Shown: in pieces, positions 1-64,000 of the stretch
Layout of the letters: each line of letters begins with the position of its first letter
Numbering within the stretch: position 1 is the stretch's first letter
Assembly: GCA_965219415.1 (NCBI GenBank)
Contig: OZ244742.1
Coordinates: 64,001 to 128,000 of the forward strand
DNA: 64,000 nt
Reading direction: 5' to 3'
Origin: Candidatus Marinacidobacterales bacterium
GTDB taxonomy: Bacteria > Acidobacteriota > Vicinamibacteria > Marinacidobacterales > DATDRI01
Position numbers and translations under genes: made by a program
The notes under the pieces: model-generated
The model's input: only the letters and a program-made list of their open reading frames with translations
What the model was told of the DNA's origin: nothing
The model's database searches: none

Positions 1-1
1 T

Positions 2-289
2 GCCGCGGATCCGAGCAGCGACTTGGCCGACAACGCCCAGTATTGGATCGGCGAATGCCTGTTGGCGCAGAGGCAGTATCGAGAGGCGCTCGAGGCCTTC
101 GATGCCGTTCTTAGCCTCTATTCGGACAGCAACAAGCTGCCGGAAGCGACGTACAAGAAGGCGGTGGCGCTTGAGGCGTTGGGCAGTCGCGCGGATGCTA
201 TCGCACAGTTAGAACTTGTTATCGAGTATTTCCCGAAGAGTCCCGCCGCCCGCGCGGCCAGGGGAATGCTGCGGGGCCTACGACAATAA
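2..289 (+). CDS. cpoB: Tol-Pal-associated TPR protein CpoB/YbgF, C-terminal part (5' end outside window)
   Basis: ADNAQYWIGE...YSDSNKLPEA..K...FPKS pattern typical of the CpoB TPR C-terminus; the frame is open to the window edge. Confidence 0.75.
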   Translation, partial: AADPSSDLADNAQYWIGECLLAQRQYREALEAFDAVLSLYSDSNKLPEATYKKAVALEALGSRADAIAQLELVIEYFPKSPAARAARGMLRGLRQ

Positions 290-346
290 GTCTCGACCAC
301 GCGACCGAATCGTGCGGTCGGAGAGTTAGAGAGAAGGAGCTTACAT

Positions 347-787
347 ATGCGAGGGGTCAATAAAGTCATTTTAGTAGGCAACCTAGGACGCGATCCTGAG
401 GTTCGGTACATCAAGGATGGCACGGCGGTCGCCAACCTGAGGCTCGCGACCAGCGAAACTTGGAACGATCAGAACGGCCAGAGACAGGAACGCACCGAGT
501 GGCATCGGGTCGTGGCCTGGGGAAAACTCGCGGAGATCGCCAAGGAGTATATGTCGAAGGGGCGGCAGATCTACGTGGAGGGAAAACTCCAGACACGCTC
601 CTGGGACGATCGCGAGGGAAACAAGCGCTACACCACCGAGGTCAAGGCCGACCAGATCGTCATGCTCGGCACGCGCGGAGACTCGGCGGGCAGTCGGGAC
701 GCGCCGGCCTCGCCTCCGGAACAGGCCGGGGCTCCGGAACTGCCCGCGGCTACGTTCGAAGCTACCGAAGACGACGTACCGTTTTAG
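347..787 (+). CDS. ssb: single-stranded DNA-binding protein
   Basis: [22 protein letters not shown], acidic tail DDVPF; AAGGAG RBS upstream. Confidence 0.97.
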
Positions 788-1758
788 TTCGCGAGCGACA
801 ACGGGTCCCGTCGGGTCCCCGGTATTCGCACTCGTAGCCCGCCCGCTCTTGAACGCGCTCGCGGACCTCGGAGGGGATGTAACGGGACTTGGCGAAAAAC
901 TTGCCCGGGCAAGGTTTTTCTTGGGGAAGCTTGCTATACCGCTTCCCCTCCCTCGCCAGTCGCCGCGCTCGCTTTCTCTTTAGGTCCTTCTTGTCGAGAG
1001 CGATATCCAAGGCCTGCTCCATGATCTCGGACATGCGTTGCAGAGGGTTCTCAACGCCGAGCACTTCCGCCAGCCGCTCGAACTTCTCCTTGAACTTGCG
1101 GTCGGCGGCGAAGCGGAAATTGAACACCTCAGGCCTTGCCGGCTCGAGGATAGTCGGTGACGCCCGGGGAGTCGGACGCGCCTCTAGAACTGGCGGCGAC
1201 TCGAGGGGCACCGTGGTTTGCGTCTTTCGAATCGAGGGCGCGAACACGGGCTTTGGTCGGAGCGCAACGAGGTACTCCTCGGGCTCCCGCTTTGTCATTC
1301 CAGCACAATCCCCAAGAAGCTTCTCGACGTTGCTCTCAGTGAGAACGGGCGAGAGGAGCCCTCAGCCCGAGCGTAGGGCGAGGCTATTGCCGAGTCCCGA
1401 AGCGAGAAGCCGTGGGGGTGGGGCCCCGCGGCACTCATGGAAGTCCCGCAACCGTGAGACTGATGCGGTTCTCAGCCAGCGCAACGAGGAGCTGCGGAAA
1501 ACGCATCGAAACATTGGACACCTGAATTCGCCGGGCGACCGAACCTTCGCTCAGACGCAGTCGTCTCGTGCAGTAGTCAAAGAGATTTTTGTAGCCGCAC
1601 TCGAGATAGCCCTTCCTTCTCGACATCTCCGCGATGTGAGCGATGGCGAGCGCCACGTTTCGTTTCTCGGCGCGGACCAGTTTTTCGGCAGAATAGTCAA
1701 GCTCCTTAGTCGAAAGACGCTCGAGTCTCTCAAAGTACGTTTTCACTTTTTCGATCAT
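788..1758 (-). pseudogene. DUF222-like/HNH endonuclease family gene, interrupted by an 85-bp insertion and truncated before the HNH catalytic motif
   Basis: ORFs 1435-1782 (IAHIAEMSRRKGYLECGYKNLFDYC) and 762-1298 (SRYIPSEVRERV...CEY...RC) rejoin as VAGL|LSPVLTESNVEKLL once 1356-1440 is removed; the sequence stops after RCRSRT at the ssb stop codon. Confidence 0.8.
1356..1440. repeat. short palindromic REP/MITE-like insertion
   Basis: Interrupts the HNH reading frame; contains hairpins GCCC-gagcgta-GGGC and CGTGGGG...CCCCGCG; similar to 55711-55778. Confidence 0.7.
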
Positions 1759-1986
1759 GAGCGTTGCCCCCTTCTTCCACAATATAGCAACGGGTTTTTC
1801 TGGGGCCTCAGCGACCGTCAGACGGGAGCGAAAGGAGTGGAATGAAGAAGGGGTAGAAAACCTAGGGAAAGATTGCGACAGAACGTGTGTGCGCTTCCGG
1901 AAGGTATCTACGCTAACGACTCATGGCTTTTCGATACGGCCTCGCAAAATCCGTCAAGTCTTTTTTTGATTTTTTTTGCACGGCTT

Positions 1987-2346
1987 CTACGCTTTGCTAG
2001 TGCCTTCCCTGCCGTAGCGATCTTCCAACCGCACCACGTCGTCGAGCTCGGGGGTCGAAACTTCGAGCACGTCGCAAGTCTCCTCCGCGGTCATGCGGTG
2101 AATCGTGCCGGGCCGAATGTGAAAGCTATCCCCCGGCAACAGCGTGATCGTCCGGCGGTCCGTCCCCTCCTCCTCGACGTCAAGCGCGAGCCTTCCGGAG
2201 TTCAGTCGAATCGTCTCTTCTTTGACCTTGTGGTATTGCAAGGAAAGAGCGTGTCCCGCCTCGATGTGAAGAATTTTGCCAACATACCGATCCGTCTTCG
2301 CCCAGATGATCTCGTAGCCCCACGGCTTTTCCACTCGATCTGCCAC
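1987..2346 (-). CDS. cupin domain protein (mannose-6-phosphate isomerase type II C-terminal-like)
   Basis: VEKPWG, LSLQYH..K.E, PGTIHR, EVSTPELDDVVRLEDRYGR. Confidence 0.85.
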   Translation of the reverse strand: MADRVEKPWGYEIIWAKTDRYVGKILHIEAGHALSLQYHKVKEETIRLNSGRLALDVEEEGTDRRTITLLPGDSFHIRPGTIHRMTAEETCDVLEVSTPELDDVVRLEDRYGREGTSKA

Positions 2347-2394
2347 GTTCGCTAGCCCCTCTATTCCTGATTCGCTGTCTTTGGCTTCCAGGGG

Positions 2395-4200
2395 CTACCA
2401 GTAAAGCCCCTTGGAAATTCGCTTGGCCAACCGTTCCCGCACGTAATCTGCAATGTCGCTGGCGGTGGACAACTCGAGCGCTTCCTTGGCGATTTCGCGG
2501 GCCTCCTCGAGAGAAAGCCTTCGGATAATGTCCTTCACCGATCCAATGGACAGGACGTTCATCGAGAGCTCGTCGAGACCGAGGCCGACCAAAATCACAA
2601 CCAGCAAGGGATCGGCAGCCATCTCGCCGCACATGGCGACCGGAATGCCAGCCTGATGAGCCGATCGGATGACGAAACCGATCGTGCGCAGCACGGCGGG
2701 ATGGAGCGGCTCGTAAAGGTAAGAGACGGTCTCGTTGCCTCGGTCAACCGCCAAAACATACTGAATGAGATCGTTGCTGCCGATGCTGAAAAAATCCGCA
2801 TAGCGCGCCAACAGGTCGGCCGTCGTGGCCGCCGAGGGTACCTCGATGGTCACGCCTGCGGGGAGGTCCGGCGCGAAGTGCTGTCCGGATGCCCGAAGCT
2901 CTTCCTTCGCCTCATCGAGAACCGATCGTGCCTCCCGCAGCTCGTCGACGCCCCCGATCATGGGGAACATGACCTTCACGCTTCCCCGCGTGCGGGCACG
3001 GAGCAACGCGCGGAGCTGCGTTTTGAATAGGCCCCGATAGCGATCGTCGCGCAGCAAGAGACGCGTGGCCCTCAGGCCGAGCGCGGGGTTGGTCTCGTTG
3101 CCCACCGCCCAAAGGGTTGGCTCGGGAGTCAGGTCGAAGGTTCTCACGATCACCGGGAGCGGCTTCATTTGTTCCGCCAGTTTTCGGTAGATTTCGTATT
3201 GCTCGTCTTCTTCGGGAAATCTTCCTCCCGATCGATTAAAGAGCCACTCAGAGCGGAAAAGACCTATGCCGTCCGCGGATTGTTCCACGGCGGACCCACA
3301 CTCCTCCGGAGAATCGATGTTGGCTTGGATGGACACCCGGTGCCCGTCGACGGTCTCGGCGGGCAAGCTTTGCAGTCGTTTCCACTGCCTTTCCAGTGTT
3401 CGATACTTTCGTCGTTTGGATCGATACTCCCTGAGCATCTGTCGATCGGGGTTGACGATGACCAGGCCTTCGCCGCCATCGACCACCAGCGCGGCGCCCG
3501 GCCCGACGTGATCCATGAGATTGTGGATGCCCACCACACATGGAATACCGAGTGACCGCGCGATGATCGCAGTGTGGTAGGTGCGGCTTCCGCCTTCCAT
3601 TGCCAGCCCGGCGATATGCTCCCACTCGAGTTGGCTCGGATCGGAAGGTCGAACGATATCCGAGACGAGGATGTAGTCACGCTCGAGTTTCCCCTGCGGT
3701 CTTTGGTGCCCACCCGTCAAGTTATTGAGCAGCCTGCCCGCGACGTCGAAGATGTCGCCCTTACGTTCACGGAGATAATCGTCCTTGAGGCTATCGAAGA
3801 TCGCGCCCAACTCCCCAAGCGTCGTTTTGAGGGCCCACTCCGCATTGACGCGTTCCTTGCGTAGAACGTCTAAGACCCTGTCGATCAGCAACGGGTCTTC
3901 CAGCATCAATATCTGGGCGTCGAAAATGTACCCGTGCTCCTCGCCCAGACGGTCGACAGTGCGAGCCTTCATTTCCTCCAGTTGACGTCTCGTCAAGCGC
4001 TGGGCGGCTTCGACGCGGGCGCATTCGGCAGTCACCTCTTGGCGGGCGATGGGAATGCGGAAGATAGGAACCTCTTCGTGTTGCAGAACCAACGCGCGCG
4101 CCACGGCGATGCCGGGCGCACCACCGGCTCCTCGCAGAAAGACGGGGCGCGGGCGATTGGCTCTACCGGATGTACTGGGTGTCGGCACGACCACGCTCAT
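2395..4200 (-). CDS. ptsI: PEP-protein phosphotransferase (PTS enzyme I); start could extend to 4230
   Basis: GGSRTYHTAIIARS phospho-His motif, GIGLFRSE, ETNPALGLRA, SIGSNDLIQY, MCGEMA; no N-terminal GAF domain. Confidence 0.95.
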   Translation of the reverse strand: MSVVVPTPSTSGRANRPRPVFLRGAGGAPGIAVARALVLQHEEVPIFRIPIARQEVTAECARVEAAQRLTRRQLEEMKARTVDRLGEEHGYIFDAQILMLEDPLLIDRVLDVLRKERVNAEWALKTTLGELGAIFDSLKDDYLRERKGDIFDVAGRLLNNLTGGHQRPQGKLERDYILVSDIVRPSDPSQLEWEHIAGLAMEGGSRTYHTAIIARSLGIPCVVGIHNLMDHVGPGAALVVDGGEGLVIVNPDRQMLREYRSKRRKYRTLERQWKRLQSLPAETVDGHRVSIQANIDSPEECGSAVEQSADGIGLFRSEWLFNRSGGRFPEEDEQYEIYRKLAEQMKPLPVIVRTFDLTPEPTLWAVGNETNPALGLRATRLLLRDDRYRGLFKTQLRALLRARTRGSVKVMFPMIGGVDELREARSVLDEAKEELRASGQHFAPDLPAGVTIEVPSAATTADLLARYADFFSIGSNDLIQYVLAVDRGNETVSYLYEPLHPAVLRTIGFVIRSAHQAGIPVAMCGEMAADPLLVVILVGLGLDELSMNVLSIGSVKDIIRRLSLEEAREIAKEALELSTASDIADYVRERLAKRISKGLYW

Positions 4201-4207
4201 CTCCAGA

Positions 4208-4477
4208 TTATTTACCGTCTCCGAAACCATCGCTCACCAGGTCTACCAACGCTACTACGGCCTCTTCCTCGTCGTCTCCGGACGCTGCGATGGTGAGCTC
4301 GCTGCCGGAAGTCGCAGCGAGAAAGAGGATCCCCAAAATACTCTTGCCGTCGATGGTGGTCTCTTCCTTGCTCACCGTGACTTTGGACGAGAACCGACTC
4401 GCCGTCCTGACGAAGCGCGCCGCCGCTCTCGCGTGAAGTCCGAGGGGATTCAGGATCCCCACCGTCCGTTCAACCAC
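4208..4477 (-). CDS. ptsH: phosphocarrier protein HPr
   Basis: GLHARAA (His15) and DGKSILGIL (Ser46); GTG start inferred at 4477. Confidence 0.93.
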   Translation of the reverse strand: MVERTVGILNPLGLHARAAARFVRTASRFSSKVTVSKEETTIDGKSILGILFLAATSGSELTIAASGDDEEEAVVALVDLVSDGFGDGK

Positions 4478-4910
4478 CAGGATCCTCCTCTGCCTCTTTT
4501 TCTTTCTTGGCCGCCAACAGGTCACTGGCAAGGTAAATGCTTTCTTTGCCCTGGGCGCTGATTTTTCGGGCCGCCCGGCTCAGATCAACTTCCCCACTTT
4601 CGCGCAAGTTAACCAGCTTGATGAGCATGGGTAAGTTTACGCCGGTTACGACTTCGACACGATTCTCCTCCAAGAAAGAGAGGCTCAGGTTGGACGGCGT
4701 TCCGCCGAACATGTCGGTAAGCACCACCGTCCCCTGGCCTCCTTCTACCCGTTCGATAGCGCTCCGAATCTCCTGCTGAGCCTCGTCCGGATTGTCGTGC
4801 CAACCGATGGAAACGGCGGTAACTTTCGGGATTTCTCCCACGATCATCTCCGCGGCGGTCACCAGCTCACTTGCCAGTCGTCCGTGGGTTACCACTAGGA
4901 TGCCAATCAA
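4470..4910 (-). CDS. PTS EIIA component, mannose/fructose family
   Basis: IGILVVTHG, LTDMFGGTPSN, VTGVNLPMLI. Confidence 0.93.
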   Translation of the reverse strand: MIGILVVTHGRLASELVTAAEMIVGEIPKVTAVSIGWHDNPDEAQQEIRSAIERVEGGQGTVVLTDMFGGTPSNLSLSFLEENRVEVVTGVNLPMLIKLVNLRESGEVDLSRAARKISAQGKESIYLASDLLAAKKEKEAEEDPGG

Positions 4911-5797
4911 CTATCATCCTCCACATCGCGATGCGTCACCGTCACGGTATAGCCCTGCTTCTTGATTCGGCCTGCCATTTCTTTGGCGACCATGACCGAG
5001 CGGTGTCGCCCCCCGGTACAGCCAATGGCGATGGTCAAATAGCTCTTGCCCTCCGACGTATACTGCGGAATCAAATAATTGACAAACGACTCTAGCCGCT
5101 GGATGAACTCGCTGGTCGCGGGGAAGGAGAAAAGGAAACGCTCCACCGCCGGGTGGTTGCCGTCCTTGGCGCGCAGGTCTTTTTCGAAAAACGGATTGGG
5201 AAGAAAGCGGACGTCGAAGACTAGGTCGGCGTCGTGAGGCACGCCGAACTTGTAGCCGAACGACACCACATTCATCGCCGGACCGCGGCGTCCCTCGACC
5301 TCCTGGAATTGCTCGAGGAGATACCGTCGCAGCTCGTGCACGGTCATCTCCGACGTGTCCACGATTTGATCGGCCAGACGCCGAATGGCGGATAATTTCC
5401 GCCGCTCCTTGCGCACCGCTTCCAAGACCGAGCCCTTGCCAACCGCCAGCGGGTGGGGCCGCCGACTCTCGCTGAACCGGCGAACTAAAACTTGGTCGCG
5501 CGCCTCGAAAAAGATCAGAGCGGTGTCGAAACCGCGCTGCCGGAGGCGGTCGAAAACCTCCGGGAAATCCTTGAGGAAACCGCGTTCCCGAATATCCGCG
5601 ACCACCGCCACCTGTTCAATGCTTTCCCCACCCTTCGCGGTGAGCTCCGCGAACGGGCCCAGTAGCTTGGGGGGAAGGTTGTCCACGCAGAAAAAGCCCG
5701 CGTCTTCGAGCGCCTTCATGGCCAAGGTCTTGCCGGAACCGGAGAGACCGGTGATGAAAACGAAACGGGCCTTCCCGGTTTTCTTTCCTTCGGCCAA
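4907..5797 (-). CDS. rapZ: RNase adapter RapZ / YvcJ family P-loop protein
   Basis: GLSGSGKT, CVDNLP, SFGYKFGVP, DVRFLPNP, GCTGGRHRSV. Confidence 0.95.
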   Translation of the reverse strand: MAEGKKTGKARFVFITGLSGSGKTLAMKALEDAGFFCVDNLPPKLLGPFAELTAKGGESIEQVAVVADIRERGFLKDFPEVFDRLRQRGFDTALIFFEARDQVLVRRFSESRRPHPLAVGKGSVLEAVRKERRKLSAIRRLADQIVDTSEMTVHELRRYLLEQFQEVEGRRGPAMNVVSFGYKFGVPHDADLVFDVRFLPNPFFEKDLRAKDGNHPAVERFLFSFPATSEFIQRLESFVNYLIPQYTSEGKSYLTIAIGCTGGRHRSVMVAKEMAGRIKKQGYTVTVTHRDVEDDS

Positions 5798-6772
5798 CTA
5801 CTTTCCTTTCGACCGCCGGCGCGCCGCCGTGGAAACGCTTCGAGCCAGAAGACGCGCGGGGTTCCGCCCGCTCACGCTCAACAAGTGATTACGGGCCGCC
5901 ACCTCGATGAGCATCGCCAGATTGCGACCGGGTCCTACCGGCATCGTCACCAGTCGCAGGTCCACGCCGAGGACACTGTAAGTGCGTTCTTCGAGCCCCA
6001 ATCTCTCGACCTCGGTCCCCTTGTCCCATCGCTCTAGCTGCACGACCAGCTGGAGAGGCATCGAAAGCTGAATCGCATTGGCTCCAAAGAGATCCTTGAC
6101 GTTGATCACCCCGAGTCCGCGAATCTCCATATAGTAACGGACGATCTCCGGGCTGCGGCCCACCAGCCCCTCCGCACGTTTCTCTATTTCTACTACGTCG
6201 TCGGCAACCAGTCGATGGCCTCGTTCGATCAGTTCAATGGCCGACTCGCTCTTTCCGATGCCGCTCTCGCCGACGATTAAGATTCCCAAGCCGTGGACGT
6301 CCATCAACACGCCATGGATCACCTCGCGTTCGGTGAGCCTCTGCTCGAGTACTCGGCCGATTCGTTTCGAGGCCACCGACGGCTGGAGGCCGGTGGCGAG
6401 AACCGCAACCCGACGGCGGCGGGCGATGGAATAGAGTTCCCTAGGACCCGTCTCTCGCCGAGACGATGTCACGACCGCCGCAACCGGAACGCCGATCCAG
6501 GATTCCAAGAGCCGCCTGCGCCGCACCGCGGGGAGGGAAGCAAGGTGTGCGAGCTCGGTGGAATCGAGCAACAACACGCCCCCTGGGGTGAGTGGATTCT
6601 TGGCGGTCGGGGGCCGTTGGACGATAGAGGTGCGAATTCGTCGAGAGAGGCCGCTCTTTCCAACGACCAACTCCAGATCCAGGGTGCCTGCCCCGTCTTC
6701 TAACAGCTCGCGAACGTGGAGGGCCCGAGACTTATGTTTTCCCACCCTGCTGCGGTCTGACGTCGTCGGCAA
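5798..6772 (-). CDS. hprK: HPr kinase/phosphorylase
   Basis: HGVLMDVHGLGILIVGESGIGKSE, GHRLVADD, EIRGLG, PGRNLA. Confidence 0.95.
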   Translation of the reverse strand: MPTTSDRSRVGKHKSRALHVRELLEDGAGTLDLELVVGKSGLSRRIRTSIVQRPPTAKNPLTPGGVLLLDSTELAHLASLPAVRRRRLLESWIGVPVAAVVTSSRRETGPRELYSIARRRRVAVLATGLQPSVASKRIGRVLEQRLTEREVIHGVLMDVHGLGILIVGESGIGKSESAIELIERGHRLVADDVVEIEKRAEGLVGRSPEIVRYYMEIRGLGVINVKDLFGANAIQLSMPLQLVVQLERWDKGTEVERLGLEERTYSVLGVDLRLVTMPVGPGRNLAMLIEVAARNHLLSVSGRNPARLLARSVSTAARRRSKGK

Positions 6773-6820
6773 GGGGACGCTTTCCTTTTCCCGGAGTAAC
6801 TGGATGGCGTTTCGGAAGGG

Positions 6821-7372
6821 CTACTGCCCTCCCGGATCGATGAGGCCGTAGTTTCCATCGGGCCGGCGGTAAATGACGTTGACTTGCTCGTGCTCCGCGT
6901 TACGAAAAACCAGGAACTCGGCTCCGCCGGCATCGAGCTCCACAACCGCCTCTTCCACCGACAGAGGTTTGATGACGAACCGATGACTCTCCACCACACG
7001 TGGCCCGCCTTCTTCGTTGGGCGCCTGCACAGCGTCCCCGGCGATTACATCGAAGGTCCCCTCGTGGCGAGAGGCGCGCCTTTTCTTACCGATCCGCTTG
7101 GAGTTTCTCTTCCTGGCTTGCGTTTCTATTTTCTCGACGGCTTGTTGAATAGAGGAATACAGATCATCGGACTCCTCGACCGCCGTTAGATAGGTGTTGC
7201 CCCGGCTATGGACGTTTACCTCTGCGCGCTGCCGGTACTTTTGCACCGACAGGGTCACGTGGATATCCGTGATGCCGTCGATGAATCGGTCCAGTTTGTT
7301 TACTTTGGACTCAGCAAACGCCTTCAACGGGCCCGTGATGTCGATCTGCCGCCCGGTGATATGGATGCTCAT
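6821..7372 (-). CDS. hpf: long ribosome hibernation promoting factor
   Basis: ITGRQIDIT, DLYSSI, C-terminal KPLSVEEA...FLVFRN...VIYRRPDGNYGLI; AGGAGG RBS before the ATG at 7372. Confidence 0.93.
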   Translation of the reverse strand: MSIHITGRQIDITGPLKAFAESKVNKLDRFIDGITDIHVTLSVQKYRQRAEVNVHSRGNTYLTAVEESDDLYSSIQQAVEKIETQARKRNSKRIGKKRRASRHEGTFDVIAGDAVQAPNEEGGPRVVESHRFVIKPLSVEEAVVELDAGGAEFLVFRNAEHEQVNVIYRRPDGNYGLIDPGGQ

Positions 7373-7503
7373 TCGCTCCTCCTGTGAGGATGCTGGCTTC
7401 TTTCCTCTATTCCCTCTCCCTTTGGGAAAGTTCGGCGTCAAGAGTCGGTGTGCCCTTAATCAAGGGCGTCAGACGCCGAGTGAGGGGTCCGCAATAAACA
7501 CCA

Positions 7504-8982
7504 CTAATTGGTGAAGGGGCTGCTATAGAGATTCTTCCGCTGGTTGGAGGGAGGGATGCGCAGCTCCTCGCGATACTTGGCGATGGTTCTTCTGGCGAGC
7601 CTCAGTCCTTCCCTCTCGAGGATGCTGACGATCTTGGAATCGGAGAGTGGTCGCTTGGTATTTTCCTCCTCGACGATCTTTCTGATTCTCTGCTTGATCG
7701 TGACCGAGGAAACGGCCTCGCCGTAGGTACTGGCGATACCGCTGTGAAAGAAGTATTTCATTTCGAAGACACCCTGAACGGTGTGTATGTATTTGTTGCT
7801 GACCACCCGCGACACCGTCGATTCGTGCATACCGATGTCGATCGCCACATCCCTGAGAACCAGCGGACGCAAATGCTCCAGCCCGTTATCCAGGAACTCT
7901 TTCTGCTGACGTACGATGCTTTGCGATACTTTGTAAATCGTCTTCTGGCGCTGGTCTACAGACTTGATGAGCCACAGGGCGTTTCGCAACTTCTCCTTAA
8001 CGTACGACCGTGTCGCTTCGTTGTCCGCCGACTTGTTCTCCAGCATTCGCCGATACACAGAGCTTATGCGCAGCTGCGGCAAGCGATCCTCGTTCAGAAC
8101 GATCTCATATTTGTCGTCCACCTTGACCACGTAAACGTCTGGAGTAACGTACTGGCTCTTTTTCGGGTTGTGCTTCGAGCCCGGTTTCGGGTCGAGCCGC
8201 CGGATGATCTCGCAACGCTCCAAGACTTCATCCATCGGAATGCCGAGGGCCTTGGCGAGCTCGTTGAACCGGTGGCTCTGCAGTAGGTCTAAATGGTTGG
8301 CGACCATAGACTCTACCACCAGGTCCTCGACATCCAGGTGCTTGAGCTGGATCAAGAGACACTCGCGTAGGTCTCTCGCAGCGACGCCGATGGGATCGAA
8401 TTCCTGCACGACCGCGAGTGCCTTCTCGACATCTGCTTGCTTGTAGTTGCCCATGGAGCAGATTTCTTCGACCGAGGCCTGCAGGTATCCATCATCGTCG
8501 ACGTTGCCGACAATCGCGTGGCCGATCTCTAGCATGAGAGCCTCTGCGCTCGACATGCGAAGCTGCCAATCCAGGTGATCTGCTAACGAGGAAGACGTGG
8601 CAAGGGTATTCTCGATGGGAGGAAGCTCGGGAACCTCGTACGGCGTTCGCGGCCGGTAACCGTCGTCGAGGTAATCGCTGAAGAACGACTCATAGTCTAT
8701 CTCCGAAAACGAGTCGTCGTCCTTGTCTGGCGCCTTCTCTTCAGTCTCGGCGGTCTGTTGGGTTTCGGCAGTCTCCGTTTTTTCCTCGTTGCTGCTCGCT
8801 TCTTCCTTTTGGTTCTCGACCTCGTCTTCGAGGAGTGGATTCTCGGTGAGCTCTTGGTTCAGCATCTCAGCGAGCTCGAGGGTCGACATGGGTAGCAGCT
8901 TGATAGCCTGCTGCAAGGAGGGCGTGAGGATGAGCTTTTGCGAGAGCTTGGCTTGAAGCGCTAGCTTTTGATACATCGCCAT
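7504..8982 (-). CDS. rpoN: RNA polymerase sigma-54 factor
   Basis: LTPSLQQAIKLL, HESTVSRV, RpoN box ARRTIAKYR. Confidence 0.97.
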   Translation of the reverse strand: MAMYQKLALQAKLSQKLILTPSLQQAIKLLPMSTLELAEMLNQELTENPLLEDEVENQKEEASSNEEKTETAETQQTAETEEKAPDKDDDSFSEIDYESFFSDYLDDGYRPRTPYEVPELPPIENTLATSSSLADHLDWQLRMSSAEALMLEIGHAIVGNVDDDGYLQASVEEICSMGNYKQADVEKALAVVQEFDPIGVAARDLRECLLIQLKHLDVEDLVVESMVANHLDLLQSHRFNELAKALGIPMDEVLERCEIIRRLDPKPGSKHNPKKSQYVTPDVYVVKVDDKYEIVLNEDRLPQLRISSVYRRMLENKSADNEATRSYVKEKLRNALWLIKSVDQRQKTIYKVSQSIVRQQKEFLDNGLEHLRPLVLRDVAIDIGMHESTVSRVVSNKYIHTVQGVFEMKYFFHSGIASTYGEAVSSVTIKQRIRKIVEEENTKRPLSDSKIVSILEREGLRLARRTIAKYREELRIPPSNQRKNLYSSPFTN

Positions 8983-9054
8983 GCCTGAGACTCCCGTTTT
9001 GCCGAAGAGGGTCCTCGCTAGCTTCTGCCGCGCTCTCACTAACAGCGGGTAGCG

Positions 9055-9783
9055 CTAGTCGAGTCTAAATTCTTCTCCCAAATACACCCGGCGTACCTCT
9101 TCATCGGTCGCTAGTTCGGCCGGTGATCCGGCGCGGAAGATGCGGCCCTCGTTCATAATGTACGCACGGTCGGTGATTTGGAGCGTTTCCCTCACGTTGT
9201 GGTCCGTTATCAAAATTCCAATCCCGCGTGATTTGAGATGATGAACAATTTTTTGAATGTCCCCTACTGCAATTGGATCGATGCCGGCAAATGGTTCGTC
9301 GAGAAGCATGAAGGATGGAGAGGTGACGAGGGCGCGCGTAATTTCAGCACGTCGCCGCTCCCCGCCGGATAGGGTATAGGCCCTAGCTTTGGCCTTGCTG
9401 GTGAGGCCCAGCTCACCGAGGAGTGCTCCCAACCGGCGCTGCTTCTCGCCCGGGCGCAGCGGAAGTGTTTCCAAGATGGCGAGAACGTTTTCTTCGACCG
9501 TGAGTTTGCGAAATATAGAGGGCTCTTGGGGGAGGTAGTTGATCCCGCTACGGGCCCGCAGATACATCGGGAGCAGCGTGATGTCCTTGTTGTTGAGATA
9601 AACATTCCCTTCATCGGGTCGAGTTAGCCCTACCACCATGTGGAAGGTCGTCGTCTTCCCGGCACCGTTCGGCCCCAGGAGGCCTACAACCTCACCCTCG
9701 TGAACCTCTAGGCTTACGTCGTCGACCACTTTTCGTCGACGAAAAGACTTCGCTAGCGACCGTGCCCTCAATATTTGCATCAA
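9055..9783 (-). CDS. lptB: LPS export ABC transporter ATPase
   Basis: [48 protein letters not shown]; directly upstream of rpoN. Confidence 0.97.
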
Positions 9784-11853
9784 TTAGGGGCGCGATCCGG
9801 AATATGTGGTCTTCGTGCGGCGTTGTTCCCTGCCGTCGATAAAAATCTTATCGTCCGACAGAAAGAAAGTCAACTCCTTGCCTTCTGTGACTTTATCGCC
9901 ATCTTCGAGGGTCGCTCGTTCGCCGCTCACGTGTACCTCTTCGCGCGCTGGCACGTATGTTGCTGTCTCGCCGCGAGCCTTCCCGGTGGCCGATTCGATC
10001 TCCACGTTCCCCTCCGCATCGATCTGCTTGACCGCCTCGCCCCCCTCTTCGAAGTTCACATCCACCTTTTCCCCACGGAGGACGAAGTCCCCCGAGGTCA
10101 TCACAACCTCCTTGGTGTAGGTCAGCACCTCGTCTTTCGAGCGGTAGAGAAGATGCCCCGCCCGGGTGTAGGTCAACTGCGGCTTCGCCGGTTCGCCGCC
10201 CCCACGCTCTTGGTCGTCTCCGGTCTCGTCACCGACCACACTCGGAGATGCTTTTTGCGGGAGCGTGGTGCGGACGGAGTCGGTTGCCTCCAGTTCTCCT
10301 TTGGCTTGCGACACCGCGATGCGCTCCGCCTCCAAGCGATTGGTCCCCTGGAAGCCTCGTGCCGCTCCGCTGTAAATGGCCAAGTCTTGCGCCCGGTCGT
10401 ACACGAGGTGCTCCGCCAAGAAATAGACCAGGTCGTCCTTCTCGCCGGGCAAAAAACCGATACTATCCGACGATGCCGAGGCCATCGTGGAACGCACCCG
10501 ACCAATGGCTTCGAGCGCACCGGTGACGACTTGAATCCGCACCTCTTCGGCTTCCAATTCCGCGCCCGCATCCCATAGACGTGGTGACTCGGTAAGAGTT
10601 AGAAGTTCCCGCTGTGAGCGGTAGAGTCCTTCCTCGGCTTCGGCGTGCAAATCGCCATGGGAAAACTTGACCTGATGTGAGCATTTCGCCATGCGCAGCT
10701 CTCCGGTCTCGGGATCAAATCGACTCTCGAGCTCACGCGCCGTGACTCGTCGAACTTCCTCCGGTTTGCCCCCCTCCGGCTCGAGAGTGAGCACGACGTT
10801 GCCACGCCCGTTAAGGAGGTTCAACCGTCCCTCCTCGTCGAACTGGAAGACGAGCGTATTTCCCTCCAGCTGACGTCTCATCCCCAGCTTCTTGGCGGAC
10901 GAAACGGGAGGCTCGAGGGTAAGCTTCGCATCCTTTGTGGCACGCATGCGCCTCATCGTGCTCCCGTCCGGCCGAAACTCCACTTCGAGTCTCTGGCTGG
11001 TCAAGCGCTTTCGGCCAGGCTGGTCGAGAGGACGGACCGCGTGATCTTGCTCTGCGTCTGTTTCGGTGTTTTCTGTCGCAGCATCGAGCACCATTCGCAC
11101 GTCCCGCTCGGCGACGAGTTCCTCGATGCCGCTTTCGTCCTCTGTCATGTGTAGCCGGAGCAAGCCGCTTCTCAAACGATATGAGCCTTGGCGGACTCTC
11201 ACGTCGTCGATGAATCGGACCAGTCTCTCGCGGCGTCGGATCTTGGCCCAGACGCTCTCCACATGAACGGGTTCGCCGCCATCATCGGGAGTGAACGTCA
11301 TGGCGACGCCTTCTCCGAGCTCGAAGGCATTGCCGGCTACTTGGTACACCAGCCCGCCCGCTTCACCCACCAGGCCGCGGTGGAAATATTTAACGGGATC
11401 GTCCGTCCAAACCCGCTTCGGTTTGGGGCGATAGTCCATAGTCGGCGCTTCAATGCGCAAATGCTCCCCGTCTACGATGACGACGTTGCCTTCTAAATGG
11501 ACCTCCGAAGAGGCGACATCGTACTCGCAGACGTCGGCGGTCACCGTAAGGGGAACGGGTTCGGTCTTGCCGGCTTCGAACCGGATCTCCACATCACGAA
11601 ACGTTTGGGTGTCCTCGGATTGCCCGACGCTCTCGGCAGCTCTCAGCTCGAAGACTTTCTCGCCATCGGCATCGAGGCGAGAGATCTCGACGCCGCGCGC
11701 CATCGGGTCGTCTCGATTGGCGGGAAGGACTGTAGATGAAGAACGCTTCGAAGCGTTGTAGGAGGTTAAAAACTGATACGCCAAAACCGCGCTAAAACAT
11801 ACCAGAACGGCGGCCAGCAGTTGCTTGACCCGGCGAATCTGGTTGAGAGTCAT
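9784..11853 (-). CDS. LptC/LptA-like fused periplasmic LPS bridge protein (689 aa)
   Basis: N-terminal TM followed by repeated OstA beta-jellyroll-like motifs (HLEGNVVI, GRGNVVL, AEGNVEI); position directly before lptB. Confidence 0.8.
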   Translation of the reverse strand: MTLNQIRRVKQLLAAVLVCFSAVLAYQFLTSYNASKRSSSTVLPANRDDPMARGVEISRLDADGEKVFELRAAESVGQSEDTQTFRDVEIRFEAGKTEPVPLTVTADVCEYDVASSEVHLEGNVVIVDGEHLRIEAPTMDYRPKPKRVWTDDPVKYFHRGLVGEAGGLVYQVAGNAFELGEGVAMTFTPDDGGEPVHVESVWAKIRRRERLVRFIDDVRVRQGSYRLRSGLLRLHMTEDESGIEELVAERDVRMVLDAATENTETDAEQDHAVRPLDQPGRKRLTSQRLEVEFRPDGSTMRRMRATKDAKLTLEPPVSSAKKLGMRRQLEGNTLVFQFDEEGRLNLLNGRGNVVLTLEPEGGKPEEVRRVTARELESRFDPETGELRMAKCSHQVKFSHGDLHAEAEEGLYRSQRELLTLTESPRLWDAGAELEAEEVRIQVVTGALEAIGRVRSTMASASSDSIGFLPGEKDDLVYFLAEHLVYDRAQDLAIYSGAARGFQGTNRLEAERIAVSQAKGELEATDSVRTTLPQKASPSVVGDETGDDQERGGGEPAKPQLTYTRAGHLLYRSKDEVLTYTKEVVMTSGDFVLRGEKVDVNFEEGGEAVKQIDAEGNVEIESATGKARGETATYVPAREEVHVSGERATLEDGDKVTEGKELTFFLSDDKIFIDGREQRRTKTTYSGSRP

Positions 11854-12818
11854 TAGCCGCTTTCTTGTTCGAGGCTCACGCTGCCCATTTGGCGAAACTT
11901 TTGGTAGCGTGCCTCGAGCCGCTCCTCGGAGTTCATCGTTTCAACCCGCGCCAGGCTCCGCACCAGGTAGTCGTCGAGAATCTCCGCGGTACGACGATGA
12001 TCGCTGTGGGCGCCGCCCAGCGGCTCGGGAACGACCTCATCGATCAGTCCGAAAGACAGAAGGTCTTGAGCAGTCAGTCTCAAACCGTTGGCCGCAGTTT
12101 CCGCTTTCCCGGTATGCTTCCACAGAATCGCCGCACACCCTTCGGGGGAAATAACAGAGTAGATGGAATGCTCGAGCATGAGGATCTCGTCGCCGATGGC
12201 GATGGCCAATGCGCCGCCGCTCCCCCCTTCGCCGGTCACCGTCACCACGATGGGCGTATCGAGTCGAGCGATTTCGCGGATGTTGTACGCGATCGCTTCC
12301 GCCTGTCCACGTTCCTCGGCGTCGAGGCCCGGGTAGGCTCCGGGCGTATCGACGAACGCAAACAGCGGACGTCGGAATTTTTCCGCCAAACGCATCACGC
12401 GCATCGCCTTGCGATAGCCTTCCGGTTTGGGCATCCCGAAGTTGCGAAAAATTTTCTGGTTGGTGTCCCGCCCCTTTTGATGGCCGACCACGAAGACCGG
12501 GCGGTCGTGATGCCAAGCCATTCCGGCGACGATGGCTGGATCGTCTGCGAAGCGCCGATCACCGTGGAGCTCGATGAAATCGCGGAAGAGCAGCTGGATG
12601 AAATCTCTCAAATAGGGTCGCTGTGGGTGCCGGGCTACCTGCACCTTCTGCCAAGGCGTGAGACGAGAAAAAATGTCCCGCCGCATCTGCTTCAGTTTTT
12701 GCTGGAGACGGGCGACCTCCGGCTCCTTGTTGGCCTCTTTCGGGTAGCCGGTGAGAGACTCGATCTCTTTCTGGAGCGCCACCAGAGGGGCTTCGAAGCC
12801 CAGTGAGTCCGCTGCCAT
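11853..12818 (-). CDS. accA: acetyl-CoA carboxylase carboxyltransferase alpha subunit
   Basis: ARHPQRP, ELHGDR, GHQKGR, PEGYRKA, DTPGAYPG, GEGGSGGALA, SVISPEGCAAILW. Confidence 0.97.
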   Translation of the reverse strand: MAADSLGFEAPLVALQKEIESLTGYPKEANKEPEVARLQQKLKQMRRDIFSRLTPWQKVQVARHPQRPYLRDFIQLLFRDFIELHGDRRFADDPAIVAGMAWHHDRPVFVVGHQKGRDTNQKIFRNFGMPKPEGYRKAMRVMRLAEKFRRPLFAFVDTPGAYPGLDAEERGQAEAIAYNIREIARLDTPIVVTVTGEGGSGGALAIAIGDEILMLEHSIYSVISPEGCAAILWKHTGKAETAANGLRLTAQDLLSFGLIDEVVPEPLGGAHSDHRRTAEILDDYLVRSLARVETMNSEERLEARYQKFRQMGSVSLEQESG

Positions 12819-13011
12819 AGCAGACCAGTCTAGCAGGAAACCGCGAGGGACGGGAAGCGCGGGGCCTAACCTGCTTTTCTGGAAGGTGTTTAGCCGATTG
12901 GCGGGGTTTCCGAGACGCTTTCGAGGTCACGCGGTTGCGCGTGATCTGCATTCGCGATATGACAACGCAATGTATTCCTAAACGAACGGAGACATAGGCC
13001 TGACTCGAAGC

Positions 13012-13977
13012 GTGAAGTTTCTGCTCGCCCTCGTGCTGGCGGTGAGCTGTAGCGACAGTACACCTACTTCGCCGAGCTTCAGCCTCTCCGAGCTTTGCGA
13101 ATATCGCTCCCTCGAGCGCGTTTCCGGCGGGGACGGTTCTCCGCATCGTCTCCGGTGCGGCTGGGACACCCGTCGGGGGCGCCGAGGTTGAGGTCGGCGG
13201 TACTTTCTACGAAACCGACGCCACCGGCCGGCTAACCCTATCTACCGGGGTCGAACGGGACACGCGGTTGGACATCGCAGCCGACGGATTTCTGGATCGT
13301 GAGACTCTCCTTCGAACGCCGGACAGCACCCGCCTCACCCTCTGGCCGCGCGAGCATTCGAGCGGGATCACACCGAAGAGTTCACAAGAAACATCGTGTA
13401 TGGCGGCCCTGGCGCGCTCCACGGCTTGATACGACTCCCTTTGGGCGAATCGGATGCCTACGTTGTGCCGTCTTAGCAGATACGAAATGACGTCCATGCC
13501 ATACGAGCGGTAAATACTGCCGCCGCCAACTTCGGGAAGGCCACACGCGGGGAACTCCGGTTCATTGTCACGGAGAGGCCCCCTTCCGGCGCGGTGGTCT
13601 TCGACCTCGAAGTCGACCCCAACCATCCGGATGTGGTGGGTTTCGCTGCGGTCGCCTTGCGGGAATTCCAGGGGTTTTCGATCGTGGGAGGATCCGCGAT
13701 CTTCGATTCCATCGAGAGGGTTCGCACGTCCACGACCCCACATGAGTTGGGGCATCTGTACGGCCTCGGGCATACCAGCGGCACCAAAGACGTGATGAAT
13801 ACCTTCCGGCGGCGGGGTACCATTGAGCGGTTCCACCCCCGCGAGGAGGTTACGATGCGGCTCATGCTTCAACGACTCCCGAGAAACGAGTTCCCCGACG
13901 GCGATAGGAATGTCCGGACTCCGTCCGCCCTCATGGCCGGAGAAGCGAGGGTTTCCGTCGTCCGTTGCCCATATTGA
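13012..13977 (+). pseudogene. lipoprotein with a matrixin/metzincin-type protease domain, disrupted
   Basis: GTG start and lipobox (MKFLLALVLAVSC); apparent frameshifts near 13100 and 13370; in-frame TAG at 13474-13476; C-terminal HELGHLYGLGH plus Met-turn DVM. Confidence 0.7.
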
Positions 13978-14025
13978 CAACAGACCCGCTGCGCCGATTG
14001 AAGCCTATTGGAAGGGAACGCGCCG

Positions 14026-14855
14026 CTACTCGGTGCCGGTCGAAAGGGCTCTGTAGACGCCTTCTATGTTGAGCTCGAGGTGCTCGTCGTATCGGCCCCA
14101 GTCCGCGTAGGCAGGAAGTTCCAGCGATTCTTGAATCTCTGCCAGAGTCTGCCCTTGATCTACTCGCTCTCGGACCGTCTCGATCAAGTCGGTGAAGTAT
14201 TGGACGTATTCGCCTACGTTCGCTTTCGTGCCGATAGCCCCGTGCCCGGGCGCCAGGATCTCGAAATCCAGCCTATCTAATTCCTTGAGCGCGGCGAGCC
14301 ATTCGGAGGGATTCGCGTTCCCGAGGGTGCGCCACGGGAGCCGCCTAGATGCGACCGCGTCCACCATGAACGCGACCTTGCGTTCGGGGACTAGAACAAT
14401 AATGTTACTGTCCGTCTCGGACGGGCCGGGGTAGATGAGCTGCACTTCCAGGTCGCCAAGGTGAAACGACATGAGGTCCGAGAACGTCATGTCGACCGGG
14501 ACGATGCTGCCCCCGGAATCCCCCGAAAGATGCCCCGGAACGTTCGCGTGTCCGACGACAACGGCCTCGTCGCCGAAAGCCGATCCGCCAGAGATGTGGT
14601 CATCATGGTGGTGGCTATAGACGATATACCGGATGGGCGCCTGACTGATCTTTCGCACCTCCTCGAAATAGCGCAACGCCTTTCGGGTGATTGAGGGTCG
14701 GTGACGAGGATCGCTTTGTCGGTCACGACGAAGAGTGAGCGATGGGCATTGTGTGTGTACAGGCAAACGTTATCCGCCAGCTTGTCGACGGTGATGGTCG
14801 GCTCTGCTTGAGCCGACAAGAAAAGCCAGCTACTGAGAACGAGTGTGATGATCAT
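14026..14855 (-). pseudogene. exported MBL-fold metallo-hydrolase split by a frameshift
   Basis: Signal peptide and ILVTDP in one frame; YSHHHDDHISG and APGHG in the next. One A missing in CCCGAAAGGCG near 14682 would restore PEKALRY; could be a sequencing error. Confidence 0.75.
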
Positions 14856-17800
14856 CGGTGCCTCCTGTCCCCCGCGAAGGTACATTCTCGGCGACGGCTT
14901 CGCCTTCGGTTGCCCCCTTACGGAAAAGCTGAACTGAGTCCGGACCGCACATGGCCTCGAGACTCGAGACGAGCTCCGGGCTGGGTCGTACTCTCAAAAA
15001 AGGATGGGTTTTCATAGCCAAGGAGAACTCCTGGTCGCGAAAGAGCTCGAAGCGGATAGTACATTCGCCTCGGTTAGCCTCCAGCAACTCCCGTAGATGA
15101 GGAACGGTATCTTCCAGGAACGACTCAATGGGAACACGGACCGTCATCGAGGAGGCTTCTCTCTGGCCCATTTCTTCGAGCGGTATCAGCTCGCTCGCTA
15201 AAATTTTGGGCAAGTCTTCCCCGCCCTCCGGCTTTCCCTTCACGAGCAACTCGGTGTCGACGCTCAGCAGGCCATAGTACTCCTTGTAAGCGTCGGGAAA
15301 TACCACGACCTCCGCCGCGCCCTCCTGGTCTTCCAGTCGCACGATAGCCATCGGGTCTCCCTTGCGAGTGCGGAGGGTCTTCACGCTTGCGATAAGACCT
15401 CCCACCGCCACTTCCCGCTCTCCGACCTTCTCCATGATCTGGCCCGTAGTGCAACTGGCGTAGCTCTCGAGCTCAGCGCGAAACCTCTCCAGCGGATGGC
15501 CGCTCAAGAAAAAGCCAAGCGTCGCCTTTTCGAAACCCAATCGCTCCCTCTCACTCCATTCGGGAAGGTCGGGTAGCCTCATCAGCTCGGGATGTCGCCG
15601 CGTGGCCTCGGCGTCACCGAAGAGGTTCGCCTGTCCGCTCTCTCGGTCGCGTTGGACGCGCTGCCCGTGGTCGAGCGCGCGGTCGATCATCCCGTAGAGT
15701 TGGGACCGCTTGCCTCCTAGTGTGTCGAGGCTACTGGACTTGATGAGCGCCTCGAGCACTCTCTTGTTCACCAAACGCAGGTCCACGTCCTCGCAAAGAT
15801 CGACCAGTGACTCGAAGCACCCTCCCCGGTTGCGCCGCGCTTCCAGGATCGACTCGATGGCCGATTCTCCGACGTTTTTGATAGCAGCCAGACCGAAACG
15901 GATCTCTCCCTCGACCACTGTGAAATCCAAGGCGCTCTCGTTGATGTCGGGGGGGAGAATCTTGATGCCCATCTTTCGCCCCACACTCAAATAGTGAACC
16001 ACCTTGTCGGTGTTTTGTCTTTCCGAGGTCAAGAGAGCGGCCATGAAGAAGACGGGATAGTTCGCCTTCAGATAGGCGGTTTGATAGGCCAAGAGCGCAT
16101 AGGCGGCGGAGTGTGAGCGGTTGAAACCATAACCGCCAAAATGCTCCATCAATTCGAATATCTTCTTTGCTTTCTTCTCCGGGATTTTGTTAGCGATCGC
16201 GCCAGTGATGAACTTCTCTCGCTGTGCCTCCATGACATCGGCCTTTTTCTTGCCCATCGCCTTTCGGAGGAGATCCGCCTGGCCGAGCGAGAAACCTGCC
16301 AGGCGGGAGGCGATCTGCATCACTTGCTCCTGGTAGACCATCACTCCCAACGTGTCCTCGAGGACCTCCTGCAGTGCCGGCACTTCGTAACGCACGGGAA
16401 CCTTGCCGTGCTTCCGCTTGATGAAGTCGTCGATCATTCCGCTCCGGATCGGTCCGGGACGGTAGAGCGCGTTTAGTGCGGTCAAGTCGTTTAGTTTTTC
16501 TGGCTTGAAGCGACGCAGTATGTCCCTCATGCCATCGCTTTCAAACTGGAAGATGCCGAACGTTTGCCCATCGGCGAAGAGCTGATAGGTCTTGGCATCG
16601 TCGAGCGGTAGGCGGTCGAGGTCGATCTTCTCTCCGAGTTGCTTGTCGATGAGCTTCACGCAGTTGTCGAGAAGCGTGAGGGTGCGAAGTCCCAAGAAGT
16701 CCATCTTGAGAAGACCGATGTCTTCGATGTCCTTCATCGCATACTGGGTCGTGATTTCACCTCGGCTCCCGCGATAGAGCGGGAGGAACTCGGTGAGAGG
16801 TTTCGGGGCGATCACCACGCCGGCGGCGTGCGTCGAGGCGTGTCGACTGACGCCTTCCAAGCGTTTGGCTACATCGAGCAGGCGGCTGATCCTCGGATCG
16901 GCTTCGGCGGCGTCTCGTAACTGGGGAACCTCTTCGACCGCCTTGTCGAGCGTTGCATCTAGTGTGGCCGGTATCATCTTCGCGATGCGATCGACATCTG
17001 CGTAAGGCACGTCCAGAACACGACCCACGTCCCGTGTCACCGCGCGGGCCTTCATCGTTCCGAAGGTAATGATCTGTGCGACGTTGTCCCGGCCGTAGCG
17101 CTCGGTGACGTAGTCGATCACTTCTCCACGACGCGCCTCGCAGAAATCGATGTCGATATCCGGCATGCTGATCCGCTCGGGGTTCAAGAAACGCTCGAAG
17201 ATGAGTCCGTGTTCCAGCGGATCGATGTCAGTGATGCGAAGGGAATAGGCGACGAGGCTCCCCGCGGCGGAGCCGCGGCCTGGCCCAACCGGGATCCCCT
17301 GTTCGCGCGCGAAGCGAATGAAATCCCACACGATGAGGAAATAGCCGGGGAAGCCCATTTTCTTGATGATTTCGATCTCTCGCTTGAGCCGGGGCTCGTA
17401 TTCGGCCATCGTGGTTCGAAGCTCTCCGGCTTCGTGGCGTTCGACGATCCGCTGCATCCGCTCTCGGAACCCCTCCGAGACGATCTTTTCGAAGTAACCT
17501 TCGACGGTGTCTCCTTCCGGCACGTCGAATTGCGGGAGGTGGAAGTTATCCCGCTCCAAATCCAAGCTGACCCGTTCTGCAATGGCGAGTGTGTTGTCAT
17601 ACGCTTCTTGGTAGCCCTGGAAGACCTCCGCCATCTCTTCGGAGGACTTGAAGTAGAACTCCTCTCCCCGGTACCGCATCCGGTCGCTGTCGGCGACTTT
17701 CTTACCCGTCCCGATGCAAAGTAGGATGTCGTGGGCTAGAGCATCTTCACGGCGTATGTAATGACAGTCGTTGGTAGCAACCGTCGGCAAACCCGTCTTC

Positions 17801-18408
17801 TGCGCCAGAGCCATCAGTTGGGTATTGACGGTGACTTCCTCTTCGAGCCCTTGGTCTTGGATCTCGAGAAAAAAATTCCCCTTGCCCAAGATGTCTTCGT
17901 AGGTCCCGGCGGCCTTCAGCATCGCAGCTTCGGCGCCTCGAAGCGCCGCGGAGGGCACCTCTCCTTTGAGGCATGCGGACAGACCGATGAGGCCCTCCGA
18001 GTGAGTCGCAAGGAGCTCCTTGTCGATTCGCGGCCTATAGTAAAACCCTTCGAGGTAGCCGGCGGTGACCAACTTCATGAGGTTGGTGTAGCCTTTGTAA
18101 CTTTCCGCCAGCAGGACCAAGTGGTTGTTGGTATCGGAAATTCCGCCACCGAGAGAGCGGTCGAAGCGATTACCCGGCGCGACGTAGATCTCACAGCCCA
18201 GAATCGGCTTGATGCCTTTTTCCTTCGCCGCTTGAAAAAAGGCGATAGCGCCGAACATGTTCCCGTGGTCTGTGAGTGCTACGGCGGGCATTTTGAACTG
18301 TGCGGCGAGATCGATGATCTCGGGCACACGACTCGCCCCGTCGAGCAGCGAGAAATCGCTGTGGTTGTGAAGGTGAACAAAAGGTCGCACGCTCTCCCCT
18401 ACTCCCAT
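14830..18408 (-). CDS. dnaE: DNA polymerase III alpha subunit
   Basis: [40 protein letters not shown]; true start may be the GTG near 18390. Confidence 0.97.
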
Positions 18409-19964
18409 TCGATGGTGGCGGGTGGTTTGGACGAAATATCGTATACCACGCGATTGACCCCGCGGACCTCACCGATGATCCGACTGGACACTCTTTCGAG
18501 AAGCTCCGGTGGTAGTTTGGCCCAATCCGCGGTCATACCGTCTACGCTTTCCACCGCGCGGATGGCGATCGCGTTTTCATATGTGCGGGCGTCACCCATC
18601 ACCCCTACACTTTTCACCGGCAGGAGGACCGCGAAGGACTGCCAGAGCTTCTCGTACAGACCTCCGCCCTTGATCTCCGACTGGAGGATATCGTCCGCCT
18701 CGCGCAGGATGGCGCACCTCTCGGCGGTGACACCACCGAGAATTCGCACCGCCAAGCCGGGGCCGGGGAAGGGTTGCCGCTGGACGAACGTCTGATCGAG
18801 TCCGAGCTCAACACCTAACTGACGCACTTCGTCTTTGAAGAGCTCACGGAGTGGTTCGATGAGCTTGAACTTGAGCCGGCGTGGGAGGCCACCGACGTTG
18901 TGATGACTCTTGATCACGTGAGAAGCTCCGCGCAGCGACACGCTCTCGATCACGTCCGGATACAAGGTCCCTTGGGCCAAGAAACGAACGTCGGGAATCT
19001 TGCGGGCCTCCTCTTCGAAGACCGCGATGAACTCCCGGCCGATGATCTTTCGTTTCTTTTCCGGATCGGCCACGTTCTTGAGTCGCCGGAGAAAACGCGA
19101 AGAGGCATCCGCATGAATAACCTTGAGATGCAGTCTCTCTCCGAATCGCTCCATCACTTGTGCCGCTTCGTTCTTCCGTAGGAGGCCGTTGTCCACGAAA
19201 ACCGATGTGAGGCGGTCGCCGATGGCTCGGTGCACCAGAAGCGCGGTAACCGCGGAGTCGACTCCACCGGAAAGCGCGCATACCACCGAGTCCGAACCGA
19301 CCATTTCGCGAATCCGTTCCACGGACTCGCGGGTGAAGGAGCTCATGCTCCAATCCCCGGTAAGCGCACACACATCGAACGCGAAGTTTCGCAGGATCGC
19401 GGTGCCTTGCTCGGTGTGCGCGACCTCGGGGTGGAATTGCACTCCGAACAGCCCGCGGTCCACCTCTTCGAAGGCCGCGACCGGTGCCGACTCGGTGTGG
19501 GCAGTGACTTGGAACCCGGGTGGTGCTTTTTCGATGGAGTCCCCGTGGCTCGCCCAGACTCGAAGCGGAGAAGGAATACTTGCGAACAACCGACTCGAGC
19601 CGTTGAAGTGGAGGTTGGCGTACCCGTACTCCCGGCGCTCGGCGGCGCGAACTTCGGAGCCAAGCATCTGACTCATGAGCTGCATGCCGTAGCAGATCCC
19701 AAGGACGGGAACGCCCAGCTCTAGAAGACTCGAGCTGCAGCGCGGTGCGTCGGGCTCATAAACGCTCTGCGGGCCACCGGAAAGAATCAGGCCTCGGAGG
19801 GTACTCTGCGGGCTCCGAAGCCGCCGGTGGATTTCGTCCAGTGGCACGGAAAACGGAAGAATCTCGCAGTAGACCGACACCTCGCGGAGCCGGCGGGCGA
19901 TCAACTGCGTATACTGGGAGCCGAAATCGAGTATGAGAACGGTTGCGTGCGCCCTGACTGCCAT
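18399..19964 (-). CDS. guaA: GMP synthase (glutamine-hydrolysing)
   Basis: [47 protein letters not shown]. Confidence 0.98.
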
Positions 19965-20082
19965 AGAATCTATTGAAGTGACGCATTATAAGCATGTAGC
20001 CTCCGGAACACAAGAACTAGTTATCCAGGAGGGCAGCCATCTTGTATCTTTAGGAGTGCTTGACTTCCTGCTCCCCACACCT

Positions 20083-21450
20083 ATGATGTCGAACCTGGTG
20101 TCTTCCATCGTTCTGGGTATCCTTTTGGCAGCCTCGGGCGCGTCGGCCTTCGGACATCCCCCTGGCCTCTCCCAAACCCAACAACAGCAAGAGCCGGAAA
20201 AGACTGAACAGCCTGAAGCGGCCGAACCCCCGGCGGAAAAACAAGCTCAGGAGGCACAGTCCGCCGAGGAGGAGGGTGCTGAGCAAGTCGATGCGGACGG
20301 CGATGAGGAGAAAGGTCCCAAGAGGCAGCCGGGTTTGCTTCCTCTGGTGCCGCTAGCGGAAGTCGATCTGGACGCTCGCCCGGTGGGACCGGCCCTCGTT
20401 TTCGAGGACTCCCTCATCGTCGTCACCGAGGCCGGCACAGCCATGCGTCTCGACGGCAAGACGGGCGAACTACTATGGAAGCTGGGCCTCCCCGGGAGTG
20501 GACTACTGCCGCCTTCCCTCTTTTCCGAGACGCTTCTCCTCGTCGACCGATCGGGTACGTTGTTTTTCATCGATCCACTCACGGGAACGATCGTGGACGA
20601 GCTGCCGACGCATGTCTCGCCTATCTTGCCCCCGCGCTCGATGGGAGAGACGATCTTCTTGGCAGCCGCCGACTCGGTGGTCATCGGCTATCACGTTGAG
20701 AGGAAACAGGAGGTTTGGCGCGCCGCGGTCGAGGACACGCCGCTGGCGATGGCCGTCGGGGGCGACTTGCTCCTGGTCTCCGATGGGACCGGCGCTCTTC
20801 ACGCGCTCGACTCGAAAACCGGTCTCCAGCAATGGCAGTTTCAGGGACGCGGAACCTTCCCTGCGCCGGCCGTATTCGACGCAAGCAACGAAAGACTCTT
20901 CATCGGGGATACCGGAGGCGTCTTTTATTCCCTTTCCGCCCGTAACGGCAAAGTTCACTATCGATGGCCAACGGGCGCGGCGGTCCCGCTGGCGGCGCTC
21001 GTCGAAGAGGACCGTATCTTTGTTGCCACCTACGCCAACACCCTCTTTTGCTATCGTCCCGGGAACGGCCATGAGCTCTGGAGGGCCAATCTGCCCGGCC
21101 GACCCGCGGCGTCCCCCCAACGCGCACGACGGCGCGTCGTGGTGGTGACCTTCGATGGACAGGTCGCCGAGTACGGCTCCGGCGGAACGAGTGACACCCC
21201 CCTTTACACGGCCCCCACGGCCATACTCCCGACGCCTACTCTCATGCCAGGGGGGCTCGCCTTGCCCTTACTTTCGGGACGCTTGCTCCTTTTACAAACC
21301 CAAGCGCCTGTTCCCAAAATCGAGCCCGGTGAAGAGGGAGCCTTGGAGGGCGAGCTCGAGGGAGCGCCGGAGGAAGAGGTGGAAGGCGAGTCGGAGGGTG
21401 AGGCACCGACTGAAAGAACCAATCCGACGGTCCCGCCCACGCCGAAGTAG
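20083..21450 (+). CDS. exported PQQ-like beta-propeller repeat protein (BamB-like)
   Basis: Signal peptide; repeated ALD..TG...W blades (LDGKTGELLW, LDSKTGLQQW, GNGHELW); acidic low-complexity ends. Confidence 0.8.
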   Translation: MMSNLVSSIVLGILLAASGASAFGHPPGLSQTQQQQEPEKTEQPEAAEPPAEKQAQEAQSAEEEGAEQVDADGDEEKGPKRQPGLLPLVPLAEVDLDARPVGPALVFEDSLIVVTEAGTAMRLDGKTGELLWKLGLPGSGLLPPSLFSETLLLVDRSGTLFFIDPLTGTIVDELPTHVSPILPPRSMGETIFLAAADSVVIGYHVERKQEVWRAAVEDTPLAMAVGGDLLLVSDGTGALHALDSKTGLQQWQFQGRGTFPAPAVFDASNERLFIGDTGGVFYSLSARNGKVHYRWPTGAAVPLAALVEEDRIFVATYANTLFCYRPGNGHELWRANLPGRPAASPQRARRRVVVVTFDGQVAEYGSGGTSDTPLYTAPTAILPTPTLMPGGLALPLLSGRLLLLQTQAPVPKIEPGEEGALEGELEGAPEEEVEGESEGEAPTERTNPTVPPTPK

Positions 21451-21552
21451 GACGGAAGTGTCCTAGAAAAAGACCCTTCCCAGGCTCTGAATTCACGAAA
21501 TCCCGCGCCAGACACCGGCCGAGCCTTGGAACAGAACCTGCGGTATGAACGT

Positions 21553-21587
21553 TCCTTTACTCCTTTACTCCTTTACTCCTTTACTCC
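21553..21587. repeat. tandem octamer (TCCTTTAC)x4 plus TCC
   Basis: Directly visible; intergenic. Confidence 0.9.
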
Positions 21588-21720
21588 CTCAGGGAGATTT
21601 GGCCGTCAAAATGCGCAGTGCCGAGAAACAAGGTGGTCAGACGGCGGGTGAGGGTGGTTTATCAGGAAGCTTTGACAGTCTATGTACGGGAAAGCTAAGA
21701 TGGTGTTGGGTTTCTACAAG

Positions 21721-22245
21721 ATGCGATACTTTCAACACGTAGCCCTATGGGCCGTGCCGGTGATGATTGCCATCCTGGCCGCTGCCACAAGTGGACTGGT
21801 GGCGGCTCAAGAAGCCCCTCGCCAGTTTTACTCCGTCAAGCGCCTGGTATCCGATTCCGAACGGGATCGAGATGAAGGACTTCAGCAAAGAATCCATCAG
21901 GTACGACTTTCGTTCATGGAACGAGAGACCGAGCTCCTGGAAGAGTGCTTCAGCGGCAAGAAGGTGTTCATCTCCTTGAGATCGAAAAAGACCGAGCCGG
22001 GGTACTACACCCGCAGCCAGCTTCACTTTATTTTCGACAATCTTTTCGAGGATTTGCAGACCCGCACTTTCAAGTACTCGCCAGCCGACATCAGCATCTC
22101 CAAAGACGGAAGGGCCTTCTTCCGTTCCGAGTGGACCTACATGGTGCTGGGATCGGACACGGTCGTGACCGAGCATCTGCATTTTTCGTTCGAGAAGGAG
22201 AAGGGCGCCTGGCGAATCTTCGAGCTCAAGTCTGTCTCTAAGTAA
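21721..22245 (+). CDS. exported hypothetical protein, possibly DUF4783/NTF2-like
   Basis: Signal peptide (LVAAQE); GYYTRSQLHFIF and FEKEKGAWRI resemble NTF2-like proteins; start uncertain (21682-21721). Confidence 0.6.
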   Translation: MRYFQHVALWAVPVMIAILAAATSGLVAAQEAPRQFYSVKRLVSDSERDRDEGLQQRIHQVRLSFMERETELLEECFSGKKVFISLRSKKTEPGYYTRSQLHFIFDNLFEDLQTRTFKYSPADISISKDGRAFFRSEWTYMVLGSDTVVTEHLHFSFEKEKGAWRIFELKSVSK

Positions 22246-22312
22246 CCTGAGATCTGGCTGGGCCCCTTGGTCTGGCGCCCCCGTCTGGTAAAGAACTCGC
22301 GCCCACGGAAGT

Positions 22313-25300
22313 ATGAAAACCCTCACCCTACCCTCTCCCGGAGGGAGAGGGAATGACGGAAGGAAGCCAACGTCCACTACCCTGGCCGCCCGCGTTGCTC
22401 TCTCCATTGCTTTCCTGGTCTTCCTCACGACGCTGGCGGACGTGGCTTCTGGCCACGCTCTGCTCCCACTCCAGGGAGCCGTCGTCGTTGTCCTCCTTTC
22501 GATCGTCGCACTGGCTACTCTAGCCCGCTCGGTGGATTTCCGTCACCAGCCCGTTCCCTTCGTGCTCTCGGCCAGTGTTCTGCTAGCGCTCGCCATTCGC
22601 TTCGGTGGGTACGAAACCGTCGCCCAACGCTCACCCGAAGAGTGGACGGAGCTCAACCAACAGTATGGCGAATCGCTTGCGACACGAGTGTCAGAGCGCT
22701 TCGCTGACTTGAGCCACCGTGCGCGCCTCATCGCGAAACGGCTCGCCGGGGAGCCAGACCTTCTCGAGGCGGTCGCCGAATCGGAGACGCGCGAGGTCGT
22801 CGCGGCCGCGTTCCAAAAACTGGAAAACACGCGTCTCCCCCAGCCACTGGCACAGAACATCGAGGCGACCCCCGGCGCCGTCCTCTACGACCGATACCTC
22901 GACCCTCTGGCCTGGACGGGTAAGACGGTCGACCTCGCGCCCTACTTCGAGACCCTCGAGGGGGAAGCAATTAGTCAGGTTTTCATTTTCGAGCAAGGTG
23001 TCTTCACCCACTTGGTTGTGATCGAACCGCTGGCCAGCGGGAATGGAAGCCTCAGTATCGAGATCCCCCTCGATGCGCGCCGCCGCATCGACAATCGCTA
23101 CCTTAGCGACTTCGACGTCGTTAGTAGTTGGTCCGGCAAGAGCGTGTCGACGGATTTCGTCGACGTTCGTGAAACGGCACCTGAGCTCACTCTCTTCTTC
23201 GATAGAAGCGGTGACCGCTACTGGGGGGGTACCGAGCTAGCTCCGGTTTTCTACTTCCCGCTTCGTCCCCCTTCGGGTGAGTTGCTGGGTGTCGTGTCCC
23301 TGGCAGCCGAAGCTCCCGCCGCCGCGCTGCTCGAACGCCGGCGCGCCACCCAACACGTAGCCGGCCTCAGCCTAACCCTGGCAGCGCTCTTCACCGTCAT
23401 TTGGTTAGGCATCAAGCTTTGGCGCCGCTACACCGCCATCAACGCGTTGGTTTTCGTGGGTGGTTTGTGGGGACTACGATTGATCCTCTCGTCGGCCCGG
23501 CTGCCCTTGGGCTTCGGCACCGCACTCGACAACCCCGCCCACTATGCGTCCGATCTTTTCTTCGACTTCTTCGGCTCACCCATAGACTTCTTCATAAGCG
23601 GTCTATTCATCCTCTTGTCGGTGGTCACGCTTTGTTTTCCCGTCCTTGCGAAGCGAGGCGGGCAAGCCCACCGTCCCCGGGGTTGGCTAAGCACCCTTCT
23701 GGCTCACGGGTCGACACGTGTGGCCGCGCTCGCTCTACTGCTCCTGACTTTGGGAATCCTTTCGGACACATGGAGCAATTCCAACCTGCCCTTGGCGTCG
23801 CCGGGCCTCATTCCACCGGCTCTGTCTCGCTTGGCCGTGCAACTGGCGTTGCTCACGCTGTTGTTCACTACGGGGATCTTGATCGTCTCGCTCATCGCGC
23901 TCGTCGAAAGGATGAGCAAGGGGGGCCACGGCCGTTCGCTCGATAGGCTTGCTCGGTATTGGGCGTTGGACCTCCTGGTTTTCGCTTTCGCCTATTCCAT
24001 CGTCGCGCGGGGCGCCGAGTCAGCGACTCTCCCGCTCGCGCTGCCGCTCTTGTTGGCCTTCGAATTCTTGGCTTTCGCTCGGGCTGGGTTCGTCACCAAA
24101 CTACAGCAAGGCGGTGTCTATTCCCGGTTTGCGGCGCTCTTTCTCGCCCTTTTCGTGCCGGTTCTCGCGTTTTACCCCGCGATCGCCTACTACGAGAACC
24201 GCGTCGCCCGAGATTTCATTCAAGGGACGGTGGCTCCGCTCGTACTTCACCAAGGTGATTCCCAGCTCTACGTCATGCGTGAGACGTTGAGGACGATCGA
24301 GCGTATGCAGTCGGCCGGACAACTCGCCGCGGCGGACCGCGACCAGATAGCGTATCGAGTGTGGTCGGAGTCGGATCTCTCTGTTTTCGCATTGAGCTCG
24401 GCGGTCGACGTGTTCGACGAGGAGGGGACGCTGGTTTCCCGTTTCGCGCTCAATTTCCCAGACACCGAGCTCGGTTGGCACCAGCCGGAAGGTCCGCCTC
24501 CGGAAGAATGGCTTATCGACGAGGAGACCTACCCGGGAGAGCCCAACCGCCCACGAGTGTTCCACGCCCGCCGGGGATTCCCCACCGAGGACGGGAGCCA
24601 ATGGGACTTTCAGGTTCGGTTAGTGGCGGACTGGAGCAATTTGGCTTTCATCGCGACTCGGAGCCCGTACGTGGACTTGTTTCGCTCTCCCGCCGCGGAG
24701 ACTCCCCTGCCATTCTCGCATCGAGAACTAACACTCTACGTGTTCGATGGAGACGGTAGCCGGATTTTTCCGCACGAGCCGACGCTCTCACTCGACTTGA
24801 TGGACTCGGGAGCGAAAGATTCGGCGGAATCCGAGCCTCGGTGGGTCGAGCAATATCTGGAGGCCAATCGTTATTACACTCTGATCTTTTCCGATTCCCA
24901 GTACGTGTACGCTCTCGCCTTTCCCGCGAAGCCATGGCTGGGATACGGGGCCGATGTTGCGGGCTGGGCGATTCTCGTTGCACTCATCACCTTGGCCTTG
25001 TTGTCAATCCCCATGTGGATCGGGCTGTTAGGTGGTCCGAAAACCCTCCGCCCGAGTGACGTGTGGGCCGAGGTCGGGACGAGTTTCTACGGCAAGCTCT
25101 TCGTCGCCTTCGTTCTCCTTGCGCTCATCCCCATCGCATCTCTCGCGTTTCTAGTGCGCGGGATCATGGTCCAACAACTCCAACAAGACGTAGAGCAAGA
25201 GGGCATCGCGCGTGCGAGAGTCGTCAGTCGCTTCGTCCGTGACTACCTTTTGCTCGACAGAATCGACGCCAGCGAAAGAGGCGTCGCCGCGGTGAGCGAC

Positions 25301-26560
25301 CCTCTATTGGAATGGGTCAGCAGCCTCGTCAAGGCCGACGTCGATCTGTATAGCCGGGGCGAACTGGTAGCGACCAGCGAAAGAGAGCTCTTCGACAGCG
25401 GACTCCTTCCCACCCGCGCTGTCCCCGCGGTCTATCGAGAGGTCGTCTTGGCGCGCGCCAACCACTCCATCCACCACGAGTCCGTGGGGGCGTTCCAGTA
25501 TTTAGTGGTGTCGGTTCCCATCGAGCTCGAGCGTTGGCGGGAACCGGGAATCTTGTCCCTTCCATTGACGAGTCGGCAACGCGAGTCCGACGAACGCGTG
25601 GCAGCGCTCAATCAAATGGTCCTGTTGGCCGCATTATGTTTTTTCTTGATCGCGGCGGCGTTGGCCTATTTGTTGGCGCGCAGGATCGCCGGCCCCATCA
25701 ACACCCTGACCGCCACCACCCAAAGCGTGGCGCAAGGCGACTTCGACGTGAGCCTGGATACTTCCTCACGGGATGAGATCGGTGCCCTCTTCCGAAGCTT
25801 CAACCAAATGACGACCAACTTGAAACGTCAGCGCGAGCACCTCGAGCGGACTAAGAAGCTCGAAGCTTGGGCGGAGATGGCCCGCCAAGTCGCACACGAA
25901 ATCAAAAACCCTCTTACGCCGATTCAGCTCTCTACCGAGCATCTTTTGCGCGTCTATCAGGACCCGGACGTCGATTTCGATGAAGTGCTGAAGGGCTGCT
26001 CCGATACGATCCTGGCGCAAATACAGACCCTCCGCAGGATCTCGATGGAGTTCTCCTCCTTCGCATCTCCGTTTCCGCTCAGCCCCGAGCCCACGGACCT
26101 GGAGCGGTTGCTCAAAGAGACCCTCGAGCCTTACCGGCAGGCACCTCCGCCAGGAGTGAGCATCGAAATTGACGCATCGCCTTCCCTTCCGACGATCACC
26201 GTGGATCGGCGGATCATCCAGCGCGCGGTGATCAACTTGGTGGAGAACTCGTTGAACGCCTTGAACGGCGGCGGCGGCGTGTCCGTCTCGTTGCGCCCAA
26301 GCCATTCGGACGGACAGGACTGGGTGGAGATGGAGATCTCCGACACCGGAGCGGGGATCGATCGGGAAACGCTCGCGCGCATCTTCGAGCCTTACTTTTC
26401 GACCCGCGCCGCGGGGACAGGGCTCGGGCTCGCCATCGTGCGCAAGGCAGTGGAAGAGCACGGGGGAGACATTTCCGTGGAGAGTGAGACCGGAAGGGGC
26501 ACGCGCGTACTTGTAAAACTTCCCGTGGAGCCTGGGCAAGACAAAACCGACGCCAGTTGA
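22313..26560 (+). CDS. large multi-TM HAMP sensor histidine kinase (NtrY-like)
   Basis: HAMP (DEIGAL..SFNQM), H-box WAEMARQVAHEIKNPLTPI, NLVENS, DTGAGI, FEPYFST, GTGLGL. Confidence 0.92.
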   Translation: MKTLTLPSPGGRGNDGRKPTSTTLAARVALSIAFLVFLTTLADVASGHALLPLQGAVVVVLLSIVALATLARSVDFRHQPVPFVLSASVLLALAIRFGGYETVAQRSPEEWTELNQQYGESLATRVSERFADLSHRARLIAKRLAGEPDLLEAVAESETREVVAAAFQKLENTRLPQPLAQNIEATPGAVLYDRYLDPLAWTGKTVDLAPYFETLEGEAISQVFIFEQGVFTHLVVIEPLASGNGSLSIEIPLDARRRIDNRYLSDFDVVSSWSGKSVSTDFVDVRETAPELTLFFDRSGDRYWGGTELAPVFYFPLRPPSGELLGVVSLAAEAPAAALLERRRATQHVAGLSLTLAALFTVIWLGIKLWRRYTAINALVFVGGLWGLRLILSSARLPLGFGTALDNPAHYASDLFFDFFGSPIDFFISGLFILLSVVTLCFPVLAKRGGQAHRPRGWLSTLLAHGSTRVAALALLLLTLGILSDTWSNSNLPLASPGLIPPALSRLAVQLALLTLLFTTGILIVSLIALVERMSKGGHGRSLDRLARYWALDLLVFAFAYSIVARGAESATLPLALPLLLAFEFLAFARAGFVTKLQQGGVYSRFAALFLALFVPVLAFYPAIAYYENRVARDFIQGTVAPLVLHQGDSQLYVMRETLRTIERMQSAGQLAAADRDQIAYRVWSESDLSVFALSSAVDVFDEEGTLVSRFALNFPDTELGWHQPEGPPPEEWLIDEETYPGEPNRPRVFHARRGFPTEDGSQWDFQVRLVADWSNLAFIATRSPYVDLFRSPAAETPLPFSHRELTLYVFDGDGSRIFPHEPTLSLDLMDSGAKDSAESEPRWVEQYLEANRYYTLIFSDSQYVYALAFPAKPWLGYGADVAGWAILVALITLALLSIPMWIGLLGGPKTLRPSDVWAEVGTSFYGKLFVAFVLLALIPIASLAFLVRGIMVQQLQQDVEQEGIARARVVSRFVRDYLLLDRIDASERGVAAVSDPLLEWVSSLVKADVDLYSRGELVATSERELFDSGLLPTRAVPAVYREVVLARANHSIHHESVGAFQYLVVSVPIELERWREPGILSLPLTSRQRESDERVAALNQMVLLAALCFFLIAAALAYLLARRIAGPINTLTATTQSVAQGDFDVSLDTSSRDEIGALFRSFNQMTTNLKRQREHLERTKKLEAWAEMARQVAHEIKNPLTPIQLSTEHLLRVYQDPDVDFDEVLKGCSDTILAQIQTLRRISMEFSSFASPFPLSPEPTDLERLLKETLEPYRQAPPPGVSIEIDASPSLPTITVDRRIIQRAVINLVENSLNALNGGGGVSVSLRPSHSDGQDWVEMEISDTGAGIDRETLARIFEPYFSTRAAGTGLGLAIVRKAVEEHGGDISVESETGRGTRVLVKLPVEPGQDKTDAS
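22320..22351. repeat. REP-like palindrome CCCTCACCCTACCCTCTCCCGGAGGGAGAGGG
   Basis: Perfect 9-bp stem CCCTCTCCC/GGGAGAGGG with GGA loop; resembles a widespread bacterial REP type. Confidence 0.75.
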
Positions 26561-26676
26561 ACTGCGTATCTGGACCGAGTTGCCTCACTCACCGGCCCCG
26601 TTACTTCGCTCCCCACCCAGAGGCCAAGCAAGGACCGGCAGGGAGGGCCGCTTCTGGCCAGAGCTATCTAGTCGGG

Positions 26677-26728
26677 ACCGCCGACCGCGACCCGGGGGTG
26701 TCTCGCACCGACCAGGGGCGCGGGCGGT
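26677..26728. repeat. GC-rich imperfect hairpin between convergent genes (REP-like or terminator)
   Basis: ACCGCC/GGCGGT outer and GGTG/CACC inner stems; no clear U-tract. Confidence 0.4.
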
Positions 26729-26752
26729 AGGCCCTGCTTTCTCCAATGCAGA

Positions 26753-27680
26753 CTACGCCGGACAGTTAACGATCGGCGCGAGTGGCACGTCGGTGTCGTC
26801 AGCGATGACGGTATCCTTGCTGATGACCTCGCCGTTGCCGATGCGGACGCGGTCGCCGAGCTGGACATCTTTTTGGATGGTGGCGTCAGTACCGATCATC
26901 GTGTCGTTGCCGATGATTGCGCCCGAGTTGACCGACGTGCCATCACCAATACAGACTCCGTTCCCGATCGTCACATCCTTCGTGATCACCACGCCCGCAC
27001 CTAAGATGACATCGTTGCCCACGTTGGCGCCCTTATCGATGATCGCGCCGTCCCCGATGATGACGCCGTCCCCGAGCATGACATCGTCTGCGATGACCGC
27101 ATCCAGCGCCACGCAGGCATCACCAAATCCGTCCATGTTGTCGTCCGTAGGCGATGTTTCCCTGAAGTATGTTCCTGGGCGAGGAAAGATCTAGGCGAAA
27201 ACCCTCGCCCAAATGGTTGAAGGCCTGGTTCCTCTGGAGGGTGTTCCCGGACGAATCATTGAGCACGAAACCCCGGCCCGTGGAGTTACCGAGCCCCCAG
27301 GCCGCGTTGTCAGTGAGTGTGTTCCCAGAGGAACCGTTGAGGAAGAAGCCCCTCTGGAAGCGCATAACCAGGCAGTTCTTTACTGTGACCCCAGTCCTCC
27401 CGGAGATGGTAATGCCGATCCCACTGCCGGGTCCCATGACCAGATGGCCAGCGCAATCCAGGATTACACCATCGGCTGTAAAGGAGATCGTACCGTTGTG
27501 CTGCTCCGTGAGAGTCGTGTCCGCCGCTATAGAAAGGTGGCCGGTAGTTGCGCTCACGGACGACGATATAGTTATCGCCGCAAGAAGCAGGACCAGAACG
27601 GAACAGAGACTTCCAGCGCCACCGTTCGGTACGCCGGGGAAGCCTTGCTTAGTGATTAAGGGGGATATCGGCTCACGCAT
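26753..27680 (-). pseudogene. exported right-handed beta-helix (NosD-like) plus hexapeptide-repeat protein, frameshifted near 27150
   Basis: Signal-like segment, ILDCAGH, SSGNTL..N repeats; then in another frame DDNMDGFGDAC and (V/I)-x-I-G-x-x hexapeptide repeats. Confidence 0.7.
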
Positions 27681-27786
27681 CACCAAAGTTTGTCGCGCAA
27701 AAAGTAGGACTGCGTCCGGACAGAGTGGACTCGCCGGCACCCCGGTTTCGGCGGGTGCCAAGTCGCATCGAGCTCGGTCCGACACC

Positions 27787-28350
27787 TTACGGGACGATAC
27801 AGATGGAATCGCTTCCCTGTATGAGCGTGCCATCGAACAGTTCGCCGGTGACGGTGGCTGTGGTGTCGCCAGGGGAGAAAGCGCCATCGCTGTCCTCGAT
27901 CTTCGTCAAACCCGTCTCCATTGACGTCTTCGACGTGGGCCAGGAGCTTATTGCTCTTGCCCACGACCCTGACGGCAATACTCTCTAGTTTCACCGTCGC
28001 TGCGTCGACCTGCGTTACGTCGAAATCGACGCTTCCCAGGATGGCAACTGGGATAGCCCCATGGCCGTTGTTGTTGAAACAGTTGGGGTCGCTGCCCGGT
28101 TTGATGTCGATGTCGACGGTGATGATGTCCGGAAGAATGCGCCACTCAAACGTTCCCACTAAGTTGGCGTCTCTATTCGAAATACCGCCGGTGGAAGTCA
28201 AGCTCGAGTTGTTGGTAATTCTCACTGTGTAAGTGCTGCCTTGGACAACCGGCTTTGTAATTGTCCCGGTCGTTCCGATCGCCATGGGGGCGGTTTCGGG
28301 CAGCGGCATCCCTGGTACGAACCAGTTGAAGTTAAATGGATTGAGTCCGG
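27787..28350 (-). pseudogene. 3' part of a beta-rich secreted-type protein with a DIDIKPG..PN..G.IPVAIL domain, interrupted by IS256
   Basis: VDIDIKPGSDPNCFN..GAIPVAILGS, EDVNGDGFD, then a frameshift or deletion near 27905 to KIEDSDG...GSDSICIVP*. Confidence 0.65.
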
Positions 28351-29685
28351 GAGTAACCTTCCGCGTCACGAAACACGGCGTGAAGGGGCCAACGGAAGGA
28401 GACACCGCCATGAAGGAAAAGACCACAAGACGACGGAGCTCGTCAAGGGTGGCTTGGGAGTCGCTGGAGAAGTGGGCGAGGCTCGAGATCCAGGATTGGG
28501 TGCAGGAGCTGATGGTAGCCGAAGTCACGGAGCTTCTCGGGCGTGAGAAATCGGAGAGACGGAAGCCCGTGGACACAACGGCGGGCTATCGAAATGGATA
28601 CGGTAAGCCTCGGAAGCTGACGATGAGCGTGGGCACGGTGACGGTTCGCCGGCCGAGAGTAGGGGACGTGGAGGAGAGGTTCGAAAGTCGAGTGCTTCCG
28701 CTGTTCAAGCGTCGGAGCGAAACGGTGAGCGAGTTGATTCCGGAGCTGTACCTGCATGGACTAGCTCACGGAGATTTCGATTTGGCGCTCCGCGGGCTTC
28801 TAGGGGAGGACGCTCCACTTTCTTCCAGCACGGTGGCGCGGCTGAAACAGAAATGGCAGGGAGAGTACGAGCAGTGGCTAGCTCGCCCACTGGACGAACT
28901 CGAGCTCGTGTCCCTGTGGGTAGATGGCGTGTACGTGAAGGCCGGCCTTGAGAAGGACAAGGCGGCGGTGCTAGTTGCGGTTGGTGGCCTGTCCGACGGG
29001 ACGAAAATCGTCCTGACGCTGGAGGCCGGGCATCGAGAATCCGAAGCGTCATGGTCGTCGCTGCTACGGAGACTGAAGAAGCGCGGTCTGAGATGTCCCC
29101 GTTTGGTGATCGGTGACGGTCATCTCGACATCTGGGCCGCGACCCGAAACGTATTTCCAGAAGCTGAGGAGCAGCGGTGCTGGAACCACCGAATCCTCAA
29201 CGTACTGGACCGGATTCCGAAAAGGGACCAGGCGCAGGCCAAGCCGCTGTTGACGGCGACCCCCTACCCCACCAGCCTGCAGGAGTGCGAGACGAAGAAG
29301 GCCAAGTTCCAGGATTGGTGCTTGCGCAAGGGTCTTCCGGGGGCCGCGCACGTGCTCGACGAGGACTGGGAGCGGATGGTCAGCTTCTATTCCTTTCCCA
29401 AGCCTCACTGGCAACACCTTCGCACGAGCAACGTCGTGGAATCACCGTTCGCTGCACTGAGATTGAGAACGGATGCGGCCAAAAGGTTCAAGAAAATCGA
29501 GTCCGCCACTGCGACAATCTTCAAACTGCTTCTGGTTGCGGAGAAGAATTTTCGCCGGCTCAACGCACCGGAGCTGATGCGAGAGGTTCACCTGGGCGTT
29601 CGATTTGAAGATGGAGACAGGGTAACGGAGTCGTCGAAGGTTGCTGCTGCCTGAACTTTTTTACACACCCTATTGACAAGAGCTC
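28351..29685 (+). mobile_element. IS256-family element 1 (left end unclear)
   Basis: Transposase plus an IS256-like right end TTTACACACCCTATTGACAAGAGCTC; matching left IR and target duplication not found. Confidence 0.8.
28410..29654 (+). CDS. IS256-family (Mutator-like) DDE transposase
   Basis: GYRNGYG, WVDGVY (D), IGDG (D), QRCWNH, RTSNVVES (E); AAGGAG RBS before the ATG at 28410. Confidence 0.93.
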   Translation: MKEKTTRRRSSSRVAWESLEKWARLEIQDWVQELMVAEVTELLGREKSERRKPVDTTAGYRNGYGKPRKLTMSVGTVTVRRPRVGDVEERFESRVLPLFKRRSETVSELIPELYLHGLAHGDFDLALRGLLGEDAPLSSSTVARLKQKWQGEYEQWLARPLDELELVSLWVDGVYVKAGLEKDKAAVLVAVGGLSDGTKIVLTLEAGHRESEASWSSLLRRLKKRGLRCPRLVIGDGHLDIWAATRNVFPEAEEQRCWNHRILNVLDRIPKRDQAQAKPLLTATPYPTSLQECETKKAKFQDWCLRKGLPGAAHVLDEDWERMVSFYSFPKPHWQHLRTSNVVESPFAALRLRTDAAKRFKKIESATATIFKLLLVAEKNFRRLNAPELMREVHLGVRFEDGDRVTESSKVAAA

Positions 29686-29953
29686 CTGGCGCTAACATCG
29701 AAGTCCAACGTGAATTCGCCGTCCTGGTCAGCGTCAAAAGTATACTGCCACCCATCCGGAGAGGTGAGTCCCTGAACAAAGGCGAGGCTGCCTTCGTCAC
29801 CCGGTACGTTTTCAGCTACCCAACCGGCACTCCACTGTAGCTGGCCACTGGCGGAGCTCGTCCATGTCGAGGTTGCATTGCCGGAGGCGATAGTGGAGCC
29901 GCCTCCACTTACTGATGAGGCACTTACCGAGACACTCAGCGGGTTGACGGTAC
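29686..29953 (-). pseudogene. upstream fragment of the IS-interrupted secreted-type protein; its N-terminus is lost at the IS256 element 2 boundary
   Basis: Ser/Thr/Gly-rich beta sequence ...WQYTFDADQDGEFTLDFDVSA running into the right end of element 1. Confidence 0.55.
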
Positions 29954-31320
29954 GGATCCGTCCCGCTTCCGTGGAAATAAGAATGGCGTAACCTCCGGTT
30001 AAGCAAAACGAAACCGCGCCTGGAAAGGCGAGGAGGAGGATTACGCCATGAAGAAGCCTTACCACCATATTGAAGGAGTCTGTAAGCGAGTACCGGGAGT
30101 TCGTCCAACTTCGGCTGCGTATGCGGGTACTGGAGGCGATCGAGGTTGTGCTCGAGGAAGAAGTCGACCAAGCGCTGGGGTGTTGTAGCTACGAGCGTGC
30201 GGAAGACCGCCGTGGATATCGCAACGGAGCCGAAACCCGTCGCGTGACGACGTCGGTGGGAACTCGCGAGCTCCGGGTGCCACGAGCCCGCGTGCGAGAC
30301 GAGGAAACGGGAGAAACGACAGAGTTCAGGAGCGAGCTGTTGCCCCGGTACGCGCGCCGGACTCGTGAGGTCGACGAGGCGCTCTTGGGGACGTACTTGT
30401 CGGGCGCGAATAGCCGCCGGGTCCGCAAAGCGCTGAAACCACTGCTCGGTGAGGAGCACCTATCGAAGAGCGCGGTGTCTCGCGTGGTTAGCCGGCTGAA
30501 GGAGCGCTTCGAGGAATGGCAGAACCGTGCTCTCAGCGAGGAGGTCTACGCGATCGTTTACCTGGACGGCTTCCACCTGAAAGTGCGGATGGCGAAACGT
30601 GTGATCAGCGTACCCGTACGGGTCGCGCTCAGGGTCGCGCCAGACGGGCACAAACGTCTGTTGTCATTGCGTCTGGCGGTGAGCGAAGCCTCGACGCATC
30701 GGGGCTCCGTGCTGGAGGGACTCCAGGCTCGAGGACTCCGGGCTCCCAAGCTAGTGATCAGCGACGGCCACAAGGGGCTGACGAAAGCGCTGGAGAAGTG
30801 GCCGGGGTGCCGGTTGCAGCGATGTACCGAGCACAAGCGCGCCAACTTGCTCCAACATTGCCCGGCGCACGCACGCCGTGAGCTCCGGCGTGACTACAAC
30901 CGGATCGTCTACGCCAAGAACGGGATCGATGCTCGCAAAGCCTATGACGAGCTCGTCGCCAAGTGGACGCCTCTCGCGCCGGCCGTCGTCCGAAGCCTAG
31001 AGGAGGCCGGTAATCAGCTGCTGACCTTCTACGAATTCCCTCGTGCCATGTGGAAATCGATTCGAACGACCAAAGCTCTGGAGAATCTCAACCGCGAGTT
31101 TCGACGCCGGACGAAAACCCAAGCGTCGTTCTCCAGCGAGGAGTCTGCGGTCGCTTTGCTGTTTGGGCTTATCGCCTCTGGCCAGATTCAACTACGACGC
31201 ATCGACGGCTACCAACGTCTGAGCGAGGTTCTCGAACACGCAAAGGTCACCGCCTGATATGATACTCTGATGACGGAGTGGAGGGCACCGTTCTTTTTCC
31301 ACGGACCTCGGGACACATCC
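29954..31320 (+). mobile_element. IS256-family element 2 (1367 bp)
   Basis: Imperfect ~33-bp IRs: GGATCCGTCCCGCTTCCGTGGAAATAAGAATGG versus reverse complement of right end GGATGTGTCCCGAGGTCCGTGGAAAAAGAACGG; no target duplication. Confidence 0.9.
30048..31257 (+). CDS. IS256-family transposase with an apparent +1 frameshift after codon 4 (main ORF 30070-31257)
   Basis: GYRNG, YLDGF, ISDGHKGL, QRCTEH, LENLNREFRRR; the RBS-led ATG at 30048 is out of frame by one T at 30059/30060. Confidence 0.88.
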
Positions 31321-31321
31321 C

Positions 31322-32160
31322 GAAAACGACCCCGCTGATCCGTTCGCCAACGCCGGGCTCGCGCTCGGCTACGCCATTCTCGGCCATGGCCCTGGAGAAA
31401 ACCCGCAAGAGGCCTTCGCACGAGCCAAGGCCGCCGCCGTCAGGGCGTTGGAACTGGATGACACGTTGGCCGAAGCTCACCTTGCTCTTGGTGACGTCAA
31501 GCTCTACTACGAATGGGATTGGCCGGGCGCGGAACGGGACTTGCGGCGTGCTCTGGAGCTCAACCCAAGCTTAGCCGAAGCTCACTACCACAACGCCTGG
31601 TATCTCGACTTGATGGGACGCCGGGACGAAGCCATTTCGGAGTTGAAGAGCGCCCAGGAACGGGATCCGCTTTCGCCACTCTTCCCAGCGTGGCTCGGGG
31701 CGTACTGTATGACGCAAGGGCAATACGATGAGGCGCTCGAGGAAGCCCGCAAATCTCTCGACCTCCATCCGAACTTTCCCGTTGGTCATCACTCCTTGGG
31801 AATGGTGTATGCACGAATGGAGATGTACAAGGAGGCGATCGCCGCGCATCAAAGGGCGGCGGCAATAGCCCCTCCTTTTAGAGGCTCCCTTGGCATTACC
31901 TACGCAGTGGCAGGCATGCCGGATGAGGCGCGGGAGGTCGTGGCAGCGATCGAAGCGGACGGTAACCCGGCGGACGCTTTGTCTCTAGCCCGTGTCTATG
32001 CCGCCCTCGGGAAAAGGATGAGGCCTTCCGGTACCTGGATACGGCCTACGAGCATCGCGTGACCTTTCTCCCTTGGCTCGAGGTCCTTCCTTTCCTCGAC
32101 GACCTGCGCGATGACAGCCGCTACGAAGAGTTGCTCCGTCGGTTGAATCTCTCGCAGTGA
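31322..32160 (+). pseudogene. TPR C-terminal fragment of a Ser/Thr kinase-TolB-like-TPR gene
   Basis: Begins mid-domain at the IS end (ENDPADPFA); ALELDDTLAEAH, WDWPGAE; frameshift near 32015; ends LRDDSRYEELLRRLNLSQ*. Confidence 0.85.
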
Positions 32161-32193
32161 TATACCCGAACATGGAGAGGGGAGTCAGACCCA

Positions 32194-34569
32194 GTGACGC
32201 TCGTTGGGCGAACTCTCTCGCATTACAAAATCCTAGCGGAAAAGGGCCGTGGCGGAATGGGGGAAGTGTACCAAGCGAGAGACGAGACGCTAGGCCGTGA
32301 TGTCGCCATCAAAGTCTTGCGGTAGAAGTGGGCTTCCGACCCGGACCGGCTGAGACGCTTCGAGCAGGAAGCGCGCTCCGCATCCGCCCTCAACCATCCG
32401 AACATCATTACTATTTACGAAATCGGAGAGTACGAAGGTACGCCCTTCATTGCGATGGAGCATGTGGAGGGTGAAACCTTGAGGGACATTCTGGCCGAGG
32501 CTCCCCTGCCCGCCAAGAAGCTGCTACAGATCGCCACCCAGATTGCTGAAGGTTTGGCCAAGGCGCACGCCGCGGGGATCGTGCACCGAGATCTCAAGCC
32601 AGAGAACCTGATGGTTACCGACGATGGGCTTGTGAAAATTCTGGACTTTGGTCTCGCCAAGCTGACCGGTCCGCCGGTGGAAATCCAATCCGAGACCGAG
32701 ACGAAGGCCAAGATGGGAACGCAGATAGGCACGATTCTAGGAACCGTGCAGTACATGTCCCCGGAACAAGCGAGCGGCCGTTCCGTGGATCATCGCTCCG
32801 ATCAGTTTTCGTTGGGATTGATTCTGTATGAGATGGCGACGGGTGAGGTGGCATTTAAGCGAGACACCGCCGCCGGAACACTGGCCGCTATCATCGAGGG
32901 CAAAGCCGAACCGATGACGCCACTTGATCCGAGCCTCCCGGGGAGTTTCCGGCGCACGGTCGAGCGGTGCTTGGTGAAAGAGCCCGAAGGTCGTTACGCC
33001 TCGACGGGTGATTTAGCCAAGGAGCTGGAGGAAGCACGGGATGGTCTCGGCGGCCTGCTGACCGGAGTGTGGCTGCGACGGACTGCGATGATTGCGATGG
33101 TGGGCTTTGTTGCAGCACTTCCCGCCGTGGTGGGTTTGAATCTGGGCGAGATTCGAGACCGACTTCTAGGCGGACCTGGCGGAATTCAGTCGATCGCGGT
33201 TCTCCCTTTAAGGAACGTCTCGGGGGATCCGGAGCAGGAGTACTTTTCCGACGGGATGACTGAGGCACTCATCACCGACCTGGGCAAGATCGGAGCCCTA
33301 AAAGTGATTTCGCGGACTTCCGTGATGCGGTTCAAGGGAGCGGATACGCCCCTGGCGGAAATCGCCCAGCAGCTGAACGTGGAGGCGATCTTGGAAGGAT
33401 CGGCCCAGTTGGTTGGGGACCAGGCTGGGATCACGGTGAGGCTGATCGATGCGGCCAGCGGAGAGCAAGGTCTGAGGGTTGACCGCCCGTTCGGTCGAAA
33501 GGCGGGCCTCTTCTTCGGGCGTCAGGGCTATTTCTATTCTGCGAGCGATCGATCGCGCTACATCGTTTTGAGCTACGAGCAGATTGCTGAGATTGCGCTG
33601 GTAGGCTTGCGACCAGAGTTCCAGATGCCGGAACGCCTCATCCTTTTCCTCGAGGGCCGTGTAAACATGAGCTAGAGAGAAAGCATCCCCTGCGGTCGCG
33701 TCCTTCTGCATTTCCGCCAGTATCCTCCGCGCCTCGTTCCCCATACCGGCCTGCGCGTAGGCAACCCCTAGTCCGGTTCGCAGGGGAGAAAAGATCCCGG
33801 TCGCTTTTTTGTGCGCCGTGATAGCCTCTTCATACATTCCCTTTCCTGCAAGGGCCAGCCCCAGAGTGTAGTGTCCTACGGGAAAATTCGGATTCATCTC
33901 TAGCGCCTTGCGGGCTTCCGCGAGGGCCTTATCGTATCGCCCCAGCGCCACATAATATCCTCCCAACCACGCGGTGAAGAGGGGCGATAGCGGATCGATC
34001 TCTTGGGCACGTTTCATTTCGGCGAGGGCGTCATCCCGGCGTCCCATCAGGTCGAGATACCAGGCATAGTGGTAGTGAGCCTCGGCCAAGCTTGGGTTGA
34101 GCACCAGAGCACGCCGCAAGTCCCGTTCCGCGCCTGGCCAGTCCCAATCGTAATAGAGCTTGACGTCACCCTAGAGCGAGGTGGGCTTCGGCCAGTGTGT
34201 CGTCGAGCTCCAACGCTCGGAGGGCAGCCACTTTGGCACGAGGGAACGCCTCTTGGGGGATTGTCCCGGGGCCATGACCGAGAATGGCGTAACCGAGTGC
34301 CAACCCGGCGTAGGCGAACGGGTCTGCCGGGTCGTTTTCGACTGCCTCATGGAGATGACGGAGACCTTTTCGCATTCCTTCCGGTGTAGATTCGTGCAAG
34401 TAAAACATTCCTCTGAGATAAGCCTCGTAAGGATGCGTTCGAGTTCCGCTACAGTATGCTTCCCTGGGTCGGGACCGATCCTTGGTTCCGCCCGTTGCGC
34501 GACGACCCCCGTTTGGAAGATCTGCTCCGCCGGATGAACGTTCCGCTGACTCGCCTCCAAGGAAAGTAG
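32194..34569 (+). pseudogene. Ser/Thr kinase-TM-TolB-like-TPR gene with a nonsense codon, a frameshift and two internal inversions
   Basis: [15 protein letters not shown] at 32323, HRDLKPEN, DFG, IAVLPLRN...EYFSDGMTEALI; segments 33469-33620 and 33621-34429 are on the minus strand; plus-strand end LRDDPRLEDLLRRMN. Confidence 0.85.
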
Positions 34570-34830
34570 ACAGTCGTCTTCTCCCGTCCTGGAGTGCGCG
34601 GCTCTGCAAGAATAGAGATCGCTGAGAAAAATAGTTCATTTTTTTCTTGACAGTCTTTTCGAAGCGATATGAAAAATATGGCAGGTACGATCTGGAGTGG
34701 ACCTGTACGTGCGACCAACGAACGACAGGCACGCTCGTTTGCTTGGATAGACTTCGAAAGTGTCTCGATGCGTTTGCGTTCAACACGCGCGAACACAGAG
34801 CGTCGAAAAAATCCATGCTATAAAAAGCGT

Positions 34831-35467
34831 ATGAACAAAAAAGACGAATTGAAATCGCTTTCCCGACTATCGGATGACCAGCTTCTTGCTCGACTGTCCA
34901 GCGTTTTGAAACAGTCGCGGCGTCTCGAGTCGGTTCTCGTTGCGCATATCGCCGAAGTCGATGCACGAAGACTGTATGCCCGTGAAGCTTCGTCATCGAT
35001 GTTTCAGTATTGTGTCGACGTGTTGCACCTGTCCGAGGCAGAAGCTTTCCTACGGATAGCCGTCGCGCGTGCGTCGCGCCGACACGTCGCCGGGGGTGCG
35101 CGGAATTCCCGCTCCGGTGAAGCGCTTCGTGTGGGCGCGGGATCAGGCTCAATGCACGTTTGAGAGCAGCGAGGGTAGACGATGTCCCGAGCGTCTAGGG
35201 CTGCAGTTTCATCACCACGATCCCTACGGCCTCGGCGGCGATCGAAGCGCCAAAAATGTCAGACTTCTATGTCGTCCGCACAATCTCTACATGGCGGAGA
35301 TGGACTACGGCAAAGGCAAGATGGAGCGGTACCGACGTTCCGCCGACTGGGTCCGTGAACCGAAGCCGTCGTTTCCACCCTTTCCGGACAGAGTTCAAGA
35401 ATCACCGCCCCTTCGTGACTTCAGACCGTCTCCTATGACTTCGAGAGCCTTTGCGGTGAGCTCGTAG
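34831..35467 (+). pseudogene. DUF222-like/HNH endonuclease family gene with a large internal deletion and frameshift
   Basis: N-terminus (VAHIAEVDARRLY...SSMFQYC..LHLSE) joins out of frame near 35085 to the HNH domain (IPAPVKRFVWARD..QC...RC...QFHH..P...GG...NVRLLC..HN). Confidence 0.85.
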
Positions 35468-35834
35468 TCCGCGAGGTCGGCGGGCGAGACCAATCGCACG
35501 TCGGTGACGTCGGAGCCGGCGCAGAGCGTACCCTCTATCCGCTCACAGAAAAAGTCGGCAAGAACGTAGTGGTAGCGGATCCGAGCGTCCTCGTCTTTCT
35601 CGATGAAGTCGAAAAGGGCCAACTGCTTCCCGACGCGAACGGTCCACCCGGTCCCTTCCGAACCTCTCGCCTCAACGCGTCCTCGAGCGTTTCACCGAGC
35701 TCGACCATGCCTCCGGGTAGCGTCCATCGCCCCTCGAGCGGCGGTTGTCCGCGGCGAATGAGGAGTACTTTTCCGTCTTCGATAACGACTGCCCCCACTC
35801 CGAAGCCGGGTTGCGTCGGGTAGGAGCGGGTCAT
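35395..35834 (-). pseudogene. NUDIX hydrolase, frameshifted within the Nudix box
   Basis: GVGAVV, WTLPGGMVELGETLEDALRREV then a frameshift near 35658; C-terminus YHYVLADF...GSDV. Confidence 0.8.
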
Positions 35835-35846
35835 GACTTAGCCGGT

Positions 35847-36857
35847 TTAGCCAGTTTCGAGGCCGCGAGCTTGCAGCAGTTTTTGCGCGAGCGCCAGAGA
35901 GTTGGCGGCAGAATCGACCGCCAGGGAGTCCGCGACGATCCAGAACCGAAAGGCCCCTGCTCGGGCACCGTCCGGGCGAAGGCGGGCGACGTGCACCTTG
36001 TCCGATCCCGAGACGCCTACAGGGGTGGTGTTACTGGCGGAGTGCACCAGAGCTTCGCCCACCTCGATCCCTTCCCGCTCTCCCATTCCGGCGACGATCC
36101 CTTCGGGCGTCGCGTCGTCTGATAATTCCACCCAAAGAGAAAGGGCGTAGCTGTGAAAGACGGGCGCACGCACGAGGGACACCGAAACTATGTCCCCTTC
36201 CAGTCCGGAGAGCTCCGCGGCTTCCTTCGCCACCGTGGCCTCCGGTGACTCCCCACCAGGCTGTTCGGACGGCGGGAGGAGATTGAACGCCAACTGTTCT
36301 CCCAAAACCTCTGTGGAAGGCGTTCCGAAATTAAGGATCTGCACCACCTGCTGATGGAGCTCTTGGACTCCCCGATCACCAAGCTCGGAGGCTGGCAATA
36401 GGGCGGTAGCGAATGCCCGCTGTATCTCGAACGTGCCGGCGATGCCATCCAATACTTTGCCGATAAGAATGGACGCCGTGCTTGGAACTCCCACCAACCG
36501 CGCATCGGGAGGAAGAAACTTCTCGTTCAGCCCGTGCGCCGTGAGCGGTGCGGTGAGGCCTTTATCGGCGACGAATGTAAGGACGCCCTCTCCGGCCGCC
36601 GAGGCGACAAGCGCCAGGGCGTCTTTTCCGGTTCCCTCCCCCACGAAAATGACGTCGAGGGAAGACAACAGATCGGCGTCAAGGGTCTGTGTTACCAATA
36701 CGTCATCTTGGAACTGTGTGAGCGTCGAACTTGATTCGAGTGTGGGTTCGAAGAGTTTGATCTCGATGGCCGGGAAGTCGCCGTCTTCGACTAGCCGGCG
36801 AACCTGCTGCCCGAAAGGGCTGAGCGGACCTACCACCGCGACGCGGTAGCCCTTCAT
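35847..36857 (-). CDS. aspartate-semialdehyde dehydrogenase-like (Usg-like) protein
   Basis: YRVAVVG, QLAFNLLP, VRAPVFHSY, FWIVADSL; the canonical NPNC is replaced by VPST. Confidence 0.8.
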   Translation of the reverse strand: MKGYRVAVVGPLSPFGQQVRRLVEDGDFPAIEIKLFEPTLESSSTLTQFQDDVLVTQTLDADLLSSLDVIFVGEGTGKDALALVASAAGEGVLTFVADKGLTAPLTAHGLNEKFLPPDARLVGVPSTASILIGKVLDGIAGTFEIQRAFATALLPASELGDRGVQELHQQVVQILNFGTPSTEVLGEQLAFNLLPPSEQPGGESPEATVAKEAAELSGLEGDIVSVSLVRAPVFHSYALSLWVELSDDATPEGIVAGMGEREGIEVGEALVHSASNTTPVGVSGSDKVHVARLRPDGARAGAFRFWIVADSLAVDSAANSLALAQKLLQARGLETG

Positions 36858-37630
36858 GCATCCGGGCCCTTGGGCCCCGAGGGAAGCGGTTCCTCGTGTG
36901 CCGGAGTCAAATTCGTGCGACGTAGGAAGGAGTAAACCTTTAGAGCGATCCCGCTCACCAAGTACGTGACCGACATGCTGAGCAGCATGACTTGAGGATG
37001 AGTCCCGATGGCCACGAAGAGAAGCGCTAGCAGAAGGATAACCAAATAAGGATGGCGCCCTTTGAGGTCGATGTCCTTGAAACTGTAGTACCGCAAGGTA
37101 CTCACCATGAGGAGTGCCAACCCCGCCACCAGGACGGTAATGGGGATCGCTTGTGCCAATGTCTCGAGGGGTCTTGGAAACATAAATACTATCGACGCCA
37201 TCACACCGGCGGCTGCCGGGATCGGCATGCCCGCGAAGAAGCGCTTGTCGTCCACTGTTCTCTGAATATTGAACCGTGCCAACCGCATCGCCCCACAGAT
37301 GAGGAACAAGAAACAAGCGAGCCATCCCACCCGTGGCCAAAGATTGAGAGCCCAAACATAAGCCAGAACCCCCGGAGCCACTCCAAAGGAAACGACATCG
37401 GCGAGGGAGTCGAACTCTTTTCCGAACTCGCTTGTGGCATTGGCGAGACGCGCCACGCGACCATCTAAAGTGTCCAACACGATCGCCCAACCGATCAGCA
37501 TCGCCGCGAGCTCGAGGTCTCCCTTCATGCTGCTCACGATCGAGAAGAACCCACAAAAGACATTGCCTACCGTGAGTAGGCTCGGTAGGAAGTAGATCCC
37601 TCGACGTGGTTTCGACTTAGAAGCGCTCAT
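36854..37630 (-). CDS. pssA: CDP-diacylglycerol--serine O-phosphatidyltransferase
   Basis: LDTLDGRVAR...FGKEFDSLAD.VSFGVAP, RLARFN, F.GMPIPAAA. Confidence 0.93.
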   Translation of the reverse strand: MSASKSKPRRGIYFLPSLLTVGNVFCGFFSIVSSMKGDLELAAMLIGWAIVLDTLDGRVARLANATSEFGKEFDSLADVVSFGVAPGVLAYVWALNLWPRVGWLACFLFLICGAMRLARFNIQRTVDDKRFFAGMPIPAAAGVMASIVFMFPRPLETLAQAIPITVLVAGLALLMVSTLRYYSFKDIDLKGRHPYLVILLLALLFVAIGTHPQVMLLSMSVTYLVSGIALKVYSFLRRTNLTPAHEEPLPSGPKGPDA

Positions 37631-38250
37631 GGTCTCTCCGCCATTATGGTTTCGCCTCCCTTGACGTGCTGCCCTTCCTCGAACCGGACTTTGGTTCCCG
37701 CCGGCATGAGCACGTCGACGCGCGAGCCGAATTGGATCAAGCCGAATCGTTCGCCTCTCTCTAGATGGTCGCCTTTCTTCTTCGAAAACACAATTCTGCG
37801 AGCCACCAGTCCTGCGATCTGCCGGACCACGATCTTGTAAGACCCCTCGACGGTGAGCTCCATCTCGTTTTGTTCGTTCTGGGATGACGCCTGCTCCCGG
37901 TAGGCGGGCAAGAACTGACCCCGCGTATAGCGCACGTTGGTGATGACGCCGGAAAGCGGCGATCGATTGATATGGACGTTGAAGATGGACAAAAAAATAC
38001 TGACCTGCACGCGGTTCCCACTGCTTTCTTTTTCCGGCCCGACGTAAACGATTTTCCCGTCGGCGGGAGAGACCCACAAGCGAGGATCCTCGGGTGGGAT
38101 CCGGTGTGGATCACGGAAAAAGTACGTCACGAAGAGTGCTAGGACGAAAAACGGAATGGAAAGCGGGCGCGTGGGCGGGTAGAGCACCAACGCGAGGGCA
38201 ACTGCGAAAAGAATACCGATGTATGGAAGCCCTTCTTGTGCGATCCTCAT
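37627..38250 (-). CDS. psd: phosphatidylserine decarboxylase
   Basis: FFRDP, SPADG, FNVHINRSP, QIAGLVARRI, FGSRVD. Confidence 0.93.
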   Translation of the reverse strand: MRIAQEGLPYIGILFAVALALVLYPPTRPLSIPFFVLALFVTYFFRDPHRIPPEDPRLWVSPADGKIVYVGPEKESSGNRVQVSIFLSIFNVHINRSPLSGVITNVRYTRGQFLPAYREQASSQNEQNEMELTVEGSYKIVVRQIAGLVARRIVFSKKKGDHLERGERFGLIQFGSRVDVLMPAGTKVRFEEGQHVKGGETIMAERP

Positions 38251-38350
38251 TTTACCGGGGGTGGCTCGTGCAGTCCTCAGCGTGGCAAGAGAGGATCCGA
38301 CGATCCCCTCTTGTTGGGTACGACTCTAGTTAGACTCCACGGCCGGTTGG

Positions 38351-38623
38351 CTAGGCGGGCGCGGGTGGTGCGTGCCCTGTGTCTCCATGACCAGCTGTCT
38401 CATGGCTTTGGCGTTCACGAATCAAGGAAGCCATCTTATCTTTTAGAGCGAGCTTTTTCTTCTTGAGCGTGACTTCTTCGAGTTTCTCCTCGTTGCTCAA
38501 GAAAATCTTGCCAGACAGAAATGCAATCCGTTCTTCTAGTTCCTGATGCTTCTTGGTCAGTCGCTGAAACTCCTCGTTTTCCTGTAGCAGGACTTCCTTT
38601 ACTGCATCGGAGCTCTCCGGCAT
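38351..38623 (-). CDS. DUF465/YdcH-family coiled-coil protein
   Basis: EFQRL..KHQELEERI...LKKKKLALKD pattern; AGGAGG RBS. Confidence 0.8.
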   Translation of the reverse strand: MPESSDAVKEVLLQENEEFQRLTKKHQELEERIAFLSGKIFLSNEEKLEEVTLKKKKLALKDKMASLIRERQSHETAGHGDTGHAPPAPA

Positions 38624-38795
38624 GAAACACCCCTCCTGTCATAGGTTAAATCGGCTAAGTTGTGGCTGGGAAGAAAGTTACGATAGCGCAAGGGCCTATG
38701 AGTAAAAATATCATAAAGCCTTCTCTGGGTGCAACCCGTTCGCGCCGCCGAGAACTCATACCTCGACATGTCTCGTCAGACCGCGTCGGGCAGGC

Positions 38796-40715
38796 TCATC
38801 GGGGCTCACCGGGTCGCACCAGGGACAGGCTCGCGACCCAGGCGCCGGCGCCCACCTCCGGCACGAGGATCAGCTCGTTGATGCCTGTGACGATCGCCTC
38901 CGCAGGCACAGAAACTTCGGCGCTCCCTCCATCGGTTCCCAGGTCCACGCTTCCCAGCGCGTGCGCCCCGAACGAGAGGGAGAGTGGTCCTTCGGAACGC
39001 CCCTCGAGCTTCAATCGATAGGGAGCCGGTTCTCGTAGGGCCAGATAGATCGAGGCCCCATGCGGCGCCACCGCACGCACGGTTCGCCCTCTTCTTCGTT
39101 GTGGCAGTGACCAGCCCCGCCCCAAATGCAACGCATCAGTGTCCCCCATCCGAATCTCGACGTTATTGGATAGGTATTTCGCGCCGGCGAGATCGTAAAC
39201 GGCTATCGGACCACCGCTTCGGTACCGTTCGAGCAGCGCAGCCGGCCAAGAAAACGGGTATCCGATCATCCGGTAAATGAGCTCGGTAGCGTCACCGGCC
39301 GCGGACCGGAACGAAACCGGACCATCCATTGGAATCGCGCCACGCGAATAAGCTCCCATCAGTGCCAGGTTCCAGATCAAGAACGGGGCAAGGGCTACAG
39401 AAACCGCAAGGAGCGCATGTTTCCGTATTCGCGGTACGAGCCATTCGAGCGACATCGCCAGCCCTAATCCGAAGCCCGCCAACGCGCCATCGAACCGCCG
39501 AGCACCGAAGGAGGCTCCGGCCCACCAATCGTGAACCGCCGCGTTCACGTAAAGCGTCAGCGCGAAGGCGGCGAGCAAGCCTCCCGCCAAGACGGGCGCC
39601 CTCCGCGTCAGACCAACCAACCCTAGCAATCCCAACCACAGCAACGGGGACCAGGAGAGTAATCCGTGGCGCGACGAGAAGAGGACAGCTTCGAGCTCGG
39701 GCGACGCCCAACTCATGTAGCCACCGCCCTGCGGGACGAGAAGAAAATGACCGTAGATCAATTTCCAGAAGATCATTTGCGGCAAGAACGCCGCGACCGC
39801 CGTTCCCACGCCAACCGCAACCTCCTGCCACTTGGGCCACCCACTCTTTCTCCAAACTTCCGTCTTTTTCCAAGCAAAGACGAGCCCGACCGGTACGAAG
39901 ACGATGTTTTGCCAGCGCACCAAAACGACTAGTCCCGCCGCCAGGCCCAGGAAGGCGTAGTCCCAACGGTTTTCGGGTATGCGATGACACAGCAACAAAA
40001 ACCCCGTGACCGAAGCCATTCCGAACGCATGAGACATCGAAGGCTCGAATACCATGTACCAAAAATGAAAAGTTCCAATCCAAATAAGTAGCGACGCGGC
40101 GAAGGCAACCGCACTCTCGAAGTGGAGGCGCACCAACCCGTAGAGCCACAGGACTCCGAGAAAACCCCCGAAGGCGGTGACCGTGGAGATGGCGGTGAAA
40201 TACGGATACCCGATTCCGGTCGGCCGGAAAAGGCCAATGTGTCCGAGGCCGTGCACCACTAGATATGTCGGACTCCACAGGAGTGCCGGGCCGACGCTAA
40301 AGTTGTTGGGTAACCGGCCGGTTTCCGTCGGGAGAAAGTACCCTTCCTGGGCGCCGAGAATGCGGTACTCGTTCTCGAAGTCGAGATCTCCGTCCACGAC
40401 AATCGACCGTAGAGTCGCGAAATAGTGAACCCCGTCGCTCGCCACACGTTGCGGTTGGATGTACAAAGAGACTAAGGTGAGTGCGAAGACGGCGCCCAGT
40501 ACTAGGGGAAAGGGATCTTTCTGACCCTCGCGTCGTCGCTCGCGAGCCTCGATCAGCCGTAGGAGCGCTGCCGTGATCCCCAACAGAACGATCGAGGCCA
40601 CCCAATTTGCCTTCAGAACGTCCGGCAGCTGCGGTCGAAAGACGCCGACAAGGATAAGCCCGGCAAGAGCGATGTCCGGCGCGACTCGTACCAGCACTCG
40701 GAGGGGACTCGCCAT
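38796..40715 (-). CDS. multi-TM GT-C superfamily glycosyltransferase
   Basis: SDGVHYF..LRS..DGDLDF, many hydrophobic segments, LFSSRHGL, FGARRF. Confidence 0.7.
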   Translation of the reverse strand: MASPLRVLVRVAPDIALAGLILVGVFRPQLPDVLKANWVASIVLLGITAALLRLIEARERRREGQKDPFPLVLGAVFALTLVSLYIQPQRVASDGVHYFATLRSIVVDGDLDFENEYRILGAQEGYFLPTETGRLPNNFSVGPALLWSPTYLVVHGLGHIGLFRPTGIGYPYFTAISTVTAFGGFLGVLWLYGLVRLHFESAVAFAASLLIWIGTFHFWYMVFEPSMSHAFGMASVTGFLLLCHRIPENRWDYAFLGLAAGLVVLVRWQNIVFVPVGLVFAWKKTEVWRKSGWPKWQEVAVGVGTAVAAFLPQMIFWKLIYGHFLLVPQGGGYMSWASPELEAVLFSSRHGLLSWSPLLWLGLLGLVGLTRRAPVLAGGLLAAFALTLYVNAAVHDWWAGASFGARRFDGALAGFGLGLAMSLEWLVPRIRKHALLAVSVALAPFLIWNLALMGAYSRGAIPMDGPVSFRSAAGDATELIYRMIGYPFSWPAALLERYRSGGPIAVYDLAGAKYLSNNVEIRMGDTDALHLGRGWSLPQRRRGRTVRAVAPHGASIYLALREPAPYRLKLEGRSEGPLSLSFGAHALGSVDLGTDGGSAEVSVPAEAIVTGINELILVPEVGAGAWVASLSLVRPGEPR

Positions 40716-40723
40716 CGACTTGT

Positions 40724-41216
40724 TCAGTCGCTCTGATTGTTTATGAGAGGGGCTTCCTTTCGATACTGGATGGCATGTTGCCGCGGGCGACTGTAATACC
40801 TCTTCCGCTTACCTACCTCGCGGAATCCCATCGAGACGTAGAGTTGGCGCGCGTTGGTGTTCGACTCTCGCACCTCCAAAAACGCGCCGAGGCATCTCGC
40901 CGCTCGTCCAAGCTCGAGAGCTTCTTCGACCAGAAACCTGCCAAGCCCTCTTCCGCGATGTTGCGGATGGACGGCCACGTTCTGGACGTGGAGCTCGTTG
41001 AAGACTACCCACGTGACGCTTGTAGCCGGCGACGAAATCCGAGCCCCCCGGGCTCGAAGAAACCGGACGGGCGACCACCGGGTAACTGAAAGCGTTTTTG
41101 CCGATCTCATCTTGGAACGCCTCCTCGATCACAGTGATTTGGGGAATGTCTTCCACTCTCATCGGCTCGAGCCGGTAGAACGAGCGGGCCTCTTGGCGAG
41201 CGCGTTCGACGCTCAT
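40724..41216 (-). pseudogene. rimI: ribosomal-protein-alanine N-acetyltransferase, frameshifted
   Basis: NVAVHP..RGRGLG, LEVRESN..A..LY...GF...RKRYY; +1 shift near 41020; the usual SF..PW segment is absent; adjacent to tsaB. Confidence 0.8.
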
Positions 41217-41310
41217 GCCCTCACCCGGCGTCTGAGTTCATTGATAGCGGCACGACATGTTTTGACGCCCTCAGTCCCTCCGAGTGAGAGGGAGTAACGG
41301 ATGGAAGCCA

Positions 41311-42012
41311 TCATCGTTTCGGTGCCTTTTCCGCATCCGATGGACGCAGGTAGAGAGCCCGTAGTCCCCCTAGTGGAGCCGCCTCGCCCTGCTCGTGGAG
41401 ACGCTTTCCGATACGTGCCACCTCCTCACCAAGAAACAAGAAGGGCTCGGTAAGCTCAGCGCGCTCACCCAACGACTCGCGGATTCGGTCTCCATAGATT
41501 TCGAGACCGCTTCCACCGAACAAAATTGGCCGGCCATCTCCCTCGAGATCCCCCACGGGGATCCGAGCCAGGAACGTTTCTAACGATTCGCACACCGGCT
41601 TCCCGACCGCGGTGACGGAGTGCCCATCGCCCCGGAACAACGCGCCGAAGATCTCCCCTCGACGTGCGTCTATTACGGACGCGATGAGGCCCGCGTGGGA
41701 CCGGTGTCTGTACGCAGTTGCCTCTAGCGTCGAAACACCGACCACCGGACGGCCGGTCGCGAAGGCGAGCCCCTCGACGCTGGCGAGCCCGATTCGAAGG
41801 CCGGTGAACGAGCCAGGCCCCGCCGCGACCGCGAAGGCCTCGACCGCGTCGAGTGAGGAGTCGATCCGATCGAAGAGGCGGTCCAATTCCGGGAGAAGCT
41901 TCTGCGCGTGGCCTCGACGGGTCATGAAGCCGGCAAACCCGGCGAGCTCGTCGTCATCGAGCAGCGCGATGCTTCCGTTCGGCCCGGTGCTATCGACCGC
42001 CAAGAGCTTCAT
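41311..42012 (-). CDS. tsaB: tRNA threonylcarbamoyladenosine biosynthesis protein TsaB
   Basis: LLAVDS, GPGSFTGLRIG, IDARRGE, LYLR. Confidence 0.95.
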   Translation of the reverse strand: MKLLAVDSTGPNGSIALLDDDELAGFAGFMTRRGHAQKLLPELDRLFDRIDSSLDAVEAFAVAAGPGSFTGLRIGLASVEGLAFATGRPVVGVSTLEATAYRHRSHAGLIASVIDARRGEIFGALFRGDGHSVTAVGKPVCESLETFLARIPVGDLEGDGRPILFGGSGLEIYGDRIRESLGERAELTEPFLFLGEEVARIGKRLHEQGEAAPLGGLRALYLRPSDAEKAPKR

Positions 42013-42187
42013 CCGGAACATCTTATGCAGCCAAATTGGCGGATTCAAACTGGCGTCTGGCGAGCTTGCATTTTGGCACCCTCATATTTTGACGCCCGGA
42101 AGTGGTAGTCAGACCGTCTGGCTCTGCTCAAAGCGGCAACGGCGTCGACTGACGGCCCGGCTCTGCTTTCAGTGTACAATCCGCCCG

Positions 42188-44818
42188 ATGGCCGAGAAGA
42201 GCACCGTCACGCCCGCGATGCGGCAATTTCACGAAGCCAAGCGACAAGTTGGCGACGCCATCGTGTTCTTCCGCATGGGTGACTTCTACGAGATGTTCTA
42301 TGACGATGCCCTGACCGCATCCCGCGCTCTGGAGCTCACACTGACATCTCGGCAAAAAGACGCCTCCGGTGGAGGCATCCCCATGTGCGGTATCCCCCAC
42401 CACGCAGCCGATACCTACATCGGTCGCCTGATCCGTCGGGGTTTCAAGGTCGCGGTGTGCGAACAGGTCGAGGATCCTCGCCAAGCAAAGGGCATCGTTC
42501 GTCGCGAGGTGGTGCGCATCGTCACTCCCTCGACCTACCTCCACCAGGGCTACTTGGATGACAAGGAAGCTAGCTACTTGATGGCGGTCGCCCCAGGTAA
42601 GGACGGAGTGGGCATGTCACTCGTCGATCTCTCGACCGGAGACTTCTTCACGTCTGAGCATTCCGGTGAAGGACGTTGGCAAAAACTCAAGGACACGCTC
42701 GCCACGTATCGCCCGCGCGAGATCGTTTTCCCCGAAGATTCTACCGTCAGCAGCGAAATCCTTAACGGTGTCGGCGGCGAGGAACGCCCGGTCGAGACGC
42801 CACGAGAACCCTGGCGATTCGAGTACGAGGCGGCACGTGAGTTACTCCTTCGCCAGTTCGGTACCGTTTCGCTCGATGGTTTCGGCTGCGAGGGGCGGCT
42901 GCTCGCCGTGGCGGCGGCGGGAGCGGCGCTGCAATATCTTCAAGAGACACAGCACGCCGGGCTGACCCATATATCGAGCCTGCGCTACCGCGAAGAGGGC
43001 GAACATCTCATCCTCGACCCGGTGACACTCAGGAATCTCGAGCTCACCAACTCCCTCTCCGAAGGCGGCCGACAAGGAACACTCCTTTCGATTCTCGACA
43101 AGTCCCAAAACCCGATGGGCGCACGGATGCTGAAGCAGTGGCTACTCCGCCCTTTGGTCGATATGGAGGCCATCGGCGGGCGGCTGGACGCCGTCGAGCA
43201 GCTGGCGTTCGACACCGTCACACGAACCAAACTCGCCGGTGCGCTCAAGCCATTGGTGGACATCGAGCGCGTCCTTTCGAGGATAACGCTGGGAAATGCT
43301 AGCCCGCGTGACTTCGTCGGGCTCGGCGAGTCCTTGGCCGTCATTCCCCGTTTGTCGACCCTAATATCAGAGCTGCGCGCACCGCTCTTGAAGACGGTGA
43401 CCGAGGACATGGATCCGCTCGAAGACGTTCGGTCTGACGTCGAGACCACGGTCGTCTCGGAGCCTCCCGCCACGATACGAGACGGCGGCGTCATCCGAAA
43501 GGGTGTCTCGGCAGAGCTCGACGAGCTCCAGCGTCTTCGCTCGGAAGGCAAACAAACCCTTGCGCACATCGAGGAGCGCGAGCGCAAGCGCACCGGCATA
43601 GGGTCCCTGAAGGTTCGCTTCAACAAGGTGTTCGGTTACTACATCGAGGTCACCAAGTCCAAACTCGATGCCGTCCCCGATGACTACATTCGCAAGCAGA
43701 CATTGGTCGGCGCCGAACGGTACATCACTCCCGAGCTAAAAGAGTATGAAGAGAAGATAACGACCGCCGAAGAACGCATCTCGGTCATGGAGGCCGAGCT
43801 CTTCGAAGCTCTTCGCGGTCGCGTGGCCGACCAAGCCGCTCGCATCCGACGGACCGCGCAGGCCATCGCAACCATCGATGTGCTCGGCGCCCTCGCCGAA
43901 GTCGCCGCGTCTTCCCAGTACACCAAGCCCCGATTCCACGATGGTTTCGATCTGCAAGTCAAGCAAGCGCGCCACCCCGTCATCGAAGCCACGCTCGGGG
44001 AGCCATTCGTGCCGAATGACATCGACCTTGATCAGGAAAACCACTTGATCGTACTCACCGGACCCAACATGGGCGGCAAGTCGACCTATCTTCGTGAGGC
44101 CGCATTGGCCGTGATCATGGCGCAGATGGGCTCGTTCGTTCCTGCCCTAGAGGCCAAGCTTCCGATCGTGGATCGCATCTTTACCCGAGTGGGGGCTTCG
44201 GACAATCTCTTTCGGGGCCGGTCGACCTTCATGGTGGAAATGCAGGAAACGGCACACATTCTTCATCACGCCACGACCCGCAGTCTGGTTCTGCTCGACG
44301 AGATCGGGCGGGGCACCGCGACCTTCGACGGCCTGTCGCTGGCCTGGGCGGTAGCGGAGTACATCGCGAGCGACAAGAAACTTCGCTGCAAGACGGTTTT
44401 TGCCACGCATTACCACGAACTCACCGATCTCGCGGCCGAGCTCCCGGGTGTTGTGAACTACCACGTCGCGGCGCGTGAGTGGAAAGAAGACATCGTGTTT
44501 CTCCGCAAGGTTGTGCGCGGTGGTTCCGATCGGAGTTACGGGATCCAGGTCGCCCGTCTAGCGGGTCTCCCCCCCTCCCTCATCAGCCGAGCTCAGGAGA
44601 TTCTCGCCAACCTTGAAAAAAGCGAGTTCGATCTAGAGGGGCGACCGCGTCTCTCCGTCGGCGCCGGTGCACCGTCCGACACCTCCGAGAGGCAGCTCGC
44701 CTTGTTCGCGGAAGTCGAGGACCGAGTCGCGTCCGAGCTCCGAAAACTGGATCTGGATAAGATGACACCCCTAGAAGCGCTTCAAACGCTGAGCGATTTG
44801 AAGAAGCGCCTCGACTAA
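42188..44818 (+). CDS. mutS: DNA mismatch repair protein MutS
   Basis: TPAMRQF, FFRMGDFYEMF, TGPNMGGKST, STFMVEM, DEIGRGT, SYGIQVA; the ORF track start at 41612 is too far upstream. Confidence 0.97.
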   Translation: MAEKSTVTPAMRQFHEAKRQVGDAIVFFRMGDFYEMFYDDALTASRALELTLTSRQKDASGGGIPMCGIPHHAADTYIGRLIRRGFKVAVCEQVEDPRQAKGIVRREVVRIVTPSTYLHQGYLDDKEASYLMAVAPGKDGVGMSLVDLSTGDFFTSEHSGEGRWQKLKDTLATYRPREIVFPEDSTVSSEILNGVGGEERPVETPREPWRFEYEAARELLLRQFGTVSLDGFGCEGRLLAVAAAGAALQYLQETQHAGLTHISSLRYREEGEHLILDPVTLRNLELTNSLSEGGRQGTLLSILDKSQNPMGARMLKQWLLRPLVDMEAIGGRLDAVEQLAFDTVTRTKLAGALKPLVDIERVLSRITLGNASPRDFVGLGESLAVIPRLSTLISELRAPLLKTVTEDMDPLEDVRSDVETTVVSEPPATIRDGGVIRKGVSAELDELQRLRSEGKQTLAHIEERERKRTGIGSLKVRFNKVFGYYIEVTKSKLDAVPDDYIRKQTLVGAERYITPELKEYEEKITTAEERISVMEAELFEALRGRVADQAARIRRTAQAIATIDVLGALAEVAASSQYTKPRFHDGFDLQVKQARHPVIEATLGEPFVPNDIDLDQENHLIVLTGPNMGGKSTYLREAALAVIMAQMGSFVPALEAKLPIVDRIFTRVGASDNLFRGRSTFMVEMQETAHILHHATTRSLVLLDEIGRGTATFDGLSLAWAVAEYIASDKKLRCKTVFATHYHELTDLAAELPGVVNYHVAAREWKEDIVFLRKVVRGGSDRSYGIQVARLAGLPPSLISRAQEILANLEKSEFDLEGRPRLSVGAGAPSDTSERQLALFAEVEDRVASELRKLDLDKMTPLEALQTLSDLKKRLD

Positions 44819-44907
44819 CACCCGGTACTTCTGCTACATTTCTCGCCCGGAGGCACAAGACCATTACAGCCGGCTACCCAAGGGCGGAGCCCTTCAATTT
44901 CCTAGGA

Positions 44908-45753
44908 GTGGAAGGCGAGGAGCACTCTTACCGTGAGGCGGCCATCGCGATCCTCCCCATCCCCTACGAGGCCACGACGTCCTACATGGCGGGGACTCGT
45001 GACGGCCCGCGAGAGATCATCAACGCCTCGCGCCATCTCGAAAGCTATGACGAGGAGATCGAGGGTGACGTCTCGAGGTTGGGAATACACACCCTGCCGG
45101 AGATCGAGACCTTGACCACGTCGCCTGCCGACATGGTGGAGCGCATCCAGCAAGCAGCAGTGAGCGTTCTGGACGACGGAAAATTCTTGGTGGCGCTCGG
45201 GGGCGAACACACCATCACTCCCCCTCTAGTAAGAGCGGTCGTGGATAAGAATCCGAAGCTCTCTGTTTTGCAGATCGATGCGCATGGTGACCTGAGAGAC
45301 ACCTACCAAGGAAGTAAGTACAGTCACGCTTGTGCCATGAGGCGGGTGCTGGAGATGGCCAACGGAGTCCAGGTGGGGCTCCGAAGCCTATCCGAAGAAG
45401 AAGTGGAGGTATTGCCTTCGCTTCCGACCAAGGCTTTTTTTGCACACCACATTCAGCGCGCGCCGCACTGGCAGGAGGAAGTCGTTGAGGCGTTGGGCGA
45501 TCCGGTCTACGTCACCATCGATCTCGACGGGCTCGACCCCTCGATCATGCCCGCGGTAGGAACACCCGAACCCGGCGGCCTGGGCTGGTACGAGACTTGC
45601 CACTTGCTGAAACGAGTGGCCGAAAACCGCACCGTCGTCGGTTTCGATGTGAACGAGCTGGCCCCCCTGCCTGGGCAGGGCGCCCCCAACTTTCTGGCCG
45701 CGAAGCTGGTCTATAAGTTCTTGGGTTATATCTTCAAAGGCAAGTTGAAGTGA
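44908..45753 (+). CDS. speB: agmatinase
   Basis: GGEH, DAHGDLR, SHAC, DLDGLDP, GTPEPGG; start uncertain. Confidence 0.9.
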   Translation: MEGEEHSYREAAIAILPIPYEATTSYMAGTRDGPREIINASRHLESYDEEIEGDVSRLGIHTLPEIETLTTSPADMVERIQQAAVSVLDDGKFLVALGGEHTITPPLVRAVVDKNPKLSVLQIDAHGDLRDTYQGSKYSHACAMRRVLEMANGVQVGLRSLSEEEVEVLPSLPTKAFFAHHIQRAPHWQEEVVEALGDPVYVTIDLDGLDPSIMPAVGTPEPGGLGWYETCHLLKRVAENRTVVGFDVNELAPLPGQGAPNFLAAKLVYKFLGYIFKGKLK

Positions 45754-45763
45754 CGCCTCTAGC

Positions 45764-47509
45764 CTAGCGAATCGTCACGTCGAAGGGCATGAGTGCCAGT
45801 CGGGGTGTCTCCGTCAGGAGGCGCAGCACGGGTGACTCAGCGAGCAACCGCTCAGAAATGAAGTGTCGGACGCCCGTCACCTCGGGAGCTCCGTAAACCA
45901 TCTTGTTGAACAACATGTCGAAGAAGGTTCCCCTCTCGGGATAGATTTCCAAACGTATTTCCGCATCTTCGGCGATGTCCGCTTTTTCCCGGGCCAGAGC
46001 CACGGCGCGATCCAAGCCACCCAACTCGTCCACCAGACCGATCTCCCACGCTTGAGCTCCGGTCCACACTCTTCCCTGCGCGATGGCGTCCACTTCTTCG
46101 GGTGTCATGTTTCGTGAAGTCGCCACTCGTTCGAGGAAACGTTGGTAGCCCGACTGGAGAATGTTCCGAAGCCGTTGACGTTCATCGGCACTAAAAGATC
46201 GAGAGCTGCTCCAAAAATCGGCGCTGGCGCCTCGCATGACGCGATCGTGGCTGAAACCAATTTTCTCGTAGAGTCCGTCCAAATTGAATTTTCCCGCGTA
46301 GATCCCGATCGACCCAGTGAGGGTCGATGGCTCGGCGACGATCGCATTCGATGCGGTGGCGATCCAATACCCGCCCGAGGCGGCCACGTCCGACATGGAC
46401 ACCACCACCGGCTTTTTCTCCATGGTGAGTGCTGCCTCGCGCCAGATCACATCGGACGCGACGTCCGAGCCACCGGGGCTTTGAATTCGGAAGACCACCG
46501 CTTCGATCGAGTCGTCCTCGCGAACCTGCTTGAAAGTAGAGGCCAGCGTGTCCGCCCCCATGATGCGACCGTCCAAAGGATCATTGTCGTTTTGACCGCT
46601 GACGATTATCCCCACGCCGTAGATCAGCGCAATTCTCGGGCGACCGTCGATCCCCAAACCATCATTGCTGTTCGCTTGATAGTCGGCGACCGTCAATGGT
46701 TCGAAATCCTCGCCGTCTTCTGCGAGGCGTGCCTCGACTTCATCCTTATGCAGAAGCTCGTCAACCAACCCAAGCTCTAGTGCTTCTGCCGCGCGGAACG
46801 GTCCCCGATCGAAAAGGGCGTACACTTCGGCGTTCGTCATGTTGCGCGAGACCGCAATGGAGCCCACCAACCGGTCGTAGAGATCTTCGACGATCGATGT
46901 GAGCACCTCCCGGTGGGGCTCGCTGAGGGATTCCCTTGTGTAAACGTCGGGTGCATTCTTGTATGCGCCGATCTGTTCGAACTCCGCCTCGACTCCCAGC
47001 TTGCCGAGCGTGGACTTCATGAAGGTGACCTCGGCGTTGAGCCCGCGAAGATCCAAAATGCTTTGAGGATGGATAAAGACCTCTTCGGCGGCGGAAGCTA
47101 CGTAATAGTCCAAAGTCCCGCCGTACTCGATGTAGGAAACTAGCTTCTTCCCCGAAGCGACGAAATCTTTGAGCGCGGATCGGAGCTCGCCCGCCTTTGC
47201 CCACCCGATGCCCGTTCCTCGGAAATGGAGCAGAAGGCTTTCGACTCGCGTGTCGCTCTCGGCTCGCCGGACGGAGTCTAAGACTTCCCTGAAGGTGACG
47301 GTGTCGACCTCAAAGAACGGCCCGCTGAGATCGAACAGTCGATCTTCCGGTAGCGGGCCCGTCATATCGAGGGTCAGGGTCGAGCCACTGACCACGTCGG
47401 GCGCCGCCAGGTTAAGCCCCTGAACCAGCATGTAGACGCTCGCTGCCGAGAGCATCACCAATGAGCCCACGATCAGGAAGAGCCAGAAAATCCAACGCTT
47501 AGATCGCAT
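45764..47509 (-). CDS. sppA: signal peptide peptidase SppA (long form)
   Basis: Two S49 domains; SPGG, SMSDVAASGGYWI, TGSIG, QGRVWTG, GLVDELG. Confidence 0.95.
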   Translation of the reverse strand: MRSKRWIFWLFLIVGSLVMLSAASVYMLVQGLNLAAPDVVSGSTLTLDMTGPLPEDRLFDLSGPFFEVDTVTFREVLDSVRRAESDTRVESLLLHFRGTGIGWAKAGELRSALKDFVASGKKLVSYIEYGGTLDYYVASAAEEVFIHPQSILDLRGLNAEVTFMKSTLGKLGVEAEFEQIGAYKNAPDVYTRESLSEPHREVLTSIVEDLYDRLVGSIAVSRNMTNAEVYALFDRGPFRAAEALELGLVDELLHKDEVEARLAEDGEDFEPLTVADYQANSNDGLGIDGRPRIALIYGVGIIVSGQNDNDPLDGRIMGADTLASTFKQVREDDSIEAVVFRIQSPGGSDVASDVIWREAALTMEKKPVVVSMSDVAASGGYWIATASNAIVAEPSTLTGSIGIYAGKFNLDGLYEKIGFSHDRVMRGASADFWSSSRSFSADERQRLRNILQSGYQRFLERVATSRNMTPEEVDAIAQGRVWTGAQAWEIGLVDELGGLDRAVALAREKADIAEDAEIRLEIYPERGTFFDMLFNKMVYGAPEVTGVRHFISERLLAESPVLRLLTETPRLALMPFDVTIR

Positions 47510-47549
47510 TCAATCCCTCTTTACGGACAATCCTATGCAGGAGAGCCTT

Positions 47550-48281
47550 TCAAGCTTTCAGGCGGAACTCCAGAAGCTCGTTTTTCTCTTGCGCCCGGGT
47601 GCGAAGCGGTGATGTCGGGTAGTCTTCGAGAAATTGCCTGTAGGCCTGTCGCGCTTCCTGCAGTTTGCCATCCGCTTCCAGTTGCTCTGCCATCCGGAAC
47701 AAGAGCTGGTCTTTTGGAAGTGGCCCTTTCGCGTCGTCCACGAGTGCGCGATACATCTCCGCCGCTGCCGCGTGATCGCCGCGATCCCCTTTCACCGTCG
47801 CCAGAGTCTGAGATGCGAGGTAGTAAAGTAGATCTCCCCGCTTGTCGACGACACGTCCCAGCAGTGATTCGGCCTCTTCGAGCTCGCCGAGCCCCGCCTT
47901 CGATAGTGCCATGTAGTAACGCGCCGCTCGTCCTTGCTTGATGCCGCTGTATTTCTGCTCGACCTCTTCGAGGGCTTCAAGCGCCGCAACATAGCGCTCC
48001 TCCTGGCTGTTGAAAGTCGGTCCCGCGGCCGGACCCGATATGATGCTGTCCTCGCGCACCACCGCGTGGTAGATCTCCAACGCGCCGCTGAGCGCGGTAT
48101 CTGCTGCCTGATCCCGCCCGTGCCGGTAGACGTAGATGCCTCCGACGATAGTGGCGGCGACCACGACCGCGATCCCCCCGGTCATCAGAGAGTGGCGGTT
48201 CTCAGCCGTCCAACCCATGAACCGCTCCAGCGTGTGGAGTAGGGCGTTCTGCTTCAAATGATGCCGTTCCGTGCGCTTCAT
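47550..48281 (-). CDS. membrane-anchored TPR protein (YfgM-like)
   Basis: R..LK.N N-terminus, single TM, TPR helices ending YPTS. Confidence 0.75.
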   Translation of the reverse strand: MKRTERHHLKQNALLHTLERFMGWTAENRHSLMTGGIAVVVAATIVGGIYVYRHGRDQAADTALSGALEIYHAVVREDSIISGPAAGPTFNSQEERYVAALEALEEVEQKYSGIKQGRAARYYMALSKAGLGELEEAESLLGRVVDKRGDLLYYLASQTLATVKGDRGDHAAAAEMYRALVDDAKGPLPKDQLLFRMAEQLEADGKLQEARQAYRQFLEDYPTSPLRTRAQEKNELLEFRLKA

Positions 48282-48731
48282 GCGTTTTTCTCCTTACCAA
48301 AAGGTTAAGAAGTAGTGTCCCCCGTGGCTGATTTTGTGTCAACACCTGCCAGCCTTGGGTTTGCAGTACCGTCACCACGCTCTCCAGACGTTGATCAAAT
48401 CTGATCACGGCGGGTTCCTGATTCAACGGGGCCCGTTTCCCTCGAAACGTTCCGACAGATTTCAATAGATCTCTATTTACCGTTAGTAACCCTAACCGGG
48501 CGAATAGGCAGTGTCATCCGGGGTGGACGCCCCGTCCTAGATCCCCGGTGAGGGACGGCTCCAGGTAGGGTATGATCGTGCGCGAAACGACAGCCTAAGT
48601 CACTCCATCAAAATCGATTACGGGTTGAGCTCCTCGCGACCCGCTGGTGCTGTTGGGTGGCCTTGAATTTGCACTTTGAGATACCATGAGGGGTGCTCCG
48701 TTGGGGCGTCCACAGTGGAGAGGTACATCTT

Positions 48732-49706
48732 ATGAACGTCACAAAGAGCGTTGAGGGGAACGTGAGACTGGCTGGCTTAGCCATTCTGCTTACCGTGGTG
48801 GTGGGATGCTCGAGTCGTTCGTCGACGCCCTCCGTACCGTCGTTGCCGACGCCACCGTCTCCGCCTTCAGTACCGTTTCTCCCCTCTCCCCCTTCGACGA
48901 CGCCACCTTCAAACCCGTCACCGAGTGAGCCTTCGACGTCCCCCTCCCGGGAAGAATCCAGCGAAGGAAAGGGAGCGGAATCTGAATCGACGCCTTCCAG
49001 TGAAGATGGTGCGAAAGGTGAAGAGAGCGGGGACGGCTCGGCCTCGGGGACCGAAACGAGTGCCGAAGCCGGAGAGCAGCCTGGTGGCGGTCAGTCCAAA
49101 AGGGGTGAGGCGACCGGGTCCACACCGAGCGCCGCCGGGGCGGGCAAACTCGGTCAGGCCGGCTCGATGGGAAAGACTTCCGCAGGAACACCCCGGGCGG
49201 ATGCTAAGTCCGGCGGTAGTTCGAAAGGCAGCGGAAGTGGACCCAAGACGACCGAAGAAAAACGCGCCGGCCTCGACAAAGACTTGGACTCCTCGCTTAG
49301 CGAGTTCGACAAACTGCTCTTGAGCGAACAAGAGCTCTTGGAGCAGCAGCGAGAAGAGGCCGCAGCAGCGAGCGCTGACAGTGGTGACGGCGGGGACGGA
49401 GGAGAATCTGGCGACGGCGGTGCCGATGCTGAACGACGCGCCACCCAGGTCGCAGGTGGCACCGGTGGATCTCCAGATGCGCCCGCGGGAGAGCCGGCCG
49501 ACTCATCTCCAGGCGCTCCCGTTGGAGGGGCCGAGGGTGACTCGGACAACGGTCGCGTCCCCCCCGACGTAGGCGACGGGAGCGGCGACGACATCGTGGC
49601 CCGGCAGTTGCGCGAAGCGGCCACACAAGAGGACGATCCGAAACTTCGTGAGAAACTATGGGAAGAGTACCGAGCCTATAAGCGAGGCACCAAGAAAGGG
49701 AGCTAA
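48732..49706 (+). CDS. low-complexity putative lipoprotein
   Basis: Lipobox-like VVGC; Pro/Ser/Gly-rich linker; helical segments LDSSLSEFDKLL and DDIVARQLREAA...LWEEYRAYK. Confidence 0.7.
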   Translation: MNVTKSVEGNVRLAGLAILLTVVVGCSSRSSTPSVPSLPTPPSPPSVPFLPSPPSTTPPSNPSPSEPSTSPSREESSEGKGAESESTPSSEDGAKGEESGDGSASGTETSAEAGEQPGGGQSKRGEATGSTPSAAGAGKLGQAGSMGKTSAGTPRADAKSGGSSKGSGSGPKTTEEKRAGLDKDLDSSLSEFDKLLLSEQELLEQQREEAAAASADSGDGGDGGESGDGGADAERRATQVAGGTGGSPDAPAGEPADSSPGAPVGGAEGDSDNGRVPPDVGDGSGDDIVARQLREAATQEDDPKLREKLWEEYRAYKRGTKKGS

Positions 49707-49709
49707 AGG

Positions 49710-50957
49710 ATGCCGAGCCAACGTTTCCTACCCCGCATGCTGATGGCGCCTGCTTTTATTGTCGTTCTTGCCGCACTGGGGTTCCTGACCGCCTCGCCCG
49801 CGCAGGCTGGAAAGAAAGATCCGGTTGTGCTCATCCAAGCGCGAACCGAGATTCCCGAGGAAGAGCTTCTCGATGTCGGCATCCGGGTGTTCGATCCCGG
49901 TCTGCCGGAAGACGATGAGGCCCTCTTTGCCCTGGAAGAAAAAGGTGTCTTTCCGGAGATTCGGGAATCCGAAGCACGATACATCCCCTTCCAGCTGATG
50001 CAAACCCTCCAGTCCACGGGTTACTGGGGCGCGGTTCGTGTGGTCCCGGCTACAAACGCCGTCGATGTCACGGTCTTCGGGACCATCCTGAAATCGAACG
50101 GGAAGAGATTAGAAATCGCGATCTCGGTCGTAGATTCACGTGGCAAGCAATGGCTCAACGAGGAATACAAACGCGAAGCTAGCGTGGGCGCCTACATAAA
50201 AAAAAGAGGGGTTGTCGAGCACCCGGATCCTTATCAGTCTCTGTACAACGAAATCGCCAACGACCTTCTCGAGAAGCGGCGAAAGCTCGATCAAGAAGAC
50301 ATCCAAGAAGTGCGCCTGCTGTCGCAGCTCAAGTTCGCGATGGACCTAGCGCCCACGCCGTTCGAGGACTACCTGAAGATTGACAAGAAAGGGCGCTACT
50401 CGATCCGGAAGCTCCCAGCGGTCGACGATCCGATGATGGTGCGCGTCAACAACATTCGCGAACGGGATTTCATGTTCATCGACACGCTCAACGAGTTCTA
50501 CGCCAACTTCTACGCGACGATGGGCGAGGACTACGACGGTTGGCGGGCCGAAAGCTACAAAGACCAGGATGCGTTGGACAAGGCGAGAAAAGAGGCGTGG
50601 ATTAAGACGCTCGCCGGTGTCGCAGGGATTGTCGGAGGCGTAGTATCCAAAGACCCAGCGATTCGGGACGTCGGTCTGATCGGTGGGTCGGTTCTGATCA
50701 AGTCCGGAATGGACAGTTTCGGCGAAGCCAAGATGTACAGTGAGGATCTCAAACAGCTCGCCGCATCTCTGGACGCTGGGATGGCACCGCTCCTCATCGA
50801 TATGGAAGGCGAGGTCACACGACTCACCGGCTCCGTCGAAACTAAATACACGACCTGGCGTAATCTGCTTCGTAAAATCTTTGCTACCGAAACCGGACTC
50901 CCCATAGATCCCAACTCCGAGATACCGCTTGCCGAGCCGGGGCCATCCAATCCCTGA
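49710..50957 (+). CDS. exported hypothetical protein
   Basis: Signal peptide ending AQA; 415-aa ORF tightly packed in the operon; Gly-rich hydrophobic pair near the C-terminus. Confidence 0.8.
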   Translation: MPSQRFLPRMLMAPAFIVVLAALGFLTASPAQAGKKDPVVLIQARTEIPEEELLDVGIRVFDPGLPEDDEALFALEEKGVFPEIRESEARYIPFQLMQTLQSTGYWGAVRVVPATNAVDVTVFGTILKSNGKRLEIAISVVDSRGKQWLNEEYKREASVGAYIKKRGVVEHPDPYQSLYNEIANDLLEKRRKLDQEDIQEVRLLSQLKFAMDLAPTPFEDYLKIDKKGRYSIRKLPAVDDPMMVRVNNIRERDFMFIDTLNEFYANFYATMGEDYDGWRAESYKDQDALDKARKEAWIKTLAGVAGIVGGVVSKDPAIRDVGLIGGSVLIKSGMDSFGEAKMYSEDLKQLAASLDAGMAPLLIDMEGEVTRLTGSVETKYTTWRNLLRKIFATETGLPIDPNSEIPLAEPGPSNP

Positions 50958-50976
50958 GGCCCGCGACCGGAGCTCC

Positions 50977-53262
50977 ATGGCGCTGGCCCGTGGTCAATCA
51001 CTCGGCCGACGCTTTACTCTAATCCGTCCTCTCGGTCAGGGAGGAATGGGCGAAGTCTGGCTAGTCGAGGATCACGCGCTCGAAGAGCAAGTAGTCGTTA
51101 AAGTGCTCCCGCCAGATGATTCGCTAGGCTATTCCGAAGAACGCGTGGCGCTTCTCAAACGCGAGTGCCGGAACGCCCGTCGACTCGTTCACCCGAACAT
51201 CGTGCGCGTTTACGACACGCACGAAGAAGAAGGCGTCCGGTTCATCTCCATGGCTTACGTCGAGGGGAAAGACATCGGTCAGCTTCGAGGCCATCCATTA
51301 GAAGACATTTTGGGCGCGGCCCTGCCGATTGCGCACGCTCTCGATTACGCGCACCGGCAAGGCGTCGTGCACCGCGATCTCAAAGCCGCCAACGTGTTGT
51401 TGGATCGGCACGGCGAGCCGCAACTTCTCGACTTCGGCGTGGCGGGGTTGCTCGACTCGCCGTCCGACCCCTCGGAGATTACCGGTGGTGGATCGCCCTC
51501 CAGCATGAGCCCACAGCAACGTGCCGGCGACGAGCCGATGCGCGCCGACGACATTTATGCCTTCGGCACCCTCCTTTATGATCTCTTGAGCGATCACCGG
51601 AAGCTGCCGGAGAATCTGACCTCGCTCTTGGCATCTTTGCTCAGCGAGGACGCTGCGGACCGCCCCAACGATATGGGCGAGGTCAAAGCAACGCTTGCGT
51701 CGATCAGGAAGTCGATCGTCGGGACAGCCGCTCAAATCGTCGAACCGAAGGTGCCTCCGAAAGTGAAGGTCACCCCGCCGCCACGCGTCGAGACCATTGG
51801 ACCGGTAGCCACCTCTGCGGCTTCGCCGATTCAACCGAGAGTATCCTCGGGCGGCGGCGTCGGATGGCTGACCATCGCCACATTCGGGGTTCTCCTTCTC
51901 GCGACTATCGCGGTCTTTGTCTTCCTCCCCCGTTGGGTACCGGACCGGTCACCGCCCAGTCAAACTAAACAGGGTGAGACATCGGCGGAGCGTCAAGAGG
52001 CTCGGCCTCCGGTTGTTTCCGACTTGCGGCAGGAAGCGGAGCTCAAGACACTCGCCGAACAAGCGCGCGAGACCGCCGTCCGCTGGCGCGATGAGCTCCA
52101 ATTCAAGAGCGTCTCGATTTGGGGCGGCGATGAGTACCCCACCGCGATGGCAGCGCTCGAAACGGGTGACGAACAACTCCGCGCTCGGAAATATGAACGC
52201 GCTCTCGAGGGGTACCAAGAGGCGGCCGCGGGTTTCCAGTCCCTGTCCTCTCGAGCCGTCGAGGTTCTAAGTGAAGCCTTGGCGCAAGGACAGCGGGCAC
52301 TCGACCGAGGTGACTCGGGCGCCGCCAGGGTCGCGTTCGAACTCGCCGCGAAGGTCGAACCGAACAATCGGGCCGCACTCGACGGCCTCAGGCGAGCGGG
52401 CGTCTCCAATGAGGTCGTCTCTTTGCTCGCACAGGGTGCGGAGCACGAGAGGAATGGCGATCTGGCTCGAGCGGCCGACACTTACAAGAGAGCGCTCTCC
52501 TTAGATTCTCGGTCCGAAACGGCCCGGGACGCATTGGGACGCGTCGAGCGAACGATGGTGGAAAGTGCGTTTCGAACAGCCATGTCGGAGGGCTTCTCCG
52601 CCATCAACCGTCAAGATTACCGAGCCGCGCGCGAAGCCTTCCAAAAGGCGGGCAGCATCAAGTGGGGCGCCGCCCAGGTCGCAAAAGCCATCGGCGAGGC
52701 GGAAGAGGGCCTGCGGCTTCAAGTCATAGCCCTTCATCGCCAGAACGCTGCGGAGCTAGAGTCGAAAGAAGAGTGGCACAAGGCGGCCGAGCACTATGAG
52801 GCCGTGCTCGAGTTGGATGCCACGATTCGTTTCGCTCAAGAGGGCAAGAAAAAGACCGACCGGCGGGCGGCACTTTCGGATCAACTAGACTTTCATTTCG
52901 AGAATGCGGGCCGCCTGTCCGACATCAAGGTGCTTCAAACCGCGTCGGCCATTCTCGATACCGCCTCGCAAATCGATCCCGCCGGACCGCGACTCGAACG
53001 ACAACGAGCGGCGCTCGTCAAGATCATCGACGACGCTTCGACGGTCACTCGCGTTCAACTCCAATCGGACGATAAGACCGAAGTGGTGGTCTACAAAGTC
53101 GGCCGCCTCGGCAGGTTCGAGCAACATAGCCTCGAGCTTCGTCCGGGCACTTACACAGTAGTTGGAAGCCGGCCAGGCTATCGCGATGTTCGCTTAAAAC
53201 TGATCGTCGAAGCGGGAAAATCACCTGCCCCACTCGTCATCCGCTGTAAGGAAGAAATTTGA
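50977..53262 (+). CDS. membrane Ser/Thr protein kinase with extracytoplasmic TPR-like region
   Basis: GQGGMGEV, VVVK, HRDLKAAN, DFG; TM WLTIATFGVLLLATIAVFVFL; helical repeats; C-terminal LRPGTYTVVGSRPGY (PEGA-like). Confidence 0.88.
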   Translation: MALARGQSLGRRFTLIRPLGQGGMGEVWLVEDHALEEQVVVKVLPPDDSLGYSEERVALLKRECRNARRLVHPNIVRVYDTHEEEGVRFISMAYVEGKDIGQLRGHPLEDILGAALPIAHALDYAHRQGVVHRDLKAANVLLDRHGEPQLLDFGVAGLLDSPSDPSEITGGGSPSSMSPQQRAGDEPMRADDIYAFGTLLYDLLSDHRKLPENLTSLLASLLSEDAADRPNDMGEVKATLASIRKSIVGTAAQIVEPKVPPKVKVTPPPRVETIGPVATSAASPIQPRVSSGGGVGWLTIATFGVLLLATIAVFVFLPRWVPDRSPPSQTKQGETSAERQEARPPVVSDLRQEAELKTLAEQARETAVRWRDELQFKSVSIWGGDEYPTAMAALETGDEQLRARKYERALEGYQEAAAGFQSLSSRAVEVLSEALAQGQRALDRGDSGAARVAFELAAKVEPNNRAALDGLRRAGVSNEVVSLLAQGAEHERNGDLARAADTYKRALSLDSRSETARDALGRVERTMVESAFRTAMSEGFSAINRQDYRAAREAFQKAGSIKWGAAQVAKAIGEAEEGLRLQVIALHRQNAAELESKEEWHKAAEHYEAVLELDATIRFAQEGKKKTDRRAALSDQLDFHFENAGRLSDIKVLQTASAILDTASQIDPAGPRLERQRAALVKIIDDASTVTRVQLQSDDKTEVVVYKVGRLGRFEQHSLELRPGTYTVVGSRPGYRDVRLKLIVEAGKSPAPLVIRCKEEI

Positions 53263-55667
53263 AGGTACCGGTCTACCTCGTCGATGAAAGCGGCACCCGC
53301 CGCCTGGAGCCTGACGAGTTTCCACTGGAGCTTCCCGGGAGGACCGGCGCCCAAACCGCAGCCCATATCGGATCTTCCGAGGGAGAGCTCTTCGTACAGC
53401 CGGCGAGCTCCGAGTTGCCTATCCTTTGCAACGGCACTCCACTGAAGACATCTCGGTGGCTACGGGATGGGGATGTCGTCCGGATCGGCAAGACGCAGGT
53501 CGTCGTGGAGCTCGGAAGCGAGGCAATTCACCTCCGCGTCGAGAAGTGGAAGGCGGAACAGAAAACCGATCCTCCGGTGCTCCCGCCGACCCAACGCGCC
53601 AGTCCCGGGATGTCCGATGTCTCCGGGACAGCCGTGAAGCCGATCACGTTCGAGCCAATCCTCGTTCGCCCCACGCGCCGGGAGCGAAGTCCCATCCGCA
53701 CGCGCGAGATAGTGCTATGGGTCTCTCTTGCTCTCTTGGCCGCGGTGGCTTATTTCGTCTTCACCGCGCGTTCGGTGCTGGTCGAGACCGAGCCCGCGGG
53801 AGCGCAAATCGAATTCCAAGGGACCTATTTCAAATTCGAGGTCGGCGGCCGACATCTACTCCGACAAGGTGAACACACCGTAGCCATCGAAAAGGAGGGC
53901 TATCGACGAGTCGAGACCAAGGTGACGGTCACCGATGAACGCAACCAACGCTGTCTCTTCGTCCTCGAGAAACGTCCCGGCATCCTCGTGCTATCGACGG
54001 TGCCGTCGGAAGGCGCGGTGGTGACGATAGACGGCGAAGAAATCGGCGTCACCCCGGTTGCGGAAATAGAGCTTTCCGCTGGAGAACACGAAGTGTTGGT
54101 CCGCGCCGAAAACCATAGAAATTTCTTGACGAACGTGAACATCGAAGGCGCGGGTACTACCGAGACGCTAGAGGTTGTGCTCGAGCCGCGCTGGGCCGAC
54201 GTCTCGTTCACGTCCCAGCCTCCGGGCGCAACGATTGAGGTCAGCGGCTTGAGGATCGGCAGTACGCCGTTCACGGCGAAACTCATGGAAGGCGCGCATG
54301 CCTTCACCATGAAGCTGAAAGGGCATAAGCCTTACCGGAGTCGAGTGGCAGTGGTCGCGGGTGAGGCGCAGACGCTTCCCACGGCTCGGCTCACCGTCGC
54401 GGATGGCCTGCTAATCGTCGAGAGCGACCCAACCGGCGCCACCGTGACCGTGGACGGCGTCTACGGCGGAGAGACACCGTTGACGGTCGACGTGAAGCCG
54501 GGCGTGATCCATGAGATCGAAGTGTCCCGAGTGGGCTACGAAACCGAGACGCAGCAGACCCGAGTCGAATCCGGGAGCGAGGAAACCTTGAGCATCGAGC
54601 TCGCACCTCTGCTCGGAGAATTGGCAGTGGTCAGCGACCCGCCGGATGCGGTGTTGTATGTGAATGGCGAGCAACGTGGCTCGGCCAATCAAACACTGAG
54701 CCTCGTCGCCCTGCCTCAAAAGATCGAAGTACGCAAGGAAGGCTATGAAGCCTTCGCCACCACGCTCACACCACGACCAGGCTTCCCGCAAACGATCGAG
54801 GTGATCCTGATGACGCTCGAAGAAGCAAAAGCGGCCTCGACGCCCGCCGTGATCACCACATCTGAAGGGCACCAGCTGCGTCTCATCCAGCCGGCGCGTT
54901 TCCGTATGGGAGCATCGAGACGTGAACCCGGGAGGCGGGCCAACGAGACCATCCGCGAGGTCGAGCTAACGCGGCGCTACTATCTTGCGGTGCAAGAAGT
55001 GACCAACCAACAGTTTCGTAGATTCGATTCGAAGCACCGTTCCGGACGCGTGGCGGGGTTGAACTTAGAGATCGACCACCATCCGGTGGTCCGTGTCACC
55101 TGGGTCGCCGCGGTACGGTACTGCAATTGGTTGAGCCAAAAGGAATCCTTACCTCCGGCCTACGCGACGAGTGGTGGGAAGCTCGTCGCCATGGTGCCGC
55201 CCACCGCGGGCTATCGGTTGCCGACAGAAGCCGAGTGGGTTCGCGTCGCGCGTTACCCGGAGGGTGAAGCGGGACGAAAGTACCCATGGGGCGACTCGCT
55301 GCCGGTGGCAGCCAACTCCGGCAACTATGCCGACGCCTCCGCACGCGGCTTGGTGCCGAAGACACTTCCACAGTACAACGACTCGTACCCCGCCACCGCT
55401 CCCGCAGAAGGCTTTGCGCCGAATCCGCTGGGGATTTTCAACTTGGGGGGAAACGTTGCGGAGTGGATGCACGACTTCTACACGATCGCTCCGTCCGGGG
55501 CGGGAGTAGAAAGCAACCCGCTGGGCCCCAAAGACGGCGAGCTCTATGCGATCCGTGGATCGAGCTGGATGGACGGCAGTGTTACCGAATTGCGCCTCAG
55601 CTATCGCGACTACGGCAACAAGCCTCGGCCCGATTTGGGCTTTAGAATAGCCCGGTACGCCGAATGA
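53259..55667 (+). CDS. FHA-like / TM / PEGA repeats / FGE-sulfatase (SUMF1)-fold protein
   Basis: NG....LRDGDVVRIG; TM; S.P.GA.V..DG...G.TP repeats; FRMG, EVTN, HPVVRVTW, RLPTEAEW, YPWG, GNVAEW, GFRIAR. Confidence 0.9.
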   Translation: MKVPVYLVDESGTRRLEPDEFPLELPGRTGAQTAAHIGSSEGELFVQPASSELPILCNGTPLKTSRWLRDGDVVRIGKTQVVVELGSEAIHLRVEKWKAEQKTDPPVLPPTQRASPGMSDVSGTAVKPITFEPILVRPTRRERSPIRTREIVLWVSLALLAAVAYFVFTARSVLVETEPAGAQIEFQGTYFKFEVGGRHLLRQGEHTVAIEKEGYRRVETKVTVTDERNQRCLFVLEKRPGILVLSTVPSEGAVVTIDGEEIGVTPVAEIELSAGEHEVLVRAENHRNFLTNVNIEGAGTTETLEVVLEPRWADVSFTSQPPGATIEVSGLRIGSTPFTAKLMEGAHAFTMKLKGHKPYRSRVAVVAGEAQTLPTARLTVADGLLIVESDPTGATVTVDGVYGGETPLTVDVKPGVIHEIEVSRVGYETETQQTRVESGSEETLSIELAPLLGELAVVSDPPDAVLYVNGEQRGSANQTLSLVALPQKIEVRKEGYEAFATTLTPRPGFPQTIEVILMTLEEAKAASTPAVITTSEGHQLRLIQPARFRMGASRREPGRRANETIREVELTRRYYLAVQEVTNQQFRRFDSKHRSGRVAGLNLEIDHHPVVRVTWVAAVRYCNWLSQKESLPPAYATSGGKLVAMVPPTAGYRLPTEAEWVRVARYPEGEAGRKYPWGDSLPVAANSGNYADASARGLVPKTLPQYNDSYPATAPAEGFAPNPLGIFNLGGNVAEWMHDFYTIAPSGAGVESNPLGPKDGELYAIRGSSWMDGSVTELRLSYRDYGNKPRPDLGFRIARYAE

Positions 55668-55700
55668 GACGATGGCACGTTGCAAACGTAAAGGTGCTAG

Positions 55701-55801
55701 GCGCGCGAACGGAGCCTTCGGCCGCTGCGCAGGGCGTACGCCCGAAGCGGCAGGCCGAGTCGCGAAGAGCGACGAGGCATTCAACAGAAGAGTGAGCGCG
55801 C
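55701..55801. repeat. REP/MITE-like palindromic element related to 1356-1440
   Basis: Shares GGAGCC.TC.GCC...GCG.AGGGCG and GCCGAGTC.CGAAG with the insertion at 1356; GCGCGC at both ends; hairpins GGGCGTACGCCC and GTCGCgaagaGCGAC. Confidence 0.6.
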
Positions 55802-55827
55802 ATCAATACAGGAGAAGGGGAGCCACG

Positions 55828-56088
55828 ATGAGATACTTGCTCTACTCGATTCTGGCCACCGCGATCGCGGGTGGTGCGGTGATGGGCACCCAGGGGTCAC
55901 CCGCCTCCAGTCAGGGGTCGGAAGCCAAAGACGCAAAAGAACCGCCCGATGCCAAACAGGCAGCGGAACCCTCTTCACGAGAGAAGGAGTCTCAAACGGA
56001 AGCACAGCAAGAAAAAGAGCTGGAGCCCTTTACCCCTTCAGAGAAGGTCCCCGTCGATAGCGCTATCTCGTTCCCAGTCGATATCTGA
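55828..56088 (+). CDS. small exported protein
   Basis: AGGGGAG RBS; signal-like N-terminus; disordered linker; C-terminus FTPSEKVPVDSAISFPVDI. Confidence 0.7.
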   Translation: MRYLLYSILATAIAGGAVMGTQGSPASSQGSEAKDAKEPPDAKQAAEPSSREKESQTEAQQEKELEPFTPSEKVPVDSAISFPVDI

Positions 56089-56102
56089 AAGGTGCTTGGC
56101 GA

Positions 56103-56900
56103 ATGAAGAAAGCATACCCAGTGGAGTTCGTGTTCCAGACGGTGTCGCTCATCGTCGCGATCATCATCGTCCATGCCATCTACGTTCTCGTCGTTCGTCC
56201 ACGAGCGGATTACATCCTGGCTGAACAACAGGCACTCATGGAGGCCGACGAAAACTATGTTCAGGAACGATCGGTCTTCGTGATCGTCCGCGACTTCGAG
56301 CAAGAATCTTGCTTTGTTTTGATGCTATGGGCGATGGCGATCATGTCGTACAAGGCGATGGACGCCGCACGCGAGAAACACCTGCTCGAGCTGGATTTGG
56401 TTCCGGTCGCGGAGGGGACCAAGATCTTGCCCGAAGATGCACGCGAGTATGCACGTCAGATCCAATCATTGCCGGATTCCCAACAACGCCTGCTGCTCCC
56501 ACGCGCCTTGCTTTCGGCGCTCGCCCGGTTCGGCGCCACGCGCAACATTCAAGACGTCTCAACCACGGCCCACGCCGTGGCCGAGGCGGAGTCGGAACGC
56601 TTGGACTCCGAGCTCTCGATGGTCCGCTACATCGCGTGGGCCATTCCGTCGATCGGATTCATAGGCACGGTCCGCGGTATCGGCGACGCCCTCGGACAGG
56701 CGCACAAGGCGGTTGAAGGTGACATCGCGGGTGTCACTCAAAGCCTGGGCGTCGCTTTCAATTCCACCTTTATCGCGCTCTTGATCAGCATCGTGCTCAT
56801 GTTTCTCCTGCACCAGCTGCAGCTCCAGCAGGAACGGCTGGTGGCCGACGCCGACACCTACCTCGACCATCACCTCATCCAACATCTTCAGGTTTCTTAG
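56103..56900 (+). CDS. MotA/TolQ/ExbB proton channel family protein
   Basis: IAWAIPSIGFIGTVRGI and LGVAFNSTFIAL match the ExbB/TolQ channel helices. Confidence 0.9.
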   Translation: MKKAYPVEFVFQTVSLIVAIIIVHAIYVLVVRPRADYILAEQQALMEADENYVQERSVFVIVRDFEQESCFVLMLWAMAIMSYKAMDAAREKHLLELDLVPVAEGTKILPEDAREYARQIQSLPDSQQRLLLPRALLSALARFGATRNIQDVSTTAHAVAEAESERLDSELSMVRYIAWAIPSIGFIGTVRGIGDALGQAHKAVEGDIAGVTQSLGVAFNSTFIALLISIVLMFLLHQLQLQQERLVADADTYLDHHLIQHLQVS

Positions 56901-56905
56901 CCGAG

Positions 56906-58348
56906 ATGAGTGTCTTAGCTATAGAGCTCAACGACACCGGGATCGAAGCGGTGCGTGATTCCGATCCGGAAGCCGAGGTCATTGCTGCCAGTCCTGGTGT
57001 CGTCGTGTTGGATGGAGAAACCCTACTCACCGGACGCAAGGCGGCGAGCCGCGCCCGGTTGAAGCCCCGGTGGGCCTACGACCGATTTTGGGAAGAGCTG
57101 GATACCACACCGCTTCCTCGGCCGTTTCCGACAACCCTGCGTCGAGCCGATCTCGCTCACGCCCATCTAGAAGAAGTTTGGGAATCCACTCGAGAGCGAG
57201 CCGATGACGTAATGTTGGCAATTCCCGGATCCTTTTCACATGAACAGCTGGGGCTCGTCTTAGGAATCGCCCGCGCGTGCGGCATGCCGGTCGCGGGGAT
57301 GATCGATTCTTCGGTCGCTTCGTCGACACTCGTCGGTCAAGAGTCCAGCTTGGCACCGGTAGCCGTTCACCTCGATCTGCATCTGCATCGAACCGTGGCG
57401 ACTAGAGTCGAGCGCAATCATGAAGTGAAGCGGGCACGGATCGAGGTAAACGACGGTGTCGGCCTAATGGAGCTGCTCGATGCTTGGGTGAGACTCATCG
57501 CTCAGGTTTTTGTCCGCACCACTCGCTTCGACCCTCTCCATGGAGGCAAGAGCGAGCAAGCTCTCTACCTTCGTCTGCCGGTGTGGCTCGACGAGCTTCG
57601 ACAGAAAGACGAAGCCACTCTCACCATGAAGGGCGCGGGGAAGAATCACTCCATCGAGATCACGCGCGAGCAGATCATTGCCTGCGCCCAACCCTTCTAC
57701 GAAGTCTTCGCACAGCTGGCGAAGGCGTTGGAACCCGCCGGCCATTCGGCAACGCTGCTACTGCCGAAACGAATGACTGAGCTTCCCGGGCTCGAGGGCT
57801 TCCTGAGACTCGCGAACCCCGACCTGGTGGCTCTTCCAGGCGCAGCCGGCGCCAAGGGTGCCCTGAAGCTGGTAGGACATTTCCGTTCCGACAGAACTGG
57901 GGAGGAGCTACCTTTCGTCACCCAAATTGCGCTGAGCAGTGCATCTCCAGGCGGCCCAGAGTCCGAGGGCGGGACAGCGGCCCCTCCCGTCGAGGCTCCA
58001 GACGAAGAATCCAAAGTGCCAACCCACGTTCTATTTGAGGGACTCGCGCACCCCATCACGTCGGACCCTTTGGTCATCGGGTTAGCCGTGCCGGACGGAA
58101 GTCACGGCATCGACTTGGCCGAGCGAGGCGGGTCTTCCGCCGGTATTTCACGTTCCCACTGCAGTATCTATCGTGTCGAGGAACGAGTCTTGCTGGAGGA
58201 TCACAGCAGCTACGGCTCCTTTCTCAACGACAAACGGATCGAAACGAAGGCGATTCTCGCAGCGAGAGATCGGGTGAGAATCGGCACTCCCGGTGTCGAG
58301 CTGCACCTGATCGCCGTGGTGGATTCCGATGACGCGCCGCAGGATTAA
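56906..58348 (+). CDS. degenerate Hsp70/actin-like fold protein with C-terminal FHA domain
   Basis: DnaK-like order of motifs (LAIELND; SPGVV; LAIPGSF..EQ; GMPVAGMID; HLDL); FHA GISRSHC...LEDHSSYGSFLN. Confidence 0.7.
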   Translation: MSVLAIELNDTGIEAVRDSDPEAEVIAASPGVVVLDGETLLTGRKAASRARLKPRWAYDRFWEELDTTPLPRPFPTTLRRADLAHAHLEEVWESTRERADDVMLAIPGSFSHEQLGLVLGIARACGMPVAGMIDSSVASSTLVGQESSLAPVAVHLDLHLHRTVATRVERNHEVKRARIEVNDGVGLMELLDAWVRLIAQVFVRTTRFDPLHGGKSEQALYLRLPVWLDELRQKDEATLTMKGAGKNHSIEITREQIIACAQPFYEVFAQLAKALEPAGHSATLLLPKRMTELPGLEGFLRLANPDLVALPGAAGAKGALKLVGHFRSDRTGEELPFVTQIALSSASPGGPESEGGTAAPPVEAPDEESKVPTHVLFEGLAHPITSDPLVIGLAVPDGSHGIDLAERGGSSAGISRSHCSIYRVEERVLLEDHSSYGSFLNDKRIETKAILAARDRVRIGTPGVELHLIAVVDSDDAPQD

Positions 58349-59420
58349 CGTACTGAGTCAGTCCTTCTTGGACGCCATGACCTGTGGCTTCGGTGCGGTG
58401 GTGCTGTTTTTCATGATCGTCAATGCCAGCTTCGGCAGGATCTCCGGGCGCATGACCGGGGAGCTCCAGGGCGAGGTCGACCGATTGGAAGAAGAAGTCC
58501 TCGAGGGCTACCAGAACCTCGTCGAGGTCAAGAACTCGCTTCGGGTGATCGAGGAGGAAACCGTCGTCACCGCCGGACTCTCTCGCCGCCTCATCGAAAC
58601 GCTCGAGGAGATCCGGGTCGAGCTTGCCACCTACCAAGACTCAACCGTCGCACAACGAGAGCACGTCAACCGTCTGAAAGCGGATTTGAAGTCTCTCGAG
58701 GAAGACGTCAAGCGACTGTCGGCGGCGGCTCCCAGCGAAGAGACTCCCGGCGATAAAATCCGGACGTTCGTCGGGGACGGAGATCGGCAATACCTCACTG
58801 GTCTCAAGGTGGGAGGCAGGCGGATTCTCTTCTTGGTGGATAGCTCCGCGAGCATGCTCGCCTCGACGATCGTCAACGTACTGCGACGCCGGAATCTGCC
58901 GGACCATGTCAAGATCCGCGCCGACAAGTGGCAACAAACGTTGGCCACCGCCGACTGGTTGACCACGCAGATTCCCCGCGAATCGAGCTTTCAGATCTAC
59001 ACTTTCAACACGCGTGTGAGCTCGGTGATCCCGGGCACGGACGGTGATTGGTTGGACGGCGGCGACCGAAAGGTACTCGACGACGCGGTGCAGCGTCTTC
59101 GCGGCGTGGTGCCGCAAGGCGGAACAAATCTGCATCAAGCACTTCAATCGATCCGGAACCTGCGGCCGGCGCCCGACAACATCATGTTGCTGCTGGACGG
59201 CCTCCCGACTCAGGGTCCAAAACCGTCCCGGCGGGGCACGATATCCGGTAAGGACCGCGTAAAGCTTTTCAACCAAGCGGTGAAAGAGATCCGATCGAAA
59301 GTACCGATGAACATCATCCTCTTCCCCATGGAGGGCGATCCGATGGCTGCTAGCGCCTACTGGAAGCTCGCTCTCGCAACCGGGGGCTCGTTCATGAGTC
59401 CTTCCCGGAACTGGCCGTAG
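58329..59420 (+). CDS. ExbD/TolR-like TM anchor, coiled coil and vWA domain protein
   Basis: SFLDAMTCGFGAVVLFFMI; MIDAS DSSAS, GGTN, LDGLP. Confidence 0.85.
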   Translation: MTRRRINVLSQSFLDAMTCGFGAVVLFFMIVNASFGRISGRMTGELQGEVDRLEEEVLEGYQNLVEVKNSLRVIEEETVVTAGLSRRLIETLEEIRVELATYQDSTVAQREHVNRLKADLKSLEEDVKRLSAAAPSEETPGDKIRTFVGDGDRQYLTGLKVGGRRILFLVDSSASMLASTIVNVLRRRNLPDHVKIRADKWQQTLATADWLTTQIPRESSFQIYTFNTRVSSVIPGTDGDWLDGGDRKVLDDAVQRLRGVVPQGGTNLHQALQSIRNLRPAPDNIMLLLDGLPTQGPKPSRRGTISGKDRVKLFNQAVKEIRSKVPMNIILFPMEGDPMAASAYWKLALATGGSFMSPSRNWP

Positions 59421-59422
59421 AG

Positions 59423-60436
59423 ATGAAGAAAAGAGCGAAGCGAGAAAGCGCCCTGACAGGGTTCAGCCTGTCGTTTCTGGATTGTATTTGCTGTGGATTC
59501 GGCGCCATCATCCTGCTGTTGGTATTAACGAAGATCGGTGAGCCACGAGCGCTCGAGGCGCTTCGGATCGATCTCGAAGGTCTGGTCGCTCGCCTTCAAG
59601 AAGAGCTCTACGAGATCCGTGGCGAGACGAACGTTCTGAATCGCGAGCTCGTCAGCAAGGAGGAGCAGATCTCCAAAGAACGGGTTCGGATCGCTCGCTT
59701 GCGAGGGGACTTCTCCAAGATTCGAGGGGAGTACGCGACGAGCAAAGAACTCTCGGAGATCAACGACATCGTCGAAGGTCGCCTGCTCGCCGCCCGGCAG
59801 GAGCTGAGCGAGGAGATGAAACGACTCCTCGGCCTCGCCCATCGACGCGACACGAAGGACGCCACGGTGGGAGGGATCCCTGTCGACAGCGAGTACGTCA
59901 TCTTCATCATCGATACATCGGGCAGCATGCACAACTACGCCTGGTCGATGGTCAATCGGAAGATGAAAGAGACGCTCGACATCTATCCCAAGGTGAAGGG
60001 TCTGCAGGTCATGAACGACATGGGCCAGCACATGTTCAGAAACTACGCCGGTAAATGGATTCCAGACACTCCGGGGAGGCGTCGCGTGATCCTCGACCGG
60101 CTCCGGACATGGTCTCCCTTTAGCAACAGCAGCCCGGTGGAAGGAATTACCCGTGCTATCAAGCGCTACGCCACCCCCGACAAGAAGATCAGCCTCTACG
60201 TCTTCGGTGACGAGTTCACCGGACGCTCCATCGACGATGTCGTCAGAACCGTCGATCGGATCAACAAAGAAGATTCGCAAGGAAATCGCTTGGTTCGAAT
60301 CCACGGCATCGGCTTCCCCGTGATGTTCTCTCAATCGGGATTTCCGGAGAACACCGGTGTGCGGTTCGCGACCTTGATGCGGGAGCTCTGTCGCCGCAAC
60401 GGAGGCGCTTTCGTCGGACTGAGCTGGCGCCGCTGA
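59423..60436 (+). CDS. second ExbD/TolR-like TM anchor, coiled coil and vWA domain protein
   Basis: SFLDCICCGFGAIILLLVL; MIDAS DTSGS, VFGDEF. Confidence 0.85.
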   Translation: MKKRAKRESALTGFSLSFLDCICCGFGAIILLLVLTKIGEPRALEALRIDLEGLVARLQEELYEIRGETNVLNRELVSKEEQISKERVRIARLRGDFSKIRGEYATSKELSEINDIVEGRLLAARQELSEEMKRLLGLAHRRDTKDATVGGIPVDSEYVIFIIDTSGSMHNYAWSMVNRKMKETLDIYPKVKGLQVMNDMGQHMFRNYAGKWIPDTPGRRRVILDRLRTWSPFSNSSPVEGITRAIKRYATPDKKISLYVFGDEFTGRSIDDVVRTVDRINKEDSQGNRLVRIHGIGFPVMFSQSGFPENTGVRFATLMRELCRRNGGAFVGLSWRR

Positions 60437-60463
60437 GTAAAGCGATAGGGAGAGGACAAACCG

Positions 60464-62575
60464 ATGCGACTTCTGATAATCGCCGTGCTAGTCTTGCTCT
60501 TGGTGCAAGCGAACGACAAATCCACACCGCCCAAGGCCAAGGTAGTTCCCCACCAGCTCGAAAAGCACGGGGACATCAGAACCGACAACTACTACTGGCT
60601 GAAGGAACGCGAAGATCCAGAAGTCATCGCCTACTTGACCGCCGAGAACGCCTATCTCGACGGCGTCATGAAGCACACCGAAGGGTTGCAGGCTGCGCTA
60701 TTCGAAGAGATCAAAGGGCGGATCAAGAAGGACGACGCGTCGGCCCCCTTCCCGTACGATGGCTACTACTACTACCACCGCTATCAAGGAGACGCGGAAT
60801 ACGCCATTTACAGCCGCAAGGAAGGCTCGCTGGACGCGCCAGAACAGATCTTGGTCGACGGCAACGAGCTCGCTGAGGGACACGACTTCTTCTCGCTCGG
60901 CACCCTGTCAGTGAGCTCGGGACGGGACATTCTCGCCTTTAGCATCGATACCGTGGGGCGGCGGTTTTATACACTGCGCTTCAAGCAACTCACCAACGGC
61001 GAGATGTACGACGACGTCCTCGCGGACGTCACCGGCAACGTGGCCTGGGCCAACGACAACAAGACAATCTTCTATACCAAGCAGGACCCCGAGACACTGA
61101 GAGCTTATCGAATCTATCGGCACGTCCTTGGCACCGACCCAGCCAAGGACGTCTTGGTGTACGAAGAGCCCGACGAGGAATTCAGCTGCTTTATCTCGAA
61201 GAGCAAGTCGCGGAAGTACCTCTTGATCGGCACCTCCCAGACACTCAGCACGGAGTATCGTTACCTAGATGCCGCGAACCCCATCGGCGAGTTCAAGGTC
61301 ATCCTGCCGAGAGAACCGAAACACGAGTATTCCGTCGAGCACCTGGCAGACAAGTTCTACATCCGAACCAACTGGCAAGCACCTAATTTCCGGCTCATGG
61401 AAACACCTATTGCCAACACCGAGAAAGAAAGTTGGCGCGAAGTCATTCCCCACCGCAGCGACATATTCTTGCGGGACTACGATCTCTTCCGGGACTTCCT
61501 CGTCGTGACCGACCGAGAGGACGGACTCAATCGAATGCGCATCATTCCTTGGGCCAGCTCCGGGGGCGGTAGTGACGAGCACTATTTGGATTTCGGAGAG
61601 CCGGCCTACTTCGCCTACACCGCCACAAACCGAGAGCTCGAGACACCGATCCTGCGCTACGGCTATTCGTCGATGACCACGCCTTGGTCGACGTACGAGT
61701 ACGACATGGTGACGAAGGAGAAGACCTTGCTCAAGCAGGATGAAGTTGTTGGAGACTTCGATCCCGCCGACTATCGCACCGAACGTCTCCACGCGGTGGC
61801 GAGAGACGGCCAAAAGGTACCCATCTCCATCGTATTCCCCAAGGGGATGAAGAAAGACGGGAGTGCGCCGCTACTTCTCTACGCCTACGGCTCCTATGGC
61901 TTGTCCATGGACGCGACCTTTAGCTCGGCTCGGTTGAGCCTTCTAGAGCGCGGCTTCGGCTACGCCATCGCCCACATTCGCGGCGGCCAGGAGCTCGGCC
62001 GTCGTTGGTACGAAGACGGCAAGCTTCTCGAGAAGAGAAACACGTTCACCGACTTCATCGACTGTGGCGAGTACTTGGTCGAGGAGGGTTACACGAGTAA
62101 GGACCGGCTCTTCGCCATGGGCGGAAGCGCTGGAGGCCTATTGATGGGCGCGGTCGTGAACATGGCACCGGATCTTTTCGAAGGCGTGGTCGCGGATGTG
62201 CCTTTCGTGGACGTGGTGACAACGATGCTCGACCCCGACATTCCGCTCACCACCGGCGAGTATGACGAGTGGGGCGACCCCAATGAGAAAGAGTACTACG
62301 ACTACTTGCTCTCCTACTCACCCTACGATCACGTGGAAGCCAAGAAATACCCGCACATGCTGGTTACGGCCGGGCTTCACGACTCCCAGGTGCAGTACTG
62401 GGAGCCGGCCAAGTGGGTGGCAAAGCTGCGAGCCCTGAAGGCGGATGACAACGTTCTAATATTGAAGACGAATATGGCCGCCGGTCACGGCGGCCCGTCG
62501 GGGCGATTCAAGCGCCACCAAGAAACCGCGCTCGCCTACGCGTTTCTGCTGGATCTGGTTGGGATCGGAGAGTAA
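60464..62575 (+). CDS. ptrB: oligopeptidase B (S9A)
   Basis: DNYYWL, YGSYG, HIRGG, GGSAGG, PFVDV, EYDEWG, HDSQV, AGHGG. Confidence 0.93.
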   Translation: MRLLIIAVLVLLLVQANDKSTPPKAKVVPHQLEKHGDIRTDNYYWLKEREDPEVIAYLTAENAYLDGVMKHTEGLQAALFEEIKGRIKKDDASAPFPYDGYYYYHRYQGDAEYAIYSRKEGSLDAPEQILVDGNELAEGHDFFSLGTLSVSSGRDILAFSIDTVGRRFYTLRFKQLTNGEMYDDVLADVTGNVAWANDNKTIFYTKQDPETLRAYRIYRHVLGTDPAKDVLVYEEPDEEFSCFISKSKSRKYLLIGTSQTLSTEYRYLDAANPIGEFKVILPREPKHEYSVEHLADKFYIRTNWQAPNFRLMETPIANTEKESWREVIPHRSDIFLRDYDLFRDFLVVTDREDGLNRMRIIPWASSGGGSDEHYLDFGEPAYFAYTATNRELETPILRYGYSSMTTPWSTYEYDMVTKEKTLLKQDEVVGDFDPADYRTERLHAVARDGQKVPISIVFPKGMKKDGSAPLLLYAYGSYGLSMDATFSSARLSLLERGFGYAIAHIRGGQELGRRWYEDGKLLEKRNTFTDFIDCGEYLVEEGYTSKDRLFAMGGSAGGLLMGAVVNMAPDLFEGVVADVPFVDVVTTMLDPDIPLTTGEYDEWGDPNEKEYYDYLLSYSPYDHVEAKKYPHMLVTAGLHDSQVQYWEPAKWVAKLRALKADDNVLILKTNMAAGHGGPSGRFKRHQETALAYAFLLDLVGIGE

Positions 62576-62593
62576 AGAACGTTTCCGACTCCG

Positions 62594-64000
62594 CTAGGGA
62601 CTGGGAGATTCTTGGCGCGCGTTGGCGAAGTCTCCCGCCTGGATGATCGACATCTTGTCCAGATCAATGTGACGCCGCATCGCCTCCAAGATCTCCTCGG
62701 CCGCCAAGGCCTGGACTCGGGCCTCGAGATCGGCCTCCCACTCGAGCGTACGCCCCCGGTGCTGCAGTCCCGTTAAACGGCCCGCCAGTTCATCTTCTTT
62801 CGCTCTCGAGATCTGCCTGGCCTCGAGCCAACCCTTCTTGGCGGACCGGAGCTCTTCTTCGGTGAAGCCGCTCTCCAGGATCTTGGCGATCTCCTCTTTG
62901 AACGCGGCTTCGACGCGGGATGCGTTTTGCGGCGCACAGATCGCATAGGCGCCGAACCCTGCGTCTTTTTCCCAAGCGCTGGCGAAAAGAAGGATCCCAC
63001 CCCGTAGCTCAGGCCATCCACGTTACGGATTCGATTCCCGAGACGGGAACTGAGGAAGCCGCCGCCGGTCATGAAGTTTCCTAGCACCAACGCCGGGTAG
63101 TCCGGATCGTCATCCCGCAGGGCGATGGGATGGCCGGCCACGAAGGCCGCACTTTCCTTGTCGGGCGTCTCGAATTTTCGCACGAGGGGAGCCGTCTCTC
63201 GATAGGGAGGGCCGAGTCGCTCATAGAGCTTGGGGCTTTCCCAGTTCCCGAAAAGCCCGGCCACTTGCGCCTCGAGCTCCTTTTGATCGAAGTCGCCGAC
63301 CGCAGTGAGCTCCGCGACCGAGGCCCCGGAGAGGTCGGCATGGAACCGACGGATTTCATCGAGAGAGGTCTCTCGGGTGCGCTCGATGGCCTCCTCCGGT
63401 GTTTCCACGTAGCGGGGATCATCTTCGGGCCATTCATTGACATGTCGGTCGAAGGCAGTAGAGGCGATTTGAAAAGGATCTCGCTTGGCGTCCTCGAGCC
63501 CGGCCAACTCCTCTTCTTTCAATAGCTCTAGCTCGGAAGCGGGAAACGACGGCTCCCACAGCACCTCGGCCAGGAGTCGGAGGGCGGCGGAAAGCCCCTC
63601 GCGCGGAACCTCGAGGCTCGCTCGGACACCGCTGGCGCCGCCGCCGACGCTAAGCTGGGCCTTCAGGCGATCGAGCTCATCTTGGATCTCCTGCCGACTC
63701 TCGTTCGCCGTTCCCCTTATCAACATCGCCGCCGTCAGTTCACAAATACGCGAGCGCCCGCGCAGACTCTCCAGATCACCGAAATGGAGCGAAAGCGACA
63801 ACTGGACGATGTCGCCTCGCGTCTTCTTGGGAACCATCACCAGATGCAGGCAGAAGGAAGCTCGGCCCGTTTGATCTGGGCTTCGATGGCTAGGGAGATA
63901 CGGCGAGCGCTTCCCCACCCTCGTAGTCCTTGACCAGTTCGGTCGCATCGGGAGCTTCCGGAATCGCCGCACGCATCGGGTCCTCGGTTGGAATGTACAG
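62594..64000 (-). pseudogene. M16 (pitrilysin-family) zinc protease, C-terminal part, multiply frameshifted
   Basis: KKTRG, VGDFD, DYPAL, GGGFLSSRL..RIR..GLSYG; frame breaks near 63900, 63850 and 62985; ends AGDFANARQESPSP*. Confidence 0.8.

Follow-up and report, generated by a model that had tools for sequence, protein, structure and literature searches.

Which machine would be built by nine adjoining genes that combine a MotA/TolQ/ExbB-type channel, two vWA proteins, a transmembrane Ser/Thr kinase and several envelope proteins? The question is raised by an operon in the window, a stretch of 64,000 nucleotides of contig OZ244742.1 from a Candidatus Marinacidobacterales bacterium, whose genome (8.05 Mb) is 96% complete. 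A preliminary description of this DNA had proposed a distinct trans-envelope machine built on the channel, and the present analysis supports it: we think it reasonably probable that these genes specify a proton-(ion-)driven trans-envelope machine of the 5:2 motor kind, with a kinase-FHA switch added in this lineage.

Layout and distribution of the operon

An ORF check found all nine plus-strand genes, g1 to g9 (48732-60436, Table 1), to be open at the coordinates first assigned to them, and each aligns end to end with its orthologues, so that the picture of nine co-directional, abutting or overlapping genes with no lesions stands. The gene products first listed were borne out by domain searches, fold models and hydrophobic helices, of which g3, g4, g8 and g9 have one each, in agreement with the topologies proposed earlier. 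A domain search and a neighbor check found no TonB, TolA or flagellar gene adjoining the operon in the window, as had been said. What found no support is the view that most accessory genes of the window are decayed: ten neighbors were spot-checked, and MutS, SppA, Psd, a CDP-alcohol phosphatidyltransferase and an Asd-type gene are intact among them.

Table 1. Genes of the operon, their predicted features and the spacing to the following gene
Gene	Coordinates	Strand	Features	Spacing to next gene
g1	48732..49706	+	lipoprotein: signal peptide, lipobox VVGC, hydrophobic N-terminus	3-nt gap
g2	49710..50957	+	exported protein; N-terminal alpha/beta domain, long helical hairpin (residues 241-352)	29-nt overlap (g3 start TTG 50929)
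g3	50929..53262	+	Hanks-type Ser/Thr kinase, TM helix 314-332, periplasmic TPR/helical region, C-terminal beta domain	4-nt overlap
g4	53259..55667	+	FHA-like 1-95 (degenerate), TM helix 151-169, five PEGA, C-terminal FGE-sulfatase fold	
g5	55828..56088	+	small exported/anchored peptide; hydrophobic N-terminus, acidic low-complexity linker, C-terminal SFPVDI-COOH	14-nt gap
g6	56103..56900	+	TolQ/ExbB/MotA-family channel, presumed pentameric stator subunit	5-nt gap
g7	56906..58348	+	cytoplasmic Hsp70-NBD-like (ASKHA) domain 1-335, linker, FHA domain	20-nt overlap
g8	58329..59420	+	pore-type N-terminal helix, ~110-residue coiled coil, vWA with full MIDAS	2-nt gap
g9	59423..60436	+	g8 paralogue; helix Asp20, coiled coil, vWA-like domain with DTSGS	

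How far does this arrangement extend? The same genes in the same order occur at 11 loci within Marinacidobacterales, the window's own order, and at four loci in other acidobacterial classes, and the operon recurs in named MAGs of Gammaproteobacteria, Desulfobacterota, Myxococcota and Kiritimatiellia. Eight genes hold a single order across phyla; such recurrence places the cluster far beyond chance, and the gene-neighborhood search that had been suggested thus returned strong synteny. A distant gammaproteobacterial subfamily (11 loci) has a seven-gene core made of g1, g2, the periplasmic part of g3, g4 minus its FHA-like part, g6, g8 and g9, and a g5-type ORF is present at nine of these loci. 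No flanking gene family is found at more than 12 of the ~91 loci, so that the unit is self-contained.

These neighborhoods bear on whether the operon is a Zorya-type anti-phage system, in which the MotA-like motor would sense envelope perturbation; defense was among the roles first listed. PADLOC gives g6 a weak ZorA2 match (E 3.9e-4), and the kinase resembles defense kinases (PD-T4-6 models), generically only. However, PADLOC matched neither ZorB, ZorC, ZorD nor any other system, and the neighbors are housekeeping genes, which makes a defense role highly improbable. Further against it, Pfam found no nuclease or other effector in the operon, two families retain the system in 16 of 17 and five of seven genomes, and the gene tree groups phyla together (five changes of phylum label versus a shuffled mean of 25.8), unlike the patchy spread that is typical of defense islands.

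The channel and its two putative vWA partners

As for g6, it belongs to the MotA_ExbB family (PF01618 in Pfam, 7.1e-14, 52.1 bits versus a cut-off of 22.9) and can be aligned to TM2-TM3 of TolQ. Its P182, T189 and T222, which correspond to the Pro and both Thr of TolQ TM2/TM3, are invariant in 87 of 87 sequences, and its PSxGFxGTVRG is found also at all 11 loci of the distant subfamily. The source genome has three channels and three ExbD genes, and all of the latter adjoin the other two channels; g6 is the sole channel with no adjacent ExbD gene. The same holds for five of five further genomes, where no ExbD-family match lies near the g6-like gene. Canonical channel/ExbD systems coexist with the g6 system in the source genome and five others; the g6 system is an addition, not a replacement.

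What, then, might fill the pore? The best reading of the sequences is that the paralogue pair g8 and g9 would stand in for the ExbD/TolR partner of the TolQ-like g6. The N-terminal helix of g8 carries Asp15 within SFLD..CGFGA, and its vWA domain (VWA_2, 3.2e-07, Pfam) has the MIDAS residues D171, S173, S175, T266 and D290. None of the 95 sequences departs from D15 or from the MIDAS residues, save that T266 is kept in 94 and is Ser in one; the family comprises 327 clusters at 50% identity (E<=1e-30). The second protein, g9, is 29% identical to g8, cross-hits marking the two as paralogues. A Pfam search gave no match for it, and it has its own invariant DxSxS, with D20, D164, S166, S168 and D263 kept in 93 of 93 sequences. 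At all 11 loci of the distant subfamily, D15 of g8 and D20 of g9 are retained. Neither protein matches PF02472 in Pfam, which places both outside the ExbD/TolR/MotB family by sequence, so that it is a single helix with its Asp that speaks for a plug role. The earlier claim that a channel of the MotA/TolQ/ExbB kind is paired with two vWA proteins, ExbD-like in their anchors, which replace ExbD/TolR/MotB is supported.

This three-gene core (g6, g8, g9 type) is already published as an in-silico prediction. The main text of [quoted passage not shown] (Mol Biol Evol 2025, PMC12204202) describes, as a second vWA family, a tolQ-like gene accompanied by two heterologous vWA proteins of the "transpore-helix" kind, with no tolR or exbD adjoining. 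Each vWA protein there has a TolR-like helix with a conserved Asp, and the channel has a conserved Thr ring; the core, found in Proteobacteria and Verrucomicrobia, was modeled in silico as 5:2 with AF3, and its function is called unknown. The likeness to the present operon is one of description, drawn with the Idiomarina seed of that study: a TolQ-like channel, an Asp-helix vWA pair and no tolR/exbD. The words kinase, sulfatase and Acidobacteri are absent from its main text, so that g1-g5, g7, the phospho-signaling layer and the acidobacterial clade are not described there; its supplements may show neighbors. A literature search found no description of these other six genes. Thus, the statement that no characterized system has such a composition holds for experiments, but the motor core was described in silico in 2025, and a match to an already described system, named earlier as a ground for refutation, was found for this core only.

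Like TolQR-TolA and ExbBD-TonB, the operon has a channel of this family and the pore Asp/Thr logic, and inner-membrane ion flow would be coupled to the outer envelope. Unlike them, it has neither an ExbD/TolR domain nor a TonB/TolA side arm, and the axle bears the output domain. The SHLS-type His, a motif as given in PMC12204202, is absent from the TM helices of g3 and g4.

The parallel drawn earlier to AglR5-AglQ/AglS is apt. According to PMC11761067, AglQ and AglS form a heterodimer inside AglR5, and GltG, an FHA-TMH protein predicted to dock on the AglR5 complex, shares with g4 the plan of FHA, TM helix and periplasmic domain. Could the operon then encode a surface adhesion or gliding apparatus like Agl-Glt of Myxococcus, its vWA heads being adhesins or linked to adhesins? 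In favor would be the heterodimer inserted into a TolQ-like pentamer and the partner of FHA-TMH type (PMC11761067), as well as the vWA adhesin of that system (PMC11761067, PMC9946355). However, AglQ and AglS are TolR-like and devoid of a vWA domain, and CglB is an outer-membrane lipoprotein, whereas the vWA domains of g8 and g9 are anchored in the inner membrane, away from the surface. Across ~91 loci, the flanks of the operon show no conserved gene for an outer-membrane barrel of Glt type, for an MglA-type protein or for a counterpart of GltI, and the core is retained in gammaproteobacterial genomes of 1.7-2.0 Mb, which would be odd for a gliding apparatus. We give a surface adhesion or gliding role a small chance.

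Candidate envelope partners and candidate work

The lipoprotein g1, whose ORF is open from GTG 48693, has a long disordered linker (Pro/Ser/Glu/Gly-rich) followed by a conserved C-terminal helix motif, DDDIVARQLREAA..E.DP.LREKLW.EYR.YK. Pfam and NCBIfam searches gave no match, and in the alignment the motif is common to Acidobacteriota, Gammaproteobacteria, Desulfobacterota, Myxococcota and the distant subfamily. Found at all complete loci, g2 is a lipoprotein in many orthologues (the consensus of 39 has "GC" near the N-terminus). Its AF2 model (pLDDT 86.3, pTM 0.82) has a hydrophobic, Gly-rich hairpin tip, and Foldseek returns weak matches to TolB-N, PelC, DUF330, LptE, CsgG and LPHT-ring lipoproteins (E 1e-4 to 1e-2, TM 0.2-0.5). 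The ORF of g5 is open from 55672; the probable start is instead Met53 (55828), the point from which orthologues can be aligned. Between g4 and g6, 83 of 85 loci have an ORF whose C-terminus is [FYL]P.[DN]I, against a baseline of 107 among 56,841 ORFs of >=10 aa in all loci, g5-type ORFs included.

As for g4, Pfam finds PEGA over five stretches (3.3e-55) and FGE-sulfatase (1.6e-37). The FGE-like domain has no catalytic Cys, "MC" of SUMF1 being aligned to "MD". It matches PorK chains at 1.3e-10, and g4 scores 94.3 bits against GldK/PorK TIGR03525, under the cut-off of 350 (NCBIfam); the parallel to FGE-fold Bacteroidota proteins made earlier is apt.

Does the operon, then, serve export or secretion in the manner of the type IX PorLMKN (GldLMKN) core, with its motor, periplasm-spanning shaft and FGE-fold ring? 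The two would share a 5:2 motor, such a shaft and an FGE-fold protein without an FGE active site; PorK/GldK are the nearest named bacterial families to the FGE domain of g4, and g2 is weakly like the ring-forming outer-membrane lipoproteins PelC, CsgG and the LPHT ring. However, the PorK score is far under its cut-off, the g2 matches have low TM scores, and g4 is anchored in the inner membrane via a PEGA stalk instead of being a lipoprotein ring. The surroundings of the operon (~91 loci) have no conserved translocon, cargo or signal-bearing gene. In addition, g6 is a true MotA_ExbB member, unlike PorL, which is not known to be detected by that family. The chance that we allow such an export machine is slim.

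How would the ion-driven machine that we prefer be put together? We infer a stoichiometry and every protein contact as follows. A ring of five g6 copies would enclose a single g8 and a single g9, whose Asp-bearing N-terminal helices would occupy the pore where ExbD/TolR/MotB would sit, and ion flow would rotate or pull the pair. Its periplasmic coiled coil, ~110 residues long, would be topped by two metal-binding vWA heads that may grip cis-encoded partners. Candidates are the FGE-like head of g4 on its PEGA stalk, the lipoproteins g1 and g2, which would lie toward the outer membrane, and g5 with its invariant, acidic FPVDI-COOH terminus. With the heads gripping such partners, the axle itself would carry membrane energy across the periplasm, with no TonB/TolA-type side arm. 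Candidate work would be outer-membrane tethering or remodeling, adhesion, or export, and the retention of the core in small, streamlined genomes inclines us toward a role in envelope maintenance.

The phospho-signaling layer

The kinase gene g3 starts at TTG 50929 or ATG 50977, and its product (Pkinase 2.9e-29, TPR_2 8e-08, Pfam) has both HRDLKxxN and DFG. The FHA domain of g7 (4.5e-10, Pfam) has the usual pThr-reading residues (G.R, SRxH, N). For the FHA-like N-terminus of g4, 13 of 28 orthologues match PF00498 with E<=1, the lowest E being 1.3e-5, and its consensus is without the SRxH signature. The N-terminal domain of g7, modeled by AF2 at pLDDT 90.9, resembles Hsp70 NBDs in Foldseek (E 1e-18 to 1e-15, TM on target ~0.7, 13% identity). 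In a consensus of 44 orthologues, D10 is invariant and LHLDLxLHR stands in place of the glycine-rich phosphate-2 loop, so that ATPase activity is doubtful. In the proposed switch, the g3 kinase, with its periplasmic TPR as a sensor, would phosphorylate a target, the mark would be read by the g7 FHA and g4 FHA-like domains, and the Hsp70-NBD-like body of g7 would act at the cytoplasmic face of the motor; the direction of signaling, like the output, is one that we infer.

Or, does the unit mainly sense, instead of transducing force? Detection of envelope damage or a ligand would then fall to the lipoprotein, the FGE-like head, the vWA heads and the TPR on the periplasmic side, the channel would be a gate or energy check, and kinase and FHA would relay to targets elsewhere, by analogy with TagQ/TagR-PpkA-Fha1 for a type VI secretion system. 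The periplasmic domain of PpkA is a vWA domain, which fits this idea, as do the pThr-reading residues of g7. In domain vocabulary the operon matches the threonine phosphorylation pathway of the Pseudomonas H1 type VI system, which combines a lipoprotein with an FGE-superfamily protein in the periplasm, a Hanks kinase with a TM helix and an FHA reader; its TagR was modeled on the periplasmic domain of PpkA, with a predicted contact between them, and TagR loop mutants lose function (PMC13713981). However, the operon has no adjacent type VI gene, its FGE fold is part of a TM protein with an FHA-like domain, its vWA domains sit on motor subunits, and g7 scores 18 bits versus a cut-off of 120 for the TagH model (NCBIfam). 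The kinase domain is missing from 21 of 69 complete loci and, jointly with the g4 FHA-like part and the g7 FHA, from all 11 distant-subfamily loci, while the channel, the vWA pair, g2, the g4 stalk and g5 persist without the signaling parts. The invariant pore Asp and Thr point to ion-coupled work, and no output gene (transcription factor, secretion system) is conserved beside the operon (~91 loci). A unit that is mainly a sensor is therefore unlikely.

For the ion-driven machine, the earlier claim that it is "switched by kinase-FHA signaling" is plausible in this lineage, but given these losses such switching cannot be essential. The state of the kinase domain changes at least 15 times on the tree, among 79 scored rows, and the g7 FHA is retained at 14 kinase-less loci. 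Across 12 independent pairs that differ in the kinase, the g7 FHA followed in ~4, went the opposite way in ~0.1 and showed no difference in ~8 (median p 0.125), so that kinase-FHA coupling is only suggestive. The cytoplasmic layer (kinase, FHA domains and Hsp70-NBD-like protein) is optional, and the periplasmic C-terminal part of g3 is kept everywhere.

Operon layout and probable motor core

The nine genes discussed here (g1-g9) are a real and widely conserved feature, probably a variant of the 5:2 type of envelope motor, which is already known; their core has been predicted in print and their accessory set has not. They are co-directional, with gaps of 2-14 nt or overlaps of 4-29 nt between successive reading frames, and this layout and their domains (see the table) bear out the preliminary description.

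Features of the operon and its surroundings in the window (window coordinates; E-values or bit scores in brackets)
Feature	Position	Content	Basis
g1-g9	48693-60436 (+)	nine co-directional ORFs	Pfam, NCBIfam, sequences
g1	likely start 48732	lipoprotein, lipobox VVGC, then long low-complexity linker	Pfam, NCBIfam, sequence
g2		415-aa exported protein	Pfam, NCBIfam, sequence
g3		Hanks kinase (2.9e-29; HRD and DFG), one TM helix, TPR	Pfam, NCBIfam, sequence
g4		short N-terminal domain, one TM helix, five PEGA (3.3e-55), FGE-sulfatase fold (1.6e-37)	Pfam, NCBIfam, sequence
g5		small ORF	
g6		MotA_ExbB channel (52.1 bits; cut-off 22.9)	
g7		335-residue N-domain, then FHA (4.5e-10)	
g8		TM helix, coiled coil, vWA	
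g9		paralogue of g8, 29% identity	
Oligopeptidase B gene	60464-62575	NF007511 (9.6e-234), below the equivalog cut-off	
Upstream region	27120-48281	same-strand overlapping ORFs, e.g. 35847-38250	

The channel g6 exceeds the PF01618 cut-off in a whole-genome scan too, and it aligns to the TM2-TM3 hairpin of TolQ. Its residues P182, T189 and T222 are invariant in 87/87 sequences, and the channel motif is present in all 11 loci of a distant gammaproteobacterial subfamily that is devoid of the phospho-signalling parts. As for the vWA proteins, g8 and g9 both open with a helix of the form SFLD..CGFGA, D15 of g8 being invariant in 95/95 sequences and D20 of g9 in 93/93; in both, the MIDAS residues DxSxS and distal Asp are retained, and their motifs recur in 11/11 distant-subfamily loci. 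The likeness of the pair to ExbD, TolR and MotB is confined to this N-terminal, Asp-bearing helix, and searches with Pfam and NCBIfam gave no ExbD/TolR (PF02472) or OmpA/MotB-type match in either protein. A complex prediction for g8(1-165) with g9(1-160) from their alignments scored 0.15 against a mark of 0.32, a value that counts neither for nor against binding.

The genome that contains the window (8.05 Mb, 3 contigs, 96% complete) encodes three MotA_ExbB channels. Its ExbD genes, also three in number, all adjoin the two channels other than g6, so that g6 is an orphan channel. The names of close homologues place the organism in Acidobacteriota, Vicinamibacteria, and some records label it "Ca. 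Marinacidobacterales". Does the operon then replace Tol/Ton in small genomes? This possibility was rejected: in 5/5 further small or complete genomes, 2-5 ExbD genes stand beside other channels, and no ExbD-family match occurs near the g6-like gene, so the operon is additional to Tol/Ton and not a replacement.

The two other channels of the window's genome (G000) are placed as follows. About 4 kb ahead of the window's first base (G000:C1:59667-60476) stands a canonical ExbB/TolQ-type channel that has an ExbD/TolR gene as its neighbour, and contig 3 carries the second channel together with two ExbD genes.

The surroundings of the operon had been described as rich in decayed genes, a view that the genes examined do not bear out. 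Ten neighbours were spot-checked, and they include intact MutS, SppA and Psd. The overlapping reading frames upstream are not broken genes; they are separate intact ones (Asd-type, CDP-alcohol phosphatidyltransferase and Psd) with over-long upstream reading frames, which are typical of GC-rich DNA. Downstream, the oligopeptidase B gene starts 28 nt after g9, and its co-transcription with the operon is possible; it adjoins the operon only in the window's genus and is therefore not part of the conserved unit. A promoter scan found 2 promoter-like sites against 3.4 expected, and in a terminator scan the terminator-like sites numbered 20 where 12.8 were expected, with none at the ends of the operon.

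Distribution and gene neighbourhood

Among related genomes, a search with g6 gave matches in 27/41. These were strong (70-94% identity) in two families, in 5/7 and 16/17 genomes respectively, and reached only about 30% identity in a third family, f3 (5/16 genomes). In 11 loci of the window's order, fetched from ten genomes, g1-g4, g6, g8 and g9 stand in the same order as in the window; g7 is missing only in locus L020, and the kinase part in L019 and L020. One genome, G016, has two copies of the operon, a full one (L021) and L020, from which the kinase domain and the whole of g7 are absent.

An even sample of the phylum contained g8 matches at E<=1e-10 in only 5/301 genomes, and the gene order was again identical in four loci from outside the window's order. 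A species-level scan with the g8 alignment, taking one genome per species, returned at least 594 matching stretches, at least 582 of which were confirmed, and the g8 family comprises 327 clusters at 50% identity (E<=1e-30). The best 80 of these at least 582 loci include MAGs of Acidobacteriota (Vicinamibacteria, Holophagae, Thermoanaerobaculia and Sulfomarinibacter) and of Gammaproteobacteria (Woeseiaceae, Steroidobacteraceae, Lysobacterales, Chromatiales and Pseudomonadales), together with MAGs labelled Desulfobacterales, Desulfatiglandales, Myxococcales and Kiritimatiellia. Wherever the locus is long enough to judge, the order and spacing of g1, g2, g3, g4, g6, g7, g8 and g9 are kept. The gene-neighbourhood comparison called for by the preliminary description thus returns the same gene order in the window's order, in other Acidobacteriota and in other phyla. 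In a class sample around a Woeseiaceae carrier, the g8 profile matched 36/401 genomes, a tally that includes one unpublished genome (G384) used nowhere else.

No conserved flanking genes were found beyond lineage-specific ones, no family being common to more than 12 of about 91 loci, which indicates that the operon travels as a self-contained unit. Its history was approached with a quick maximum-likelihood tree of concatenated g6, g8 and g9 (LG+G4, 92 rows), which excludes four duplicate loci and the three f3 loci. On this tree the phylum labels cluster strongly (5 changes vs a shuffled mean of 25.8), and the acidobacterial rows all fall within one starred clade; since the root is not established, no donor is claimed.

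Some local variations deserve a mention. In L106, from a Myxococcales MAG, the operon is split: g6-g9 share a strand, and about 1 kb downstream of them g4-g3-g2-g1 follow in inverted orientation. Seven loci have an OmpA-family protein with a glycine zipper directly after g9, among them L091 (12184-12960, labelled Woeseiaceae), and in 12 loci, including L063 (2113-3639), a protein with TPR and TonB_C stands beside the operon, the four listed examples being all gammaproteobacterial. Both neighbour groups were named from a Pfam run on one member of each.

Accessory parts and a proposed, optional phospho-switch

Among the exported components, g1 has a C-terminal helix motif that is conserved in all phyla sampled. 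The predicted structure of g2 (pLDDT 86) combines an alpha/beta domain with a long helical hairpin, and Foldseek gives it a weak likeness to outer-membrane lipoprotein folds such as TolB-N, PelC, DUF330, LptE and CsgG. This modelled likeness is a lead, not a finding; the Protein Atlas matches of g2 are unnamed or auto-named clusters that share no common Pfam family.

In 13/28 orthologues the N-terminus of g4 matches PF00498 (E<=1, with 1.3e-5 as the best value), and in 10/28 it matches the YscD-type FHA family. Because it has no SRxH, it is best called FHA-like, and it is probably a degenerate reader. At the other end of g4, the "MC" of human SUMF1 chains aligns to "MD" in the FGE fold and no later Cys follows, so the catalytic Cys has been lost; the C-terminal catalytic Cys pair of an active formylglycine-generating enzyme is not found in g4. 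Among bacterial proteins the domain also matches PorK chains (1.3e-10), and the PorK/GldK equivalog TIGR03525 scores 94.3 bits vs a cut-off of 350, with only the C-terminal half of the model matched.

In 83/85 loci the stretch from g4 to g6 holds an ORF whose C-terminus reads [FYL]P.[DN]I, and the g5 consensus is ..SE.V.AD..VSFPVDI-stop. The background for such an ending is 107/56,841 ORFs across all loci, g5-type ORFs included. g5 is therefore more than filler.

In g7, the N-domain (predicted with pLDDT 90.9) matches Hsp70 NBDs at E 1e-18 to 1e-15, with a TM on target of about 0.7 and about 13% identity. D10 is invariant, and the position of the glycine-rich phosphate-2 loop reads LHLDLxLHR in the consensus. 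The protein has no Hsp70 substrate-binding domain; an FHA domain stands there instead, and its consensus keeps the G.R, SRxH and N positions, which we take to be the usual FHA motif positions.

g3 is a Hanks-type kinase, with a Pkinase score of 102.7 bits against a cut-off of 31.7 and with HRDLKAAN and DFG in its sequence. The kinase is not present everywhere. The distant subfamily, eleven weaker g8-profile matches from the 401-genome class sample, retains g1, g2, g6, g8 and g9 together with the periplasmic portion of g3 and with g4 from the TM helix onward, and the kinase part, the FHA-like part of g4 and g7 gave no match in any of its 11 loci. Three of them, L139-L141, have a gap of about 900 nt in place of g7; in L140, the one tested, the product of this stretch is related to the g7 N-domain (hhalign 93%, E 2.7e-7) and has no FHA.

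Losses are also frequent in the closer subfamily. By tblastn coverage thresholds, on which all these counts rest, 44 of its 69 complete loci have all four cytoplasmic modules. The kinase is present in 48, 2 of which are devoid of the g7 FHA, and absent in 21, of which 7 are also devoid of it. At least 15 changes of kinase state fall on the tree (79 scored rows). Of 12 independent pairs that differ in kinase, the g7 FHA goes along with the kinase in about 4 and against it in about 0.1, and about 8 show no FHA difference (median p 0.125). The state changes and the pair counts together make the switch an optional, often lost layer; any coupling of kinase to FHA is suggestive only. The operon can be divided into a core of seven to eight genes and an optional, putative phospho-switch.

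Known systems and a possible mechanism

The preliminary description knew of no characterized system of this composition. With regard to the motor core, that view has to be modified: a 2025 paper (PMC12204202) predicts TM-tethered vWA proteins in heterologous pairs, tightly linked to tolQ-like genes without tolR or exbD, with a TolR-like helix whose conserved Asp is coordinated by a Thr ring. This family is reported from Proteobacteria and Verrucomicrobia, and its function is given as unknown. The operon shares these described features, namely a tolQ-like gene in a cluster without tolR or exbD (likewise in 5/5 other genomes) and a heterologous, TM-tethered vWA pair with the helix Asp (g8 and g9, 29% identical, D15 and D20 invariant). 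These features make it a candidate member of that family, whose seed proteins are from Idiomarina; the names in 10 family clusters were limited to one MAG of Gammaproteobacteria and one isolate of Puniceicoccaceae, and no Idiomarina name was among them. With regard to the accessory set, the earlier view stands. The words kinase, sulfatase and Acidobacteri are absent from the main text of PMC12204202, neither MotA nor ExbB occurs in PMC7159879, a paper about vWA conflict systems, and no description of the nine-gene set was found in the literature searched.

Zorya, with a long-tailed ZorA, ZorB, and either ZorC/D or ZorE, differs from the operon. PADLOC gave a weak ZorA2 match for the 265-aa g6 (E 3.9e-4, 17.5 bits), no ZorB, ZorC or ZorD, and otherwise only generic kinase matches.

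How might these parts work together? All contacts, the stoichiometry and the output of the machine we infer, and the 5:2 reading is guided by three printed parallels: AglR5 with an AglQ/AglS heterodimer, where the FHA-TMH protein GltG is predicted to dock on AglR (PMC11761067); TagR, of the FGE superfamily, which has been modelled with the lipoprotein TagQ on the kinase PpkA, at the latter's periplasmic domain (PMC13713981); and the related vWA family, for which an AF3 5:2 model is reported (PMC12204202). The whole unit would be a 5:2-type motor in which a g6 pentamer surrounds a heterodimeric g8/g9 axle, and the coiled coil of this axle would carry two MIDAS heads into the periplasm. Its putative partners in the periplasm and outer membrane would be g4 (stalk and FGE-like head), the periplasmic part of g3, the lipoproteins g1/g2 and the tail of g5, while the g3 kinase, the FHA-like part of g4 and g7 may form a cytoplasmic switch.

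Taken jointly, these elements lead to a bolder proposal, which we put forward tentatively and consider rather unlikely to hold as a whole. It would be a third route of membrane energy across the periplasm, beside TonB and TolA, in which the heterodimeric axle is itself the transducer. The two MIDAS heads would cycle on the FGE-fold head and on two acidic ligands encoded in cis: in g5 the invariant FPVDI-COOH tail, and in lipoprotein g1 the DDDIVARQLREAA helix; the cytoplasmic clutch would be the Hsp70-NBD-like FHA protein, under a eukaryote-type kinase. The output would be a so far unrecognized task of envelope maintenance, common to soil and marine Acidobacteriota, Gammaproteobacteria, Desulfobacterota and PVC bacteria.

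Flagella, Ton import, Tol-Pal division, gliding, type IX secretion and Zorya defence all draw their power from ion-driven 5:2 motors, and a field has opened with each output that came to be understood. The operon is conserved as a block in several phyla and is abundant in soil and sediment lineages, and its products are annotated "hypothetical protein" in the sources examined. The analysis yields a complete parts list and singles out short elements that lend themselves to testing, namely the Asp residues of the pore, the MIDAS sites and the FPVDI tail. Should the machine serve envelope maintenance, outer-membrane biology would gain a new player; should it serve adhesion or export, it would be a new machine of that kind.

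Finally, the MotA-like genes of family f3 (about 30% identity) were considered as the same system and rejected, because locus L023 differs in its gene set and is devoid of a vWA pair. In L023 (2509-12778, genome G013), and also in L022 and L024, all from relatives in the window's order that do not have the operon, a different orphan MotA_ExbB gene, about 30% identical to g6, is found. The f3 cluster has neither a vWA pair nor an ExbD gene; it holds a Ser/Thr kinase, a PP2C phosphatase and four FHA proteins, two of them fused to trypsin-like peptidases, and it may represent another, second type of MotA-like system with a phospho link.
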